From positions 928,001 to 992,000 of the forward strand of contig CAWBWI010000001.1 of the NCBI GenBank assembly GCA_963792585.1: a stretch of DNA of 64,000 bases, written 5' to 3'. This stretch comes from Candidatus Eiseniibacteriota bacterium. Lineage in GTDB: Bacteria; Eisenbacteria; RBG-16-71-46; CAIMUX01; VGJL01. The position numbers and the translations under genes were made by a program. Positions 1 through 64,000 of the stretch are shown piece after piece (within the stretch, counting starts at the first letter, position 1; each line of letters starts with the position of its first letter). Below the pieces are notes generated by a model. The model was not told the DNA's origin and searched no databases. It saw only the letters and a program-made list of their open reading frames with translations.

Positions 1-92
1 ACAAAGGGCGCATGCAATGCCGCGTCTCGTTCACGCTCCCGCGGGGGGCCTACGGCACGATGGTCGTCAAACGTCTTGCGATCCGCGCCTAG
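1..92 (+). CDS. truD: 3' end of probable tRNA pseudouridine(13) synthase (partial)
   Basis: Frame from position 3 reads KGRMQCRVSFTLPRGAYGTMVVKRLAIRA* (TAG 90-92). This resembles the TruD C-terminal F-x-LP-x-G-x-Y-x-T motif. Only about 29 codons are visible. Confidence 0.55.
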   Translation, partial: KGRMQCRVSFTLPRGAYGTMVVKRLAIRA

Positions 93-107
93 GTCCCGTC
101 GCCCCGG

Positions 108-1358
108 TCACTTCGTCAGGCTCGGCGTTCGCAGAACGTATCCATGCTCGTCGCGCGCCAACTTCCCGGCCAGATCGAGGCTGCGCCCCCCCATGATCGA
201 GCCGAATCCGAAACGATCGCGCACGCGGTCGACACCCGCCTCGAGATCGGCCTGGCGGATGCCGCCGTCGCCGTCGATCAGATCCAGTTGCTGTCCCGCC
301 GCCGGACCGAAGTTCGAGATCTCGACGCCGATGTTGTGCACGGCCACCCGCCGGACGAAGAGCCCGCCGAGCAGGTCGGTCGCCCGCGCATAGATTTGCG
401 CGTCGACCGCCGTCGGCGAGGGGAAGGACGAGGAGCGGGCGCATGACTCCCCGTCGGTGTGACGGAGGTGGACGCGCACCGTCCGGCAGGCGAGTCCGAG
501 CCGGCGCATCTCGCGCCCCGCGCGGCTCGCGAGGTAGTGGAGCATCGCCTCGAGATCGCGCCGCTCGATCGTCGCCGTCGAGAAGGAGGTCTCCCGGCGG
601 ATCGAGCCGGGGATTTCCCGCGCGCTCACCACGACCGTGTCACGCCCCCATGCCCGCTCCCACAACGTGTGGCCAAGGGAACGCCCGAAGAGGCCGCGCA
701 GCGCCTGCTCGGGAAGATCACGCAGCTGGGCAACCGTCTCCACGTTCATCCGTCGCAGGAGCGGACCGACAACGTGCCCGACGCCGGGCAGGTCCCCTAC
801 CGGCCGATCGACGACGAAGCGCTCTTCGTCCCCCGGCGCGAGGACGCCGAGTCCGTCGGGCTTGACCGACTTGGTGACCATCTTCGCGATCATCCGGTTC
901 GTTCCGATTCCGATCGAGACGACGAGACCGGTCGCCTCGCGGATCTCCGCCCGCAATCGCTCCCCCGCCGCGCGGTAGGATCCGTGCGCGCGTTCCGTCC
1001 CGCTCAGATCGAGGTAGGCCTCGTCGAGGAACGTCTCCATGGCCGGCGCGTAGCGTGCCGCCACATCGAAGATCCGCTCGGCGAAACAGCGATAGATCTG
1101 CGCATGGCCGTCCAGGAAGACGGCGCGGGGGCAGATCCGTCGCGCTTCGGACAGCGTCATCCCCGCCTTGCAGCCATACGCGCGCGCCTCGTACGAGCAA
1201 GAGGCGATCACGCCGGCGCCCACGATCACGGGCACCCTGCGCAGGCGCGGATCCCGCAGTTGCTCGATCGAGGCGAAGAAGGCGTCGATGTCGAGGTGCA
1301 GGATCGCGGGGCTCGGATCCCATGAGGGAAGGGCGGCGCGCGGGGTGGCTTCGAACAT
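108..1358 (-). CDS. dinB: DNA polymerase IV (Y-family)
   Basis: HLDIDAFFASIE, SCSYEARAYG, FLDEAYLD and AKMVTKSVKPDG motifs; clamp-binding-like QQLDL; GGAGG RBS upstream. Confidence 0.95.
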   Translation of the reverse strand: MFEATPRAALPSWDPSPAILHLDIDAFFASIEQLRDPRLRRVPVIVGAGVIASCSYEARAYGCKAGMTLSEARRICPRAVFLDGHAQIYRCFAERIFDVAARYAPAMETFLDEAYLDLSGTERAHGSYRAAGERLRAEIREATGLVVSIGIGTNRMIAKMVTKSVKPDGLGVLAPGDEERFVVDRPVGDLPGVGHVVGPLLRRMNVETVAQLRDLPEQALRGLFGRSLGHTLWERAWGRDTVVVSAREIPGSIRRETSFSTATIERRDLEAMLHYLASRAGREMRRLGLACRTVRVHLRHTDGESCARSSSFPSPTAVDAQIYARATDLLGGLFVRRVAVHNIGVEISNFGPAAGQQLDLIDGDGGIRQADLEAGVDRVRDRFGFGSIMGGRSLDLAGKLARDEHGYVLRTPSLTK

Positions 1359-1387
1359 GGCGGACCTCCTCTGGTTGCCTGCCGCCG

Positions 1388-1416
1388 AAGCTACCGAACA
1401 TACGTTCGCATGTCAA
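1388..1416 (-). promoter_or_regulatory. sigma70 promoter of dinB with LexA (SOS) box CGAACATACGTTCG (1395-1408) in the spacer
   Basis: Minus strand reads TTGACA-17 nt-TAGCTT. The spacer holds a GAAC-N4-GTTC palindrome, and the same layout occurs upstream of lexA. Confidence 0.85.
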
Positions 1417-1426
1417 CGGAATTCGA

Positions 1427-2509
1427 TCAGGAGACCACCCGAACGGCCCGCGTGCCGTCGAGGGCCGCGGCGGCCGCCGCCAGGGCCGCCGAGATCGCAG
1501 ATCTATCCTCGCCCGCCAGAAGGAGATACTCCCGGTTCCGGAGATGGGAGATCCGGCCGACCTTCTCCCCCTTCGGGTTGTGGATCCCGATCTGGGCCCC
1601 GACGTAGCGCTTGAAGTCGACCTCGAGGATCCCGACCGCGCCGAACCGGGAGAGCAACCCCGGCGCCTCGGTAGGATCGAGGTACCCCTCGCTGCTGCAG
1701 GAGAGCAGGAGATAGCGCGCCCGCAGTCCGGCGAGCAGTTCTTCGAGCGCAGGGCGAAATCCGCGGCGGGAGTTGAAGGCGCTCCGGTTCTCCCGGCAGT
1801 CGATCCTCTTGCAGGCGATGCCGTAGACCTCGGGACGGTCGTTGCGAACGAGCGTCTCCCATACGTGGTAGTTCCCGAAGTAGGAGTGCTGATTGTAGGG
1901 AGGGTCGACGTAGGCCAGATCGACCCCGCCGAGCCGTCGCGCCAGCGAACCCGCATCCTCCCGCGTCGCTTCCCCCCGGCCGGGAAGGAGGCGGGGCGCG
2001 CGGAGCGCGAGATCATCATGCGCTCGGGGCGCCCAATCCTTGAGATAGGCCATTTGCAGGCCGGTCGTCGAATCGACGCGATCCGCGGCCTCCAGGAGGG
2101 ACGTGAGCGCGATCGCGCGCAGCCCGGGGCTCAGGGGAATCCGGTCGATCTCGTCGCGGATGGCGTCCACGCGGGCGCCGTTCTTGGGATGCAGGAATCG
2201 CGAGCGGACGCAGAAGGTCTCCGTGAAATAGCCGGGCGACGGAGGCAGCCCGCCGAGATGTTCGAGGAGGCGATCGACCTCCTCTCCCGCGATCTCCCGG
2301 GCATCGGTCGCGATATAGCAGCGCGCGAGGACCTCGCTGTAGCTCGCCGTGTCGTTGGCGTGCACCTCGAGGCCGGCCTGCTTCATACCCTGCGCGACGC
2401 GGGTCGTCCCGGCGAAGAGATCGAGGCCGCTCCGCGTGTCCGGAAGGGACCGCGCGACCGCGGCGATCGCGGGCACGAGGAGGCGTTTTGATCCGATGTA
2501 CTTGATCAC
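1427..2509 (-). CDS. DNA adenine methyltransferase (D12 class, N6-adenine), orphan
   Basis: GTG at 2509 overlaps the upstream stop (GTGA). Motifs IKYIGSKRLL, DLFAGT (SAM binding) and YVDPPY (catalytic). Confidence 0.9.
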   Translation of the reverse strand: MIKYIGSKRLLVPAIAAVARSLPDTRSGLDLFAGTTRVAQGMKQAGLEVHANDTASYSEVLARCYIATDAREIAGEEVDRLLEHLGGLPPSPGYFTETFCVRSRFLHPKNGARVDAIRDEIDRIPLSPGLRAIALTSLLEAADRVDSTTGLQMAYLKDWAPRAHDDLALRAPRLLPGRGEATREDAGSLARRLGGVDLAYVDPPYNQHSYFGNYHVWETLVRNDRPEVYGIACKRIDCRENRSAFNSRRGFRPALEELLAGLRARYLLLSCSSEGYLDPTEAPGLLSRFGAVGILEVDFKRYVGAQIGIHNPKGEKVGRISHLRNREYLLLAGEDRSAISAALAAAAAALDGTRAVRVVS

Positions 2510-2844
2510 GGCAGGAGGGCCTCGATGCGGGCCCTGCAGGCGTCGGCCGCGAGGCCGTCGACCTGAACCACCTTGTCCTGTGACGTCTCGCCCGACGCGA
2601 TCGTCACCGCGCTGCCCAAGATCCCCAAACTCCGGGCCAGCAGCCGGCAAACGGCCTCGTTCGCCTTGCCGCGTTCCGGGGCCTCCTTCACGGAGAGCTT
2701 CAACGCATCCCCGTAGACGCCCAGAATCGCGTCGGTTCGAGCCTTCGGCTTCACGCGCACGCGCAAGAGAACTCCCGCCCCGGATGCGCGGATCGCCAGA
2801 GCCGCGGCGCGTGCCCCGAAGGCGCGCTTGGGGTCCTCAGCCAA
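2506..2844 (-). CDS. DUF167/YggU family protein
   Basis: VRVKPKA...LKLSVKEAPERGKANEAVCRLLA...IASGETSQDK signature. Confidence 0.9.
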   Translation of the reverse strand: MAEDPKRAFGARAAALAIRASGAGVLLRVRVKPKARTDAILGVYGDALKLSVKEAPERGKANEAVCRLLARSLGILGSAVTIASGETSQDKVVQVDGLAADACRARIEALLP

Positions 2845-2874
2845 GATCGTTCTCCCGTAGGCGGGGAGACGCGC

Positions 2875-3861
2875 TCATCCGGATGCGGGCAGGCGGCGCA
2901 ATGCCATCAAGGTGAGATCGTCCCCGTGAGACCTGCCCCCCAGGAACCTCCGGTGGTCGGCGATGCAGGCGGCGACCAGGCCCGTCGCGTCCCGTTCGAC
3001 GCTCCCGCGCGCCGCGGCCACGAGTCGATCGATCCCGTACTCCCTTCCGGACGCATCCTCGGCCTCGCACAGCCCGTCCGTGTAGAGAAGCAGGACATCC
3101 CCCGGTCTCGCCTCGAATCTGCCGATCGCAAATGTCTCGTCGCAGAAAAGACCCAGGGGAAGCCCTGTCGCCTCGATCGGCACGACCGCCTCCTCCCGCA
3201 AAAGCAGCGGCGGATGGTGGCCCGCATTGCAGATCTCGATCCCCCCGCGTCGGTCCAACCGGCCGTAGACGATGGTTGCGAAGTGCGTCGGCAGGGTGCT
3301 CTCGCAAAACGTCCGGCTCGCGCGGGCGACCAGTTCCGCGAGCGGAATCCCCATCGCGACCAGCGCGCGGAAGGTCGCGTGCAGGTGGGCCGAGAGCATG
3401 GATGCCGCGACGCCTTTGCCCATGACGTCCCCCACCACGAAGGAGACTCCATCCTCGAACGCCAGGACGTCGCAGTAGTCGCCGCTCACCGGACCCGCTC
3501 CCTCGTAGTGGTAGGCGACCTCCCAGCCGTGCGTCCGGAGCTTGCGGGGCGGAAGCAGGGCGGTCTGGATGCTCGACGCCAGATTCAGGTCATCCTCGAG
3601 TGCGCGCTGTTGGGCCCTGCTGAGGTGATCGAGGCAGTATTCGAGGAGCGGGTTCGCGATGAGCCGATCGGTCTCGATCGGCTCCTTGCAGGTCCGGCAG
3701 AGTCCGTAGCTGCCCTCTTCGAGGCGACGCAGGGCGTCATCGACTTCTTCCAGCAGGTGATCGAGCCGCGGCTCCGGCGTCGATGCCGCCTGCGCCGCTT
3801 GCAGTCTCTGCCTTCGATCGACGAGCTGTTGTCGAATCTGTGCATGAACCACTTCCGCCAT
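2875..3861 (-). CDS. SpoIIE/RsbU-type PP2C phosphatase with N-terminal DksA/TraR-like zinc finger
   Basis: ATG 3861 follows GGGAGGAG. N-terminus ALRRLEEGSYGLCRTCKEPIETDRL...CLDH; PP2C motifs VSGDY, GDVMGKG, YTDGL, GDDLT. Confidence 0.88.
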   Translation of the reverse strand: MAEVVHAQIRQQLVDRRQRLQAAQAASTPEPRLDHLLEEVDDALRRLEEGSYGLCRTCKEPIETDRLIANPLLEYCLDHLSRAQQRALEDDLNLASSIQTALLPPRKLRTHGWEVAYHYEGAGPVSGDYCDVLAFEDGVSFVVGDVMGKGVAASMLSAHLHATFRALVAMGIPLAELVARASRTFCESTLPTHFATIVYGRLDRRGGIEICNAGHHPPLLLREEAVVPIEATGLPLGLFCDETFAIGRFEARPGDVLLLYTDGLCEAEDASGREYGIDRLVAAARGSVERDATGLVAACIADHRRFLGGRSHGDDLTLMALRRLPASG

Positions 3862-4090
3862 CGCACTCCTCCCGGAAGGCCGCGCGCCCGGGCGGCCCTC
3901 CTCGCAACCCGGAAGTGTACCGGAACCTTGCGCGCGGCGCGCCGTCGGCTCCGTCCGCCGGAAGGGCGTGTCGATCCATCGGCTCCGAAGATCGGCCGGC
4001 AGCGATGGTTCGCACACGGGCGCCATTCCCGGTTGCGCCCTTTCCGGTCGGGCTTGGCAGACCGCCCTTTTGGTGGCAGGATCCCCTCCG

Positions 4091-4993
4091 ATGCCCAACC
4101 CGACCTTCGACCGTATCCCCGGTCCCTTCCGGCCCCCACGGATCGACACCGTCGTCGACTACATCCAGATCGTGTTCGGCTCCGCGATCGTCGGCCTCGG
4201 CACGAACCTCTTCTTCGTCCCGAACAACATCGTCTCGGGCGGGGTCACCGGCGTGGCCATCATCGCCCACTCGGTCCTCCATACGCCGGTCGGCGCCGGG
4301 GTGCTCGTGCTGAACCTCCCGCTCCTCTGGCTCGGCTGGCGCTACGCCGGCGGCGCGCGCTTCCTTCTTCGAACCGCAGTCGCGGTCGTCGTGCTCTCCC
4401 TCACGATCGATCTGACCGCCCCATTCCTCACCTGCCCGACGGGCGATCGCCTCCTCGTGATCGGCTATGGCGGCATGATGGATGGAGTGGGCGTGGGTCT
4501 CGTATTCCGCGGCCACGGGACGACCGGCGGGACGGACATCCTGGCGCGCCTCGCGCGCAAGACGCTCGGCCTCCCGATCGGTCAGTCCCTGCTGATCATG
4601 AACGTCATCATCTTCGCCGCCGCGGCGGGCCGGTTCGGGATGGAGGCGGTGATGGTCGCTCTCGCGATGGCGTTCGTATCCGCACGCGCGGTCGATCTCG
4701 TCCAGGAAGGATTCACGGCGGCGCGCACCGCGCTCATCGTCAGCGACCGTCCCGACGAAGTGCGCGATGCGATCTTCGACCGCGTCGGCCGCGGGGTCAC
4801 CTACCTCGAGGGGCACGGCGGCTTCAGCGGCAGGAGAAGGCCGGTCCTGCTCGTCGTCGTCGCCGCCAATGAAGTGGTCCGCCTGAAACGACTCCTCGCC
4901 GAGGTCGACCGCGACGCCTTCGTCACCATCTCCCCGGCCAAGGAGGTCTTGGGGGAGGGATTCGCCCCCATGCGACACGACGAAGACGGCTAG
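4091..4993 (+). CDS. YitT family membrane protein (C-terminal DUF2179)
   Basis: PNNIVSGGVTG, NLPLL, GTTGGTDILA, GRGVT, DRDAFVTI...EVLGEGF; several hydrophobic helices. Confidence 0.9.
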   Translation: MPNPTFDRIPGPFRPPRIDTVVDYIQIVFGSAIVGLGTNLFFVPNNIVSGGVTGVAIIAHSVLHTPVGAGVLVLNLPLLWLGWRYAGGARFLLRTAVAVVVLSLTIDLTAPFLTCPTGDRLLVIGYGGMMDGVGVGLVFRGHGTTGGTDILARLARKTLGLPIGQSLLIMNVIIFAAAAGRFGMEAVMVALAMAFVSARAVDLVQEGFTAARTALIVSDRPDEVRDAIFDRVGRGVTYLEGHGGFSGRRRPVLLVVVAANEVVRLKRLLAEVDRDAFVTISPAKEVLGEGFAPMRHDEDG

Positions 4994-5194
4994 TCGACTC
5001 CGGCTCCCCGGGCGCAGGCGCCGCCCCGTCTTGCAGATCGCACGTCTATCCTCCGCCATCCGCCTTCCTGCACGCATGCCGCGCCGGTCCCACACACCCC
5101 GGCGGCGCGGCCCGCGGGATTCTTCATGAGCGCCTGAACCCGCTGCGCGGGCGCCGGGGAGTTGCCGATAACAGGGCCAGAGGAGGGCCTCGCC

Positions 5195-6004
5195 ATGCCC
5201 AGAGTCCTGTCGATCGCCGTCTTGCTCACCCTCGGTCCGGTCCCCGCATCGCTCGCCGTCGGCGGCAGCGCCCCGCCGCCCTTGCTCGCGGATGTCCGCG
5301 CGGATCTGGCGGCGGGTCTTCAGGACATGAACCGCGCGGCGGAAGCTGCGGCCCGCGCCGTTGAACTGGCCACCGGAGGGGAAGCGGAGGTCCGGCAGAT
5401 TCTCGAGTTGGTCGCCACGCACGATCCATCCGTCGTCGACTGCGGCTGGATCGACCCGGAAGGCGTTCTTCGTTGGATCGAGCCGGCTCCGTGGCGCGAC
5501 CGCGAAGGGGTCGATCTGAGCGGCGAGACGATCGTCCGCGAAGTTCAGCGCTCTCGCCGACCCGTGCTCGGCGGAGTCACGCGCAGCGCGGAGGAGATCG
5601 ATGCAACCGAGCTCGCGTATCCCGTCCTCACCCCGGCCGGTCAGCTCGCGGGGACGGTCCGGTTGCTCTTCCGCCCGGGCACGCTCCTCGATCGGATCGT
5701 CGCGAATCGCGTCGATGGGACGGAATGGGAGATCTGGATCCTGGAGACCGACGGGCGAATCCTCTACGCGAGCGACGCGGCTTCCATCGGCCGCTCCCTC
5801 GTGACTGACGACAGCTTTCAATCATCCCCGGAGCTTCGGGAACTCGGTCGACGGATGCAGACCGAACCGGAAGGGTCGGCGGGCACTGCCGTCCCGGTCG
5901 CGGACCGATTGGAGCCTCGCCCGCGCGAGGGGTGGTGGACTTCGGTGACCCTCAACGGCGCCGCGTGGAGGATCCTGCTCACGCGTACCTCCGGCGGGTC
6001 CTAG
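5195..6004 (+). CDS. Secreted stand-alone Cache (dCache-like) domain protein
   Basis: AGGAGG RBS; signal-peptide-like N-terminus; WIDPEGVLRW, LAYPV...GQLAGTV and IWILETDGRILY are PAS/Cache-like; no TM helix or output domain follows. Confidence 0.6.
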   Translation: MPRVLSIAVLLTLGPVPASLAVGGSAPPPLLADVRADLAAGLQDMNRAAEAAARAVELATGGEAEVRQILELVATHDPSVVDCGWIDPEGVLRWIEPAPWRDREGVDLSGETIVREVQRSRRPVLGGVTRSAEEIDATELAYPVLTPAGQLAGTVRLLFRPGTLLDRIVANRVDGTEWEIWILETDGRILYASDAASIGRSLVTDDSFQSSPELRELGRRMQTEPEGSAGTAVPVADRLEPRPREGWWTSVTLNGAAWRILLTRTSGGS

Positions 6005-6029
6005 GAGGGGGGATCCGTTCGGTCCGCCG

Positions 6030-6284
6030 TCATCCCTCGAACATCACGTATTCGAGACGCCAGAGCATGTCGGTCGAATCGAAGCAGAGTTGATAGACGT
6101 CGCCCGTGTCCGCGGTGACCGAAAAATAGCATAGCCGCCGGGCACCGCGGCTGTCCTGCCAGCGCGTGTTGACCGCGCTCACCTTGCGGACTTGGGTTCC
6201 CCGCCGGAACGCCAAGGGGGTGATCGTTCCCCCTTGGAAGTCGGCGCGGACCTTCACGGCCTCGTCGATCGGCTCCCAGCGCAT
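6030..6284 (-). CDS. Small conserved protein downstream of lexA (DUF6504-like)
   Basis: 84 aa MRWEPIDEAVKVRADFQGG...PLAFRRG...W...YFSV...YQLCFD...WRLE, starting about 40 nt after the lexA stop. Family assignment is from recall of the motif pattern. Confidence 0.6.
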   Translation of the reverse strand: MRWEPIDEAVKVRADFQGGTITPLAFRRGTQVRKVSAVNTRWQDSRGARRLCYFSVTADTGDVYQLCFDSTDMLWRLEYVMFEG

Positions 6285-6321
6285 GGCATGCCTCGCGGGG
6301 CTTGTGGTTCGGTCGCGCCGA

Positions 6322-6925
6322 TCAGTATCGGCGTAGCATCGCGACGACCCGGCCTGCGATCCGCAGATACGGGTCTTTGTGGGCGAAGCGCATCGGCTTG
6401 TATGCGGGATTGGCAGGACGCAACTCGATCCCGTCGCGGTGGCGGAGAAGCGTTTGACCGTGGCTTCCTGCTCTTCGCCGACGTAAGCGACGACGAGTTC
6501 TCCGCAGGCGACCTCATCGCGGATCTCGACGATCGCGAGGTCCCCTTCGTGGATCCCTTCCTCGATCATGCTGTCGCCCACGACACGGACGGCGAAGCAG
6601 CGTTCGCCGCCGAGCTTGTCCCAGCGGATATGGTCCTCGATGTTCTCGACCGCCGTGATCGGGCTGCCCGCCGCGACCCGGCCGACGACCGGGACGCCGT
6701 GATCGAATCGAAGCGAGTCGGCCGGCGAGTAGTGACGACCTCGCCGCTTCAGGACCCCCTTCGCCGCCAGCGCCTCGAGGTGCTGGCTCACCGTCGCCGG
6801 GGAGCTCAGCCCGAAGTGGGCCCCGATCTCGCGGTAGGAAGGGAATCGCCCATCCTGCGCGATCGATGAAGTTCAGGATGTAGTCGAGGATTTCCCGTGC
6901 TGCCGGTCGGTCCAATGCGTCGCAC
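6322..6925 (-). CDS. lexA: SOS repressor LexA (frameshifted in this sequence)
   Basis: REILDYI, PSYREIGAHFGLSSPATVSQHL (wHTH), GRVAAGSP (Ala-Gly cleavage site), VGDSM (Ser), ATVKRF (Lys). Frame breaks near 6910, 6860 and 6430. Confidence 0.92.
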
Positions 6926-7026
6926 GCGCGCCTCCTCTCGGAAGGGCACCGGGCGGAACGCCGTTGCGTCGGGGGGACAGCAGTGGGCCGGCATCCCCGC
7001 CCGGTTCCGGTTCAGGATCCGAGAGA

Positions 7027-7056
7027 AGCCTACCGAACGCGCGTTCGCTTCGTCAA
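7027..7056 (-). promoter_or_regulatory. sigma70 promoter of lexA with LexA box CGAACGCGCGTTCG (7034-7047)
   Basis: Minus strand reads TTGACG-18 nt-TAGGCT with a perfect palindrome in the spacer; matches the dinB site. Confidence 0.85.
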
Positions 7057-7065
7057 GCGCTTTTT

Positions 7066-7948
7066 TCAGGAGGCGATCGATTTCGTCCGCGATGGCGCGC
7101 TCCGCGTGGTAGGAGGAACGTACGAGCGGACCGCTCTCGACGTGCCGGAAACCGATCGCACGGGCCGCGACCCTGTAGCGCTCGAACTCATCGGGTGGGA
7201 CCCAGCGCGCGACCGGGAGGTGCGCAGCCGGTCGGCTGCAGGTACTGCCCGAGCGTCGACGATGTCGCACCCAACCCCGCGCAGGTCTCTCAGCACCGAG
7301 GACCTCGTCCTCGGTCTCGCCGAGACCGACCATGAGGCTCGCACTTCGTGATGAGGCCCCGGCTCTTCGCGCGCGAGAGGACCCAGAGGGAACGCGCGTA
7401 CTTCGCCTGCGGACGGACCTTCCGGTAGAGGCGGGGGACCGTCTCGACGTTGTGGTTCAGAATGTCGGGCTGCTCGTCGAGGACGACGTCGAGCGCCTCG
7501 CGGTTCCCCATGAAGTCGGGAATCAGCACCTCGACCGAGACCCCGGGACTGCGGCGCCGGATCGCGCGAATCGTGGCCGCGAAGATCGAGGCGCCCCCGT
7601 CCGCCAGCTCGTCCCGGTTGACCGAGGTGATCACGGCGTGGCGGATCGGCATCGAGGCGACCGCCTCCGCCACCCGCTCCGGCTCGTCGCGGTCCAGTTC
7701 CGTCGGGCGGCCGGTCTTGACGGCGCAGAAGCCGCACCCCCGCGTGCAGACGTCGCCGAGGATCATGAAGGTCGCCGTGCCGGCCCCCCAGCACTCGCCG
7801 ATGTTCGGACATCGCGCGCTCTCGCAGACCGTGTGGAGGCGGTTGCCGCTCACGATCGCCGCGCGTGTCGGCGAAGGTCCCGTGCTGCGGCAGGCGGACC
7901 TTCAACCACTCGGGCCGGCGGCGCGTGTCGGGTACCGATCGCGCTCAT
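7066..7948 (-). CDS. lipA: Lipoyl synthase (frameshifted; 3' end approximate)
   Basis: [53 protein letters not shown] spread over several frames. Confidence 0.93.
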
Positions 7949-7957
7949 CGCGCTTCC

Positions 7958-9417
7958 TCAGGGAAGGTCCATCGTCTCGAGGTGGTGCGCGACGCGCTCG
8001 ACGAACGCGCCCCCCATCGCCCCGTCGACGAGCCGGTGGTCGTAGGAGAGACAGAGGTACATCATGTCGCGGATCGCGATCGCATCGTCACGCACGACCG
8101 GCCGCTTCTGGATCGCGCCGATCCCGAGGATGGCGACCTGCGGCTGGGCGATGATCGGGATGCCGAAGAGCGTGCCCACGGTTCCCATGTTCGTGATCGA
8201 GAACGTCCCGCCGGAGACCTCGTCGGGCTTCAGCGTTCTTGGAGCGGGCCCGCGCCGCGAGATCGTTGACCGCGCGCGCGAGCCCGAGGAAGTTCAGCGT
8301 ATCGGCTCCCTTCACGACCGGAACGATCAGGCCGTAGTCGGTCGCGACCGCCATGCCGATGTTGATGAAGCGCTTGACCAGGATGTTCGTGCCGTCGATC
8401 GACGCGTTGACGAACGGGAACTCCTTGAGGGCGCGCGACGGCGGCCTCGACGAAGAACGGCGTGTAGGTCAGCTTGAAGCCTTCTGCGCTGCTCGAACGA
8501 CTCCTTGTTCGCCTCGCGATAGCGGACGATCCGCGTCATGTCGACCTCGGTGATCGAGGCCACATGGGGCGAGGTCGCCTTCGACCGCACCATGTGCTCG
8601 GCGATCTTCTGTCGGATGTGGTCCATCGGGACGATGTCGATCGGCCCCTCGGGCGTCGAGCGCGTCTCCGTCGGCGTGCATCTGTCGTCGCCGGCGAACG
8701 GCGCCGCCCCGGATCGGCGGCGCAGGAGGCACGTTCGGCGCGGTGCACTACGCGCACGGACAGGCTCGGAAACGACCTGCGGTCCTGCCGGGCACCGCGA
8801 CGGGCCCCCCCTTCCGATTCTCGACAAAGGCGATGCGAGGTCGTCCTTCGTGAGCCGCCCTCCCAGCCCCGTGCCCGCGATCTGCCCGCAGCTCGGCAGC
8901 GGAGACCCCCTCGGCTCTGGGCGATCGAGCGGACGAGCGGGGAGTAGAATCGACCGGCCTCATCCCGCGGCCGGGATCGGACCGGCGCGGCGGCCGGCGG
9001 CGGAGTCGCCGGAGCCGACTACCGGCGCTGCGGGCTCGGGTGCCGCCGCGCGGCGGGTCGCGGGAGCGGGAGCGGCGTAGGCGCGGCCGGTTTCGCCGCC
9101 GGCGGCAGGCGCTTCCGCCGGGCTCACGGCGATTCCCCGGACACAGGCGCTCCGCGGGCGCAGCCGCGGCCGCCGCTGACATCCGTCTCGATGTGCGCAA
9201 CCACCTGCCCGACCGGAACCGTCTCCCCTTCGGCCGCCAGGATCGCGACGAGCTTCCCCGCCGCGGGCGAGGGGATCTCCGAGTCGACCTTGTCGGTCGA
9301 GATCTCGAGGATGTTCTCGTCCTTCTCGACGAGGTCGCCTTCCTTCTTCAGCCACTTGAGGACGGTCCCCTCCGCGATGCTCTCCCCCATCTGGGGCATC
9401 ACCATCTCGACCTTCAT
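7958..9417 (-). CDS. 2-oxoacid dehydrogenase E2 dihydrolipoamide acyltransferase (frameshifted)
   Basis: Lipoyl domain [12 protein letters not shown]...[46 protein letters not shown]. Confidence 0.92.
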
Positions 9418-9489
9418 GATCCATCCCTCCTGCCGATCGGTCCGCGCGACCTGCCGGCTCGCGGCCGTACTCCCGCGCGGGTGGCGCGG

Positions 9490-11585
9490 TCAGTACGCAG
9501 CGAGCCTTCTCAGCGCCGTCCAGCAGGTGCCGTTCCTGCGGCAGCACCTCCGCCTCCAGAAACCAGTTGTACGGCACCGGGGCAATCGGCCGCCCCGAGC
9601 CGCACGCACCGGCGCATCGAGCGACTCGAACGCCTCCTCCGCGATCGTCGCGGCGACCTCGGCGCCGAATCCGCCGGTGCACGAGTCCTCATGCGCAACG
9701 AGCACCCGTCCCGTCTTCGCGACGCTCGTCGAGCACGGCCTCCGGCGTCCCACGGCAGGAGGGATGCGCAGGTCGATCACCTCGACCGACACGCCTCGCG
9801 CATCCATCTTCGCCGCGACGTCGAGCGAACGCTTCACGAGCGCGCCGTAGGTCACGATCGTGAGGTCCGTCCCCTGCCGCGCGATCGCGCGCGCGACCGA
9901 GGGGCAGGAGGAAGCCGTCGTCCGGTTCCGGCGACGCGGCGTAGATCTGCCGGTAGAGCCCCTTGTGCTCGAGGAAGAGGACCGGATCCTCGCCGCGGAT
10001 CGCCGACTTCAGGAGCCCCTTCGCGTCGGCGGCGTTGCTGGGATAGACGACGTAGAGGCCCGGGAAGTGCGCGAATGTCGCCTCGATGTTCTGGCTGTGG
10101 TAGAGGGCCCCGTGGATGTAGCCCCCAACGGGCACGCGCATGATGACCGGCGACGTCCAGTTCCCGGCCGACCGGTAGCGCATCGTCGCCAGCTCGTTGC
10201 GAATCTGGTTCATCGCGGTCCAGATGTAGTCTCCGAACTGGATCTCGACGACCGGACGGTAACCACGGCAGGCGAGTCCGATCGCCGTTCCGACGATGCT
10301 CGACTCGGCCAGCGGGGAGTTGAAGACCCGGTCGCGGCCGAAGCGGACCGACAGGCCCGTCGTGGCCGTGAAGACACCCCCCTTGTGGTCCTCCACGTCC
10401 TCTCCGTAGACGACGATCGTTCGAATTGCGGGCCATCTCCTCGTTCAACGCATGGTTGATCGCGTCGACGAGGACGATCGGCTCTCCCGTCGCGTGCGGC
10501 GTCGAGCGCCGCGCCCGGCGGAGGCGACGTAGACCGTCGTTCGCATACACGTGGTGCATCGCCGTCGACGGATCGGGAAACGGGTTCGCCTCCGCATAGT
10601 CGGCCGCCTCGTCCACCGCCGCGCTTCACCTCTCCGCACGCATCTCCGCGGCCCGTTCGGCGGTCAGCAGCCCGCGCCGATCAGCTCCGCCTCGAGCTGC
10701 GGGATCGGATCGCGCGCGCGATCGGCCTCCAGCTCCTCCTTCGCGCGGTACTTGGCCTGGTTGTCGCTCGAGGAGTGCGGCAGGAGCCGCACGACGTCCG
10801 CGACGACGACCGCCGGCCCCTCGCCGCGCCGGCATCCGTCGACCGCCTCGCGCATCACCTCGTAGCGAGGCGACGAAGTCGGTCCCGTCGACCTGTGAAG
10901 CGGCGCAGGTTCGCGTATCCCGCGCACAGATCGTAGACCGGCTCGTCGTCTGCTGCGAGATGTGCACGCTGATCGCGTACTTGTTGTCCTGGATGCAGAA
11001 GATCACCGGGAGCCTTCTCGCGGCTCGCCCAGTTCAGCGCCTCGTGGAAGTCCCCCTGGCTCGTGGTCCCCTCGCCCGAGGAGACGTAGACGACCTCGTC
11101 GGTGCCCTCGAGCTTCGCGCCCAGGGCGCAGCCGACCGCCTGGAGATACTGCGGTCCCCGTCGGGCTCGACTGCGAGACGATCCGCAGACCGCGGTGGCC
11201 GTAGTGCGCCGGCATCTGGCGCCCGCCGCTCGTTCGGGTCCTGCGGCCTTGCGCGAGGAAGCGAGAGGAGGATCTCCTCGGGGCTCATCCCGAGCTGCAG
11301 GACAGAAGGCGAGATCGCGGTAGTACGGGTACGACCAGTCCTTGCCCGGGATCATCGCCGCGGCCGCCGCGATCTGGACCGCCTCGTGGCCGGACGCGCC
11401 GATGTGGAAGAAGCTCTTCCCCTGCTTGAGGAGGATCATCATCTTCTCGTCGAGTCGCCGGGTGAGCAGCATCGTTCCGGTAGACGGCGAGCAGATCGAC
11501 GCCTTCGGGCAGGGTCTGCCGGCCGCCGCGCCGCGCCGGCGCTCGCTTTCCCCCGCGATCTGGTCTTCGAAGCTCGCGCCGATCC
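9490..11585 (-). CDS. 2-oxoacid (probably branched-chain) dehydrogenase E1, fused alpha+beta (frameshifted; start approximate)
   Basis: Alpha part: [33 protein letters not shown]. Beta part: [32 protein letters not shown]. Alpha C-terminus runs in-frame into the beta N-terminus within 9852-10616. Confidence 0.88.
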
Positions 11586-11599
11586 GCTCCGTCCCCTCC

Positions 11600-12274
11600 A
11601 CTTGAGACCGCGCGTGCGGTCTCCACGATGCGCGCGAGTTCGGCCAGACGACGCCGTTGCCGGCGAGCATCGTCGCCGACCGTCGGAGGTGACGAGCCCG
11701 GTCAGCGCTCGATCGAGGTCATGCGACAACCGGCGATCCCGCAGGGCACGATCCAGGTCGAAGCCGGTGAGGTCGGTCGTCACGTTCAGCGCGAAGCCGT
11801 GCATCGTCACCCAGTGGCTCGCCTTCAGTCCGATCGATGCGAGCTTCTCCTCGCCGACCCAGACACCGGTCTTGCCCTGGATCCTGTCCGCCGCGATCCC
11901 CCAGCGCGCGACCGCGCGGATGATCCCCTCCTCGATCTCGCGAAGGAACCGATGGACGTCGTGGTGGAGCCGCTTCAGATCGACGATCGGATAGCCGATG
12001 AGCTGCCCCGGACCATGATAGGTGACGTCCCCGCCCCGGTCGTTGCGAACGAGATCGATTCCGCGCGCCCGCAGGAGCGGCCTCGGAGACGAGCAGGTTC
12101 GCATCCCTGCCGTTGCCGTCCGACCGTCACGACCGGCTCGTGCTCGAGCAGGAGCAGGGTGTCCGGACACCGGCTCCGCGGACACGCTGCAGCGAGGAGC
12201 CCGCCGCTGCAGGTCCCACGTCGCCGCGTAGGGCCGAGCCCGGCGATCGAGCCAGGCGACCCGCAGGGGCTCAC
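11600..12274 (-). CDS. lipB: Octanoyltransferase LipB (frameshifted; 3' end approximate)
   Basis: LLLEHEPVVTVGR, DRGGDVTYHGPGQLIGYPI, GVWVGEEKLASIG, TMHGFALNV. Confidence 0.9.
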
Positions 12275-12292
12275 GACGCGCCGTGCCCGGCC

Positions 12293-16063
<3,771 letters not shown>

Positions 16064-16280
16064 GACAGTTTATCATCGGCTCCCCGCGCGGGAAAGGGCA
16101 CCTTCCAGCCCGTTTCCATCATGCCTCCCGCCGGGGGCGTGAGCTCCACCATCGGGAATTCGCCACAGACGTCGGCCACCCATGGCCGTCGGCGAATCGA
16201 CGGCCATCGATCGGGGCGATTCTGCTATCCTCCCCGGTTCATCTCAGGACCTTCCGCCGCGGGTCCGATCGGAGGTACAG

Positions 16281-17767
16281 ATGAGAATGCGCCTTTTGCT
16301 CCCCATCGTCGCGATCGCCGCGCTCGGCTTCCCCGCTGCGGCCCGATCTGCGGCCCTGACCACCGTCCGCGTCGCTTCGGGGCTGAGCCGGCCGATCTAC
16401 GTCGCCGCCCGCGCCGGGGATGATCGTCTGTTCATCATCGAGCAACGCGGCATCATCAAGATTCTGAAGAACGGCGCGATCCTCGGAACGCCGTTCCTGA
16501 ACATAGACGCCCTCATACCCGACATCTCCGGCAACGACGAACGAGGACTTCTGGGCCTCGCCTTTCATCCCGACTATTCCGCGAACGGGTTCTTCTACCT
16601 CGACTACATCAACATCTCGGGCGACACGGTGATCGCCCGCTACACCGTCTCGGCGGACCCCGATGTCGCCGATCCCACGAGTGCTGCGATCCTCATGACG
16701 ATCGACCAGCCATTCGCGAACCACAACGGAGGCACCCTTCTGTTCGGGCCAAACGACGGGTACCTCTATATCGGGATGGGGGACGGCGGAGACGCCGGCG
16801 ATCCCGGAAACCGGGCGCAGGACCCGGCGGTGCTCCTTGGCAAGATGCTTCGCATCGACGTCGACGGGGGCTTCCCCTACACGATCCCGCCAAGCAATCC
16901 GTTCGCGGGCCCTGGGCTCCCGCTCGACGAGATCTGGGACCTTGGTATGCGCAATCCCTACCGATGGGCCTTCGATCGCGCCACGGGCGACATGCTCATC
17001 GCCGACGTGGGACAAGGCGACTGGGAAGAGATCGACTTCGAGCCGGCGGGGAGCGGCGGCCACAACTACGGATGGCGCAGGATGGAAGGCAATCACTGCT
17101 ACAACCCGCCCACGGACTGCAACGACGGCACGCTCGTCCTGCCGGTGCACGAATACAGCCATGGCGGCTCGCCGTTTCGCTGCTCGGTCACCGGCGGACC
17201 CGTCTATCGCGGCAGCGAGCTCCCTGGATTCCAGGGCACCTACTTCTTCGCCGACTTCTGCAGCGATCAAATCTGGTCGCTGCGCACCGACGGACAGACG
17301 GTGACCGAACTGACCGACCGCACCGTGGAACTCGCCCCCGGTGGCGGACAGGCGATCGCGGACATCGCGGCGATTGGAGAAGACGGTCACGGGGAGATCT
17401 ACATTGTCGACCGTGGCTCGGGAACCAACGGCGAGATCTACAGAGTTCAGCTCCGCACGAGCGGGACGGGCGAGCTTCCGGGGAAATACCGATTCGATCT
17501 CGGCGTCTTCACCCCGAACCCGATCCGGGATTCGGGCCGCGTCGAGGTGCGGATGGAGCAGCCCGGGACACTCGATCTCAAGGTCATCGACGCGGGCGGG
17601 CGCAGCATCTCGCACGCTCGTCGAGGGCCCTGTCCCCCGCCGGGATCCACGCGATCGCATGGGACGGCAACGACGCGCAGGGCAATCCGGTCGCATCCGG
17701 GGCCTATTTCGTGCGGGCCGTTGCGGGGCGGGATCGCGCGGAGCGCACCGTGCTCGTTCTACGCTGA
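16281..17767 (+). CDS. PQQ-dependent sugar dehydrogenase (GSDH beta-propeller) with C-terminal T9SS/FlgD-Ig-like domain (one frameshift near 17610)
   Basis: ERGLLGLAFHPDY, NHNGG, GMGDGG, GKMLRIDVD, GMRNPYR, DVGQ; CTD PNP...WDGNDAQG...SGAYFV. Confidence 0.88.
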
Positions 17768-17773
17768 CCCTTT

Positions 17774-18073
17774 CTAGCGCCCGAGAGCGATGAGACAGAT
17801 GAAGACGGCAGCCAGGGAGAGGACGATCATCGGGATTCCGGGCATCGGCTTGCGCGTCTTGACCAAGCGGTAGGCGAAGAAGATCGCGAGTGCGCCTGCA
17901 AAGACGAGGTTGAGCCAGAAACCGGCGCGCTGCCCGCTCAGCGCGAGCACGGAGGCGATCACGATTGCCGCCCCGGCGCGGTATCCGCCCGCGAGGGAAG
18001 CCCGACTCCCCGCACGGCGGTAACCCAGAATCCCGCCGGCGACCACGAGGAGCCCGTAGAGAAGCAGAGCCAT
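17774..18073 (-). CDS. TMEM14 family small membrane protein
   Basis: YGLLVVAGGILGY...GSRASL; TRKPMPG; hydrophobic helices. Confidence 0.8.
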   Translation of the reverse strand: MALLLYGLLVVAGGILGYRRAGSRASLAGGYRAGAAIVIASVLALSGQRAGFWLNLVFAGALAIFFAYRLVKTRKPMPGIPMIVLSLAAVFICLIALGR

Positions 18074-18121
18074 CCCGCGATGCGCATCGAAACCCCCTCG
18101 CGCTCAATCGACCTTCTACGG

Positions 18122-18151
18122 ATCGGGGCGGTCCTCATGGACCGCCCCGAT
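18122..18151 (-). terminator. GC-rich hairpin downstream of C25 protease copy A
   Basis: Perfect 13-bp inverted repeat ATCGGGGCGGTCC-TCAT-GGACCGCCCCGAT; no clear U-tract. Confidence 0.6.
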
Positions 18152-18179
18152 GGAGTGTCGCGCCGATTCCGGCTGCTGT

Positions 18180-21100
18180 CTAGTCCAGCAAGGTCACGGT
18201 CCGGACTTGGGTGAACCCCGGCGCCTTCATTCGAACGAAGTAGACCCCGGAGACGACCGGATGCCCGGACAGGTTCCGCCGATCCCAGTGCACCCTGTGG
18301 GTCCCGGCGGATTGCGGGCCCTCGGCGACGTTTCGGATCAGGCGACCGGCGACGTCGTAGATGCTCACCGAGGCCGACTCGTCGCGAGGCATCGTGAACC
18401 GGATCACGGCGCCGGCCCGCGCGGGATTCGGGAGGAGCGGATCGAGAGCGTACTCGAGCCGGGCCGGAACTTCCGGTGCGTCCACCGTCGGCTCCTGCAC
18501 CGTGATCATGAAGTCGTCCACGAGCGCTTCGATGAGTGAGTTCGGCGCCTGGTCGTCGGCAATGAACCGAACCTGGACCTGATCCGTGAGCGGCACGAAG
18601 GTCTCGATGGCAAAGCTCCGCTCGACGAAAGCGTTCGTGCTGGAGAGAGTTCGCTCCAGATCCACCCAGTTCGTTCCGTCGGAAGTGATCTGGACCGCCC
18701 AGGTATCCTGCCCCGGGTTGTTGCCGAGGTCGTTGGTGTACCAGACCCAGTAGGAGACGGTCGCGCCCGAGACCGCGTGAAGGTCGAACGTCGGCGACGT
18801 CAGGGTCGTTCGGCCGCCGTCGAGATCCGCCTCGCCGGCGGTCCCCCCGACCGAACCGTTCCCGGTCACGAAGCAGGAGACGCCCGGCGCGGCGGTGTGA
18901 TCGTCTTCCGGCTGGACCACGCTGCCGTTGTAGGTCGTCCCGTTCGGGTCGGCCAGGACCCAGAGCCCCGTGGTGGCGGTGTCATTCGAGGCCCCCAGCG
19001 TCCAACCGCGGTTCAGCTCGCAATCGTCCACGAAACCGCCGACCGCAACCTGGAAGTCGATCGATCCGGACAGACCAAAGTCGTCCACCACCGAAGCCGA
19101 AAGCGTCAGCACCGACGGACTCGGACAGGCCGGGCTGACCAGGACCTCGAAGGGCGTGAGCATTTCCTGGGCGCCGGCTGGAATACCCGCGCACTCCGCA
19201 GTGCCGCTCAAGATCTGGATCATCGGGTCGCCGGGGATCAGAGTCGCGACCGGATGCACCGCGTTCGCATGACCCGTATTGCGCAGTGTGAGCGAGATTC
19301 GGATCACTTCACCCGGGGCGACCCATCCGGTTCCGTTGCCCCACGGAGGAGCATCGTCCACGGCGTGCGTCGCATACCCCAGAATCGGCGCCGTCACGAC
19401 CATTGGGAATCCACGGTTCCAGTCGCCTTCGTTCGCATGAATGGCGAGATCGAGGTCCACGACATGGTTGTCCGGCGTGCCGGGCGCGATCACGATCCGG
19501 TAAGGCGCACCGCTCTGGACGATCTCACCGGCAGGGATGTCGCCGTAGGATTGCGTCCCATCCTGGATTTCGACGTACGGATCGTTGCCGGTGAGGACTG
19601 CGGTCACTCCCGTCGCCGGCGCTATGCCCACGTTCTTCAGGCGAATGGTCATCAAAACCGTCTCGCCCGCTTCACAGAGACCGTCGCCATCTCCTTCATC
19701 GACGTCGGCGACCGCGCTTCCCTCATACGTGACATAGGGGCCCGACGGCGGTAGGACCTCGACCGGCTCGATGGTCGGGATCTTGTTGTAGGCGCTGACG
19801 GTCAAGCTCAGCGTCATCGGCATCGTCGGGAGTGGATCCAGCAGAATCATTGCCGTGCCGAGGGCATCCGTGACGACCGAACCATACAGGATGCCATCGC
19901 CATAAAGAGCGCACAACGCGCCCGGGACCCCCACGACGCGGACCTCATATGAGGTTTGACCGATCAGGATGGTCCCGTCATGCTGAACGAGCATCGCCTG
20001 CGGCGTCTTGGTCCGCGCTAGAAGCGACGGATCCCCGAAGACGTGCCAGGTGAGGAACATGTCGGAACCCGCCGTGCCGGCGTATTCGTCCATCATCTGA
20101 CACGAACCGTTGAAACACAGCGCGCCGAAGGTGTGTTTCTGATCCCCGACGAGAAGATCGTCGCAGGCATCCTCCGCGCACATGGGCGGGTTCCATGACT
20201 GGTTGATCGAAGACATGTAGGTCCCGATGGCTCCGGTCGGATTCCCGTTGTGCGAGGCGCGGAGCCACGCTTCCGCGAACAGGTCGCCCCCTCGAACTGG
20301 CCGTTCACGCAGGCAACGCTGAAGATGAAGGGCAGCATGTGGTCGTTGACGAGCGCGTTGACATTCGAGTTGGAGAACCCGGTCGACCCCCAGCTCGTCT
20401 GCGATCCGTGCCCGCAGTAGTTGATGATGCTTCGGCCGTCGTTCAGCGCACTGGAGACCATCGCGGCGGTACCGGTTGGATCGTAGACCTCGTCGACCAG
20501 CGTGTAGCCGTAGTCGAGCAACTTGGTCCGGATATTCCCGATGTGCTGGTAGTCGTACTCTCCGTCGTCTCCAGGCCCCTGGTCGATGCGACGCCCGAAC
20601 CCCTTCGCATACCACAAGGCCCCCGCCGTCGGAGTCTTTTCATAGGCGATGGTTCGGGCGACCTGCGTCTGGACTTGCGCCACCGTCTCGGCCGAAAAGC
20701 GTCCGACGAGGATCGGCGGTACTTGTCCGTCCCCGCGAGCAGCGCGTAGCTTGGATCGGAGGATCCGCCCGCGGCCTGAAACGTCGTGATCTGCGCGCCG
20801 TCACCGACGAGCAGGACGAACGCCAGCCCGCCGGCGTTGTATTCCGTCTGGATCGCGTTCTTGATCGCTGTGGTCGTATTGCCGATGGCCGATACGTCCA
20901 GAACGCTTGTTGGAATCCCCTCCTGCAGTTTCCAGTCGACGAGCGGCTGGATAGCCCCCATGAAGTCTTGATAGCAGACGATGAGCATCCTGCCCCTCTC
21001 ACCCACGGGTATGTATCGCTCCATGCCGAAGTTGACGAACTGCCGCCGGTATATCGGCTCAAAGGCATCGACGATCATGGAGGGCGGTCCGGCCCGATCG

Positions 21101-21744
21101 ATCCCGTTGGTCATATCGGGGCCACCGGGCACGATCTCGATCACCATTCTGCGCGCCACCCGGAGAGTTCCATCCGATCCCCGCGTCTGAAACGGCAGGG
21201 CCTCGATCGTCATCCCCCTGTAGTCGCGCAGGATGTACGGACTGCTTCCCTGCGCGTGTGCGCTCGGGAACCAGTCGGTCGACCCGTAAGCCGCCCCGAA
21301 GGTATAGGGCACCATCGCAGGATCTTCCGTACGGAAGAGATTGCCCTTGGATGGAGCGACCGGCAGGTCCGGGTACTCCTCGTACTCCGCATCGAGCAGA
21401 CGCACCGCCATTCCCCCGCGGTCCGGGATGATCACGCTACGACAGACGTGCGGCAGTTCCGGCTGACCCACATCCAGCAGCCGGCTCTCTCCCGGCAACG
21501 AAATGCTGTAGTACGTCCGCCCGTCGATCGCGACCGGATCGGCGTCGAATCCCCCGATCTCGACGTCGAGAACGATCCGGTCCCCCGAGGACTCCAGCAC
21601 GCGCACGGCGACCGGTTCCCCGATGTTGGACTCCGTCGAGTACCACTTCGCCCCTGCCGGCGACGCCAAGATGGCGCATAGGATCATCCATCCCGAGATC
21701 ACGAACATCCGGGCGAATCGCGAACCGTGCCTCTTCCCCCTCAT
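18180..21744 (-). CDS. Gingipain R-like C25 cysteine peptidase, copy A (propeptide, catalytic domain, Ig-like domains, CTD; frameshifts about 20290-20720)
   Basis: Signal peptide; propeptide PSKG; ERYIPVGE; NYCGHGS and FSVACVNG; WHVFGDPS; CTD ending TVTLLD. Confidence 0.9.
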
Positions 21745-21902
21745 GGAATTCCTCCTGCGATGATGGCGGCGCATCTCACTCGACACCGGCCCGACGGGTC
21801 GGTCGTCCATAAGTAAATCTGCCGCATCAATGCTATCATCATCAGGGAAACTCAACAAGGAAGCGGAAGGCCGGGGTGATCGATCTGTTCTGTTGTCACA
21901 GA

Positions 21903-21933
21903 GAAGGCCGGGGGGGGAACACCCCCGGCCTTC
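21903..21933 (-). terminator. GC-rich hairpin between the two C25 genes
   Basis: GAAGGCCGGGGG-7 nt-CCCCCGGCCTTC, 12-bp stem ending about 27 nt after the copy B stop. Confidence 0.6.
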
Positions 21934-21960
21934 CGTGGAGGAATGCGCGTCGAGAAGGGG

Positions 21961-24900
21961 CTAGTCGAGCAGGGCCAGATGTCGGACCTGCGCGAATCCC
22001 GTCGCGCGCATTCGAACGAAGTAGACACCCGAACCCACCGGCCGCCCGGCATCGTTGGTCCGATCCCATGTGACGCGGTGATCGCCGCCGGAGATCTCAC
22101 CGTTGACGAGCGATCGGATTCGCCTTCCGCTCACGTCGTAGATCCCGATCTCGACCTCAGAATCAACGGGCGCATGGAAGCGGATCTCGGCCACCCCGCG
22201 AACCGGGTTCGGCGAGACTCCTTGTAGCGCGAAGTCCGATGCGGCCGTCGGTCCCTCGACATCGGCGACCGGCTCGACGATGACCATGCGGAAGTCGTCG
22301 ACTTGGGCCTCGACGAGCGAGCCCGGGATCGTCTCGCTGGCCACGAACCGAAGCTGGACCTGGCTGGTGAGCGTCAGGTAGTTCTGCAGGTCGAACGTCC
22401 TCTGAGTCCACCCGCCCGTGCTCAGGTTCGTGTTCTCGAGATCGATCCAGTCGGTCCCGTTGCCGGAGACCTGGACGCTCCAGATCTCGCTGTCCGGATT
22501 GCCTCCGTGATCGTTGCTGTAGGAAACCCAGTAGGAGATCGAGGCCGCGTCCACGGCGTGCAGATCGAAAACGGGCGAATAGAGGGTCGTCTTCCCACCG
22601 TCGACATCAGCTTGATCCGCCGCCCCGCCAACGTCTCCGTTCCCGGTCACGAAGCACTTCACCCCGGGAGTCAGCGTATGGTCGTCCTCCAGCTGCACGG
22701 GATACCCGCCCTCGAAAGTGCCGATCGGATCGGCCTGAATCCAGGCGCCCGAGGTCGCATCATCGTCCACGCCCCCCAGGCTCCACCCACGGGACGCCTC
22801 GACGTCGTCGAGGAACCCGCCGACGCAAAGCTGGAACGGCACCGAACCGGTGAAGCCGTAGTCGCCCGTGAGATTGACCCGAAGGGTGAGGATGAACGGA
22901 GAAGGGCACTCCGGCCGCACGCGGATCCGGAAGGGCGTCATCGTCGCCTGACCGCCGGCGGCGACATCGGAGCACGTGCCGATACCGTTGACGAGCTCGA
23001 CGTACGGGTGCGGCGAGAGGGTTCCCCGCAGATTCGCGGCGTTCGCATGACCCGCGTTCCCGATCGTCAGCGCGATATCCACGGTTTCCCCCGTGCCGAG
23101 CCAGCCGGAGCCGTTCCCGAGAGGCTGCGCGTCGTCCATCGCATGGGAAACGTAGCCCAGGATCGGACGTCCGACGGTGCACGGGAAGGAAGCGTCCCAT
23201 CGCCCGACCTGCGCGTGAATCGACAGCGAGAAGGTGACGACATGCTCGTCCGGGGTGTTCCCGGCGAATACGACGCGGAACGGGGTCAGCCCCGCCGCAG
23301 AGCCGCCCGCCGGGATATCACCGAAGACGGCCGTTCCCGTCTCGATGGTCACATACGGATCGCTCGTCGAAAGGTCCGCCGTGACGGCGGCCGCCGGATC
23401 CGTCCCAGAGTTGGCGAGGGTGACGTTCAAGCCGATCGACTCACCCGCCTCACAGAGTTGGTCGCCGTCCCCGCCGTCGGTGTCGTCGATGCTGCTCGCC
23501 TCGTAGACGAGGTTGGCGTTGGTCGGAGGCATGGCCTCCACCGGCTCGATGATCGGGATCTTGTTGTAACCGGTGACCGTCAAGGTCAGTGTCATCGGAT
23601 CCGTCAGGGAGTCATCCACGGGGATCGCCGCCGCGCCGCCACCGTCGGTGTAGGCGGAACCATAGAGTACGCCGTTTGCATAGAGGGCGCAGAGGGCATC
23701 CGCCACCCCGGTCACGGTCACTGCGTATGTGGGTTCACCGATCTGGAAGCTGCCGCTGTGTATGACCGTCATTTCTTCCGGCGTCCGCGTGCGTACGAGC
23801 AGCGAAGGATCGCCGAACACGTGCCAGCAGAGGAATTCGTTGCCTCCATTGGTGGCGCCGTACTCGTCCATCATCTGACAGGAGCCGTTGTAGCACAACG
23901 CGCCGAACGTGTGTTTCTGGTCTTGTACGAGCAGGTCATCGGCGCCGTCTTCCGCGCACATCGGGGGGTTCCATGCCTGGTTGATCGACGACATGTACGT
24001 CGCGATCGCCCCGGTCGGGTTCCCGTTATGGGTCGCGCGGAGCCACGCCTCGGCAAAACAGGTCGCGCCTTCGAACTGGCCGTTCACGCAGGCCACGCTG
24101 AAGATGAACGGCAGCATGTTGTCGTTCTGAAGGGAGTTGACGTTGTTGTTGTTGAAACCTGTCGAACCCCAGCTGGTTTGCGAACCGTGGCCGCAGTAGT
24201 TGATGATCGTCCGCCCCTGATTCAGGGCGTTGGTCACCATCGTGGCGGTTCCCGTCGGATCGTAGATCTCGTCGACGAGGGTGTAGCCGTAGTTCAAGAG
24301 CTTGGTCCGGATGTTGCCGATATGCTGGTTGTCGTATTCGCCGTCGTCCCCGGGCCCCTGGTTCGAGGCGATCCCGACCCCCTTCGGATACCAGGCACCG
24401 CCTATCATCGGGGTCTTCTCGTAGGTGATCGTGCGCGCCACCTGGGTCTGCACCTGGGACAGGTTCTCTGCAGAGAATCGTCCCACCAGGATCTCCGGAT
24501 ACTTGTCGGTGCCGGCCAGCAGGGAATAGCTGGGATCGGACGCGCCCCCCGCCGCGTGCTGGGTCACGACCTGCGTCCCGTCGCCGACGAGCAGGACGAA
24601 GGCGAGCCCCCCCGCATTGTAGGAGGCCTGGATCGCATTCTTGATCGCGGTCGTCGTGTTGCCGATAACGGATACATCGACCAGTTCCGTCGGAATCCCT
24701 GCCTGAAGCTTCCAGTCGACCAGCGGCTGCATCGCGCCCATGAAGTCGGGGTAGCAGATGATCATCAGCCGGCCACGCTCCCCAACCGGCGTGTATCGGT
24801 CGAAGCCGTAGTTGAGGAACTGGCGGCGGTAGATCGGCTCGAAGACTTCCGCGACCGAGGTCGGCGGACCGGAACGGTGGAGAACGTTCGCGACATCGGG

Positions 24901-25524
24901 CCCGGTCGCCACGGCCTCGACGACGAGCCGTCGCGCCACGCGGAGGGTTCCGTCACTGCCCTGCGCCTGGAACGGCAGGGCCTCGATCACCATTCCTCGG
25001 TAGTCGCGCAGGATGTACGGCTCGCTGCCGTCCGCCATCTCGCGGGGAAACCAGGTGTCACTGCCGTAGAACGCACCGAGCGCATACGGCACCTGATCGG
25101 GATCCTGGGTGCGGGGGAGATTCCCCTTGGACGGCGTGGTCGGCAGGCCCGGGAAATCCTGAAGGTCGGCGTCGATGACGTGCACTTCCATTCGGCTGGC
25201 ATCCGGGATGATCACGCTTCGGGCGACGTGGGGAAGCTCGGGCATTCCCGCCTCGAGCAGATTCGACTCGCCGGGCAGCGAGATCCGGTAGTATGGATTC
25301 CCGTCGATCTGGACCGGGTTCGCATCGAATCCCGCGAGGGTGTACTCGACCACGATCCTATCGGGTGAGGACTCGAGGAGGCGGACCTCCACGCCTGCGC
25401 CTTCCGGACCGCCGAGGCTGATCCAAGCAGCCGAGGCTGTCCCCGCGATGGTGAAGGCAAGCAAGAGCAAGAAGGCGAGGAAGCGCGGGATGGAGGAAAT
25501 CCTCCCTGAATGCAAGAGATGCAT
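21961..25524 (-). CDS. Gingipain R-like C25 cysteine peptidase, copy B (intact, about 1187 aa)
   Basis: ATG 25524 after GGAGGGG; signal peptide; DRYTPVGE; NYCGHGS (His) and SVACVNG (Cys); CWHVFGDPS; CTD PNP...WDRTNDAG...SGVYFVRM. Confidence 0.93.
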   Translation of the reverse strand: MHLLHSGRISSIPRFLAFLLLLAFTIAGTASAAWISLGGPEGAGVEVRLLESSPDRIVVEYTLAGFDANPVQIDGNPYYRISLPGESNLLEAGMPELPHVARSVIIPDASRMEVHVIDADLQDFPGLPTTPSKGNLPRTQDPDQVPYALGAFYGSDTWFPREMADGSEPYILRDYRGMVIEALPFQAQGSDGTLRVARRLVVEAVATGPDVANVLHRSGPPTSVAEVFEPIYRRQFLNYGFDRYTPVGERGRLMIICYPDFMGAMQPLVDWKLQAGIPTELVDVSVIGNTTTAIKNAIQASYNAGGLAFVLLVGDGTQVVTQHAAGGASDPSYSLLAGTDKYPEILVGRFSAENLSQVQTQVARTITYEKTPMIGGAWYPKGVGIASNQGPGDDGEYDNQHIGNIRTKLLNYGYTLVDEIYDPTGTATMVTNALNQGRTIINYCGHGSQTSWGSTGFNNNNVNSLQNDNMLPFIFSVACVNGQFEGATCFAEAWLRATHNGNPTGAIATYMSSINQAWNPPMCAEDGADDLLVQDQKHTFGALCYNGSCQMMDEYGATNGGNEFLCWHVFGDPSLLVRTRTPEEMTVIHSGSFQIGEPTYAVTVTGVADALCALYANGVLYGSAYTDGGGAAAIPVDDSLTDPMTLTLTVTGYNKIPIIEPVEAMPPTNANLVYEASSIDDTDGGDGDQLCEAGESIGLNVTLANSGTDPAAAVTADLSTSDPYVTIETGTAVFGDIPAGGSAAGLTPFRVVFAGNTPDEHVVTFSLSIHAQVGRWDASFPCTVGRPILGYVSHAMDDAQPLGNGSGWLGTGETVDIALTIGNAGHANAANLRGTLSPHPYVELVNGIGTCSDVAAGGQATMTPFRIRVRPECPSPFILTLRVNLTGDYGFTGSVPFQLCVGGFLDDVEASRGWSLGGVDDDATSGAWIQADPIGTFEGGYPVQLEDDHTLTPGVKCFVTGNGDVGGAADQADVDGGKTTLYSPVFDLHAVDAASISYWVSYSNDHGGNPDSEIWSVQVSGNGTDWIDLENTNLSTGGWTQRTFDLQNYLTLTSQVQLRFVASETIPGSLVEAQVDDFRMVIVEPVADVEGPTAASDFALQGVSPNPVRGVAEIRFHAPVDSEVEIGIYDVSGRRIRSLVNGEISGGDHRVTWDRTNDAGRPVGSGVYFVRMRATGFAQVRHLALLD

Positions 25525-25692
25525 CAAACCCCTCCGGAGCACGGTGCACCTGTTCGGTCCCGCGCCCAGTTGATGATCCTCCGGGACGGCGAGCTGCAGC
25601 CTCCGCCCCACGATAGAAGCCGACGCGCATATATCATAACACGTTTGCTACAGGGAACCTAGCCCGCCGTTGCCAGGTCGCGGCAGCCGGCG

Positions 25693-26007
25693 CTAGGCCA
25701 GGCGGTTTGCCGGCGGGGCGAGGGGGCCGAAAGTCTCCTCGAGGATCCGGTCGATGTCCTCGAGGGTGACGGCCGAGTAGAGACGTCCGGGGGGGACCAC
25801 GAGCACGTTCGGGCCGAAGGAGCATAGATCCAGGCAGCCGCTCTGGCTGACGCGAACCTTGTAGGGCAGATCGAGGAGTTTGACCCGCCTCTTGAGCTCC
25901 TGATGGATCGCCGCCGATCCCCTCGCTCCGCAAGAGGGGCGCTCCTCGCCCCGGAGGTTGGTGCAAACGAACAAGATCACCTGATACGGGAGTCTGGTGA
26001 CCTCCAA
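25693..26007 (-). CDS. Thioredoxin-like [2Fe-2S] ferredoxin
   Basis: FVCTN...SCG...SGCLDLCSFGPNVLV...Y four-Cys pattern. Confidence 0.88.
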   Translation of the reverse strand: MEVTRLPYQVILFVCTNLRGEERPSCGARGSAAIHQELKRRVKLLDLPYKVRVSQSGCLDLCSFGPNVLVVPPGRLYSAVTLEDIDRILEETFGPLAPPANRLA

Positions 26008-26008
26008 C

Positions 26009-26599
26009 CTAGGCCTCCCCGAGGTCGCCCGTCAGAGCCTGGCGCGTCGCCCCATCGACCGGCGTATTTGCCGAGTAGCCAGGATGTTCCACAACCAGGG
26101 CGACCGGGCGGGCGGCATCCCGAAAGACCGCCGCCTGAGCCGCCGTAAATGGGAACTGGACATAGTGGACGCTGGAGATCCGGTTCTCGTCGCTCTGCCC
26201 CTCGGCAAACCGGGCGACCGATCGACCCGCCTCTCCCAGGTCGAACCAAACATGCCCTTCCCGATCGAGGCCCACGAACGCCTCGAGGTCTTCGCGGATC
26301 CTCGCCGCGTCGGTCAACTCGATGAAGAGGGTGCCGGCGAGGCCCACGCCTTTGGGAAGGAGTTCATTGTAGGTTTCCAGTTCGTGCCCAATGGCCTCGG
26401 GCTCGACCATCCGCTCCGCGCGAATCATCTCCTGGATCTGGTAGAGCACCGTCTCCCGGTTCTCGAATGCGATCGAGATCTTCGGGCCCGCCTGAACGCG
26501 CCGCGCCGCGCGCAGGTCGATCAAGGCCCGGCGCATATCCGGCCGCACACGCTCGTAGGCCGTGAGGTCCTTCAGATCTTCAAGCTGGATGGGTCGCAA
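26009..26599 (-). CDS. DUF3501 family protein
   Basis: FENRETVLYQIQEMIRAE, YNELLP, TLFIE, SSVHYVQF, HPGY; typical rubrerythrin-operon context. Confidence 0.9.
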   Translation of the reverse strand: MRPIQLEDLKDLTAYERVRPDMRRALIDLRAARRVQAGPKISIAFENRETVLYQIQEMIRAERMVEPEAIGHELETYNELLPKGVGLAGTLFIELTDAARIREDLEAFVGLDREGHVWFDLGEAGRSVARFAEGQSDENRISSVHYVQFPFTAAQAAVFRDAARPVALVVEHPGYSANTPVDGATRQALTGDLGEA

Positions 26600-26613
26600 T
26601 TGGGATCCTCCGT

Positions 26614-27910
26614 TCAGACTTCGAAACCAAGCCCGTAGGCTTCACACAGGACTTCGATCGGATGGACCGCCTTCCGGCCCGTGCCCTGTTCGATCTGCAG
26701 CCCGGCGAGGGCGCAGTCGGAGCAGACGCGATTGGGCTGGAACTCCTCGATCCCGGCAAACAGCCGCCGCGCGACCTTGAGAGATTCCTCGTAGTACTGC
26801 TTCTTCATGCCCCAGGTCCCGTCCATGCCGGAACAGCGCTCGACCATCTCGATCTGCGTGCCGGGGATCATGGCGAGGAGATCGCGGCTCTTGTAGCCGA
26901 TGTTCTGGGCCTTCAGGTGGCATGGCAGGTGGTAGAACACCTTGCCGGGTGAGTTCTTGAAGCTCGTGTCGAGTTTTCCCCGCTCATGGAGCAACATCAA
27001 GATACTCGCCGAGGTCGATGGTCGCGCCGGCGACCGCACGCGAGGCATCCCCCCGTCGTCGAGCCAGGGATACTCGTTCTTGAGCACATATCCGCATGTC
27101 GGCTGCAAGACGACGATCGTATAGCCTTCTTCCGCGTAGCGGCGGAAGGAGCGGACGTTGAACGCGAGGTTCTCTTTCGCGTTCTTGTAGTCCCCGCCGT
27201 CAAGATAGGGCATCCCGCAGCAACGTTGATCGGGATAGACGACCCGGACGTCGTGATGGGCGAGCACTGCGAGCGCGCTCTTGCCGATCTCCGGGTTGTT
27301 GTAGTTGACCGAACAGGTGGCAAACAGGGCGACCTTGCCTCCGCTCCCGCCGATCTTCTCTTCAGCTTCTTCTCGCGCTCTTGCGGAACCACGCATCGAA
27401 CGTGGTTCGGTGGAACTGCGGGAGGTTGCGATCGCGGTGCACGCCTGTCGCCTTCTCGATGCAGGATCCGGCCGATCCCGGAGCGAGTCATCCAGTTCGA
27501 GAGGGGGGCCGTCAGCCCTCCCATCGCGCCGGTGAGATCGGGATTGCCAAGGAAGCGGTCCGACGCGTCACCCCTTCCTCTTTCGCTCGGACGATCCGCT
27601 CCCGGAGCATCAGGCGGGGGAAGTCGATGTTGAATGGAGTGGCCCTGGTCAGGCGTGTAGGGGCAGTTCACGTAGCAGAGCTTGCACTGGAAGCAGAGGT
27701 CGACGACGTTGCGCAGTTCCGGGTCGGTCAGCCTCGACGCTCGCCGTCGTGCCGATCGTCGACCGCATCAAAGAGCGACGGGAACGACCGACAGAACTTG
27801 AAGCAGAGGCGGCAGCCGCTGACAGATCTCGGAGACGCGCAGCAGTTCCCGCCTGAGATCGTCCCTCGATTCCAGAACATCTCCGATTGCGGATCGTAGG
27901 TCACGAACAT
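26614..27910 (-). CDS. Rubrerythrin-associated Fe-S oxidoreductase (GlpC/CCG domain; frameshifted)
   Basis: GCRLCFKFC and [13 protein letters not shown] 4Fe-4S motifs; [20 protein letters not shown]. Confidence 0.88.
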
Positions 27911-27995
27911 CCCTCCCTTGCCACCGGCGCGGCGTACGGCCCGGGGACTCCGGATTCGGGGAGCGGCGCGACCGGCCCCCGAATCGCGAGGTCAC

Positions 27996-28429
27996 TTACT
28001 TCTTCAGGTCGTCGAATGCCTTCTGGAAGCGGCCGGCGTGCGACGTTCTCGGCGCGCGCCAGCGTCTCGAACCAATCGGAGATCTCGTCGAAGCCTTCGT
28101 CGCGAGCCGACTTCGCGAATCCAGGGTACATCTGCGTGTACTCGTAGGTTTCGCCGGCAACCGCCGCCTTCAGGTTCTGCTCGCCGTCGATCCGATCGGC
28201 ATGTCGACTCGGTCGCCGGATCGCCGACCTGCTTCAGGTAGTCGAGGTGCCCGTGCGCGTGCCCCGTCTCCCCTTCGGCGGTGTCGCGAAAGTGACCGGC
28301 GACCTCGGGATACCCCTCGACGTCCGCCAGGCGCGCGAAGTAGAGATAGCGCCGGTTCGCCATGCTCTCGCCCGCGAACGCGTGCTTCAGATTCTCGTGA
28401 GTCTTCGTTCCCTTCAACTCCTTGGCCAT
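27996..28429 (-). CDS. rbr: Rubrerythrin (short form without rubredoxin; frameshifted)
   Basis: [63 protein letters not shown] at 27996-27998. Confidence 0.9.
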
Positions 28430-28442
28430 CGTACGATTCCTC

Positions 28443-28484
28443 CTTCTTGCTTCTTGCTTCTTACGTCCTGCTTCCTACGATCTA
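28443..28484. repeat. Six degenerate tandem heptamers
   Basis: CTTCTTG CTTCTTG CTTCTTA CGTCCTG CTTCCTA CGATCTA. Confidence 0.65.
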
Positions 28485-28981
28485 CGTTGGCTTCGTTTCG
28501 TTCCTCGAGCGTCCCCACCACCCTCTTGCCCCGACACCGTTTCCGGATTCTTTCGTTCACAGGCGGAACAGACCCCGTGGTACTCGATCTGCACCAACTC
28601 GATCCGGAATCCATTGGGCCGTCGGGCGGGAATCTGCGCGGCCGGCAGGTTGGGATCGACGGCCAGGTCCACGATCGATCCGCAGACACGGCAGCGAAGG
28701 TGGTGATGCGGCGTGGGATTCGGGTCGTATCGGCGCGTCCCGTCCGGGGAGGTGACGGTCGCAATCCGACCCATCGCCGCAAGAGCCTCCATCGTGTTGT
28801 AGACCGTGGCGCGGGACATGCCCGGATACCGACGGCGGACGGTGGCGTAGATCTCATCGGCCGTCGGGTGATGGCGCAGGCGCAGCAGGGTCTCGACCAC
28901 CGCCTGTCTCTGCGGGGTCCACCGGTGGCCGGAGGCGCGGAAGGCCTCGACCATGGTTCCCATCTGTTCGACGATATTCAT
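28475..28981 (-). CDS. Fur family regulator, PerR-like
   Basis: TPQRQAV, HPTADEIY, SRATVYNT, HHHLRCRVCG, GVCSAC; heads the rubrerythrin operon. Confidence 0.92.
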   Translation of the reverse strand: MNIVEQMGTMVEAFRASGHRWTPQRQAVVETLLRLRHHPTADEIYATVRRRYPGMSRATVYNTMEALAAMGRIATVTSPDGTRRYDPNPTPHHHLRCRVCGSIVDLAVDPNLPAAQIPARRPNGFRIELVQIEYHGVCSACERKNPETVSGQEGGGDARGTKRSQRRS

Positions 28982-29013
28982 TTAGAATGATTCCTTAGTT
29001 AGAATCATACCAA
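28982..29013 (-). promoter_or_regulatory. Putative tandem Per/Fur boxes overlapping the -10 and RBS of the PerR-like gene
   Basis: AT-rich island with TTAGAATGAT (28982) and TTAGAATCAT (28999) 17 bp apart; minus-strand TATGAT and AAGGA. Confidence 0.6.
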
Positions 29014-29038
29014 ATAATCTTCATCCGTCCAGCACTGT

Positions 29039-30073
29039 TTACGCGGGCAAGGATCGGGTCAGATGGCTGGGCCGGATTCCCGCGGCTCCAAGTTCTCGAA
29101 GAAGTCGCCGGACGAGGAGCGATTCCACCCGGCGGGCACGCGAGGCCGTAAGGGCGCCGCCGGGGATCTTCCCGCCCGCGATCATGTCGTGGCCGCCGGC
29201 GGTGCCCAGTCCCGAAACGATCCCGCGGATCACTCTTCCCGCGTTGGCTCGGCGGCGATTGGTGCGGATCGAGAGGAGCAGATCCGAACGGAATCTGCCG
29301 ATGCACAACGCCCAGTCGATCCCCTCCAATCGGACGACGAGGTCGGCAAACTGCGCAACCATGTCCGGGGTGTCGACCCCACCAAGCTGCGTGACCGCGA
29401 CCCCGCCATACAGATGGGTTCCGTCGATCGCACGGTCGATCATGGCGAACCAGGCGCGTTTCAGGGGAGCGTGCTCGATCCTCGACAGCGCCTTGTTGTC
29501 GACCAGGGGAAAACAGGAGAGGAAGACATGTGCATCCGCTCGCCCACCCTCGCGTCCCAGATTCTGGGTCTCCGAACGGATCGCATGGAAAACGGCCGTC
29601 GCCAGCCGACGGTCCGCGGGAAGCCCGGCGGCCTCGAAGTACTCGTATATGATTGTCGTGGTCGCTCCGTACTCCTCACGGATGTCGTAGAAGGCGATGT
29701 CCCGGGTCGCCCGACGGCAGGGGTGGTGGTCGAAGACCAGGTCCGGGGCACGGTCCATGGGAAGGGAGTTGTTCCCCGCCCGCGGTTGGGTGTCGACGAG
29801 GGCAACCGCGTCGAAGGATCCGATTTCCAGCCGCCCGAGCGGCTTCAGGGGAACGCGGAGGACATCGATCATCGCCTGATTCTCGGTCCTCCCTACGATC
29901 CCTCCGTATCCCAGGGTCACGCTGGGAACTCCGACCCGGCGGGCAAGCCGGCCGAGAATCCATGCCGAAGCGATGGAGTCGGGATCCGGATTGTCGTGCG
30001 TGAGCACCAGCAACTTCCTGCGCCCCATCAGAGTCTCACGCAGACGAAGCAGCTTCCTCGCTGATTGAATCAA
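29039..30073 (-). CDS. DHH/DHHA1 phosphoesterase (NrnA-like)
   Basis: THDNPDPDS, LVDTQP, FDHHP, AGGHDMIAGG. Confidence 0.88.
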   Translation of the reverse strand: MIQSARKLLRLRETLMGRRKLLVLTHDNPDPDSIASAWILGRLARRVGVPSVTLGYGGIVGRTENQAMIDVLRVPLKPLGRLEIGSFDAVALVDTQPRAGNNSLPMDRAPDLVFDHHPCRRATRDIAFYDIREEYGATTTIIYEYFEAAGLPADRRLATAVFHAIRSETQNLGREGGRADAHVFLSCFPLVDNKALSRIEHAPLKRAWFAMIDRAIDGTHLYGGVAVTQLGGVDTPDMVAQFADLVVRLEGIDWALCIGRFRSDLLLSIRTNRRRANAGRVIRGIVSGLGTAGGHDMIAGGKIPGGALTASRARRVESLLVRRLLRELGAAGIRPSHLTRSLPA

Positions 30074-30094
30074 CCGGGCCCTCTTTCCGGCGCC

Positions 30095-31702
30095 TCAGCG
30101 CCGCCTGTCGACGGTCAGAACATACCCGTCCGCCGAGCTGTAGGTGAGAAGCGAATCGACTCGGCCCGGCGCAATCGACACGGGGCGGCGCAGACGGGTG
30201 GCGAGCGTGTCGACGCGCGCGTTGCTCAGGTTCACGCGGACCGCCGCCGATCGCGAGAGATCGAGGTACCAGAGGGAGGTTCCGTGCGGATCCAGCCGGA
30301 GGTCGCCCACGATCCCCATGGCGCCCAGATCGTGGAACGGAAGCGGGTCTCCGCCGCCCGCGATCTTTCGGATCACCGAGCCGGCGGCGGTTCTCACGCC
30401 GAAGTACGCCACGCCCGCAGCGTCCACGGCAACGCCGGTGAGTTCGCCGTCGGTGACGGTTGTGAGAACACTCATTCCCTGCGGGCTCCCCGGCTTGAGC
30501 CGGAGCAGGCGTCCCATCGACCGTTCCCCAACGAGCAAGTCGCCGTTGAACGAGCCGCCGGAATAGACGGCGATGTCCGACGGAAAACCGATCCCGTCGT
30601 AGAGCATGATCGGTTGGGCCGTGCTGCCCCCGAATCTCCAGACCGTGCCCGTGTCTTCCCCCTCGTCTCCGGAGATCAGGAAGTAATAGAGGCCCTCCCC
30701 CGCCCCGCGCGCGACGCCGCTGAGCCCCGGCACCATTACCGTACGGAAACGCTCCCCGCCGGAGGTGAAGCGATATAGGACGTCATCACCGTGGTCCGCG
30801 ACGAAGATCAACTGATCCCCCGCTCCCGTCGTCAGAACTTCGATCCCTCGAGGATCGAGGAAATCCGGTGGTCGCACCGGTGTCGTCACGGATTCGACGT
30901 TGCTGAGCGCTGAGGAATTGCCCGCATCGTCGCGTACGAGAATCGCGAACGAGTAGTCCGTTTCGGCGCGGAGTCCTCTGACGACGAACGTCTCACTCGA
31001 GCCTGGAGGGGCGGGGGTCGGCTCCCCTGTCGCCTGGGTCGCACCGGCCCACGTCTCTTCTCCGAGCGACCCAACGCGGTAGCGGAGATCATAGGCGGCG
31101 GCTCTGCCGGTCAGGCTGTCATCCCCAGTTGCGGTCCAGCCCAGACGCACGGTGGCCGATCCGACGTCCAAGGCGGCGAGGTCGACGACGGGCGCGGGCC
31201 GAAGGGTGTCGGGAGGGATCGGGGCGGCGCGCGTGCGGCCGAAGGCGATGTTGGAGAGAACGGATGGGAGATCTGCGTCGTCGATGCTCACGATGCCGAT
31301 CGCATAGAGCGTGTCCGGGAGGAGCCCGGTGATCTCGAAGCGCTGGGAGACGCCCGGTTGTGCGGGGGCCGGCTCCCCGCGAGCCGTATCGGCGATCGAC
31401 CAGACGCCGACATCGATGCTCTCGGGTCGGTACCGAACGTCGTAGATCGCGGCGGGGCCTCCGGCGTCTCCGTCCTCCGACGGCGCCGACCACTCGATGG
31501 TGACGGAGGAATCGGAGGTATCGATTGCGGCCAGATCGCCGATCGCGTGGGGCGGCGTGAGATCCAGAATCGTCGCCGGCGTGGTCTTGTCCGAGCAGCC
31601 GATCCCGCAAAGGACAGCCGCGCCGAAGACGATCGCCGCCATCGAACCGATTCGGGATCCGAACCCGGCGCGCCGCCCGTCGCGGGAAGTTCCGTGTCTC
31701 AT
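30095..31702 (-). CDS. Lipoprotein with two fibronectin type III repeats and a C-terminal beta-propeller-like region
   Basis: ATG 31702 after GGAGG; VLCGIGC lipobox-like; two DLAA...W(S/T)A...YD(V/L)RY...GL...TxY repeats. Confidence 0.75.
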   Translation of the reverse strand: MRHGTSRDGRRAGFGSRIGSMAAIVFGAAVLCGIGCSDKTTPATILDLTPPHAIGDLAAIDTSDSSVTIEWSAPSEDGDAGGPAAIYDVRYRPESIDVGVWSIADTARGEPAPAQPGVSQRFEITGLLPDTLYAIGIVSIDDADLPSVLSNIAFGRTRAAPIPPDTLRPAPVVDLAALDVGSATVRLGWTATGDDSLTGRAAAYDLRYRVGSLGEETWAGATQATGEPTPAPPGSSETFVVRGLRAETDYSFAILVRDDAGNSSALSNVESVTTPVRPPDFLDPRGIEVLTTGAGDQLIFVADHGDDVLYRFTSGGERFRTVMVPGLSGVARGAGEGLYYFLISGDEGEDTGTVWRFGGSTAQPIMLYDGIGFPSDIAVYSGGSFNGDLLVGERSMGRLLRLKPGSPQGMSVLTTVTDGELTGVAVDAAGVAYFGVRTAAGSVIRKIAGGGDPLPFHDLGAMGIVGDLRLDPHGTSLWYLDLSRSAAVRVNLSNARVDTLATRLRRPVSIAPGRVDSLLTYSSADGYVLTVDRRR

Positions 31703-31768
31703 CTTGGACCTCCGGCCCTCTGACGCTAGCATCGGGGGTTCGCGCCCGCAAGCAAGGGAGGAATCGGG

Positions 31769-33133
31769 ATGATCGTCTCGACGACGCAGGAGCGGATCCT
31801 CCGGGGCGCGATTCCAGGAACCTTGGCGAGGCTGGCGTGGCCGGTGCTCGTATCCATGGCGTTTCATACCTTCTTCAACATCGTAAACGCGTTCTGGGTC
31901 GGCCGCCTCGGCCCCGCCGCGCTCGCCGCCGTCACGACGAGTCTATTCGCCACATGGAGCATCTGGGCGTTCGCGGAAATGGTCGGGGTGGGGCTGGTCG
32001 CCGTCGTAGCCCGCCACGTCGGCGCAGGCGACCGCGAAGCAGCCGATCATGCCGCCGCTCAAGGGATTCTCCTTGCGGTCGGTATTGCCGCCCTGGTGGC
32101 CGCGCTCGCCCCGGTCGCCCCTCGCTGGCTTTTCCGAATCCTGCACACGGAACCGGATGTGACCCGCGAGGGGATCGCATTCCTACGGACGATCTTCCTC
32201 GGAGCGTCGGCATTCTTTCTGCTGTTCACGCTGGAGGCGATCCTTCGAGCCTGGGGCGACACCCGCACACCCATGCGCATCACGAGCCTCGTTGTGGCGC
32301 TCAATGTCGTCCTCGATCCGCTCCTCATCTTCGGCATCGGCCCGTTCCCCCGTCTCGAGACGCTCGGCGCGGGCATCGCAACGGTGATCGCACACGCCGT
32401 CGGCGTGGCCCTCATGGTGCGTCACTTCACGGTCCACCGGACCCGATTCCCGGACATCCCCAGGCACCTGCTGCGGGTGGATTCCGCCGTGATGGCACGC
32501 CTGTTGCGGATCGGCCTGCCGATTTCGCTGAACATGGTTCTGTTCTCGGTCGTATACCTCTTCCTCTCGCGCGAGGCGGCATCCCTCGGCACGGGACCTC
32601 TGGCGGCGCTGGGGGTCGGCAACCGGGTCGAATCGATCTCGTATCTGACCGCCTCCAGCATCGCCGTCGCGACGGCAACGATCGTGGGACAGAACCTTGG
32701 GGCCGGGCAGACCGCCCGCGCGCGGGCGACGGCCAAGGCTTCCGCGCGCATGGCCGTTGGGATCTGCACCTTCTGGGGCGTCGTGTTCTTCGCCTTCGCC
32801 GAACCATTGCTCCGGATCTTCTCGAGCGACCCGGAGGTGATCCGACCCGGAATCGGCTTCCTGCGCCTCCTTGCCGTCTGCCAACCGGTGATGGGGCTCG
32901 AGATTGCGCTCTCCGGAGCGTTCCAAGGGGCGGGCTACACGCTGGTTCCGATGTCGATCTCATCGGCGATCAGCATCCTGAGAATTCCCCTAGCGAGGGC
33001 CGCGGTCGGCACGGCCGGGATGGGATTGCTCGGGATCGGATGGGTGATCGCGGGCACCTGCGTCTTGCGAGGGGCCTGCATGCTGACCGTGATGCGGATG
33101 GGGCGCTGGATCCGGACGGGAGCGACCCGCTAG
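31769..33133 (+). CDS. MATE family efflux transporter
   Basis: LAWP, LRAWGDTRTPM, NVVLDPLLIFG, GAGIATVI, IVGQNLGAG; many TM helices. Confidence 0.92.
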   Translation: MIVSTTQERILRGAIPGTLARLAWPVLVSMAFHTFFNIVNAFWVGRLGPAALAAVTTSLFATWSIWAFAEMVGVGLVAVVARHVGAGDREAADHAAAQGILLAVGIAALVAALAPVAPRWLFRILHTEPDVTREGIAFLRTIFLGASAFFLLFTLEAILRAWGDTRTPMRITSLVVALNVVLDPLLIFGIGPFPRLETLGAGIATVIAHAVGVALMVRHFTVHRTRFPDIPRHLLRVDSAVMARLLRIGLPISLNMVLFSVVYLFLSREAASLGTGPLAALGVGNRVESISYLTASSIAVATATIVGQNLGAGQTARARATAKASARMAVGICTFWGVVFFAFAEPLLRIFSSDPEVIRPGIGFLRLLAVCQPVMGLEIALSGAFQGAGYTLVPMSISSAISILRIPLARAAVGTAGMGLLGIGWVIAGTCVLRGACMLTVMRMGRWIRTGATR

Positions 33134-35169
33134 GCCACGTCCAGGTTGCCGGCGGAGGAGTCGCCTCGCTCCACGACCGCGGTGCGGTTGCGCAGCGATT
33201 GGAGCAGGCGGCGTGCGGTGGCCTGTTCCGCCGACATGAAGACGACCTGCGAGTCCGCACCCGGATGGGACCCCGCAACGATGGCCTGGTGGATCGGAAG
33301 CAGGATCTCGACCAGGGTTCCGCCTTCATCGCGAGGGCGCAGGTCGATCCGGCCGCGATGCCGCTGGAGGATCCCGTAGCTGACCGAAAGACCCAGCCCC
33401 CGCGTGCGGAGCCCCTTCGTGGTGAAGAAGGGATCGAAGGCGCGCCGGCGGACGTCCGGTGTCATCCCGCATCCGGAATCCGCGACGGTGACCCGGACCA
33501 TCTCGTCGGCCTTGCCCACGTCGACCCGCACGACGCCGCCGCTGGGCATCGCCTCCGCCGCATTCATCAGGATGTGCTTGAAGACTTCGCCGAGCAGGTT
33601 CTCGGATCCCAATACGGGGGGAACCTCCGTTGAGCTCACCTCGATCTGGACGGGACCGGCGCCGGAGACCCGGGTGACCCGCCAGACGTTGTCCAGATAG
33701 CCGGCCACCTCGCGGATCACGGCGCCGAGATTGACCTCCCGGAATTGCAGATCCGACTCCTCGCCCGAATACTCCTGGATCCGCTTGACGATCTCTCCAC
33801 CCTGCAGGGCCGCGGTGCGGACGATCTCCAGCCCTTTGCGGACGGCCGCGTCGTCGGTGCGGGCCTGCAGCAGTTGGGTGCGACCGAGAATCACGGCGAG
33901 CAGATTGTTGAAGTTATGCGCGACCATCGTCGTCATCTCGCCAACGCCCCGAAGTCGCTCGTTCTGGACCATCTGTCGCATCAACCGCTTCTTCACGGTC
34001 TGGTCCACCCAGAGCAATTCGACCGCCCGCTCTTGCTGGTAGGTGACCCTTCGACCCCGCAGGTCGAACTCGAGGCTCCTGCCGCCGCGTCCAATCGCCA
34101 CACAATCGCTGTCCACGGGCTCGCCACTCGCCTCGGCCTGCGCCAGGATTTCGGTGACGACGCGGACGAAATCCGGATGCAAGAGGCGGTCGATGGTGAA
34201 CGAGGGCAGCAGCAACTGCTCTTCGGTGTATCCGAAGGTCTCGAGGAAGGCGTGGTTCACGAAACGGAACCGACCGCCTTGGATCAGACAGAGCGGATCC
34301 GGAGAGGCTTCGACGAGGAGGCGGTACTTCTCCTGGGATTCGACCAGTTCCGCGGTACGGTCGCGAACCTTCTGCTCCAGCGTCTCGTTGAGGGCCGCGA
34401 GTTCGTCACGCGCCCGCGTCAACTCACGCTTCTGCTGGTCGAGGCTTTCGGCGGCGAGGGTGAACTGCTCCGCGAGAATCTCGATCTCGTCGCCGGTCGC
34501 GATCTTGGGCTCCGGGTTCCATTCACCGCGGGCGAGACCCACGGTCTTCTCCACCAGGAGGCCGAGGGGCTTGATGATCCGCCGCACGAGCACGTGCGAC
34601 AGGCCGAAGGCGAGCAATGTCCCGATCAAGGCCATGAGGATCACGATCAGGGAGGTCTCACGCGCATTCGCTTCAACGGAACGCAGGGAGAGGGCCACGC
34701 GAACCGTCCCCCAGCGGGCGCCAAAGGGTCCCATCACCGGTTCGACGCGATCCAGGATGTTGTAGCCGCTGGGGTCCTCTTCCTCGACCTCGAACGGCTC
34801 GCTCGAGATCAGCCCCCGCAAGCTGACCGGATCCTGGACGCGTTCTCCGACTCGATCCCGCCGCCCGCTCATGCCCGCGACCAGTCCCTCCTTGTCGAGG
34901 ATCATGACGCGGAGGACTCCCGGCTCGCGCAACGCATCGTCGGCGATCTGCTGGAGCGTGATGTAGTCGTAGCTCATCAAGGCGGGTTGGCACAGGGATG
35001 CGAGACTGCGCGCGAAGCCGGCCACGCGAAGCTCGGCCTGTTCCCGCGTGCTGTTCGACAGGTGGCGTCCCGTGACCGCGGCGACCAGCAGAAAGATCAT
35101 CAGGATCAGGACACCGAACGCGAAGGAGAAGCGACTTGCGAGCGACATCGACATCCGGTGGCGCTTCAT
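33130..35169 (-). CDS. Membrane sensor histidine kinase (periplasmic domain, HAMP, PAS, HisKA, HATPase)
   Basis: Two TM helices; DEIEILA HAMP; YRLLVEASPD PAS; AHNFNNLL H-box; NAAEAM, DSGCGM, FDPFFTTK, GLGLS. Confidence 0.92.
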   Translation of the reverse strand: MKRHRMSMSLASRFSFAFGVLILMIFLLVAAVTGRHLSNSTREQAELRVAGFARSLASLCQPALMSYDYITLQQIADDALREPGVLRVMILDKEGLVAGMSGRRDRVGERVQDPVSLRGLISSEPFEVEEEDPSGYNILDRVEPVMGPFGARWGTVRVALSLRSVEANARETSLIVILMALIGTLLAFGLSHVLVRRIIKPLGLLVEKTVGLARGEWNPEPKIATGDEIEILAEQFTLAAESLDQQKRELTRARDELAALNETLEQKVRDRTAELVESQEKYRLLVEASPDPLCLIQGGRFRFVNHAFLETFGYTEEQLLLPSFTIDRLLHPDFVRVVTEILAQAEASGEPVDSDCVAIGRGGRSLEFDLRGRRVTYQQERAVELLWVDQTVKKRLMRQMVQNERLRGVGEMTTMVAHNFNNLLAVILGRTQLLQARTDDAAVRKGLEIVRTAALQGGEIVKRIQEYSGEESDLQFREVNLGAVIREVAGYLDNVWRVTRVSGAGPVQIEVSSTEVPPVLGSENLLGEVFKHILMNAAEAMPSGGVVRVDVGKADEMVRVTVADSGCGMTPDVRRRAFDPFFTTKGLRTRGLGLSVSYGILQRHRGRIDLRPRDEGGTLVEILLPIHQAIVAGSHPGADSQVVFMSAEQATARRLLQSLRNRTAVVERGDSSAGNLDVA

Positions 35170-36845
35170 CGGGCGGCCCCCCCTTGCGCCAGATTGCTCG
35201 TCGAGGCGAAGTGCACACGCCAGAAGGGGACGAGGGCGAGCCCGGTCGGGCCGATTTCCACGCCCTGGACCTCGGGACGCCAAGCGTATGCAATCGAGGA
35301 GTGGTAGAGGGGAACCAGCGGCACGTCCTGTAGGATCCGCTCCTGCAGCAGGAGATAGGTCCGGCTCCGCTCCGGCCCGGGTTGGAGCACCCGCGCCTGA
35401 TCCAGAAGATTGTCCGCCTCGGATGAGCGATATCCGAACAAATTGCTCTCTCCCCTGCTGTGGAACAGCGGGAAGAGGAATGCGTCTGGATCGGGCAGGT
35501 CCGCCACCCAGCTCATCGAGAACGCCTGAAGTTCCCCCGCAACGGCGAGACTGTCGAGCTGCGACCACGAATAGACCTGGATCTTGACATCGAATCCGAC
35601 AGCCTCGAGATCGCGCCGGATCTGCTCCGCGAGACTTCGGGAGGCCCGTCCACCGCGCCAGAAGCCGATCGACACCGGCGCAAGCCCCTTGCCGCCTGGG
35701 AATCCCGCATCTGCGAGGATCCGCCGCGCCTCCTCCGGATCCGGGCGCGGCATCCTGTCGACCGGTTCCCTCCCGGGCATGCCCGGAGGAAGGAGTCCGA
35801 AGACGGGCACCTTGCCTTCGGGGTCCTTCGCGGTCAGGACGTCGCGGTGGATCGCAAGGAGCACCGCGCGCCGGACCGCCGCGATGTCGAACGGCGGCCT
35901 GTCCGTGCGCAGCCCCAGGAACGCCAGCGAGAGTTCGGGCGACCGGTAGACCGAAAGCCCGAGGGCGAGCGCCTCTGGCCCACCGCCCGCGCTGAGCGAA
36001 GCGAAGTCGATTCGACCATCGGCGATCGCGCGGGATTCACTCGTCGTGTCCACATCGGCGCTCGAGAGGAACACCAAGGAGTCGAGCAGTGCCGGGGTTC
36101 CCCAATAGTCAGCGTTCCGGGCAAGGTGGGCGTCTCCACCGTCGGCCTTTCGGGAGAACCGAAACGGACCGGTCCCATTCGGTTCTCGCTCCGCGCGTGG
36201 GGCGCCGACGCCGTCGAAGTACGCGCTCGAAACGACGACGGTCTGGTCCATCGCAAGGACTTTGAGGAAGAGCGAGAACGGATGGAGGAGTTCGATTTCG
36301 AGCGTGTGGTCATCGATGACCCGGATCCCCCGAACATCCGGCGCGCGTCCGCTCTGATAGTCTTCGGCCCCCACGATGTGCAGCAGGTAATTCTCGGCGA
36401 GGCAGCGGCCATGGATATCCGGGGCCAGGCAACGCTGGAAGGAGAACGCAGCGTCTTTCGCCGTCAGCGGCGAACCGTCATGGAAGCGGATCCCCTTTCG
36501 CAGGTTGAAGACGTAGCGCAGGCCGTCCGTGGAAATGGTCCAGGTGGTGGCAAGGCAGGGCTCCAGACGCAGTGCGGTGTCGAGCGTGAGCAGGCCCTCA
36601 TACACCTGGCGGAGCACGACCGACTCGTACACTTCGTCGATCTCACGCGGATCGAGGGAGCGCGCGGGCTCGCTGAGAATGCGTAGGACCCCGCCGCTCG
36701 GAGGCGGCGGAACCGCCGTACGGACGGTTCTCGATTCCTTCCCGCACCCTGCGACGAGCAGAATGGCGGCAAGGGCGACACGTCCCGGCAATCGCAGGGT
36801 CTTCCACGGAAATATCTGCATCCGTCCCTCGATGGCGACCTCCAC
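35166..36845 (-). CDS. ABC family-5 (OppA/DppA-like) solute-binding lipoprotein
   Basis: LVAGC lipobox; SLDP, VYEGL, LRKGIRFHDG, GTGPF, RNADYWG, PPFD...VRRA, WVADLPDPD. Confidence 0.9.
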   Translation of the reverse strand: MEVAIEGRMQIFPWKTLRLPGRVALAAILLVAGCGKESRTVRTAVPPPPSGGVLRILSEPARSLDPREIDEVYESVVLRQVYEGLLTLDTALRLEPCLATTWTISTDGLRYVFNLRKGIRFHDGSPLTAKDAAFSFQRCLAPDIHGRCLAENYLLHIVGAEDYQSGRAPDVRGIRVIDDHTLEIELLHPFSLFLKVLAMDQTVVVSSAYFDGVGAPRAEREPNGTGPFRFSRKADGGDAHLARNADYWGTPALLDSLVFLSSADVDTTSESRAIADGRIDFASLSAGGGPEALALGLSVYRSPELSLAFLGLRTDRPPFDIAAVRRAVLLAIHRDVLTAKDPEGKVPVFGLLPPGMPGREPVDRMPRPDPEEARRILADAGFPGGKGLAPVSIGFWRGGRASRSLAEQIRRDLEAVGFDVKIQVYSWSQLDSLAVAGELQAFSMSWVADLPDPDAFLFPLFHSRGESNLFGYRSSEADNLLDQARVLQPGPERSRTYLLLQERILQDVPLVPLYHSSIAYAWRPEVQGVEIGPTGLALVPFWRVHFASTSNLAQGGAAR

Positions 36846-36909
36846 CGGCTAAGCATCGGCCGCCCGCGACCGGATCTTGACCCATCACTCCGGCGTCCAA
36901 CTGTCTGTA

Positions 36910-36938
36910 TTGACCGAAGTTGGGGGGCTCTCTAGGAT
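36910..36938 (+). promoter_or_regulatory. Putative sigma70 promoter of nadE
   Basis: TTGACC-17 nt-TAGGAT ending 17 nt before the ATG. Confidence 0.55.
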
Positions 36939-36955
36939 TCCACGAAGGGGGGGGC

Positions 36956-38712
36956 ATGCCGCTTCGACTGGCTCTCGCGCAGATCAATCCCACGGTCGGG
37001 GATCTCGATGCAAATCTCCGGTCGATCGACGAGGCTGTCACGGCCCTCGCGCCTGCGGCCCCCGATCTCATCGCGTTCCCGGAACTCTCGCTGACCGGCT
37101 ATCCGCCCGAGGATCTGCTCCACTACCATCGTTTCCTCGAAGATGTGGAGTCGGCAGTTCTGCGGCTGGCCGCCAGCCACCCGGCGCAACGACTGATTAT
37201 TGGTGCGCCCCTCCGAGAGGGCGACGACCTCTACAACGCGGCCCTGCTCCTTCATGAAGGGGCAATCCGGCATGTCTATCGGAAGTGCACCCTGCCGAAC
37301 TACGGGGTCTTCGACGAGAAACGCTACTTCCGGCCCGGCCGGCTCGCCACCGTGTACCGCCTTGGCGCCTGGTCGATCGGGGTCAGCATCTGCGAGGATA
37401 TCTGGGCGCCGCGAGGGGTGCCGGCGCTGCAGGCGGAAGCGGGAGCGCGCGTGCTCGTCAACCTTTCCTCCTCCCCTTACGCGGCCGGCAAGACGGGCGA
37501 ACGCGCGGGCCTGATCCGCCACCGCGCGCTCCAGCATGGGGTCCACCTCGCGTATGTGAACCTCGTCGGCGGACAGGATGAGTTGGTCTTCGACGGGGAC
37601 AGCCTCGTCTGCGCCCCCGACGGATCGCTCATCGCACGCGGCGCGCAAGTTCGAGACCGACACGATCGTCGTCGACTTCGACGAGGCGACCGCCGCTACG
37701 GACCGACCCCTTGGGACGACGCAGCCTTCGTGCAGCCTCGGTACGAGGAGATCGAAGAGATCGAGGACGAGCTACGGGTCGAGAGGATCGACCTGGGGGA
37801 TCTTCCGCCGGCGCGCCGCCCGGCGATCCCGCCACGCTCGATCGCGCCCGACCCCATCGAAGAGGAAGAGATCTACGGCGCCCTCGTCCTCGGAACGCGC
37901 GACTACGTTCGCAAGAACGGCTTCCGAGACGTCGTACTCGGGTTGAGCGGCGGAATCGACTCCGCGCTGACGGCCGTCATCGCGGTCGACGCCTTGGACT
38001 GCGCGTCGGTCCACGCCCGTCACCATGCCCGGACCGTACACTTCTTCCTCCTCCCTTCAGGGGGCGGTGGACTTGGTCCGCAACATCGGCTGCGCCATGG
38101 AGTCCGTTTCGATCGGCGGGATCCTCGAGGGATACCTGCAGGCCCTGCGACCGATGCTGGCCGATGCGTCCCGTGGCGTGACCGAGGAGAATCTGCAGGC
38201 ACGCATCCGCGGCAACTGCCTCATGGCTTTCTCGAATGCGCGCGGATGGCTCGTTCTGACCACCGGCAACAAGAGCGAACTCGCGGTCGGCTACTGCACC
38301 CTCTACGGCGACATGGCCGGCGGCTTCGCGGTGATCAAGGACGTGCCCAAGGATCTCGTTTACCGCCTGGCGCGATGGCGCAACGCGCGATCGGGCGATC
38401 CCGGTCCGATCCCCGAGGACACACTGACGCGCCCCCCCTCGGCCGAGTTGCGTCCCGATCAGAAGGACGAGGACACACTTGCCCCCCTATCCAATCCTCG
38501 ACGCCATCCTCGAAGCGCGGATCGAGCGCGAGGAGTCTCCGGAGGCTCTCGCGGCGCGCGGATTCGATCCCGAGGTCGTGCGCAAGGTGTACGCCTGGAT
38601 CGACGGCAACGAGTACAAGCGCCGACAGGCTCCGCCGGGAATCAAGATCACGCCCCGCGCGTTCGGCAAGGACCGCCGCTACCCGATCACGAACCGTTAC
38701 CGAGCGCGCTGA
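36956..38712 (+). CDS. nadE: Glutamine-dependent NAD+ synthetase (frameshifted)
   Basis: Nitrilase domain FPELSLTGYPPEDL, LPNYGVFDEKRYF, ICEDIW; synthase GLSGGIDS, ENLQARIRG, GNKSE, PPSAELRPDQKD, EYKRRQAPPG. Confidence 0.94.
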
Positions 38713-38726
38713 GGGCGCGGGATCCT

Positions 38727-40101
<1,375 letters not shown>

Positions 40102-40238
40102 GTCCCCTCCCTGTTCGATCCCATCGCCACGCCGTCGCAATGTACCCTCTCGTGCGCGCGCGGTCAACGCGGGTGGCGTCCTCGGGTTCCAACCGCTATC
40201 CTGGAACGGCGCCCTGCGGCGCCACAAAGGAGGAGAGG

Positions 40239-41399
40239 ATGCGGATCGCCGTTCTTGGTGCCGGAAAACAGGGTGTCGCTTGCGCGGCCGACGTTCTTCG
40301 CGAAACGGATGTCACGGAAGTCCTGCTCGCCGACTCGAGTCGGGAGCGACTCGACCGCGGCCACCGACGTCCTCCGCAATCCCCGCCTTCGCATTCACGA
40401 GGTCGACGCTTCCGACGAGACCGCGCTCGTGCCCACGCTACGGGGACTTCGGCGGTCGCGAGCGCCGTCCCCTATTTCCTGAACCTCGGCGTGACGCGGG
40501 CGGCCATCCGGGCCGGCTGCTCGATGACCGACATGGGCGGGAACACCGATGTCGTCTTCCTGCAGCGGTCGCTCGACGCGGAGGCGCGCGCGGCCGGGGT
40601 CACGATCGTGCCCGATCTCGGCCTCGCGCCCGGACTCGGGAACATCCTCGCGATCCAGCGCCATCGAGGGGATGGACGAGGTCGATTCCGTGAAGATCCG
40701 GTGCGGCGGCCTGCCGCTCGACCCGCAGCCCCCGCTCGGATACGCGCTCTTCTTCTCGATCCACGGGTTGCTCAACGAGTACTGCGGGCGAGTCGGTCTG
40801 CCTGCGGGACGGACAGATCGCCCGGATCCCTACCCTGACCGAATCGGAGTGGATCGAGTTCCCCGAGCCGGTCGGCATCTGCCGGCCGTTCACACCTCGG
40901 GAGGTTCCTCCACGCTCCCATGGACCCTCGAGGGGCGCGTCCGCCATCTCGACTACAAGACAGTCCGCTACCCCGGCCACTGGCCGCGGATCCGTTTCCT
41001 CAAGGAACTCGGGTCTACTCGAGACGCAGCCGGTTCGCGTCGGGCGCGTCACCCTGCCCCCGCGCGAAATCGCGGCGTCACTGCTCGAGCCGGTGCTCGA
41101 CCGCCCCGAAACGCGCGACATCGATCGTCCTGCGGGTGACCGCGCGCGGCAATCGAAACGGCGTCGAGACGACCCGGCGCTTCGACCTCCTCGAGATCGG
41201 GGAGCCCCACCCGGGCCCCACGGCGATGATGAAGTTGACGGCCTACCCGACCGCCGCCGTTGCGCTGGCCCTCGCCCGCGGTCGGATCCGCGGCGCGGGC
41301 GTCGTCGCGGCGGAAACGGCGGTCGACGCGGAAGAGATGATTGCCCATCTCGCGAGCCGCGAGATCAAGGTCACGCGCACGGAGACTACCCGGACCTAA
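40239..41399 (+). CDS. Saccharopine dehydrogenase / lysine 6-dehydrogenase family (frameshifted)
   Basis: IAVLGAGKQG, SAVPYFLN, DMGGN, DLGLAPG, CGGLP, FSIHGLLNEY, TSGGSST, YKTVRYPGH, AMMKLTAYP. Confidence 0.88.
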
Positions 41400-41429
41400 C
41401 GGGCGGGGAGCGCCGGAAGCGCTCGGGGG

Positions 41430-42298
41430 CTAGCGTCCCTTCTCGCGGTTCTGGAGGATCTCGACGTAGTGGGTCAACTGCCGGACGCGGGGCTTGTCCT
41501 GCTGCTTCGAGTAGATCAAGACCAGGTTTCGCAGCATCCGGACCACGATGTCCCGGCTCGAGGAGGTCGCGATGTACTCCTCCTTGAAGTAGTAGCCGGC
41601 TCCGGTCAGAGTACTGCGCACAGTCCTTGCGGGTAAGCAGCCGCCCACCGTTGTACGGGTCGATGTAGATCTTCAACCTCGCCATCCTCGTACTTGACGA
41701 GGAAGTGGCCCGGCAGGCCGACTCCCCGGACGGGCAGGCCAAGGCGTTCGGTCAGCAGCAGGTAGAGCGCGGAGAGGGTGATCGGGATCCCGGTCCGCGT
41801 TTCGAGAACGCGGTTCATGAAGCTGTTGTCGGGCTTGTAGTAGTCGGCGGTGTTGCCGGTGAAGTGCAGTTCCTCGAAGAGGTAGCCGTTCACCGCCTGG
41901 ATGATCTCATGGGGTTGAATCAGTCCGCGGATCCTCTCGCGAAGAACGGTGGCGAGAGCATCGAGTTGCCGGCGGAAACCATCCCGATCCAACTCCGGAT
42001 ACTCGATGCGCGCGATCGCGATGGCGCCGTCTTCGAGACCGAAGTTCTCGTCGCTCCTGCCGGCCAGCGCCTGAAATTCCGCCTCGAGGTGATCGAGTTG
42101 GATGCGGGCCATGATGTGGCGCGCGCGCAGGCGCGTGCGCGGGTCAGGCGACTCGGAAGCCTCGCGGAGGTACACGATCGCGGGCGGGCCGATTTCGAGC
42201 AGATGCTCCCAAACGGTATGAAGCACCTTCACGTCCTCGTCGGCGAGCAATGAAATCAGAGCCCGGTACTCTCGATCGTTCAGAGACTTGGTCGGCAT
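41430..42298 (-). CDS. SirB1/transglutaminase-like (Transglut_core2) protein (frameshifted)
   Basis: F-x-GNTADYYKPDNSFMNRVLETRTGIPITLS, GVGLPGHFLV, YIDPYNGG, IVVRMLRNL. Confidence 0.87.
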
Positions 42299-42488
42299 CG
42301 ACACCTCTCGGCTACGTATTCCAACCCGACTCCCCCACCCAGCCCCTCGCCCACAGTGCAAGGGTACCCCCCGGTGGTGGGCGTCTCAACGCAAATCATC
42401 CGGCGCATGGATCCGCCGCGGAGCGCAACGTATACTGCTTGACAGGAAAACAGGTTCCGTGCAACCGCGCGCGGAGAAGGAGGTTTGC

Positions 42489-45400
42489 TTGGCGACTCGC
42501 CGCGAGATTCTCCGGATCGCCGGGGTTTTGGCTTCAGCGCCGACTGTCAGTTACCGCGAGCACGAAGCGCTCGCGAGGATCCGGCGCGAGCTGGACCACG
42601 CGGGCATCGATTACGCGACCGATCGATACGGCAACTTGCTTGCCCGCTACCGAGGATCGCGCGCCCGTGGTCGGTCGGTCGCCTTCTGCGCGCACACGGA
42701 TCATCCCGGATTCATCGTCGAAGCAAGCGCGCGACGTCGCGCGCACGCGCGCTGGATCGGGGGAGTCCAAGAGCGCTACTTCCCGCGCGCGCGCGTCCGC
42801 GTCGAAACGAGGACGGGACCCGTGCGCGGCCGCGTCGTCGCGTACGAGAAAGGTCCGAACGGCCGTGTCGCGCGGATCGCCATCACGTTCGACCGCGAGG
42901 TGTCGCCGGGAGCGATCGGCGGATGGGACCTGACGCCATTCGCCGTGGAGGGATCCTGGATCCGTACGAAATCGGCGGACGACCTGTTGGGATGCGCGGC
43001 GATCGTCTGCATGTTGAAGGACCTCGTTGCGACCCGTCCGGCGATCGACGCATGGGGAATCTTCACACGCGCCGAGGAGGACGGGCTCTTCGGCGCCTCG
43101 GCGCTTGCCGCTTCAGGGGTGCTGCCGAGAGAATGCGCCTTTGTCAGCCTCGAGACGAGCAGGGAGCTCCCATGCGGACGGCTCGGCCAGGGTGTCATCG
43201 TCCGTGTGGGCGATCGGATGAGCGTCTTCGATCCCGCCGTCAGCGGCGGGCTCCTGGAAAGCGCCGAAGAACTCGCGAAGCGTGACCGGCGCTTCAGATT
43301 CCAGCGCGGCCTCATGGATGGCGGCTCCTGCGAAGCGAGCGCGTTTCAGGCGTTCGGATATGCGGCCGGAGGTCTGGCCCTCCCCCTCGGCAACTATCAC
43401 AACATGGGCGAGAAACGGACTGCCGAGGAGGTCGTGCACGTCGATGACCTCGTCGGAATGAGTCGACTGCTGCCGGTCGCCGCCAAGCGGATTGCGTCGG
43501 GCCGCTCGCCCTTGGCCGTGCTGCGCGCGAAGCTTTCCAAGCGACTCCCCGCCGCGAAGCGGGAGTTGATCGCGTCGCGCAATCTCCTCGGGGGGCTCCT
43601 GATCGCGGGGCTGATCGCGGGAACGGCGACGGCCGGGCCACTCTCCGATCGCGCGACCCCGTCCCCGCCGAAATCGGGCGCGGCACGACCGATGCTGGAG
43701 CCGCGCGGCATGGCGGAGGCGGACCCGCTCGCCGTCTACGACGCTCTCCGATATGACATCTCAATCCGGATCGATCCTCCTGCGGAGAGCATCCAGGGGT
43801 CGGTGACGATGCTCCTTCGCGCAGAAACCGACATCGAGGCCGTGCCGGTCGATTGCGGAGCGAACCTGACCGTTGACTCGGTCGCCGTCGACGGGAGCCG
43901 CGCAAGCTTCTCCCGGCCCGGCCCCGACGAGCTTCGCATCGACCTGTCCGGGACTCTGGGCACGGGCGACAGCGTCCTGGTTGCCATCTATTATCACGGC
44001 GGTTCGATCCCCTCCCCTTTCACGGGTTTCGAGTTCTTCTCGAAGCATGGCGAGGGAACCGACGAGTTTCCGGTCGTTTCCACGATGAGCGAGCCGGACT
44101 TCTCCCACGCATGGTGGCCCTGCAAGGATCGGTTCGACGACAAGGCGCTCGCGTCGCTGACCATCGACGCGCCGCGCGGCTACGTCGTCGCCGGGTTCGG
44201 TCTCGGGACCATCGAGGAGGATCCGGTCGGCGATCGCCGCCGGACACGGTGGACGACCGCCTACCCGATCACTCCCTACCTCGTCTCATTCGCGGCATCC
44301 AACTACGTCTCCTGGACCGGCATCTACACCGGTGAGGACCTGGAGCCGATGCCGCTCGTCTTCTACGCCTACCCCGAAGACTCGTCCAAGGCCGCTGCGG
44401 ACTGGACGACGACCTCGGAGGCGATCACGGCATTCGAGTCCTTCTTCGGGCGCTATCCGTTCCGGAACCCGACGATCGGCGTCGAGAAACTCGGGATCGT
44501 GGAGTTTCCATGGAGAAGCGGCGCCATGGAAAATCAGACGATGATCTTCATGGGCGAGGGTTTTGTCTCCGGCGACAAGACCTTCGATTCGGTCCTCGCC
44601 CACGAGGTCGCCCACCAGTGGTTCGGCGATGCCGTGACGCCGACCTCGATCGATCACATCTGGCTCAATGAAGGCTTCGCGACCTACGGGGAGGCTCTCT
44701 TCTACGAGCACCGAAACGGGACGGCCGGTTATCGCGACTGGATGCAGCACATCCGCAGCCCCCTCGACTTCGAGTACCGCGGACCTCTCGTCGAGCCCGA
44801 TGAGTCGTTCGGGTCGACCGTCTACCGCAAGGGCGGGTGGCTCCTGCACATGTTGCGGGGCGTGCTCGGCGATCAGGATTTCTTCCGCGCCCTGAACACC
44901 TACTACGACCGATACGAGTATGCAAACGCCTCCACGGACGACTTCGTCCGGGCGGTCGAGGAAACGGCGGGCAGTGATCTGCGGTGGTTCTTCACTCCGT
45001 GGCTCTACGGAATCGGCCGGCCCCGGATCGCATGGGACTGGGAGACGGACGAACGCGGAAGCGCGAACGAGGTTCGACTCCTTATCTCGCAGACACAGGA
45101 TCCGATCGTCTATCCCCGGGGCGCCCCGCAGGATGGGGCGCCGGAGTCGTTCCGCTTCCCCCTCGAGGTGAGGATGTTCGCCGCCGGCGACAGCTCCAGC
45201 CGCACCGTATTCGTGGGGCAGAGGACGGCCGCCTTCTTGATCGACGACGTCCCCTTCCGTCCCGACAGCATCGCCCTCGACCCCGACCAGTGGATCCTCC
45301 GCGAGATCGCCCCGCGGGGCGCCGGCCTGCGCCCGAACGCGGCCGTCGCGTTCCCGAACCCGAGCCGGGGTCCGACGACGTTCATCGTGCATGTCGCCTC

Positions 45401-45602
45401 CGGTGCGCCGACCGAGGTCGAGATCTTCGATCCGGCGGGCCGGAGGGTCCGTTCCTTCGACCCACTGATAGGCGCCGGTCCCCATGCGATCTCCTGGGAC
45501 GGCCGGAACGATGCGGGCATTCGAGTGGCCTCGGGATTCTATTGGCTGCGGACGGCGGGACCCGGCGGCTCCGAGAGGGCCCGCGTCGTGGTCGTCAGAT
45601 GA
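42489..45602 (+). CDS. M42/M28-type peptidase in-frame with a secreted M1 aminopeptidase plus CTD (may be two genes)
   Basis: N-terminal AHTDH, ADD, RAEE, GNYH; signal-like segment from about 43566; M1 GAMEN, HEVAHQWFG, WLNEGFA, VYRKG; CTD FPNP...WDGRNDAG. Confidence 0.8.
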   Translation: MATRREILRIAGVLASAPTVSYREHEALARIRRELDHAGIDYATDRYGNLLARYRGSRARGRSVAFCAHTDHPGFIVEASARRRAHARWIGGVQERYFPRARVRVETRTGPVRGRVVAYEKGPNGRVARIAITFDREVSPGAIGGWDLTPFAVEGSWIRTKSADDLLGCAAIVCMLKDLVATRPAIDAWGIFTRAEEDGLFGASALAASGVLPRECAFVSLETSRELPCGRLGQGVIVRVGDRMSVFDPAVSGGLLESAEELAKRDRRFRFQRGLMDGGSCEASAFQAFGYAAGGLALPLGNYHNMGEKRTAEEVVHVDDLVGMSRLLPVAAKRIASGRSPLAVLRAKLSKRLPAAKRELIASRNLLGGLLIAGLIAGTATAGPLSDRATPSPPKSGAARPMLEPRGMAEADPLAVYDALRYDISIRIDPPAESIQGSVTMLLRAETDIEAVPVDCGANLTVDSVAVDGSRASFSRPGPDELRIDLSGTLGTGDSVLVAIYYHGGSIPSPFTGFEFFSKHGEGTDEFPVVSTMSEPDFSHAWWPCKDRFDDKALASLTIDAPRGYVVAGFGLGTIEEDPVGDRRRTRWTTAYPITPYLVSFAASNYVSWTGIYTGEDLEPMPLVFYAYPEDSSKAAADWTTTSEAITAFESFFGRYPFRNPTIGVEKLGIVEFPWRSGAMENQTMIFMGEGFVSGDKTFDSVLAHEVAHQWFGDAVTPTSIDHIWLNEGFATYGEALFYEHRNGTAGYRDWMQHIRSPLDFEYRGPLVEPDESFGSTVYRKGGWLLHMLRGVLGDQDFFRALNTYYDRYEYANASTDDFVRAVEETAGSDLRWFFTPWLYGIGRPRIAWDWETDERGSANEVRLLISQTQDPIVYPRGAPQDGAPESFRFPLEVRMFAAGDSSSRTVFVGQRTAAFLIDDVPFRPDSIALDPDQWILREIAPRGAGLRPNAAVAFPNPSRGPTTFIVHVASGAPTEVEIFDPAGRRVRSFDPLIGAGPHAISWDGRNDAGIRVASGFYWLRTAGPGGSERARVVVVR

Positions 45603-45704
45603 ACAGGGGCCTGGTCGACATCGTCGGCGGCCCCTCTCCCGCCGGACCGGTTGACGGCTCACAACCGACTCCGTACCGTGAGATTCCAGTCCAATGGAGG
45701 TGCG

Positions 45705-46688
45705 ATGCGTATCGGTGAACTCGAATTCAACCGCGGGATCTTCCTGGCGCCGATGGAGGACGTCAGCGAGCGGCCTTTCCGCCGCCTCTGCCGGCGCTTC
45801 GGCGCGGATCTCGTGTATACCGAGTTCATCTCCTCGGAGGCCCTGATCCGCCGCGTCGCCGCCATGCACGGCAAGATGCGCCTGGCCGACGACGAGCACC
45901 CGGTCGGCATCCAGCTCTACGGCAACCGGGAAGAGGCCCTGGTCGAGGCGGCCCACATCAGCGAGGAAGCCGGTCCCGATCTGATCGACATCAACTTCGG
46001 TTGTCCCGCCAAGAAGGTCGCCTGCAAGGGGGCGGGCGCAGGCATGCTCCGCGAACCCGACCGCCTGGTCGAACTGGCCGCAGCCGTCGTTCGCGCGGTG
46101 AGACTCCCGGTGACGGTCAAGACCCGGCTCGGTTGGGACTCCGGGTCGATCGTGATCGCCGACCTGGCCCGCCGGTTGGAGGATGTCGGCGTCGCGGCGA
46201 TCGCCATCCATGCCCGCACACGGCAACAGGCGTTCAAGGGAGATGCGGACTGGAGTTGGATCGCGCAGGTCAAGCAGGCGGTCTCGATCCCCGTCATCGG
46301 GAACGGGGACGTCCGGTCTCCGCAAGATGTGGCGCGGATGTTCGAGACGACCGGCTGCGACGCGGTGATGATCGGTCGGGGGGCGATCGGGCACCCGTGG
46401 CTTTTCGAGCGGGCGAAGGCGTTTCTGGCGACCGGTGTCGATCCCGGCCCGCCGCCGATGCGCGAGCAGGTCGAGGTCTACTACGACTTCCTCGCCGATT
46501 CCATCGCGGAGAAGGGCGAGCGAAAGGGATTGCTCGAGTCGCGCCGCCAGCTGAGCACGATCCTCAAAGGGCTCCCCCATGTCGCCGAGGTTCGCAGCGC
46601 GGCGATGCGGGAGACGACCGTCGAGGGAATCCGCGAACTGCTCGATCGGTTCCTCGAGGAGCAGGCTGAGGCGGAGGTTCGGGTGTGA
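45705..46688 (+). CDS. dusB: tRNA-dihydrouridine synthase B
   Basis: LAPMEDVS, YTEFIS, IDINFGCPAKKV, VTVKTRLG, IHART, IGNGDV, VMIGRGA. Confidence 0.92.
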   Translation: MRIGELEFNRGIFLAPMEDVSERPFRRLCRRFGADLVYTEFISSEALIRRVAAMHGKMRLADDEHPVGIQLYGNREEALVEAAHISEEAGPDLIDINFGCPAKKVACKGAGAGMLREPDRLVELAAAVVRAVRLPVTVKTRLGWDSGSIVIADLARRLEDVGVAAIAIHARTRQQAFKGDADWSWIAQVKQAVSIPVIGNGDVRSPQDVARMFETTGCDAVMIGRGAIGHPWLFERAKAFLATGVDPGPPPMREQVEVYYDFLADSIAEKGERKGLLESRRQLSTILKGLPHVAEVRSAAMRETTVEGIRELLDRFLEEQAEAEVRV

Positions 46689-47089
46689 TCCCCCGCGCTT
46701 GGCCGCGAGCTTGGGAGCCGTTGGTCGCGGCGGCGGCCGCTGCGCTTCCCCATGCCCGGAGCCGTCCCCGGCGCGCGGCCGCGATCCTCGACGCTGACGG
46801 AGGGGTCCACTGCGGGGTTTCGATCCAGGCGATCCACCCACCCGGAGCTTCCGTCTGCGCCGAACAGGTGGCCGTCGCCTCGATGTGCGCGGATGGCGCG
46901 CGTGCCCCGATCCGACTGGTTGTGCTCTCCCCTCGGGTTCCGGAGCGGCCGTGCGGTCGCTGTCTTCAGTTCCTGCTGGAGTTCAGCGAATCGGTCGAGA
47001 TCCGTTGGGGCACTCCGGGGCACGAGCACGGACGATCGACCGTCGAACGTCTCCTTCCGCTGGCCTTCCGCGACTATCGGGGTGTCTGA
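46685..47089 (+). CDS. cdd: Cytidine deaminase-like protein
   Basis: SVCAEQVA and PCGRCLQ zinc motifs; LLPLAF C-terminus; GTGA overlap with dusB. Confidence 0.75.
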   Translation: MIPRAWPRAWEPLVAAAAAALPHARSRPRRAAAILDADGGVHCGVSIQAIHPPGASVCAEQVAVASMCADGARAPIRLVVLSPRVPERPCGRCLQFLLEFSESVEIRWGTPGHEHGRSTVERLLPLAFRDYRGV

Positions 47090-47868
47090 TGCCGCCCGAT
47101 TCATCCGGAGGCTTCACCCCTCTGTCCGCGAAGTTCCGTGAGGAAGCCGTCTCCGCCGCGAGTTGGCTGGCCGAGCACGAGGGACAATCCCCCCCCGAAT
47201 CCGTGGGGCAAACCGTGCGGGCTCTGGCCGGATGCATCGACGAGACGCTCCTGGCGCCGACCGCCACCCCCAGCGCCATCGTCATGCTCTGTGCGGGAGC
47301 CCGCGACTCGGCCTTCGCTGCGGTCTGCGTCTCCCCCATCCATGTCGCCCTCGCGGCCAGGGAGCTCGCCGGAACCCGTGTCGCTGTCGCCACGGTGGTC
47401 GGCTTCCCCAGCGGCGCCCACCGATCGGAAGTCAAAGCGGCCGAAGCGGCCCGGGCGGTTGAGGACGGCGCCCTGGAGATCGACATGGTGATTCCCATTG
47501 GACTCCTGAAGGCCCGGATGGATGATGCGGTTCGGGCCGACATCGCCGCCGTCGTCAAGGCCTCGTCCGGACGGACGGTGAAGGTCATCCTCGAGACCGC
47601 CGCCCTCGAGGACGAGGAGAAGGTCCGAGGCGTTCACCTCGCCCGCGAGGCCGGCGCGATCTTCGTCAAGACATCGACCGGCTTCGGGCCCGGCGGCGCG
47701 ACGGAGGCCGACGTCGCCATCCTGCGCCGCGAGGCGGGCCTCATCATGGGCGTCAAGGCGTCCGGCGGCATCCGCACCGCGGTCGCCGCGCTCCGCATGG
47801 TGGGCGCCGGGGCCGATCGGATCGGTACCAGTTCGGGCGGCGCGATTCTTGCGGCCGTCCGCTCTTGA
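47089..47868 (+). CDS. deoC: Deoxyribose-phosphate aldolase
   Basis: AVCV, TVVGFPSG, EIDMVI, KVILET, FVKTSTGF, VKASGGIRT, RIGTSSG. Confidence 0.92.
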   Translation: MPPDSSGGFTPLSAKFREEAVSAASWLAEHEGQSPPESVGQTVRALAGCIDETLLAPTATPSAIVMLCAGARDSAFAAVCVSPIHVALAARELAGTRVAVATVVGFPSGAHRSEVKAAEAARAVEDGALEIDMVIPIGLLKARMDDAVRADIAAVVKASSGRTVKVILETAALEDEEKVRGVHLAREAGAIFVKTSTGFGPGGATEADVAILRREAGLIMGVKASGGIRTAVAALRMVGAGADRIGTSSGGAILAAVRS

Positions 47869-47896
47869 TCGAACTTTTCTCATGCCCGCTTTCGGC

Positions 47897-47926
47897 TTGA
47901 CCCTTCCTCGGACCCGCTGGTAGCTT
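47897..47926 (+). promoter_or_regulatory. Putative sigma70 promoter of the TBDR-PorV operon
   Basis: TTGACC-18 nt-TAGCTT with a TG extension, in the 90-nt gap after deoC. Confidence 0.6.
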
Positions 47927-47958
47927 TCCCCGCGATTGGCAGAACGTCAGACGAGGGA

Positions 47959-50880
47959 ATGAAGAAGAGAAGACTGGCCGGTTGGTTCCGCGATTCGCGC
48001 CTTCCACATCGAGCGGGAGGCGTCTGTTTGCTTCATCTGTTCCTCCTCTCATTGCTCGCCTTCGCGGTCACGGCGAAGGGTGCGGGCAGGATCGAGGGAC
48101 GTATCCTCGACGCCGAGAACGGCAAGCCCCTCGCCTACGCAAACGTGGTCCTCCTCGGCACCGCCAAGGGGGCGATGAGCCAAGCCGACGGCGGATTCGC
48201 CATCACCCCCCTCGATGCCGGCAGCTACGAGTTGCAGGTCAGCTTCGTCGGCTACGAGACCGTCAAGCAAACCGTCCAGCTCGAGGAAGGCCAGACGCTG
48301 ACCGTCACATTCCGCTTGAAGTCCTCCGCCGTGAGGACCCGGGAGGTGACGATCAAGGCGGATCGTCCCCTCGTCGACGTCAAGCGCGCCTCCACCATTC
48401 GCACGTACGACGAGTCGGAGCTCAAGGCGCTCGCCAGTCAGCCGACGCTCGACAGCGTGGTCGAGCAGCAACCGGGGGTCACCAAGGACAACGATCAGAT
48501 CCACATCCGCGGCGGACGCGCCGACGAGACGCTCTACATCGTCGACGGCGTGAAACAACGCGACCTGCTCTCCGGCGATTCCAAGGGTTCGACGATCGGA
48601 TCGCGGTCGGTCGCCGAGGTAAACATCATCACCGGAGGATTCGACGCGAAATACGGCCAGGCGCTGTCGGGGATCGTCGAGGCGAAGCTGAAGGAGGGAA
48701 CCGAGCAGTTCCACGGCTACTTCGGATACTCAACCGATCGCGGGATCGACGACCAGACGGTCGATCTCTTCGATTTCCAGATCTCGGGCCCACTCCAGGT
48801 GATGCCGCGCGTCGCGAAGCTTCTGGGCGCGGATGACGGCGGAAAGATGAAGTTCTTCCTCGACGTCTCCGCCGATCTGAGCAACGGATGGCTTCCTTCG
48901 ATCCGCGACCTCCCGGGCGACAAGAAGCTGCACTCTTCGTATAGCGATCGGATGTTCGGGAACCGCTACCGGTACGAGAACTTCTTCTACCCCCGCGCGA
49001 ACAACGATTGGAGGCTTCTCTTCAAGACGAGCTGGCGCGCGACGACATCGGACAAGTTCGATCTCTCGTTCACGAAGAGCTTGAGCTTCGATCAAGGTTT
49101 CGGACAGGCGGACATCGCCGACATCAACCGCAACGAGATCAGCTACCCGTGGAACTGGGCGAATCGACTCGACCACTACTACACCGACAGCCAGGATCAG
49201 AACGCGTTCTCATTCGTATGGAACAAGGGCGTGACGCGCAATCTCGTGAGCGCCATGACCCTCACTCGATTCTTCACATCGAGCCACAGGGACGTGGCGG
49301 GCAAGCTGTGGACCGGCTACGACGCGCGCACCGACACCGACGCTCCCGACGAGAACGTGTCCCCCTATTTCCGGGACGTCGGGGACGCCTCCGACTACCG
49401 CGATCGGTTCGTGGAGACCCTGAGCCTCTCCAACGACTGGTCCTTCACGCGCAACCGTCACAAGTTCGATTGGGGCTGGGGCCACCAGCTCGAGAACGTC
49501 CAGTACCTCACCCTGACGGCAACCACCATCGATCTTCCCGACAAGCCTCTCGGCGACGAGTTCGACCTCTTCCACGTCCACCCATCTTCGGGGGCGATGT
49601 ACGTGCAGGATCGGCTCGAGTACGAGAGCCTGATCGCCGGGATCGGCCTGCGCTACGACTACTGGTTCCCGGGCAAGGAAGTCGAGGACCTCTTCGACAA
49701 CTGGCAGACGCTGAACCGGCCGACCATCAATGCCGCAACACGTGAGGAGTTCATCGGGGACACCCACGGGCTGTTCGGCCGACGATTCAAGGGACATCTC
49801 TCTCCGAGGCTCCAGATCAGCCATCCGATCACGGCACACGACAACCTATTCTTCAACTATGGCCACTTCACGCAGCGTCCCGCCTACTTCTACGTCTTCG
49901 CGAAGTCGAGTTCGCAGTCGTCCGAGGAGTTCCCGCGCATCGGGAATCCGAATCTCAACCCCGAGATTTCCGTGCAGTACGAGCTGGGCGGGGGCCATCA
50001 GTTCAAACCCGATCTCGCCACGAAGCTCTCCCTCTTCTACAAGGACATCTACGACTACCCGACCTCGACGACCCTCGTTCTCAAGGAACGCCGGACGAGC
50101 CGATCGAATTTCTTCATCTATCGAAACCTGGACTACGCACGCTCCACGGGATTCGAGATGGAGCTGCGCAAGCGTCGGCTTGGGCACTGGAGCGGGGCGG
50201 TCGCTTATACATATTCCGTGGCCAAGGGAAAGAGCTCCGACCCGAACAACCTGAAGCTCGTTCAGGAGAGCGGCGGTGACGCCCGGGAAACGGATCTTGG
50301 CGAGATGTTCATGTGGTGGAATCGGCCGCACAAGTTCACGATCTGGTATTCCTGCGCTTCCGAGCGCGGCGACAGGATGCGGCTGTTCGGAAGGCGCCTG
50401 CCGGACGACTGGAACCTGAGCGTCTACACGCTCGTCCAGTCGGGGCGCGCCTACACGCCGACCAACAGCTTCGGGGACAAGACCGGGCAAGACTACTCGA
50501 AGAACGGTCCTTTCGAGACGACGACCAACCTGAAGCTCCGGAAGGGATTCCGCCCGTTCGGCCTCAACATGGAGGCGACCCTCGAGGTCTTCAACCTCTT
50601 CAACCGGCGGACTGCGTTGTCGGTCGACCCGGCCACCGGCAAGCTCTGGAAGCCGGGCAAGGGATCCCTCAACTCGGCCTACGAGAATCCTGCGAACCTG
50701 AAGCTCTCGGATGAGGATCTGATCGAGGCCACCGGAGCCAGCGTCGGCGCCGATCAGTCGATCGAAGAGGTGGCCGCGGGGATCCGATCCACGATCCAGG
50801 CCACCGTCGATCGATATGCGAACCCGTCGTACCGGGCCGCGCCACGGGCCGTGCGCGTCGGCGTGGGGGTCGAATGGTGA
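47959..50880 (+). CDS. TonB-dependent receptor with N-terminal carboxypeptidase-regulatory-like domain
   Basis: GRIEGRILDAENGKPLAYANV, VSFVGY; plug IHIRGGRADETLYIVDG, GGFDAKYGQALSG; SPRL, GNPNLNPE, NLFN; C-terminal W. Confidence 0.92.
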   Translation: MKKRRLAGWFRDSRLPHRAGGVCLLHLFLLSLLAFAVTAKGAGRIEGRILDAENGKPLAYANVVLLGTAKGAMSQADGGFAITPLDAGSYELQVSFVGYETVKQTVQLEEGQTLTVTFRLKSSAVRTREVTIKADRPLVDVKRASTIRTYDESELKALASQPTLDSVVEQQPGVTKDNDQIHIRGGRADETLYIVDGVKQRDLLSGDSKGSTIGSRSVAEVNIITGGFDAKYGQALSGIVEAKLKEGTEQFHGYFGYSTDRGIDDQTVDLFDFQISGPLQVMPRVAKLLGADDGGKMKFFLDVSADLSNGWLPSIRDLPGDKKLHSSYSDRMFGNRYRYENFFYPRANNDWRLLFKTSWRATTSDKFDLSFTKSLSFDQGFGQADIADINRNEISYPWNWANRLDHYYTDSQDQNAFSFVWNKGVTRNLVSAMTLTRFFTSSHRDVAGKLWTGYDARTDTDAPDENVSPYFRDVGDASDYRDRFVETLSLSNDWSFTRNRHKFDWGWGHQLENVQYLTLTATTIDLPDKPLGDEFDLFHVHPSSGAMYVQDRLEYESLIAGIGLRYDYWFPGKEVEDLFDNWQTLNRPTINAATREEFIGDTHGLFGRRFKGHLSPRLQISHPITAHDNLFFNYGHFTQRPAYFYVFAKSSSQSSEEFPRIGNPNLNPEISVQYELGGGHQFKPDLATKLSLFYKDIYDYPTSTTLVLKERRTSRSNFFIYRNLDYARSTGFEMELRKRRLGHWSGAVAYTYSVAKGKSSDPNNLKLVQESGGDARETDLGEMFMWWNRPHKFTIWYSCASERGDRMRLFGRRLPDDWNLSVYTLVQSGRAYTPTNSFGDKTGQDYSKNGPFETTTNLKLRKGFRPFGLNMEATLEVFNLFNRRTALSVDPATGKLWKPGKGSLNSAYENPANLKLSDEDLIEATGASVGADQSIEEVAAGIRSTIQATVDRYANPSYRAAPRAVRVGVGVEW

Positions 50881-51875
50881 CCCGTCGCATCTCGGTCCTC
50901 CACCTGCTGCTCGGACTCGCCGCCATCAGCGCGTCCGCCGCCAACGCCCAGACGAGCCTGGGCGGCCAGCGCGCAGGAACATCCAGCGGAACATTCCTCA
51001 AGATCGGCGTCGACGCCCGCGGAGTCGCCCTCGGGGGCGCCTACGTCGCCCTCGTCGAAGGGCCGTTCGCACCATTCTACAATCCGGCGGGTATCTCCAA
51101 GATGCGCGACCCCGCCGGAGCATTCAGCTATGCCCGCTGGCCGGCCGACATCAGCGTCTTCGCATTCTCCTTCGGCCGCCCGTGGGGGGACGCAGGCTCC
51201 GCCCTCGCCGTGTCCGCCGAGTATGTGGGAACCTCGCTGGACGAAACCGACGAATACCATCCCCTGGGGACCGGTCGCACCTTTTCCTATAGCGATCTCC
51301 TGCTCGGATTCAGTGCCGCGCGTCCGTTCACCGACCGCTTGTCGATCGGCGTCTCGACGAAGTTCTTCCGTGAGGACCTCGGATCCGGGGTCGGCGGACC
51401 GGTCACCCAGAGCTGGCTCGTCGACGCGGGGACTTGTTATCTGATCGGGGCGTTGAATGGTCGGCTCGCCATCAGCCTTCTGAACTTCGGACCCGACCTC
51501 AAGCCGGAAGGATCGTTCTACAGCGTCGTGCGCCAGGATCAGGTCGACTACGCAAGCTTCTCGGCCCCGACGAGTTTCCGGATCGGCCTCTCCCTCGAGC
51601 CGTATCACCGCGGCCCGCACGGTCTGCTCCTGGCGAGCGAGGTCGTTCACGTCGCCGACAATCAGGAATCGTTCCGCGGAGGCCTCGAGTACTCCTACCA
51701 GGGGCGCTATTACGCACGCGCCGGGATGGATCCGGGCGCGGACGCGGCGAAGTTCTCCGCCGGCCTGGGTCTCTCGATCCCCCTCGCGGGCTCGAACCTG
51801 AAGATCGACTATGCCTACACGGACGGGGGCCCCCTTCTGGCGATCCATCGCTGGTCGGTGGTGATGCCGTTCTGA
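50874..51875 (+). CDS. PorV/PorQ family (FadL-like) outer-membrane beta-barrel
   Basis: FLKIGVDARGVALGGAYVA, FYNPAG, LLNFGP, P-x-SFRIG, GLEY, IDYAY; C-terminal F; overlaps the TBDR stop. Confidence 0.85.
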   Translation: MVTRRISVLHLLLGLAAISASAANAQTSLGGQRAGTSSGTFLKIGVDARGVALGGAYVALVEGPFAPFYNPAGISKMRDPAGAFSYARWPADISVFAFSFGRPWGDAGSALAVSAEYVGTSLDETDEYHPLGTGRTFSYSDLLLGFSAARPFTDRLSIGVSTKFFREDLGSGVGGPVTQSWLVDAGTCYLIGALNGRLAISLLNFGPDLKPEGSFYSVVRQDQVDYASFSAPTSFRIGLSLEPYHRGPHGLLLASEVVHVADNQESFRGGLEYSYQGRYYARAGMDPGADAAKFSAGLGLSIPLAGSNLKIDYAYTDGGPLLAIHRWSVVMPF

Positions 51876-51883
51876 GGTACGGG

Positions 51884-52837
51884 ATGGGAAGGATGCGGGA
51901 GCGGATCCTGGGGATCATGGCCGCCGTCGTGGTGCTCGCCGGTTGCGGTCAGAAGTTCACCCTTCCGCCACAACCCGAGCCCGGCCGGATTCCGACCCCC
52001 GGAACCTACAACCTCGACAAGGTCTGGCACCTTCCGTCACCGACCGACGTGGTCCTGCGCGGCAGCTACCTCTTCGTGATCGAGGAGCATGCGCGGGTGA
52101 ACGTCTACCTGAGCCGCCAGAAGGAGCCGGTCCATCCGAGTTTCATCGGGACCTTCGATGGTCTGACCCGACCGATCCAGCTCTGCCTCGCGAAGCGGGA
52201 CTCGACATTCCTCTTCGTGGCCGATGCCGCGGACATGACGATCAAGCGTTACTACTTCCGCGGGGGTCCTTCGCTCTTCAGCTTCACCGACACGTCGTGG
52301 ACCTCCATCGACGGGATCGCCGCGGACAGCGACCTGAACGTCTACGTCTCCTGTGCCGTCCGCGACAGCAGCGTGATCTACAAGTACAACGCCCTGGGCA
52401 AGAGGGTGCGGCTGATCTCCGGCGCCGGCACCGGTCAGGGGTTCTGCATCCGCCCGCACGGCCTGGCCTTCGTCAACAACTCCGTCTGGGTTTCCGACCC
52501 TGGCAATTCCCGCGCGCAGCGTCTCCACTCAGATTCGACGAACGCCGCCTACCCCGGGAGGCCGATCGGCGCGGTGTTCCCGCTCGCGGAGCCGGTCGAC
52601 GTCGCGACGGATCCTGCGGGCCAGAGGATCTTCGTCGTGGAGGAACAGGGCGACCGCATCCTGCGATTCCAGCCGACGGGGGCGCTCGAGGACACCGTCT
52701 ACACGCAGGCACGCAAGGAGACGATCGTCGATCCGCCCATCGACGCGCCCCGCTATATCGCCGCCGACGACAGCCTCGTATTCCTGCCCGATTCGGCGAA
52801 CAACCGGATCGTTGTCGTGAGGCTCACGAAACAATGA
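51884..52837 (+). CDS. NHL-repeat beta-propeller lipoprotein
   Basis: VVVLAGC lipobox; repeats GIAADSDLNVYV, PHGLAF...VWVSDPGNSR, PVDVATD...IFV, PRYIAAD...DSANNRIV. Confidence 0.8.
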   Translation: MGRMRERILGIMAAVVVLAGCGQKFTLPPQPEPGRIPTPGTYNLDKVWHLPSPTDVVLRGSYLFVIEEHARVNVYLSRQKEPVHPSFIGTFDGLTRPIQLCLAKRDSTFLFVADAADMTIKRYYFRGGPSLFSFTDTSWTSIDGIAADSDLNVYVSCAVRDSSVIYKYNALGKRVRLISGAGTGQGFCIRPHGLAFVNNSVWVSDPGNSRAQRLHSDSTNAAYPGRPIGAVFPLAEPVDVATDPAGQRIFVVEEQGDRILRFQPTGALEDTVYTQARKETIVDPPIDAPRYIAADDSLVFLPDSANNRIVVVRLTKQ

Positions 52838-54797
52838 GGCGCCCCATCACCATATTGACGTTCTGCGTCCTCTGGATCGCGGCGCTGCCGATCGCCCGAG
52901 CCGACGACGACGGCCTTCGCGTCTACCTGAACGGCAAATGGCAGGCGCTCGACGCCGCCGCGCGGATCGACACGCTGATCTCCCTGCGCGTCACCTCCGG
53001 CAACAACATGGGACTCACGCTCTACAACACAGGCTTCGTCGGGACGAACCTCGCCGACCGCTCCCCGTCGATGGAGTTTCCGCTGCGGAGCACTCAGGAA
53101 CATCTGGTCCGGGCCGGACTCTGGGTGGGGGGCTCACGACCAGCGAGCCGCCCGAGAGTCTGGTGTCGACCGCGACGATCGACGGATCCGTTGGGAGCTT
53201 CGATCCCAACTCGGTGAGCGAGTTCTTTCCTTCGGCGACCGAGATCCGGGAACGCTCGACGTTGCCGAACAGCCGCTACTTCAGCCCCGACGCCCGCAGC
53301 GAGCAGGACTTTCAGCTCGCCTACTTCGACAGCCACCACCACACCAATCCGGAGCACCACCCTCTGGGGGTCAAGGTGGAGCTGGAGACCATGCTCTACA
53401 GCTTCGAGCCGTTCGACGCGATCGTGATCGCCAACTACAAGATCATCAATACCAAGCCCGACGATCCGATCTACAACCTCTATGTCGGCCTCTACTCGGA
53501 GATGGCCTCCGGCTGGAAGGATGGGCACGCCGAGTGGCCCCCGAGCGGTTGGTTCCGGAAGAAGGACATCGCCTACGTCGATTCGCTCCGCCTCGTGACC
53601 GAGCATCACTACAACCTGGACAACGGCAACTGCCCGTCGTGGGGCGGCGCGCTCTTGCTCGGCACCCGGCCGAAGCCAATCGGCGAGATGACCGTCTCGT
53701 TCAACTGGTGGAACTGGGACCCGAACGGCAACCTCTCCGGGACCCCGCACGTCGACGCCGAGCGTTTCGCCACGATGAGCAACGGCTCGATCGACGCGAC
53801 CGCCGGCCTCGAGGCGCCGAACAACGACCCGGTCACCCTCCTCTCGGTCGGCCCCTTCGAAGTGCTGGAGCCCGGTGACACGATCCAGGTCTCGTTCGCA
53901 TTCGTCGGTGGCCAGCCTTCGCCCAGGGACGGCCGGAGCGCCGAGCAGGACATCGCCTTCAACGCTCAGTGGGCGCAGAAGGCATTCGACCTGAATTTCA
54001 ACATCCCCGTTCCTCCCCCCTCCCCCACCATGCGGGTATTCCCGGGGCATGACCGCCTGACGCTGCGTTGGGCTCGATCCCCCGAGGACTTCCTCGATCC
54101 GAAGAGCCACCAGAAGGACTTCGAGGGCTACCGGATCTACGTGAGCGAGGAGAAGGAGGAGGAAGGCTTCCGGATGATCCGACAGGTCGACAAGGTGGAC
54201 AGCCTCCTCGAGAACACCGGACTCGAGGCGGTGCGCGACCCGCAGACGATAGACGGCGTGGACTACGAGTACCGCTACGACATCGAGAGCCTGCGGGACG
54301 GGTTCAAGTACTGGACGACGATCACGTCCTTCGACACCGGCACGAACGAGGTCCCGCCCCTCGAGAGCGGCCTGGCGCAGGGCCGTACCTTCGCCATCCC
54401 CGGCGCGGGCACGAAGTTCGAGAACAAGGTGAAGGTCTTTCCGAACCCGTACCGAGGAGACGCCGTCTGGGACGGATCCCTGGCCCGCGACCGGTATCTC
54501 TGGTTCGTGAACTTGCCGAAACGCTGCACGATCCGGATCTACACCCTCTCGGGCGATCTGGTCGACACGATCCCGTTCGATGCGGCGACCTACAACGCGA
54601 CGGAAATCCGCGGCATCTTCGATCCGACCGACGTCCAGAACCCGGACAACGACGTCCCGGTGCTCTCCGGCGGCATGGCGGCATGGGACCTTGTCACACG
54701 CAACGATCAGGGGATTGCCTCGGGGCTGTATATCTTCTCGGTCGAAGACCTCGAGACCGGCAAAACTCAGCTCGGCAAGTTCCTGGTCCTGAAGTAG
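52834..54797 (+). CDS. Secreted hypothetical protein with FN3-like segment and variant T9SS-type CTD (frameshift near 53130)
   Basis: ATGA overlap; signal peptide; GLWVGG; VPPPSP...LTLRW...DFEGYRIY; KVFPNPY...FVNLP..CTIRIYTLSGDLV...WDL...IASGLYIFSV...GKFLVLK. Confidence 0.8.
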
Positions 54798-54810
54798 GAA
54801 TGGTTCACCC

Positions 54811-56298
54811 ATGAGGATTCGGATCCGTCTCGCCCTGTTCCTCCTCCTGCTCGGGGCCCTGCCCGCGTGCGAGGAGAACAAAGGGGTCTATCCGCCGAAC
54901 GTGGCGCCGAAGACCTATCTGTCCGTCGTCGGCGACAGCCTGTCGTCGACCGACTATCGCAAGATCCTCCACTGGTGGGGCAGCGACCCCGACGGCGTGG
55001 TCGGCGGCTACCTGATCCGGTGGAACGGCGGCTGGGTCCCCCCTACGGGAACGGGCCGGGAGTATGCCGGCGAGCTGTATGCGTTCACGACGGCGACACA
55101 GGACACATTCCCCGTGCCGCTCGACGGGACCGGCGCAGTGCGGAATTTCATCGTGCGCGCGGTGGACGCCGAGGATCTGGTCGACCCCGTCGGCGTGAGC
55201 CAGAGTTTCCCTCTCCACAACAACGCTCCCTCGCTCGCGTGGAATGCCGAGATCCCGAGACCGACGAGCAGCTACCCCGCCGTCGCATTCGGCTTCCGTC
55301 CGACCGACTTCGACGGACGCGAGACGGTGATCAGCTACCGGATCTGGCTCGACGACGACTCCCTGAACGCGCGGACCGTATCCGACACGATCGTCGGCCT
55401 CTACCCCGCGGACTTCGGAGGCGATCATACAACCCGGGAACGAACGGTCCACGTACGCGCATACGATGACGCCCGCGCTGCGAGCAACACTCTCTCGCAC
55501 AGCTGGACGGTCCAGTGGCCGCAGACCGAATGGCTCAAGATCGATCAGGTCCCCCCTACCGGAAACCTCGCCAACTGGGATCGGCAATTCTACGCGGCGG
55601 TCATCGACTCCGTCTTCGGGACCGCTCTCGACCGGATCGACCTGTACAATGGTCCCGACTTCACGACGAGCCAGGAGATCGGTCCGCTCTTGTCGCTCTT
55701 CCGAGGCGTCCTCTGGCTCACCGGGCCCCATGTGGCGTCGAACGAATCGAAGATGGCCCGCAACCTGGCGCTTGCGGAGCAGGGCATCCGTGAGTACGTC
55801 GAGAACGGGGGACGGGTGCTCCTGATCGGCCAGTCCGTCCTCGGCTCCGGCGGCGGACTCTCGGACGCGTTCGCCACTGAGGTGCTCGGGATCCCCGAGT
55901 TCTTCGAGCAATGGACCGACATCCAGGATCCGTCGAGCGGCTCGACGAATGTTCCGATGAGCCATCCCGTGTACTACCGCAGGCTGGACGGGGGTCCCGA
56001 CAGCCTCCTCGTCTACAACATTCCCAACTATGTCGATTACTTCCGGGAACCCATCGCGCCGGCGGCCGGCCGTTACTGGGTCGCACCGGGGATACTCCGG
56101 ACGGAAACCGGCAACGCAATCGTCCCCGGCCAGGACCTCGATCCCGCCTATGCCGCCGTCACGGCGCCGTACGGTCAGGGCAGCATCACGGTCGTCACGA
56201 CATCCTATGCCCGGCTCTACGACGTCCTGCGCAACCCCGAGTGGAAACAGACGATCGGTGAGGGAATCCGACTATTCCGTGAGGCGCTCCAGCCCTAA
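54811..56298 (+). CDS. Hypothetical lipoprotein (Ig-like N-terminus)
   Basis: LLLGALPAC lipobox; NVAPKT, WWGSDPDG, FIVRAVD; YVENGGRVLLIG. Confidence 0.78.
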   Translation: MRIRIRLALFLLLLGALPACEENKGVYPPNVAPKTYLSVVGDSLSSTDYRKILHWWGSDPDGVVGGYLIRWNGGWVPPTGTGREYAGELYAFTTATQDTFPVPLDGTGAVRNFIVRAVDAEDLVDPVGVSQSFPLHNNAPSLAWNAEIPRPTSSYPAVAFGFRPTDFDGRETVISYRIWLDDDSLNARTVSDTIVGLYPADFGGDHTTRERTVHVRAYDDARAASNTLSHSWTVQWPQTEWLKIDQVPPTGNLANWDRQFYAAVIDSVFGTALDRIDLYNGPDFTTSQEIGPLLSLFRGVLWLTGPHVASNESKMARNLALAEQGIREYVENGGRVLLIGQSVLGSGGGLSDAFATEVLGIPEFFEQWTDIQDPSSGSTNVPMSHPVYYRRLDGGPDSLLVYNIPNYVDYFREPIAPAAGRYWVAPGILRTETGNAIVPGQDLDPAYAAVTAPYGQGSITVVTTSYARLYDVLRNPEWKQTIGEGIRLFREALQP

Positions 56299-56322
56299 CT
56301 CCTTTATTAAGAACCCTTAACA

Positions 56323-56351
56323 TTGACTGGGAGCCCCGGATGAGCTAGAGT
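56323..56351 (+). promoter_or_regulatory. Putative sigma70 promoter with AT-rich UP-like element
   Basis: TTGACT-17 nt-TAGAGT preceded by TTTATTAAGAACCCTTAA; leader hairpin at 56365-56387. Confidence 0.6.
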
Positions 56352-56443
56352 ACGCGTGGCATTTCCACGGGGGAAATCCCCGCGTGGCTCGGTCCGTTCG
56401 CTCATCTTGACCCACCCACTACCGAACCGGGAGGACTCGCACG

Positions 56444-58397
56444 ATGCGTCTGTCGCGCACTCTGGTCCTGCTGGCGAGCATCCTGTTGCTTGCCGGTGCG
56501 GCCATGGCAGAAGACTCGATCTATTCGATCCAGCTCGGCCTGATCAACAACAACACGCCGGTGGATGTCCAGGGCGTCGTCGTCACCGCCGTCGGCCGCT
56601 TCGGGGTCTTTGTTCAAGAACCGACGCCGGATCCGACCTATGGAAGGCAATACAGCGGGATCTGGGTCTATACCAACACCGTTCCCACCGTCCATCGCGG
56701 CGACATCGTCAACGTCCGCGGGACCTATTACGAGTACTTCGACTTCAGCGAGATCGACGCCTCTCCAGCCTACAACGGCACGGTCACCTTTACGGGTCTC
56801 GGCACGGTTCCGGATCCAGTGAGCGTCACGATCCCCGAGGTCAACAACCAGGGGTCATTCTCGGAGCCGTACGAGAGCGTCCTGATCCGCGTCGACCGAG
56901 AGGACAACACACTCTTTGCAGGCAGGCTCGACACCCACAACGAGTGGCACCTGAAGCGCGATCAACCCGTCACCTCGCCCTACCTGCAGATGGACCAGTA
57001 TTCCGCCCTCCCGACCGGCGACTTCACGTACGACGTGCCTGACTCCGGAGCGGCGCTCACCTTCGCGCAGGGCATCCTGGTCTACAACTTCAGCGAGTAC
57101 AAGCTCGCCCCTCGAAACTGCGATGAGGACCTGGGCACCGCCTGCCGCCCGAAGCTCCGCGGCGCCTACGGGACTTCCGCGACCGGCGTGGCCGTCCAGT
57201 TCGGCGTCCCCGTCACGCAGCAATCGGCGGAGACCGTGAGTAACTATCAGCTCGGTAGCGGACTCCTGGTGTACCAGGCGCACATCGATCCCTCCAACCA
57301 CAAGCGCGTATTCCTGGTCACCGATAACCTGGGCAACGGCGAGGAAGAGACGATCACCGTTCGCAACATCGTCTCCGAGAGCGGAGCGGTGATGAGCGGT
57401 CCCGAGACCGCGGCTTTCCGCACGGGCATCACGCCGATCGCATTGATCCAGCAGGTGGATGACCCGGCGGTGACCGATGTCTCCCCCTTGATCAACGAAG
57501 TCGTCACGATCTCCGGCCGGATCTCCGCCCTCGAGGGAACGAACTACTACTACCTCCAGGACGATGACGGCGGGGCATGGGACGGGATGTACGTGCGCGT
57601 CGCGAAGGGCACATCCCCGCTCAAGGTCGGGGACAGGGTTCATGTCGCCGGGCAGGTGACCGAGTACTTCGGCATGACGGAGCTCGAATTACAAGTCCGG
57701 CATCGACTACCTGCTTCCGCTCGGTGAGACCGGTCCGGTTACCACGAATGTCCTCCACACGAGCGATTTGAAGTACCGCGATACCGCCAAGGGCGCCGAG
57801 CCTTGGGAAGACTGCCTCGTCCGTCTGGAGTCCGCAACGCTCGACTCGCTCGCGGGCGTCGCGGGTCCGGCGTTCGGCGAGTGGCTCCTCTTCCAGCAGG
57901 GCTACCCCGACACCGCCAAGTTCGACATCAACGGCATGAACGGCAACAAGGCCTACGCCGCGTGCATCGGCGACGTCATCAACCTGACGGGCATGCTCGC
58001 CTACACGTTCGATCAGTATCAGATCTGGCCCCGGTCCGGTCGTGGGATCGACATCCAGGTCATCTACGACAACCCCGCGTGCCAGCCGACGGCTGCGCCC
58101 GAGAACGGCCCCTTCTCCGCGGGTCCTGCCTTGGAAAGCGTCCCCAACCCCTTCAACCCGAAGACGACGATCCGATACACCCTGCCCGAGGCCGGCTCCG
58201 TTCGCCTCGAAATCGTCGATCCCTCCGGAAGGATCGTCCGGACGCTCGTCGACCGTGTCGTGCTGAGCGCCGGAACGCAGCAGTCCGTCTGGGACGGCCG
58301 CGACGACGCCGGGCGACCGGCCGGAACCGGAACATACTTCGCGAAGCTCCGGACCGAGGAAGGAAGCGTCTCGAACAAGCTCATTCTCCTGAAGTAG
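56444..58397 (+). CDS. Secreted tandem OB-fold (YhcR/ExeM-like) protein with CTD (frameshift about 57700-57770)
   Basis: GGAGG RBS; signal peptide; two modules of V..G.V(T/S)A...(F/Y).Q...(S/D)G..V...GD.V.V.G...EYF..(S/T)E; CTD PNPFNP...WDGRDDAG...KLILLK. Confidence 0.78.
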
Positions 58398-58428
58398 CTT
58401 CGATCCGCGCGCACCGTGCGAACGAATC

Positions 58429-58457
58429 GGCCCCGTCGCGTCATGCGCGGCGGGGCC
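58429..58457. terminator. Hairpin between convergent genes
   Basis: GGCCCCGTCGCG-TCATG-CGCGGCGGGGCC, 12-bp stem with one wobble pair. Confidence 0.55.
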
Positions 58458-58484
58458 ATCTCGTGTCTCGCTCTGGTTTCGCGA

Positions 58485-59198
58485 TCAGCGATCGTCCCGA
58501 TCGATGTAGTCCCGGATGTCGTAGACCGTCGTCTTCTTCCGCCGGCGCCGATGGAGCGGGCCCCAGGGGACGATCCAGAGGAAGAGCAGGCCGAAGAGGA
58601 TGCCACCCAGGTGGGCGAGGTGCGCGATGCCGCCCCCGTGGCCCTGTCCCCTGTCCATCACCGAGGGCAAGGAGGAGACGAATTCGAACGCGCCGAAGAT
58701 GATCACGAAGTACTTCGCCGGCATCGGGAAGAGGAACCAGATCAAGATCGGGCGGTTCGGCCAACGGATCGCGAAGGCCAGGAGCAGGCCGTAGATCGCG
58801 CCGCTCGCGCCCACGATCGGAGTGAAGGAGTGCGGCTGAAAGACCGCGTTCGTGATCCCGGCGCCGATCCCGGTGACGAAGTAGTACTGGAGGAAGCGCT
58901 TGGCGCCCCATTCATGCTCCAGCTCGCTGCCGAACATCCAGAGAGCCAGCATGTTGAAGAGGATGTGCATGAACGAGCCGTGCAGGAACATGTAGGTCAC
59001 GATCTGCCAGATGAACCCGTGAAAGAGCGCGGCCGGCACCAGGCCGAGGTATCCCAGTGCGAGCTCATAGAATGTCGGATTCAACTTCTCTGCGATCGTC
59101 ATGCCCAGGAAGAAGATCACGTTCCAGGCGATGAGAAGACGGACCATCGTCGAGAGGGACCCGCCAAGGGAGAACCCGCCGCCGCCCCGGTAGCTCAT
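58485..59198 (-). CDS. Rhomboid intramembrane serine protease
   Basis: WQIVTYMFLH, HILFNM, VGASGA (Ser), AHLAHLGG (His). Confidence 0.93.
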   Translation of the reverse strand: MSYRGGGGFSLGGSLSTMVRLLIAWNVIFFLGMTIAEKLNPTFYELALGYLGLVPAALFHGFIWQIVTYMFLHGSFMHILFNMLALWMFGSELEHEWGAKRFLQYYFVTGIGAGITNAVFQPHSFTPIVGASGAIYGLLLAFAIRWPNRPILIWFLFPMPAKYFVIIFGAFEFVSSLPSVMDRGQGHGGGIAHLAHLGGILFGLLFLWIVPWGPLHRRRRKKTTVYDIRDYIDRDDR

Positions 59199-59621
59199 GG
59201 CGTTGCGGGCTGCGCGCCGGACGAACCGGCCATCCCGTCGCGTCCCGCCGGGATGTCCCGGCCCATGTGGCAGTTACCCTGGAAGATCGCGCCGTCCTGG
59301 ATGCGGAAGGAGCGGGCATAGACGTCGCCGCGCAGGTGCGCTCCCGTCCGAAGCTCGAGGGCATCCCGGACGTGGACGTCGCCCTCGATCTTTCCGGCGA
59401 TTCGCGCCCGCTCGGCGGTCAAATCGCCCCGCACCGCATCCGCCCAGCTCGATCTCGACATCACCGGTCGCGGTCAGCCCCCCATCGATCTCGCCGAGGA
59501 CGCGGGCGCCGCCGCGAATCGTGACGTCCCCCTTGATCTTGCAGCCGGCCCCCAGGACCGTGTCGAAGGTCGCCGGCTCGACCGCAGCCGACTCCGTTCC
59601 CTTGGGTTTGCGAAACAACAC
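59195..59621 (-). CDS. Bactofilin (polymer-forming cytoskeletal protein; frameshift near 59450)
   Basis: TVLGAGCKIKGDV, GKIEGDV, LEL...LRGDV, IQDGAIFQGNCHM. Confidence 0.85.
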
Positions 59622-59661
59622 GGAACGCGCTCCTCCCCTGTCGATGCGATCGCTCGTCCTA

Positions 59662-61407
59662 CTACAAGACCTTCAGTACGACGAGAGTGACATCGTCCTG
59701 GGCCTTGCCCTCGCAGTGTTGCAGGATCTCCTCCTGCAATGCGAGCCGAATTTCGTGCGCGGTCCCCTCCCGGCGGGCCCGCACGGTCTCGACGAGCCGC
59801 TCCGTCCCGTACTCCTCGCCGGCCGCATTCACGCACTCGCTCGCCCCGTCGGTGTAGAGGACCAGATGATCTCCCGGGCCGAGCCGGAGTTGCGCCTCTT
59901 CGTGCACGGCCTCGGGGAACGAGCCGAGGATCAGGCCCCCCTCGGTGAGCCAGACGGCCTCCCCGTTCGCCCTGAGCAGGAACGGTGGATTGTGCCCGGC
60001 GTTGGAGTAGGTGAAGACCTTCCGTTGCAGGTCCAGGACCCCGTAGACGGCGGTGACGAACTGCTCCGGGTGGGTCGACTCGCAGAGCAGGCGGTTGACG
60101 TTGAAGAGAATCCTCTGAATCGCATACTCATTGCGGACTTCCGTACGCATTGCCGCCCGGAAGGCGGCAAGGATCAGCGCCGCCCCCATTCCCTTCCCCG
60201 CCACGTCGACGACCATGATCCCGAGCTGGCTCGCGTTGATCCGTATGAAATCGAATGAGTCACCACCGACCTCCGAGGAGGGGACGGTGCTCCCCGAGAT
60301 CTGGAATCCCGGTAATTCCGGGTCGGCCAGAGGAAGAAAGCTCTGCTGGATCCGCCTCGCCAGGTCCACCTCGTCCTGGAGTCGCTGCCGGGAGAGGACC
60401 TGCCGGTAGAGCCGGACACGGCCGACCGAGATCGCGGCCTGGTTTGCGAGAGACATCAGCAGGCGCACATCGCGCGGCCGGTAGGCGTCCCGGGTGTCGT
60501 TCTCCAGGGTGAAGGCGCCGATCACCTTGCCCACGTTGACCAGCGGAACGGTGACCTCGGAGAGGGTCGTTGGCCGCACGGGAACATAGCGGCGGTCCTT
60601 GGTGACGTCGGGGATGCGCAGCGCCTCGCCGGTCTTCACGACCCAGCCGACCGCGCCCTCCCCGACCATCAGGCGAAAGCTCTCCTCCGTGCCCGGCGGA
60701 TATCCGCGAACGCTCACCAGTTCGATCGCCGGCGGATCTCCTCGCACGAGGGAGATTCCGGCCGCGTTGTAGGGCAGGACCTCCCCGATCAGATCGAGGA
60801 TCAGCTCCAGGGTCTCGTCGAGGTCGATGGACTGGCTCAGCTTCAGGCCGATCCGGTAGATGATGTCATTGCCGGCCTTTTCTCTCTCGAGATCGCGATA
60901 CAGGAGGGCGTTTTCCAGCGCGACCGCGATCGGATCGGCGAGAGCGATCATCGTGAGCTGGTCCCGCTCGGTGAATCCGTCGGGCGAACGTTTGTTCAGA
61001 AGCTCGACGACGCCGACGACCCCGCGGCCGCGGTGGATGGGGACTCCGAGGACTGATCTTCCGCTGAAGCCCATGATCCGGTCGATCTCGTGCCGATACC
61101 GAAGGTCCTCCCGAAGATCGTTGACGATCGCCGGCCGGTCGTTCGCCGCAATCCAGCCTGCAAGCCCTTCATTCGGCCCCAGAAACAGGCGGCGGGCCTC
61201 CTCGTCGGAGCGGTTGAAGGCGACCTGGAACTCGAGGCGGCTCCTTTCCTCGTCCCAGATCAGGACATTGACCGCTTCGGCATCGACCGCCTCGAGGCAG
61301 ATCGCCCGGATCTCGGCGAGCAGCCGTTCCAGCTCGAGAGCCCGATTTAGGCGCCGCGACGCTTCGAAGAGGAACGAGATATCCGGAACGCGGTCCCGCA
61401 GCGCCAT
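59662..61407 (-). CDS. Double-GAF RsbU/SpoIIE PP2C phosphatase
   Basis: Two GAF domains (GLAGW...AVALENA; GAVGW...QAAISV); ARRIQQSFLP, VGGDSFD, DVAGKG, YTDG, DDVT. Confidence 0.92.
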   Translation of the reverse strand: MALRDRVPDISFLFEASRRLNRALELERLLAEIRAICLEAVDAEAVNVLIWDEERSRLEFQVAFNRSDEEARRLFLGPNEGLAGWIAANDRPAIVNDLREDLRYRHEIDRIMGFSGRSVLGVPIHRGRGVVGVVELLNKRSPDGFTERDQLTMIALADPIAVALENALLYRDLEREKAGNDIIYRIGLKLSQSIDLDETLELILDLIGEVLPYNAAGISLVRGDPPAIELVSVRGYPPGTEESFRLMVGEGAVGWVVKTGEALRIPDVTKDRRYVPVRPTTLSEVTVPLVNVGKVIGAFTLENDTRDAYRPRDVRLLMSLANQAAISVGRVRLYRQVLSRQRLQDEVDLARRIQQSFLPLADPELPGFQISGSTVPSSEVGGDSFDFIRINASQLGIMVVDVAGKGMGAALILAAFRAAMRTEVRNEYAIQRILFNVNRLLCESTHPEQFVTAVYGVLDLQRKVFTYSNAGHNPPFLLRANGEAVWLTEGGLILGSFPEAVHEEAQLRLGPGDHLVLYTDGASECVNAAGEEYGTERLVETVRARREGTAHEIRLALQEEILQHCEGKAQDDVTLVVLKVL

Positions 61408-62933
61408 CAGCGGCTCGCCTCCAGGATCTCCTCAGGGCTGCTCCCATCGGGCTCCGCCCAGACAGTTCGCCCCCCCACCGCGGTCCAACATACCCGGGCC
61501 GTACCCTCCAGGATGGCCCTCGGGAGGTCTCCCCCCGGAGCGTGGAGTACGGCGAGATCGGCGTTCATCCCCTGCCGGAGAGCATCGGATCCCGCCGTGG
61601 AATCGAGACCTCCGGTCGCGTAGGCCGCGATGGCCTCCGCTGCGGTGAGGCGTTCGGCCGGATCGGGATGCGCGAGCGCCCCGCGGATTCCTCCCAGCGG
61701 TCCGAAGGGCATCGTGTCGGAGCCGAACACGACGCGCGTGCTCCGGGCGGCGGTGCGGTACGGATTGAGAGCGCGGGCACGTTCGGAACCGAGGGCCCGC
61801 TCGTACATTCCATCAGGGCCCTGCCAGCGGGCCGTGAAGTTCGGCTGCATCGAGAGGACGACGCGAAGCCGGCGGGCGAGATCGACCGCAGCAAGGTCGA
61901 GTTCCTCCGCGTGCTCGATGCGGAGTTCCATTCCCTCGCGGCGACCGCCGAGCCGCCGGAACGCCTCCAGAGCCTGCTTCACCGCGCGCATTCCGATCGC
62001 GTGCAGGGCGATCGAGAAGCCCGCTTCGGTCCCCGCTCGAACCGCTCCCGCCAGGGCCTCGGTTTCCCAGAGGAGCAGGCCGTCGCCGGGCCGATCCTCG
62101 AACGGCCGGGCGACGGCAGCCGTCCGCGCCCCGATGGATCCGTCCAGGAAACCCTTCAGACCGAAGGTGCGCACAAAGGCCCCGTCATCCCCCGGCCGCA
62201 GGCCCATCGCCGCAACCGCTTCGAGCCTGTCGAGGGGGAAGAAGTGGCGCACCCGCAGTGCGAGGGATCCCTCCGCCTCCAGTTCCCTGAACGCTCGATA
62301 CGTCTCGATTCTTCCCATCTCGTCGATCGAGGCCACACCTTGGCGTGCCGCCTCGCGTTGGCCCTGGCGGGCCCCCTGCACATAGTCGGCGAATGGCGGG
62401 GTCCATTTCGCCGGCAGGCCCATGGCAAGGCTCTCGGTCATGGTCTGCGTGCGCGCATCGGCCTCGACGCCCGAGGGCGCCAGGAGAGACCACGCGACCG
62501 AGTTGACGACCACCAGATGGCCGTCCACGCGGCGAAGGCCTAGAGGACGGTCCGTCGAGAGCCGATCGAGGTCGGCGCCGGTGAGCGGGCGGGGATCGTC
62601 CCAGATCGACTCGTCCCATCCCTCCCCCAGTACGGGTCCGTCTCCGGGCCGGTCCCGCAGCCATCGAGCGGCCGCCTCGAGGGTACCCGCGCGCGTGGGA
62701 ATTCCGTCGAGCGACGGACCCTGCGCCGGACGGAAGGTCCCGATCAAGTGCGTGTGGTGATCATGAAACGCCGGGATCAGAATATGCTCCGCCGACAAGG
62801 TCCAACACGGACCTTCAACAGCCGCGTCCTGAATCCGCCCCTCAACGACGCAGATACGCCTTCGAGCGAAACGCTCTCCCGCAAGGCAGAGCCCTTCGAT
62901 CCGATAAGGTTTCTGGTGGCGCATCGTCGTCAA
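61407..62933 (-). CDS. Amidohydrolase_3 (YtcJ-like) metal-dependent hydrolase
   Basis: PAFHDHHTH, RVDGH, KGFLDGSIGARTA, HAIG, RIEHAE, FGSD. Confidence 0.88.
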   Translation of the reverse strand: MTTMRHQKPYRIEGLCLAGERFARRRICVVEGRIQDAAVEGPCWTLSAEHILIPAFHDHHTHLIGTFRPAQGPSLDGIPTRAGTLEAAARWLRDRPGDGPVLGEGWDESIWDDPRPLTGADLDRLSTDRPLGLRRVDGHLVVVNSVAWSLLAPSGVEADARTQTMTESLAMGLPAKWTPPFADYVQGARQGQREAARQGVASIDEMGRIETYRAFRELEAEGSLALRVRHFFPLDRLEAVAAMGLRPGDDGAFVRTFGLKGFLDGSIGARTAAVARPFEDRPGDGLLLWETEALAGAVRAGTEAGFSIALHAIGMRAVKQALEAFRRLGGRREGMELRIEHAEELDLAAVDLARRLRVVLSMQPNFTARWQGPDGMYERALGSERARALNPYRTAARSTRVVFGSDTMPFGPLGGIRGALAHPDPAERLTAAEAIAAYATGGLDSTAGSDALRQGMNADLAVLHAPGGDLPRAILEGTARVCWTAVGGRTVWAEPDGSSPEEILEASR

Positions 62934-62967
62934 GAGGATCCGTGCCGCTGCGCGGATCGACCGGCCT

Positions 62968-63333
62968 TCACTCGAGCCAGTAGAGAATCCGGCCGCAGTT
63001 TTCGCAGGTCAGCAGCCGCTCCGGGTCGCCGCTCGATGGGCTGACCGAGGTCGGAAGGGCCATGTAACACCCAAGGCAAATCCTGTCCTCGACGGGAACG
63101 ATCGCGCGGGGATGGCGCTTGACGATCCGGTCGAAGAGGCGCAGGTCGCGCGCGTCGACCTGGGTGCGCCACTTCTCGAGGACGGCCTTGAGTTTCTCGA
63201 TCCCCTGGAGATCGAAACCCATCGCTTCCTCGCGGCGCTTCGCGTGCTCGTCCTGGGCCTCGCGGACCATCATCTCGAGGTCTTGCAGGTGAGAGAGTCT
63301 CTGGAGGCGATCGATGAGACGGCTGTCAGACAT
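62968..63333 (-). CDS. Short C4-type zinc-ribbon protein (DUF164, CT398/HP0958-like)
   Basis: LQDLE N-terminus; AIVPV...CLGCYM...TCENCGRILY; ATG 63333 after GGGGGAG. Confidence 0.85.
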   Translation of the reverse strand: MSDSRLIDRLQRLSHLQDLEMMVREAQDEHAKRREEAMGFDLQGIEKLKAVLEKWRTQVDARDLRLFDRIVKRHPRAIVPVEDRICLGCYMALPTSVSPSSGDPERLLTCENCGRILYWLE

Positions 63334-63799
63334 CGTCTCCCCCTTCCAGAACCAGTCGTAGATCGCCGAACGTCGTGGCTTCGAGCAGGCGTTTGCGCGC
63401 CGAGGGCTCCTTGACGAGTTCCGCAATCTGACCTAACAACGGGAGGTACTCGTTGTTGCGGTCCTGAGGCGGCGCGACGATCAGGAAGAACAGATGAACC
63501 GGCTCTCCGTCCGGTGCTTCGAACTCGACGCCCTTCGCGTGGCGGGCAAAAAGGATCTTGATGCTCGAGATCGCGAGGCTCCGGCCGTGGGGAATCGCCA
63601 CGCCCGACCCGATCGCCGTTGACCCGAGGGACTCGCGCTTCTTGAGCATTTCGAGAAGCAGCTTCGAGTCACGGACCTCACGGTCCTGCGCGAGGCAATC
63701 GGCCAGTTCTTTGAGAATGCCATCCTTCGTCTTGGCGCGCAGATCCCGCACGAAGAAACGCTCGTCCAAATAGCGGAGAATCCTTGATGGTGCTGTCAT
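63326..63799 (-). CDS. ptsN: PTS EIIA, nitrogen/fructose type
   Basis: RESLGSTAIGSGVAIPHGR (phospho-His); FEAPDGEPVHLFFLI. Confidence 0.85.
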   Translation of the reverse strand: MTAPSRILRYLDERFFVRDLRAKTKDGILKELADCLAQDREVRDSKLLLEMLKKRESLGSTAIGSGVAIPHGRSLAISSIKILFARHAKGVEFEAPDGEPVHLFFLIVAPPQDRNNEYLPLLGQIAELVKEPSARKRLLEATTFGDLRLVLEGGDDV

Positions 63800-64000
63800 C
63801 GCAACCCTTCCGGCAGATCGAACCCCCTCGTCATCCCATCAGGAAACTTATCAGAGCACGATCGTCCCGGCAAGCTTCCGATCGTCAACGCGGCGTGTCA
63901 AAGCGAGCGATCGCGTCCGCTGAAATCCATCCCCGCAAACTCGCCGAGACCACAACTTCCTTCCAACCCTCGCGTTGCCGACCCAGGGATACCGGACTGC

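Follow-up and report, generated by a model that had tools for sequence, protein, structure and literature searches.

Several described systems bear on the locus reported here, which we refer to as a six-gene cassette. In the ddbABCDEF locus of gut Bacteroidales and the Riemerella genes RA0C_RS04915/04920, a single locus brings together a TonB-dependent receptor that lacks a SusD partner, a surface protein of the DUF5689/OB type and nucleases that are secreted, with nucleosides being deaminated downstream (bioRxiv 10.1101/2025.03.18.642099; PMC8459023). The cassette likewise pairs a SusD-free receptor with an OB-type surface protein, and nucleases are encoded next to it in many genomes. The two reports assign the DUF5689 domain to DdbD (bioRxiv 10.1101/2025.03.18.642099) and describe RA0C_RS04920, which shares a DUF5689-type domain, as essential for transformation (PMC8459023). 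Outer-membrane barrels that retain a cognate CTD are also known already, and one account lists PorQ-PorZ, PorV-PorU, and SprF/PorP with type B cargo (PMC10202324). Furthermore, BtuG of BtuB-BtuG indicates that a lipoprotein other than SusD can serve as a lid (PMC10404256).

The window, meaning the whole 64,000-nucleotide stretch of DNA that was analyzed, carries the genes in question. We propose, with a probability of roughly two in three, that six of them constitute a single conserved cassette of the outer membrane, which likely takes hold of extracellular DNA or RNA and brings the fragments in through its TonB-dependent receptor, and whose own PorV-family barrel is predicted to keep the gene 4 protein at the surface. 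The relevant features are as follows.

45705..46688, + strand: dusB tRNA-dihydrouridine synthase, upstream neighbor outside the cassette (TIGR00737, 344.6 bits, over the cut-off)
46685..47089, + strand: cytidine deaminase-like gene (cdd), a nucleoside catabolism neighbor (PF00383, E 2e-5; TIGR01354, 54.8 bits, below the cut-off)
47152..47868, + strand: deoC deoxyribose-phosphate aldolase, start approximate, a nucleoside catabolism neighbor (TIGR00126, 235.9 bits, cut-off 117.3)
47897..47926, + strand: weak candidate sigma70-like site upstream of gene 1, TTGACC-N18-TAGCTT, read from the sequence
47959..50880, + strand: TonB-dependent receptor (gene 1), with CarboxypepD_reg, Plug and barrel domains
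50874..51875, + strand: dedicated PorV-family barrel (gene 2), predicted anchor of the gene 4 variant CTD (NF033709, PDB profile search, tree and complex prediction)
51884..52837, + strand: NHL beta-propeller lipoprotein (gene 3), candidate lid (PF01436, NHL propeller matches in the PDB, order tally)
52834..54797, + strand: secreted variant-CTD protein (gene 4) of about 650 amino acids, with an assembly frameshift after 53126 (orthologue model, fold search)
54811..56298, + strand: lipoprotein (gene 5) with two FN3/Ig-like domains and a GATase1/ThuA-like domain, not SusD (model, fold searches)
56323..56351, + strand: candidate sigma70-like site before gene 6, TTGACT-N17-TAGAGT (scan, chance-level count)
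56444..58397, + strand: sixth cassette gene, an OB-fold surface protein, with an assembly frameshift at 57686 (NF033681, TIGR04183; orthologues match DUF5689)

The original prediction described five tightly packed genes on one strand, and these are indeed present, with intergenic distances of -7, +8, -4 and +13 nt, although it overlooked the conserved sixth gene. Its proposal that one promoter drives all of the genes fared less well, since the upstream site, found by reading, matches 8 of 12 positions and scores too low to pass the threshold of the scan. That scan, for sigma70-like sites, returned two (1.7 expected), one of which precedes gene 6. Gene 4 is split in this assembly by the loss of one base in a run of G; contigs of strains that are approximately 95% identical carry the extra G after 53126 in three of four runs, and the gene is a single open reading frame in relatives. 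Gene 6 is likewise split by an assembly indel, judging from the same three runs. Because these close strains carry both frames intact, we reject the possibility that genes 4 and 6 are true pseudogenes. Two metatranscriptome runs cover the stretch, as contigs only, with flat depth and records of up to 36 kb, and this coverage was not used as evidence of expression because the flat depth and long records could reflect DNA carry-over. For habitat, runs with small word shares were left out.

The expectation that gene order is conserved across genomes was upheld by a neighborhood survey. The complete six-gene set is present in 92 of the 121 loci that hold the receptor or the barrel, spanning Eisenbacteria, KSB1 and Bacteroidota, and the order occurs in two circular permutations, with no third order among the 121 loci. 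The upstream position of dusB is kept in close relatives only. Gene 4 has orthologues in 32 of 40 relatives (44-74% identity) and, mostly as single copies, in 123 of 401 genomes of the GTDB phylum of Salibacter; the cassette was not found in 6 of the 40 relatives and 278 of the 401 phylum genomes. Cultured carriers include Salibacter halophilus, Rhodocaloribacter litoris, Cyclonatronum and Balneola sp. None of 14 DdbD-like genomes fell among the 123 carriers, a hint only, as the comparison is confounded by phylogeny. The literature searched, mostly outside subscription journals, held no description of the cassette or of a receptor-CTD-PorV triad.

The gene 1 receptor has an N-terminal extension, a plug and a barrel, and belongs to the same family as the receptors of other receptor-CTD-PorV triads. 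It is not of the SusC type (51.8 bits against the SusC/RagA-type model TIGR04056, cut-off 368). We also rejected its identity as DdbC: it scores 0.7 bits against a DdbC-like profile whose members score 950-1236, the profile being built from 11 receptors that adjoin strong DUF5689 genes and whose DdbC identity is inferred from that adjacency. The claim that the cassette lacks SusD held, in that the products of the five genes have no SusD Pfam match; furthermore, PF07980 (SusD) was not found in the 84%-complete genome searched, whereas a B. thetaiotaomicron control matched. Neither lipoprotein is a SusD, one being an NHL propeller and the other having an FN3-FN3-GATase-like layout.

The gene 2 product is a member of the PorV/PorQ family (NF033709, 137 bits, cut-off 90). 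The concern that the barrel might be a FadL transporter was settled in favor of PorV: the best match in a PDB profile search is PorV (E 5e-14, versus 8e-5 for TodX), and the window barrel has no Pfam match at all, PF03349 included. The Salibacter orthologue just reaches the cut-off of PF03349 (29.7 bits), which is what a homologous fold would lead one to expect. No BamG chain is among the 13 PDB matches to the barrel profile at E<=10, in a library copy that may not hold BamG. The barrel is neither a PorV nor a PorQ orthologue, as it reaches 40 of the 250 bits (NF033710) and 68.7 of the 220 bits (NF033711) of the PorV/PorQ equivalog cut-offs, and a better PorV candidate (129.9 bits) is encoded elsewhere in the genome. 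Consistent with the earlier suggestion of a dedicated PorV paralogue, cassette barrels form their own clade with 100/98 support, within a tree that follows the phyla.

The variant CTD of gene 4 has no TIGR04183 match and a weak match to the PorZ C-terminus (E 0.002), and profile-profile comparison aligns it with type A-like CTDs (84.5%, E 7e-6) with two inserts. Of the five variant-CTD reading frames in the genome, four have a PorV-family gene no more than 1 kb away. An interface between barrel and CTD, as the original prediction proposed, emerged from complex prediction with a score of 0.92 (best control 0.00), where the score mark is reached by 116 of 157 solved pairs and 2 of 215 mismatched pairs. 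Contacts agree between runs by at least 93%, and partner pLDDT is at least 82. The predicted interface is more conserved than the remainder, and part of it is an insert that type A CTDs lack. This result may partly reflect likeness to solved PorV-CTD complexes. On the strength of these models, the cassette barrel is predicted to bind the gene 4 variant CTD.

An intact orthologue model of the gene 4 protein (pLDDT 88) comprises a beta-supersandwich domain, an FN3-like domain and the variant CTD. The N-terminal domain resembles those of GH116, GH94 and related enzymes (Z 20, rmsd 3.1-3.8 A), is common to the paralogous triads, and lacks the catalytic barrel; an Atlas search with gene 4 yielded unnamed clusters only. 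The gene 3 product carries a lipobox cysteine (Cys22, read from the sequence), matches PF01436 and NHL propellers in the PDB, and is encoded behind the barrel gene in both gene orders. Its likeness to the RNA-binding proteins TRIM71/Brat reflects generic propeller matches and is not used as evidence. The gene 5 lipoprotein has an invariant Cys20 and is modeled (pLDDT 91) as two FN3/Ig-like domains plus a GATase1/ThuA-like domain; among the matches listed, the one structure that it fits over nearly its full length is a levan utilisome chain (8aa2, chain G; Z 9.2, rmsd 8.4 A). PDB sequence searches with this lipoprotein and with an EEP neighbor returned nothing useful. The NHL propeller and this SGBP-like lipoprotein are candidate lids on an equal footing with the gene 4 CTD protein.

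The gene 6 protein has two ExeM/YhcR-like OB-fold modules flanking an Ig-like domain, followed by an ordinary type A-like CTD, and lacks a nuclease domain. It matches NF033681 on two stretches corresponding to the ExeM OB region (E 1e-17), exceeds the TIGR04183 cut-off, and resembles accessory domains of extracellular nucleases. Orthologues match DUF5689 (PF18942; E 8e-9 at locus L124 and 8e-12 at locus L173), the window's own gene 6 protein has no PF18942 match, and the Atlas returns DUF5689 clusters at 0.95, with 13-22% of members.

A nuclease, phosphodiesterase, or nucleoside/pentose enzyme is encoded within 3.5 kb of 70 of 112 cassette loci versus 0 of 30 paralogous receptor-CTD-PorV loci, a count with some caveats: the test set itself supplied the seeds, it includes related, non-independent genomes, and a single positive is due to RpiB alone. 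The 42 loci without such a neighbor include 10 of the 11 KSB1-type loci, and in 10 of those 11 the downstream DNA is shorter than 1 kb. Among the Bacteroidota-type orthologous loci, 33 of 47 have a nuclease or phosphodiesterase at their flank. The flanking slots are occupied by unrelated enzymes according to lineage, including EEP with a CTD, a DUF5689-Nuc-type PLD with a CTD, nucleotide pyrophosphatase, endonuclease I, 5'-nucleotidase, cdd, deoC, add, udk and rpiB. Paralogous triads are flanked instead by glycoside hydrolases, peptidases and LacI regulators. No nuclease is present in the window or its cassette, and the EEP-CTD gene of this genome sits on another contig. Judged from these gene neighborhoods, the substrate of the cassette is probably nucleic acid.

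It is reasonable to speculate on how such a system would operate. The OB-fold protein, bearing its ordinary CTD, would be exported by the type IX route and bind nucleic acid. A secreted nuclease would then cut it; many genomes encode such an enzyme next to the cassette, and this one does so at another site. The gene 4 protein and the two lipoproteins might form an extracellular cap that replaces SusD, and oligonucleotides would pass into the periplasm. Nucleosides could then be salvaged or burned by nucleotidase, deaminases, uridine kinase and DeoC. The genome carries an SprA-like gene in pieces and a PorU over the cut-off, both away from the cassette, and GldN was not found in it. The export route is unsure because searches for GldM came up empty both here and in a relative whose genome is 99% complete; the GldM model matched in Salibacter and not in genomes G004, G081 and G142.

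Perhaps the cassette takes up DNA as genetic material, as in natural transformation by the Riemerella DdbC/DdbD homologues, and not mainly as food. We consider this unlikely. The DUF5689-type domain in common with transformation-essential RA0C_RS04920 (PMC8459023), the presence of ComEC in the genome, the mostly single-copy cassette, and a phylum-following barrel tree all fit; however, the neighbors are degradative or catabolic (nucleases, nucleotidase, deoC, deaminases), no competence genes are among the recurring neighbors annotated, and ComEC is about 110 kb away and is also matched in 10 of 14 control genomes. Similarly doubtful is a SusD-free locus for utilizing glycans or cell-envelope polymers, with the nucleic-acid neighbors being incidental. 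The GH116/GH94-like fold of gene 4 (Z 20), the levan utilisome match of gene 5 among those listed, and the glycoside hydrolases around paralogous triads point in this direction. Yet the gene 4 domain is shared with those triads and lacks the catalytic barrel, the OB-fold gene belongs to the conserved block, and neither glycoside hydrolase nor LacI genes recur among the neighbors annotated, save for LysM-transglycosylase genes at three loci.

Less probable again is a housekeeping outer-membrane machine for assembly or export, whether a small barrel docked on a large one as BamG docks on BamA, or a receptor that exports protein as does Myxococcus Oar. A TonB-dependent transporter is reportedly needed for secretion in a known case (PMC6434023), and the cassette is ancient, mostly single-copy and free of a regulator. 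BamG, a FadL/PorV homologue, is a platform for surface proteins (PMC12578637). Against this, the cassette was not found in the many genomes counted above (278 of 401 and 6 of 40), SprA- and PorU-like genes are located elsewhere, and the receptor's paralogous family otherwise sits in substrate-specific loci. Least probable of all is broad scavenging of phosphodiesters (phospholipids, teichoic-acid-like polymers, nucleotides) for phosphorus. The EEP, PLD and NPP families, all of them phosphodiesterases, include members that act on lipids, and the PLD matches include cardiolipin hydrolase/Zucchini; but the top PLD matches are Nuc endonuclease and NucT, the domain is fused to DUF5689, and endonuclease I, deoC, cdd, add and udk have functions confined to nucleic acids or nucleosides.

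Beyond capture and import of DNA or RNA by this cassette, we tentatively suggest, at somewhat less than even odds, that it represents an ancient alternative to SusC/SusD utilisomes, in which a receptor is capped by type IX cargo clipped to its own PorV-like barrel and substrate-specific paralogues exist across FCB phyla. The six-gene version would be their machine for feeding on DNA and RNA, one that arrived independently at what Bacteroides ddb does and is largely exclusive with it. If true, this would explain how TonB-dependent importers are equipped without SusD in Ignavibacteria, Rhodothermia, marine Flavobacteriales, KSB1 and Eisenbacteria. It would also connect the uptake of nutrients directly with type IX sorting, and identify a widespread means by which DNA and RNA in the environment are recycled.

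By analogy, then, the cassette may work like the Bacteroides ddb DNA-utilization locus, a likeness of job and not of receptor. Apart from the fold, its receptor shows no relation to DdbC, its OB protein has a T9SS CTD whereas the ddb counterpart is lipid-anchored, and it further includes a PorV-family barrel, a variant-CTD protein, an NHL lipoprotein and an FN3-GATase lipoprotein. As in the T9SS barrel-CTD pairs, a PorV-like barrel is predicted to hold a specific partner through its CTD, and, as for SprF/PorP (PMC10202324), barrel and cargo genes are clustered. Unlike those pairs, the pair here is co-encoded with a TonB-dependent receptor, its CTD misses TIGR04183 and has two inserts, and its barrel falls short of the equivalog cut-offs for PorV and PorQ. 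BamG of the Bacteroidota BAM complex resembles the cassette barrel in being a FadL/PorV homologue that has a conserved extension at its N terminus and provides a surface-protein platform, but it docks on BamA and appears essential (PMC12578637). Finally, the cassette shares with SusC/SusD utilisomes a receptor with several surface partners and, with one levan utilisome chain, the domain layout of one lipoprotein; it differs in lacking a SusC-type receptor, SusD and a CAZyme, and two of its partners are putative T9SS cargo in place of lipoproteins.

Five tightly packed genes do lie where the original prediction had placed them (47959-56298, plus strand), with gaps of -7, +8, -4, and +13 nt. The single promoter proposed for them was not borne out by a scan for sigma70-like sites. 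A sixth gene begins 145 nt further downstream (56444-58397), and we refer to all six genes as the cassette. By domain and profile searches, gene 1 encodes a TonB-dependent receptor with an N-terminal extension, plug, and barrel, and this receptor misses the SusC cut-off by far. The gene 2 barrel scores 137 bits with the PorV/PorQ family model (cut-off 90) and does not reach the cut-offs of the PorV and PorQ equivalog models. Gene 3 encodes an NHL propeller lipoprotein, gene 4 a secreted protein with a variant CTD, gene 5 another lipoprotein, and gene 6 an OB-fold surface protein with a type A-like CTD. Neither gene 4 nor gene 5 has a match in a Pfam search. Gene 4 is broken in the assembly by the loss of one base within a G run, and gene 6 is split at 57686. 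Because contigs of approximately 95%-identical strains carry neither indel (3/4 runs compared), we regard both splits as assembly errors. Other features of the window are:

41606-42361: transglutaminase-like gene, apparently frameshifted
42288-45602: 1104-aa ORF in which an M42-like peptidase runs on into a CTD-bearing, aminopeptidase-like region, through either a true fusion or a lost stop; the parts are separate ORFs in relatives
58485-61407, minus strand: rhomboid protease, bactofilin, and GAF-SpoIIE genes, kept downstream of the cassette in 14-19 relatives
59437: one-base indel relative to close strains

The cassette is a real, widely conserved, and apparently undescribed variant of TonB-dependent utilisation loci; no description of it was found in the literature searched. 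The named relatives are Candidatus Eisenbacteria. Of 40 relatives, 32 have a long match to gene 4 (44-74% identity), two have fragments at contig ends, and six have no match. A scan of genome contigs, from which the best 80 of 585 matching stretches were kept (74 loci), reached KSB1 and Flavobacteriales, including Salibacter halophilus, among those 80. Within the GTDB phylum of Salibacter, 123 of 401 genomes match the Salibacter protein at E ≤ 1e-40, most of them once, and 40 of these carriers were taken into the locus set. Ignavibacteriales, Balneola, Rhodocaloribacter (R. litoris), and Cyclonatronum are among the carriers with names; the last three and Salibacter halophilus have cultured representatives.

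After 16 duplicates or paralogues were removed by hand, 136 loci remained. All six genes occur together in 92 of the 121 loci that hold the receptor or barrel. In seven others, the OB position is taken by a large gene that scores below threshold (a CTD is present in 3/3 scanned), and the remaining 22 mostly run into contig edges. Exceptions are L070, which is missing both the receptor and the OB gene, and L102, which is missing the OB gene with DNA to spare. Gene order is conserved, with only two arrangements and no third among the tallied loci. The Eisenbacteria order is receptor-PorV-NHL-CTD-lipoprotein-OB, with an additional CTD gene in front at six loci, and that of KSB1 and Bacteroidota is CTD-OB-lipoprotein-receptor-PorV-NHL. 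In one Eisenbacteria clade (L073, L079, L087, L092, L097, L100, and L104), a second variant-CTD gene copy lies just upstream of the receptor, with one barrel only. The record titles of L130, L126, and L063 (Bacteroidaceae, Desulfobacterales, and Terriglobia, respectively) conflict with the grouping of their cassette proteins and may be wrong.

The barrel had been proposed to be a dedicated PorV paralogue that holds its co-encoded CTD protein at the surface, with a FadL transporter as the alternative. In a PDB profile search, a 31-barrel profile matches PorV at E 5e-14 vs 8e-5 for the FadL-type TodX, nearer to PorV than to FadL. A 61-row tree unites 25 cassette barrels in one clade (support 100/98), as expected of a dedicated paralogue. 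This clade is separate from five other barrels of the window's genome and from 31 barrels of triads, which are paralogous loci of a receptor, a variant-CTD protein, and a PorV-family barrel used as controls. Eight PorV-family genes exceed the cut-off in the window's genome. Type A-like CTDs are found on 266 of its ORFs, the variant CTD on only five, and four of these five have a PorV-family gene no more than 1 kb away.

The model of an intact gene 4 orthologue (pLDDT 88) consists, from N to C terminus, of a beta-supersandwich, an FN3-like domain, and the CTD. The supersandwich resembles the N-terminal domains of GH116/GH94-type enzymes (Z 20, rmsd 3.1 Å, 258 residues), whose catalytic barrel is missing from the model. 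Relative to type A-like CTDs, with which it aligns at 84.5% probability, the CTD has two inserts. The interface sought between barrel and CTD is indeed predicted: the window's barrel with the FN3-CTD fragment scores 0.92 (best control 0.00), with contacts at least 93% alike between runs and a partner pLDDT of at least 82. The score mark is reached by 116/157 solved pairs and 2/215 mismatched pairs; because PorV-CTD complexes have already been solved, this pass may reflect likeness only. On the partner, 49 of 55 interface residues fall in the CTD, its first insert included. In both chains, conservation is higher at interface columns than elsewhere (0.61 vs 0.47 and 0.68 vs 0.51). PorQ-PorZ and PorV-PorU are known examples of a barrel that retains its cognate CTD uncleaved, and the same is proposed for SprF/PorP (PMC10202324, accessible part). 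We estimate a probability of roughly 0.85 that the cassette's barrel anchors the gene 4 protein. As modeled, the cassette draws on an anchoring principle already known from the T9SS, here in a new context.

The window's genome carries one PorU and a fragmented SprA-like gene. Searches of this genome gave neither GldM nor GldN, and GldM was also not found in a 99%-complete relative, although the same GldM model matched in Salibacter. Possibly, the T9SS of the window's genome (G000) and of another genome, G004, has a divergent motor or none. The SprA-like gene (L214, G000:C4:17000-21300) spans at least three ORFs, probably through assembly frameshifts. Within 14 kb at G000:C1:865496-878743 (L180) lie genes for ComEC, a PorV2-like barrel, RNase R, and PorU. 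The triads (L175-L213) are numerous, with at least 10 in genome G043, and their subfamilies adjoin glycoside hydrolases, peptidases, aroK/tatA with pilin-like genes, or pgk/gap with GWxTD proteins.

The gene 5 model (pLDDT 91) has two FN3/Ig-like domains and a GATase1/ThuA-like domain (Z 14.2, rmsd 3.6 Å, 205 residues). Its sole near-full-length match among the matches listed is levan utilisome 8aa2 chain G (Z 9.2, rmsd 8.4 Å, 297 residues), which we take to be a surface glycan-binding protein. BtuG folds as a propeller. The accessible part of PMC10404256 indicates that a lid can be a non-SusD lipoprotein, as with BtuG. Tentatively, the gene 4 protein is a candidate for the lid of the receptor, although we lean slightly against this role. 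At G000:C2:51568-57417 and at L202, a variant-CTD protein is encoded after two gene-5-related lipoproteins, and the vicinity contains no strong PorV-family gene.

Gene 6 contains no nuclease domain, and two of its stretches match the OB region of ExeM nucleases (E 1e-17), which ExeM requires for activity (PMC6085458, accessible part). Its orthologues match DUF5689, the domain of DdbD from the Bacteroides DNA-utilisation locus ddbABCDEF, and the window's own gene 6 protein does not. Flanking genes vary with lineage and share one theme. The window's group has cdd, deoC, and rpiB, and other Eisenbacteria have adenosine deaminase plus uridine kinase, or 5'-nucleotidase. EEP hydrolases with a CTD precede the cassette in Flavobacteriales-type loci and follow it in others, DUF5689-PLD-CTD proteins are nearest Nuc/NucT nucleases, and nucleotide pyrophosphatase and endonuclease I also occur. 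A nucleic-acid-themed gene lies within 3.5 kb of 70/112 cassette loci (36/54 Eisenbacteria-type, 1/11 KSB1-type, and 33/47 Bacteroidota-type) vs 0/30 triad loci, in counts that draw on related, non-independent genomes and on seeds from the test set.

Because of those seeds, 113 genes flanking 31 control triads were scanned separately with Pfam. At E ≤ 1e-8, a cut-off that weak EEP matches escape, none was a nuclease or nucleoside enzyme, and the EEP and OB profiles built here also had no match. These flanks encode amylases, GH5, GH43, pectate lyase, glucoamylase-like proteins, peptidases, and LacI regulators, along with one metallophosphoesterase and one GDPD. The weight of the neighbour evidence is that approximately nine unrelated enzyme families occupy one slot. 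Away from the cassette, the window's genome has an EEP-CTD gene, an add-udk pair, and a 5'-nucleotidase. Judging from gene 6 and the flanking genes, the putative substrate is quite likely nucleic acid, and it would probably be taken up for feeding.

By the receptor profile and a SusD search of its genome, the cassette is not a SusC/SusD locus, in agreement with the SusD-independent system originally proposed. On a profile built from the receptors of other triads, cassette receptors score 349-559 bits. Two receptors adjoining the cassette (L159:15448-18078 and L160:16548-19193) score 211 and 168 bits on a profile resembling DdbC, the ddb receptor, far over other receptors tested and far under the members of that profile. 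None of 14 genomes with a strong DdbD-like DUF5689 gene carries the cassette, an absence that may mean functional replacement or simply follow phylogeny. On the DdbC-like profile, which was built from 11 receptors adjoining strong DUF5689 genes, the cassette receptor scores 0.7 bits. Compared with ddbABCDEF, as far as the accessible part of its source describes that locus (bioRxiv 10.1101/2025.03.18.642099), the cassette would work alike but is no member.
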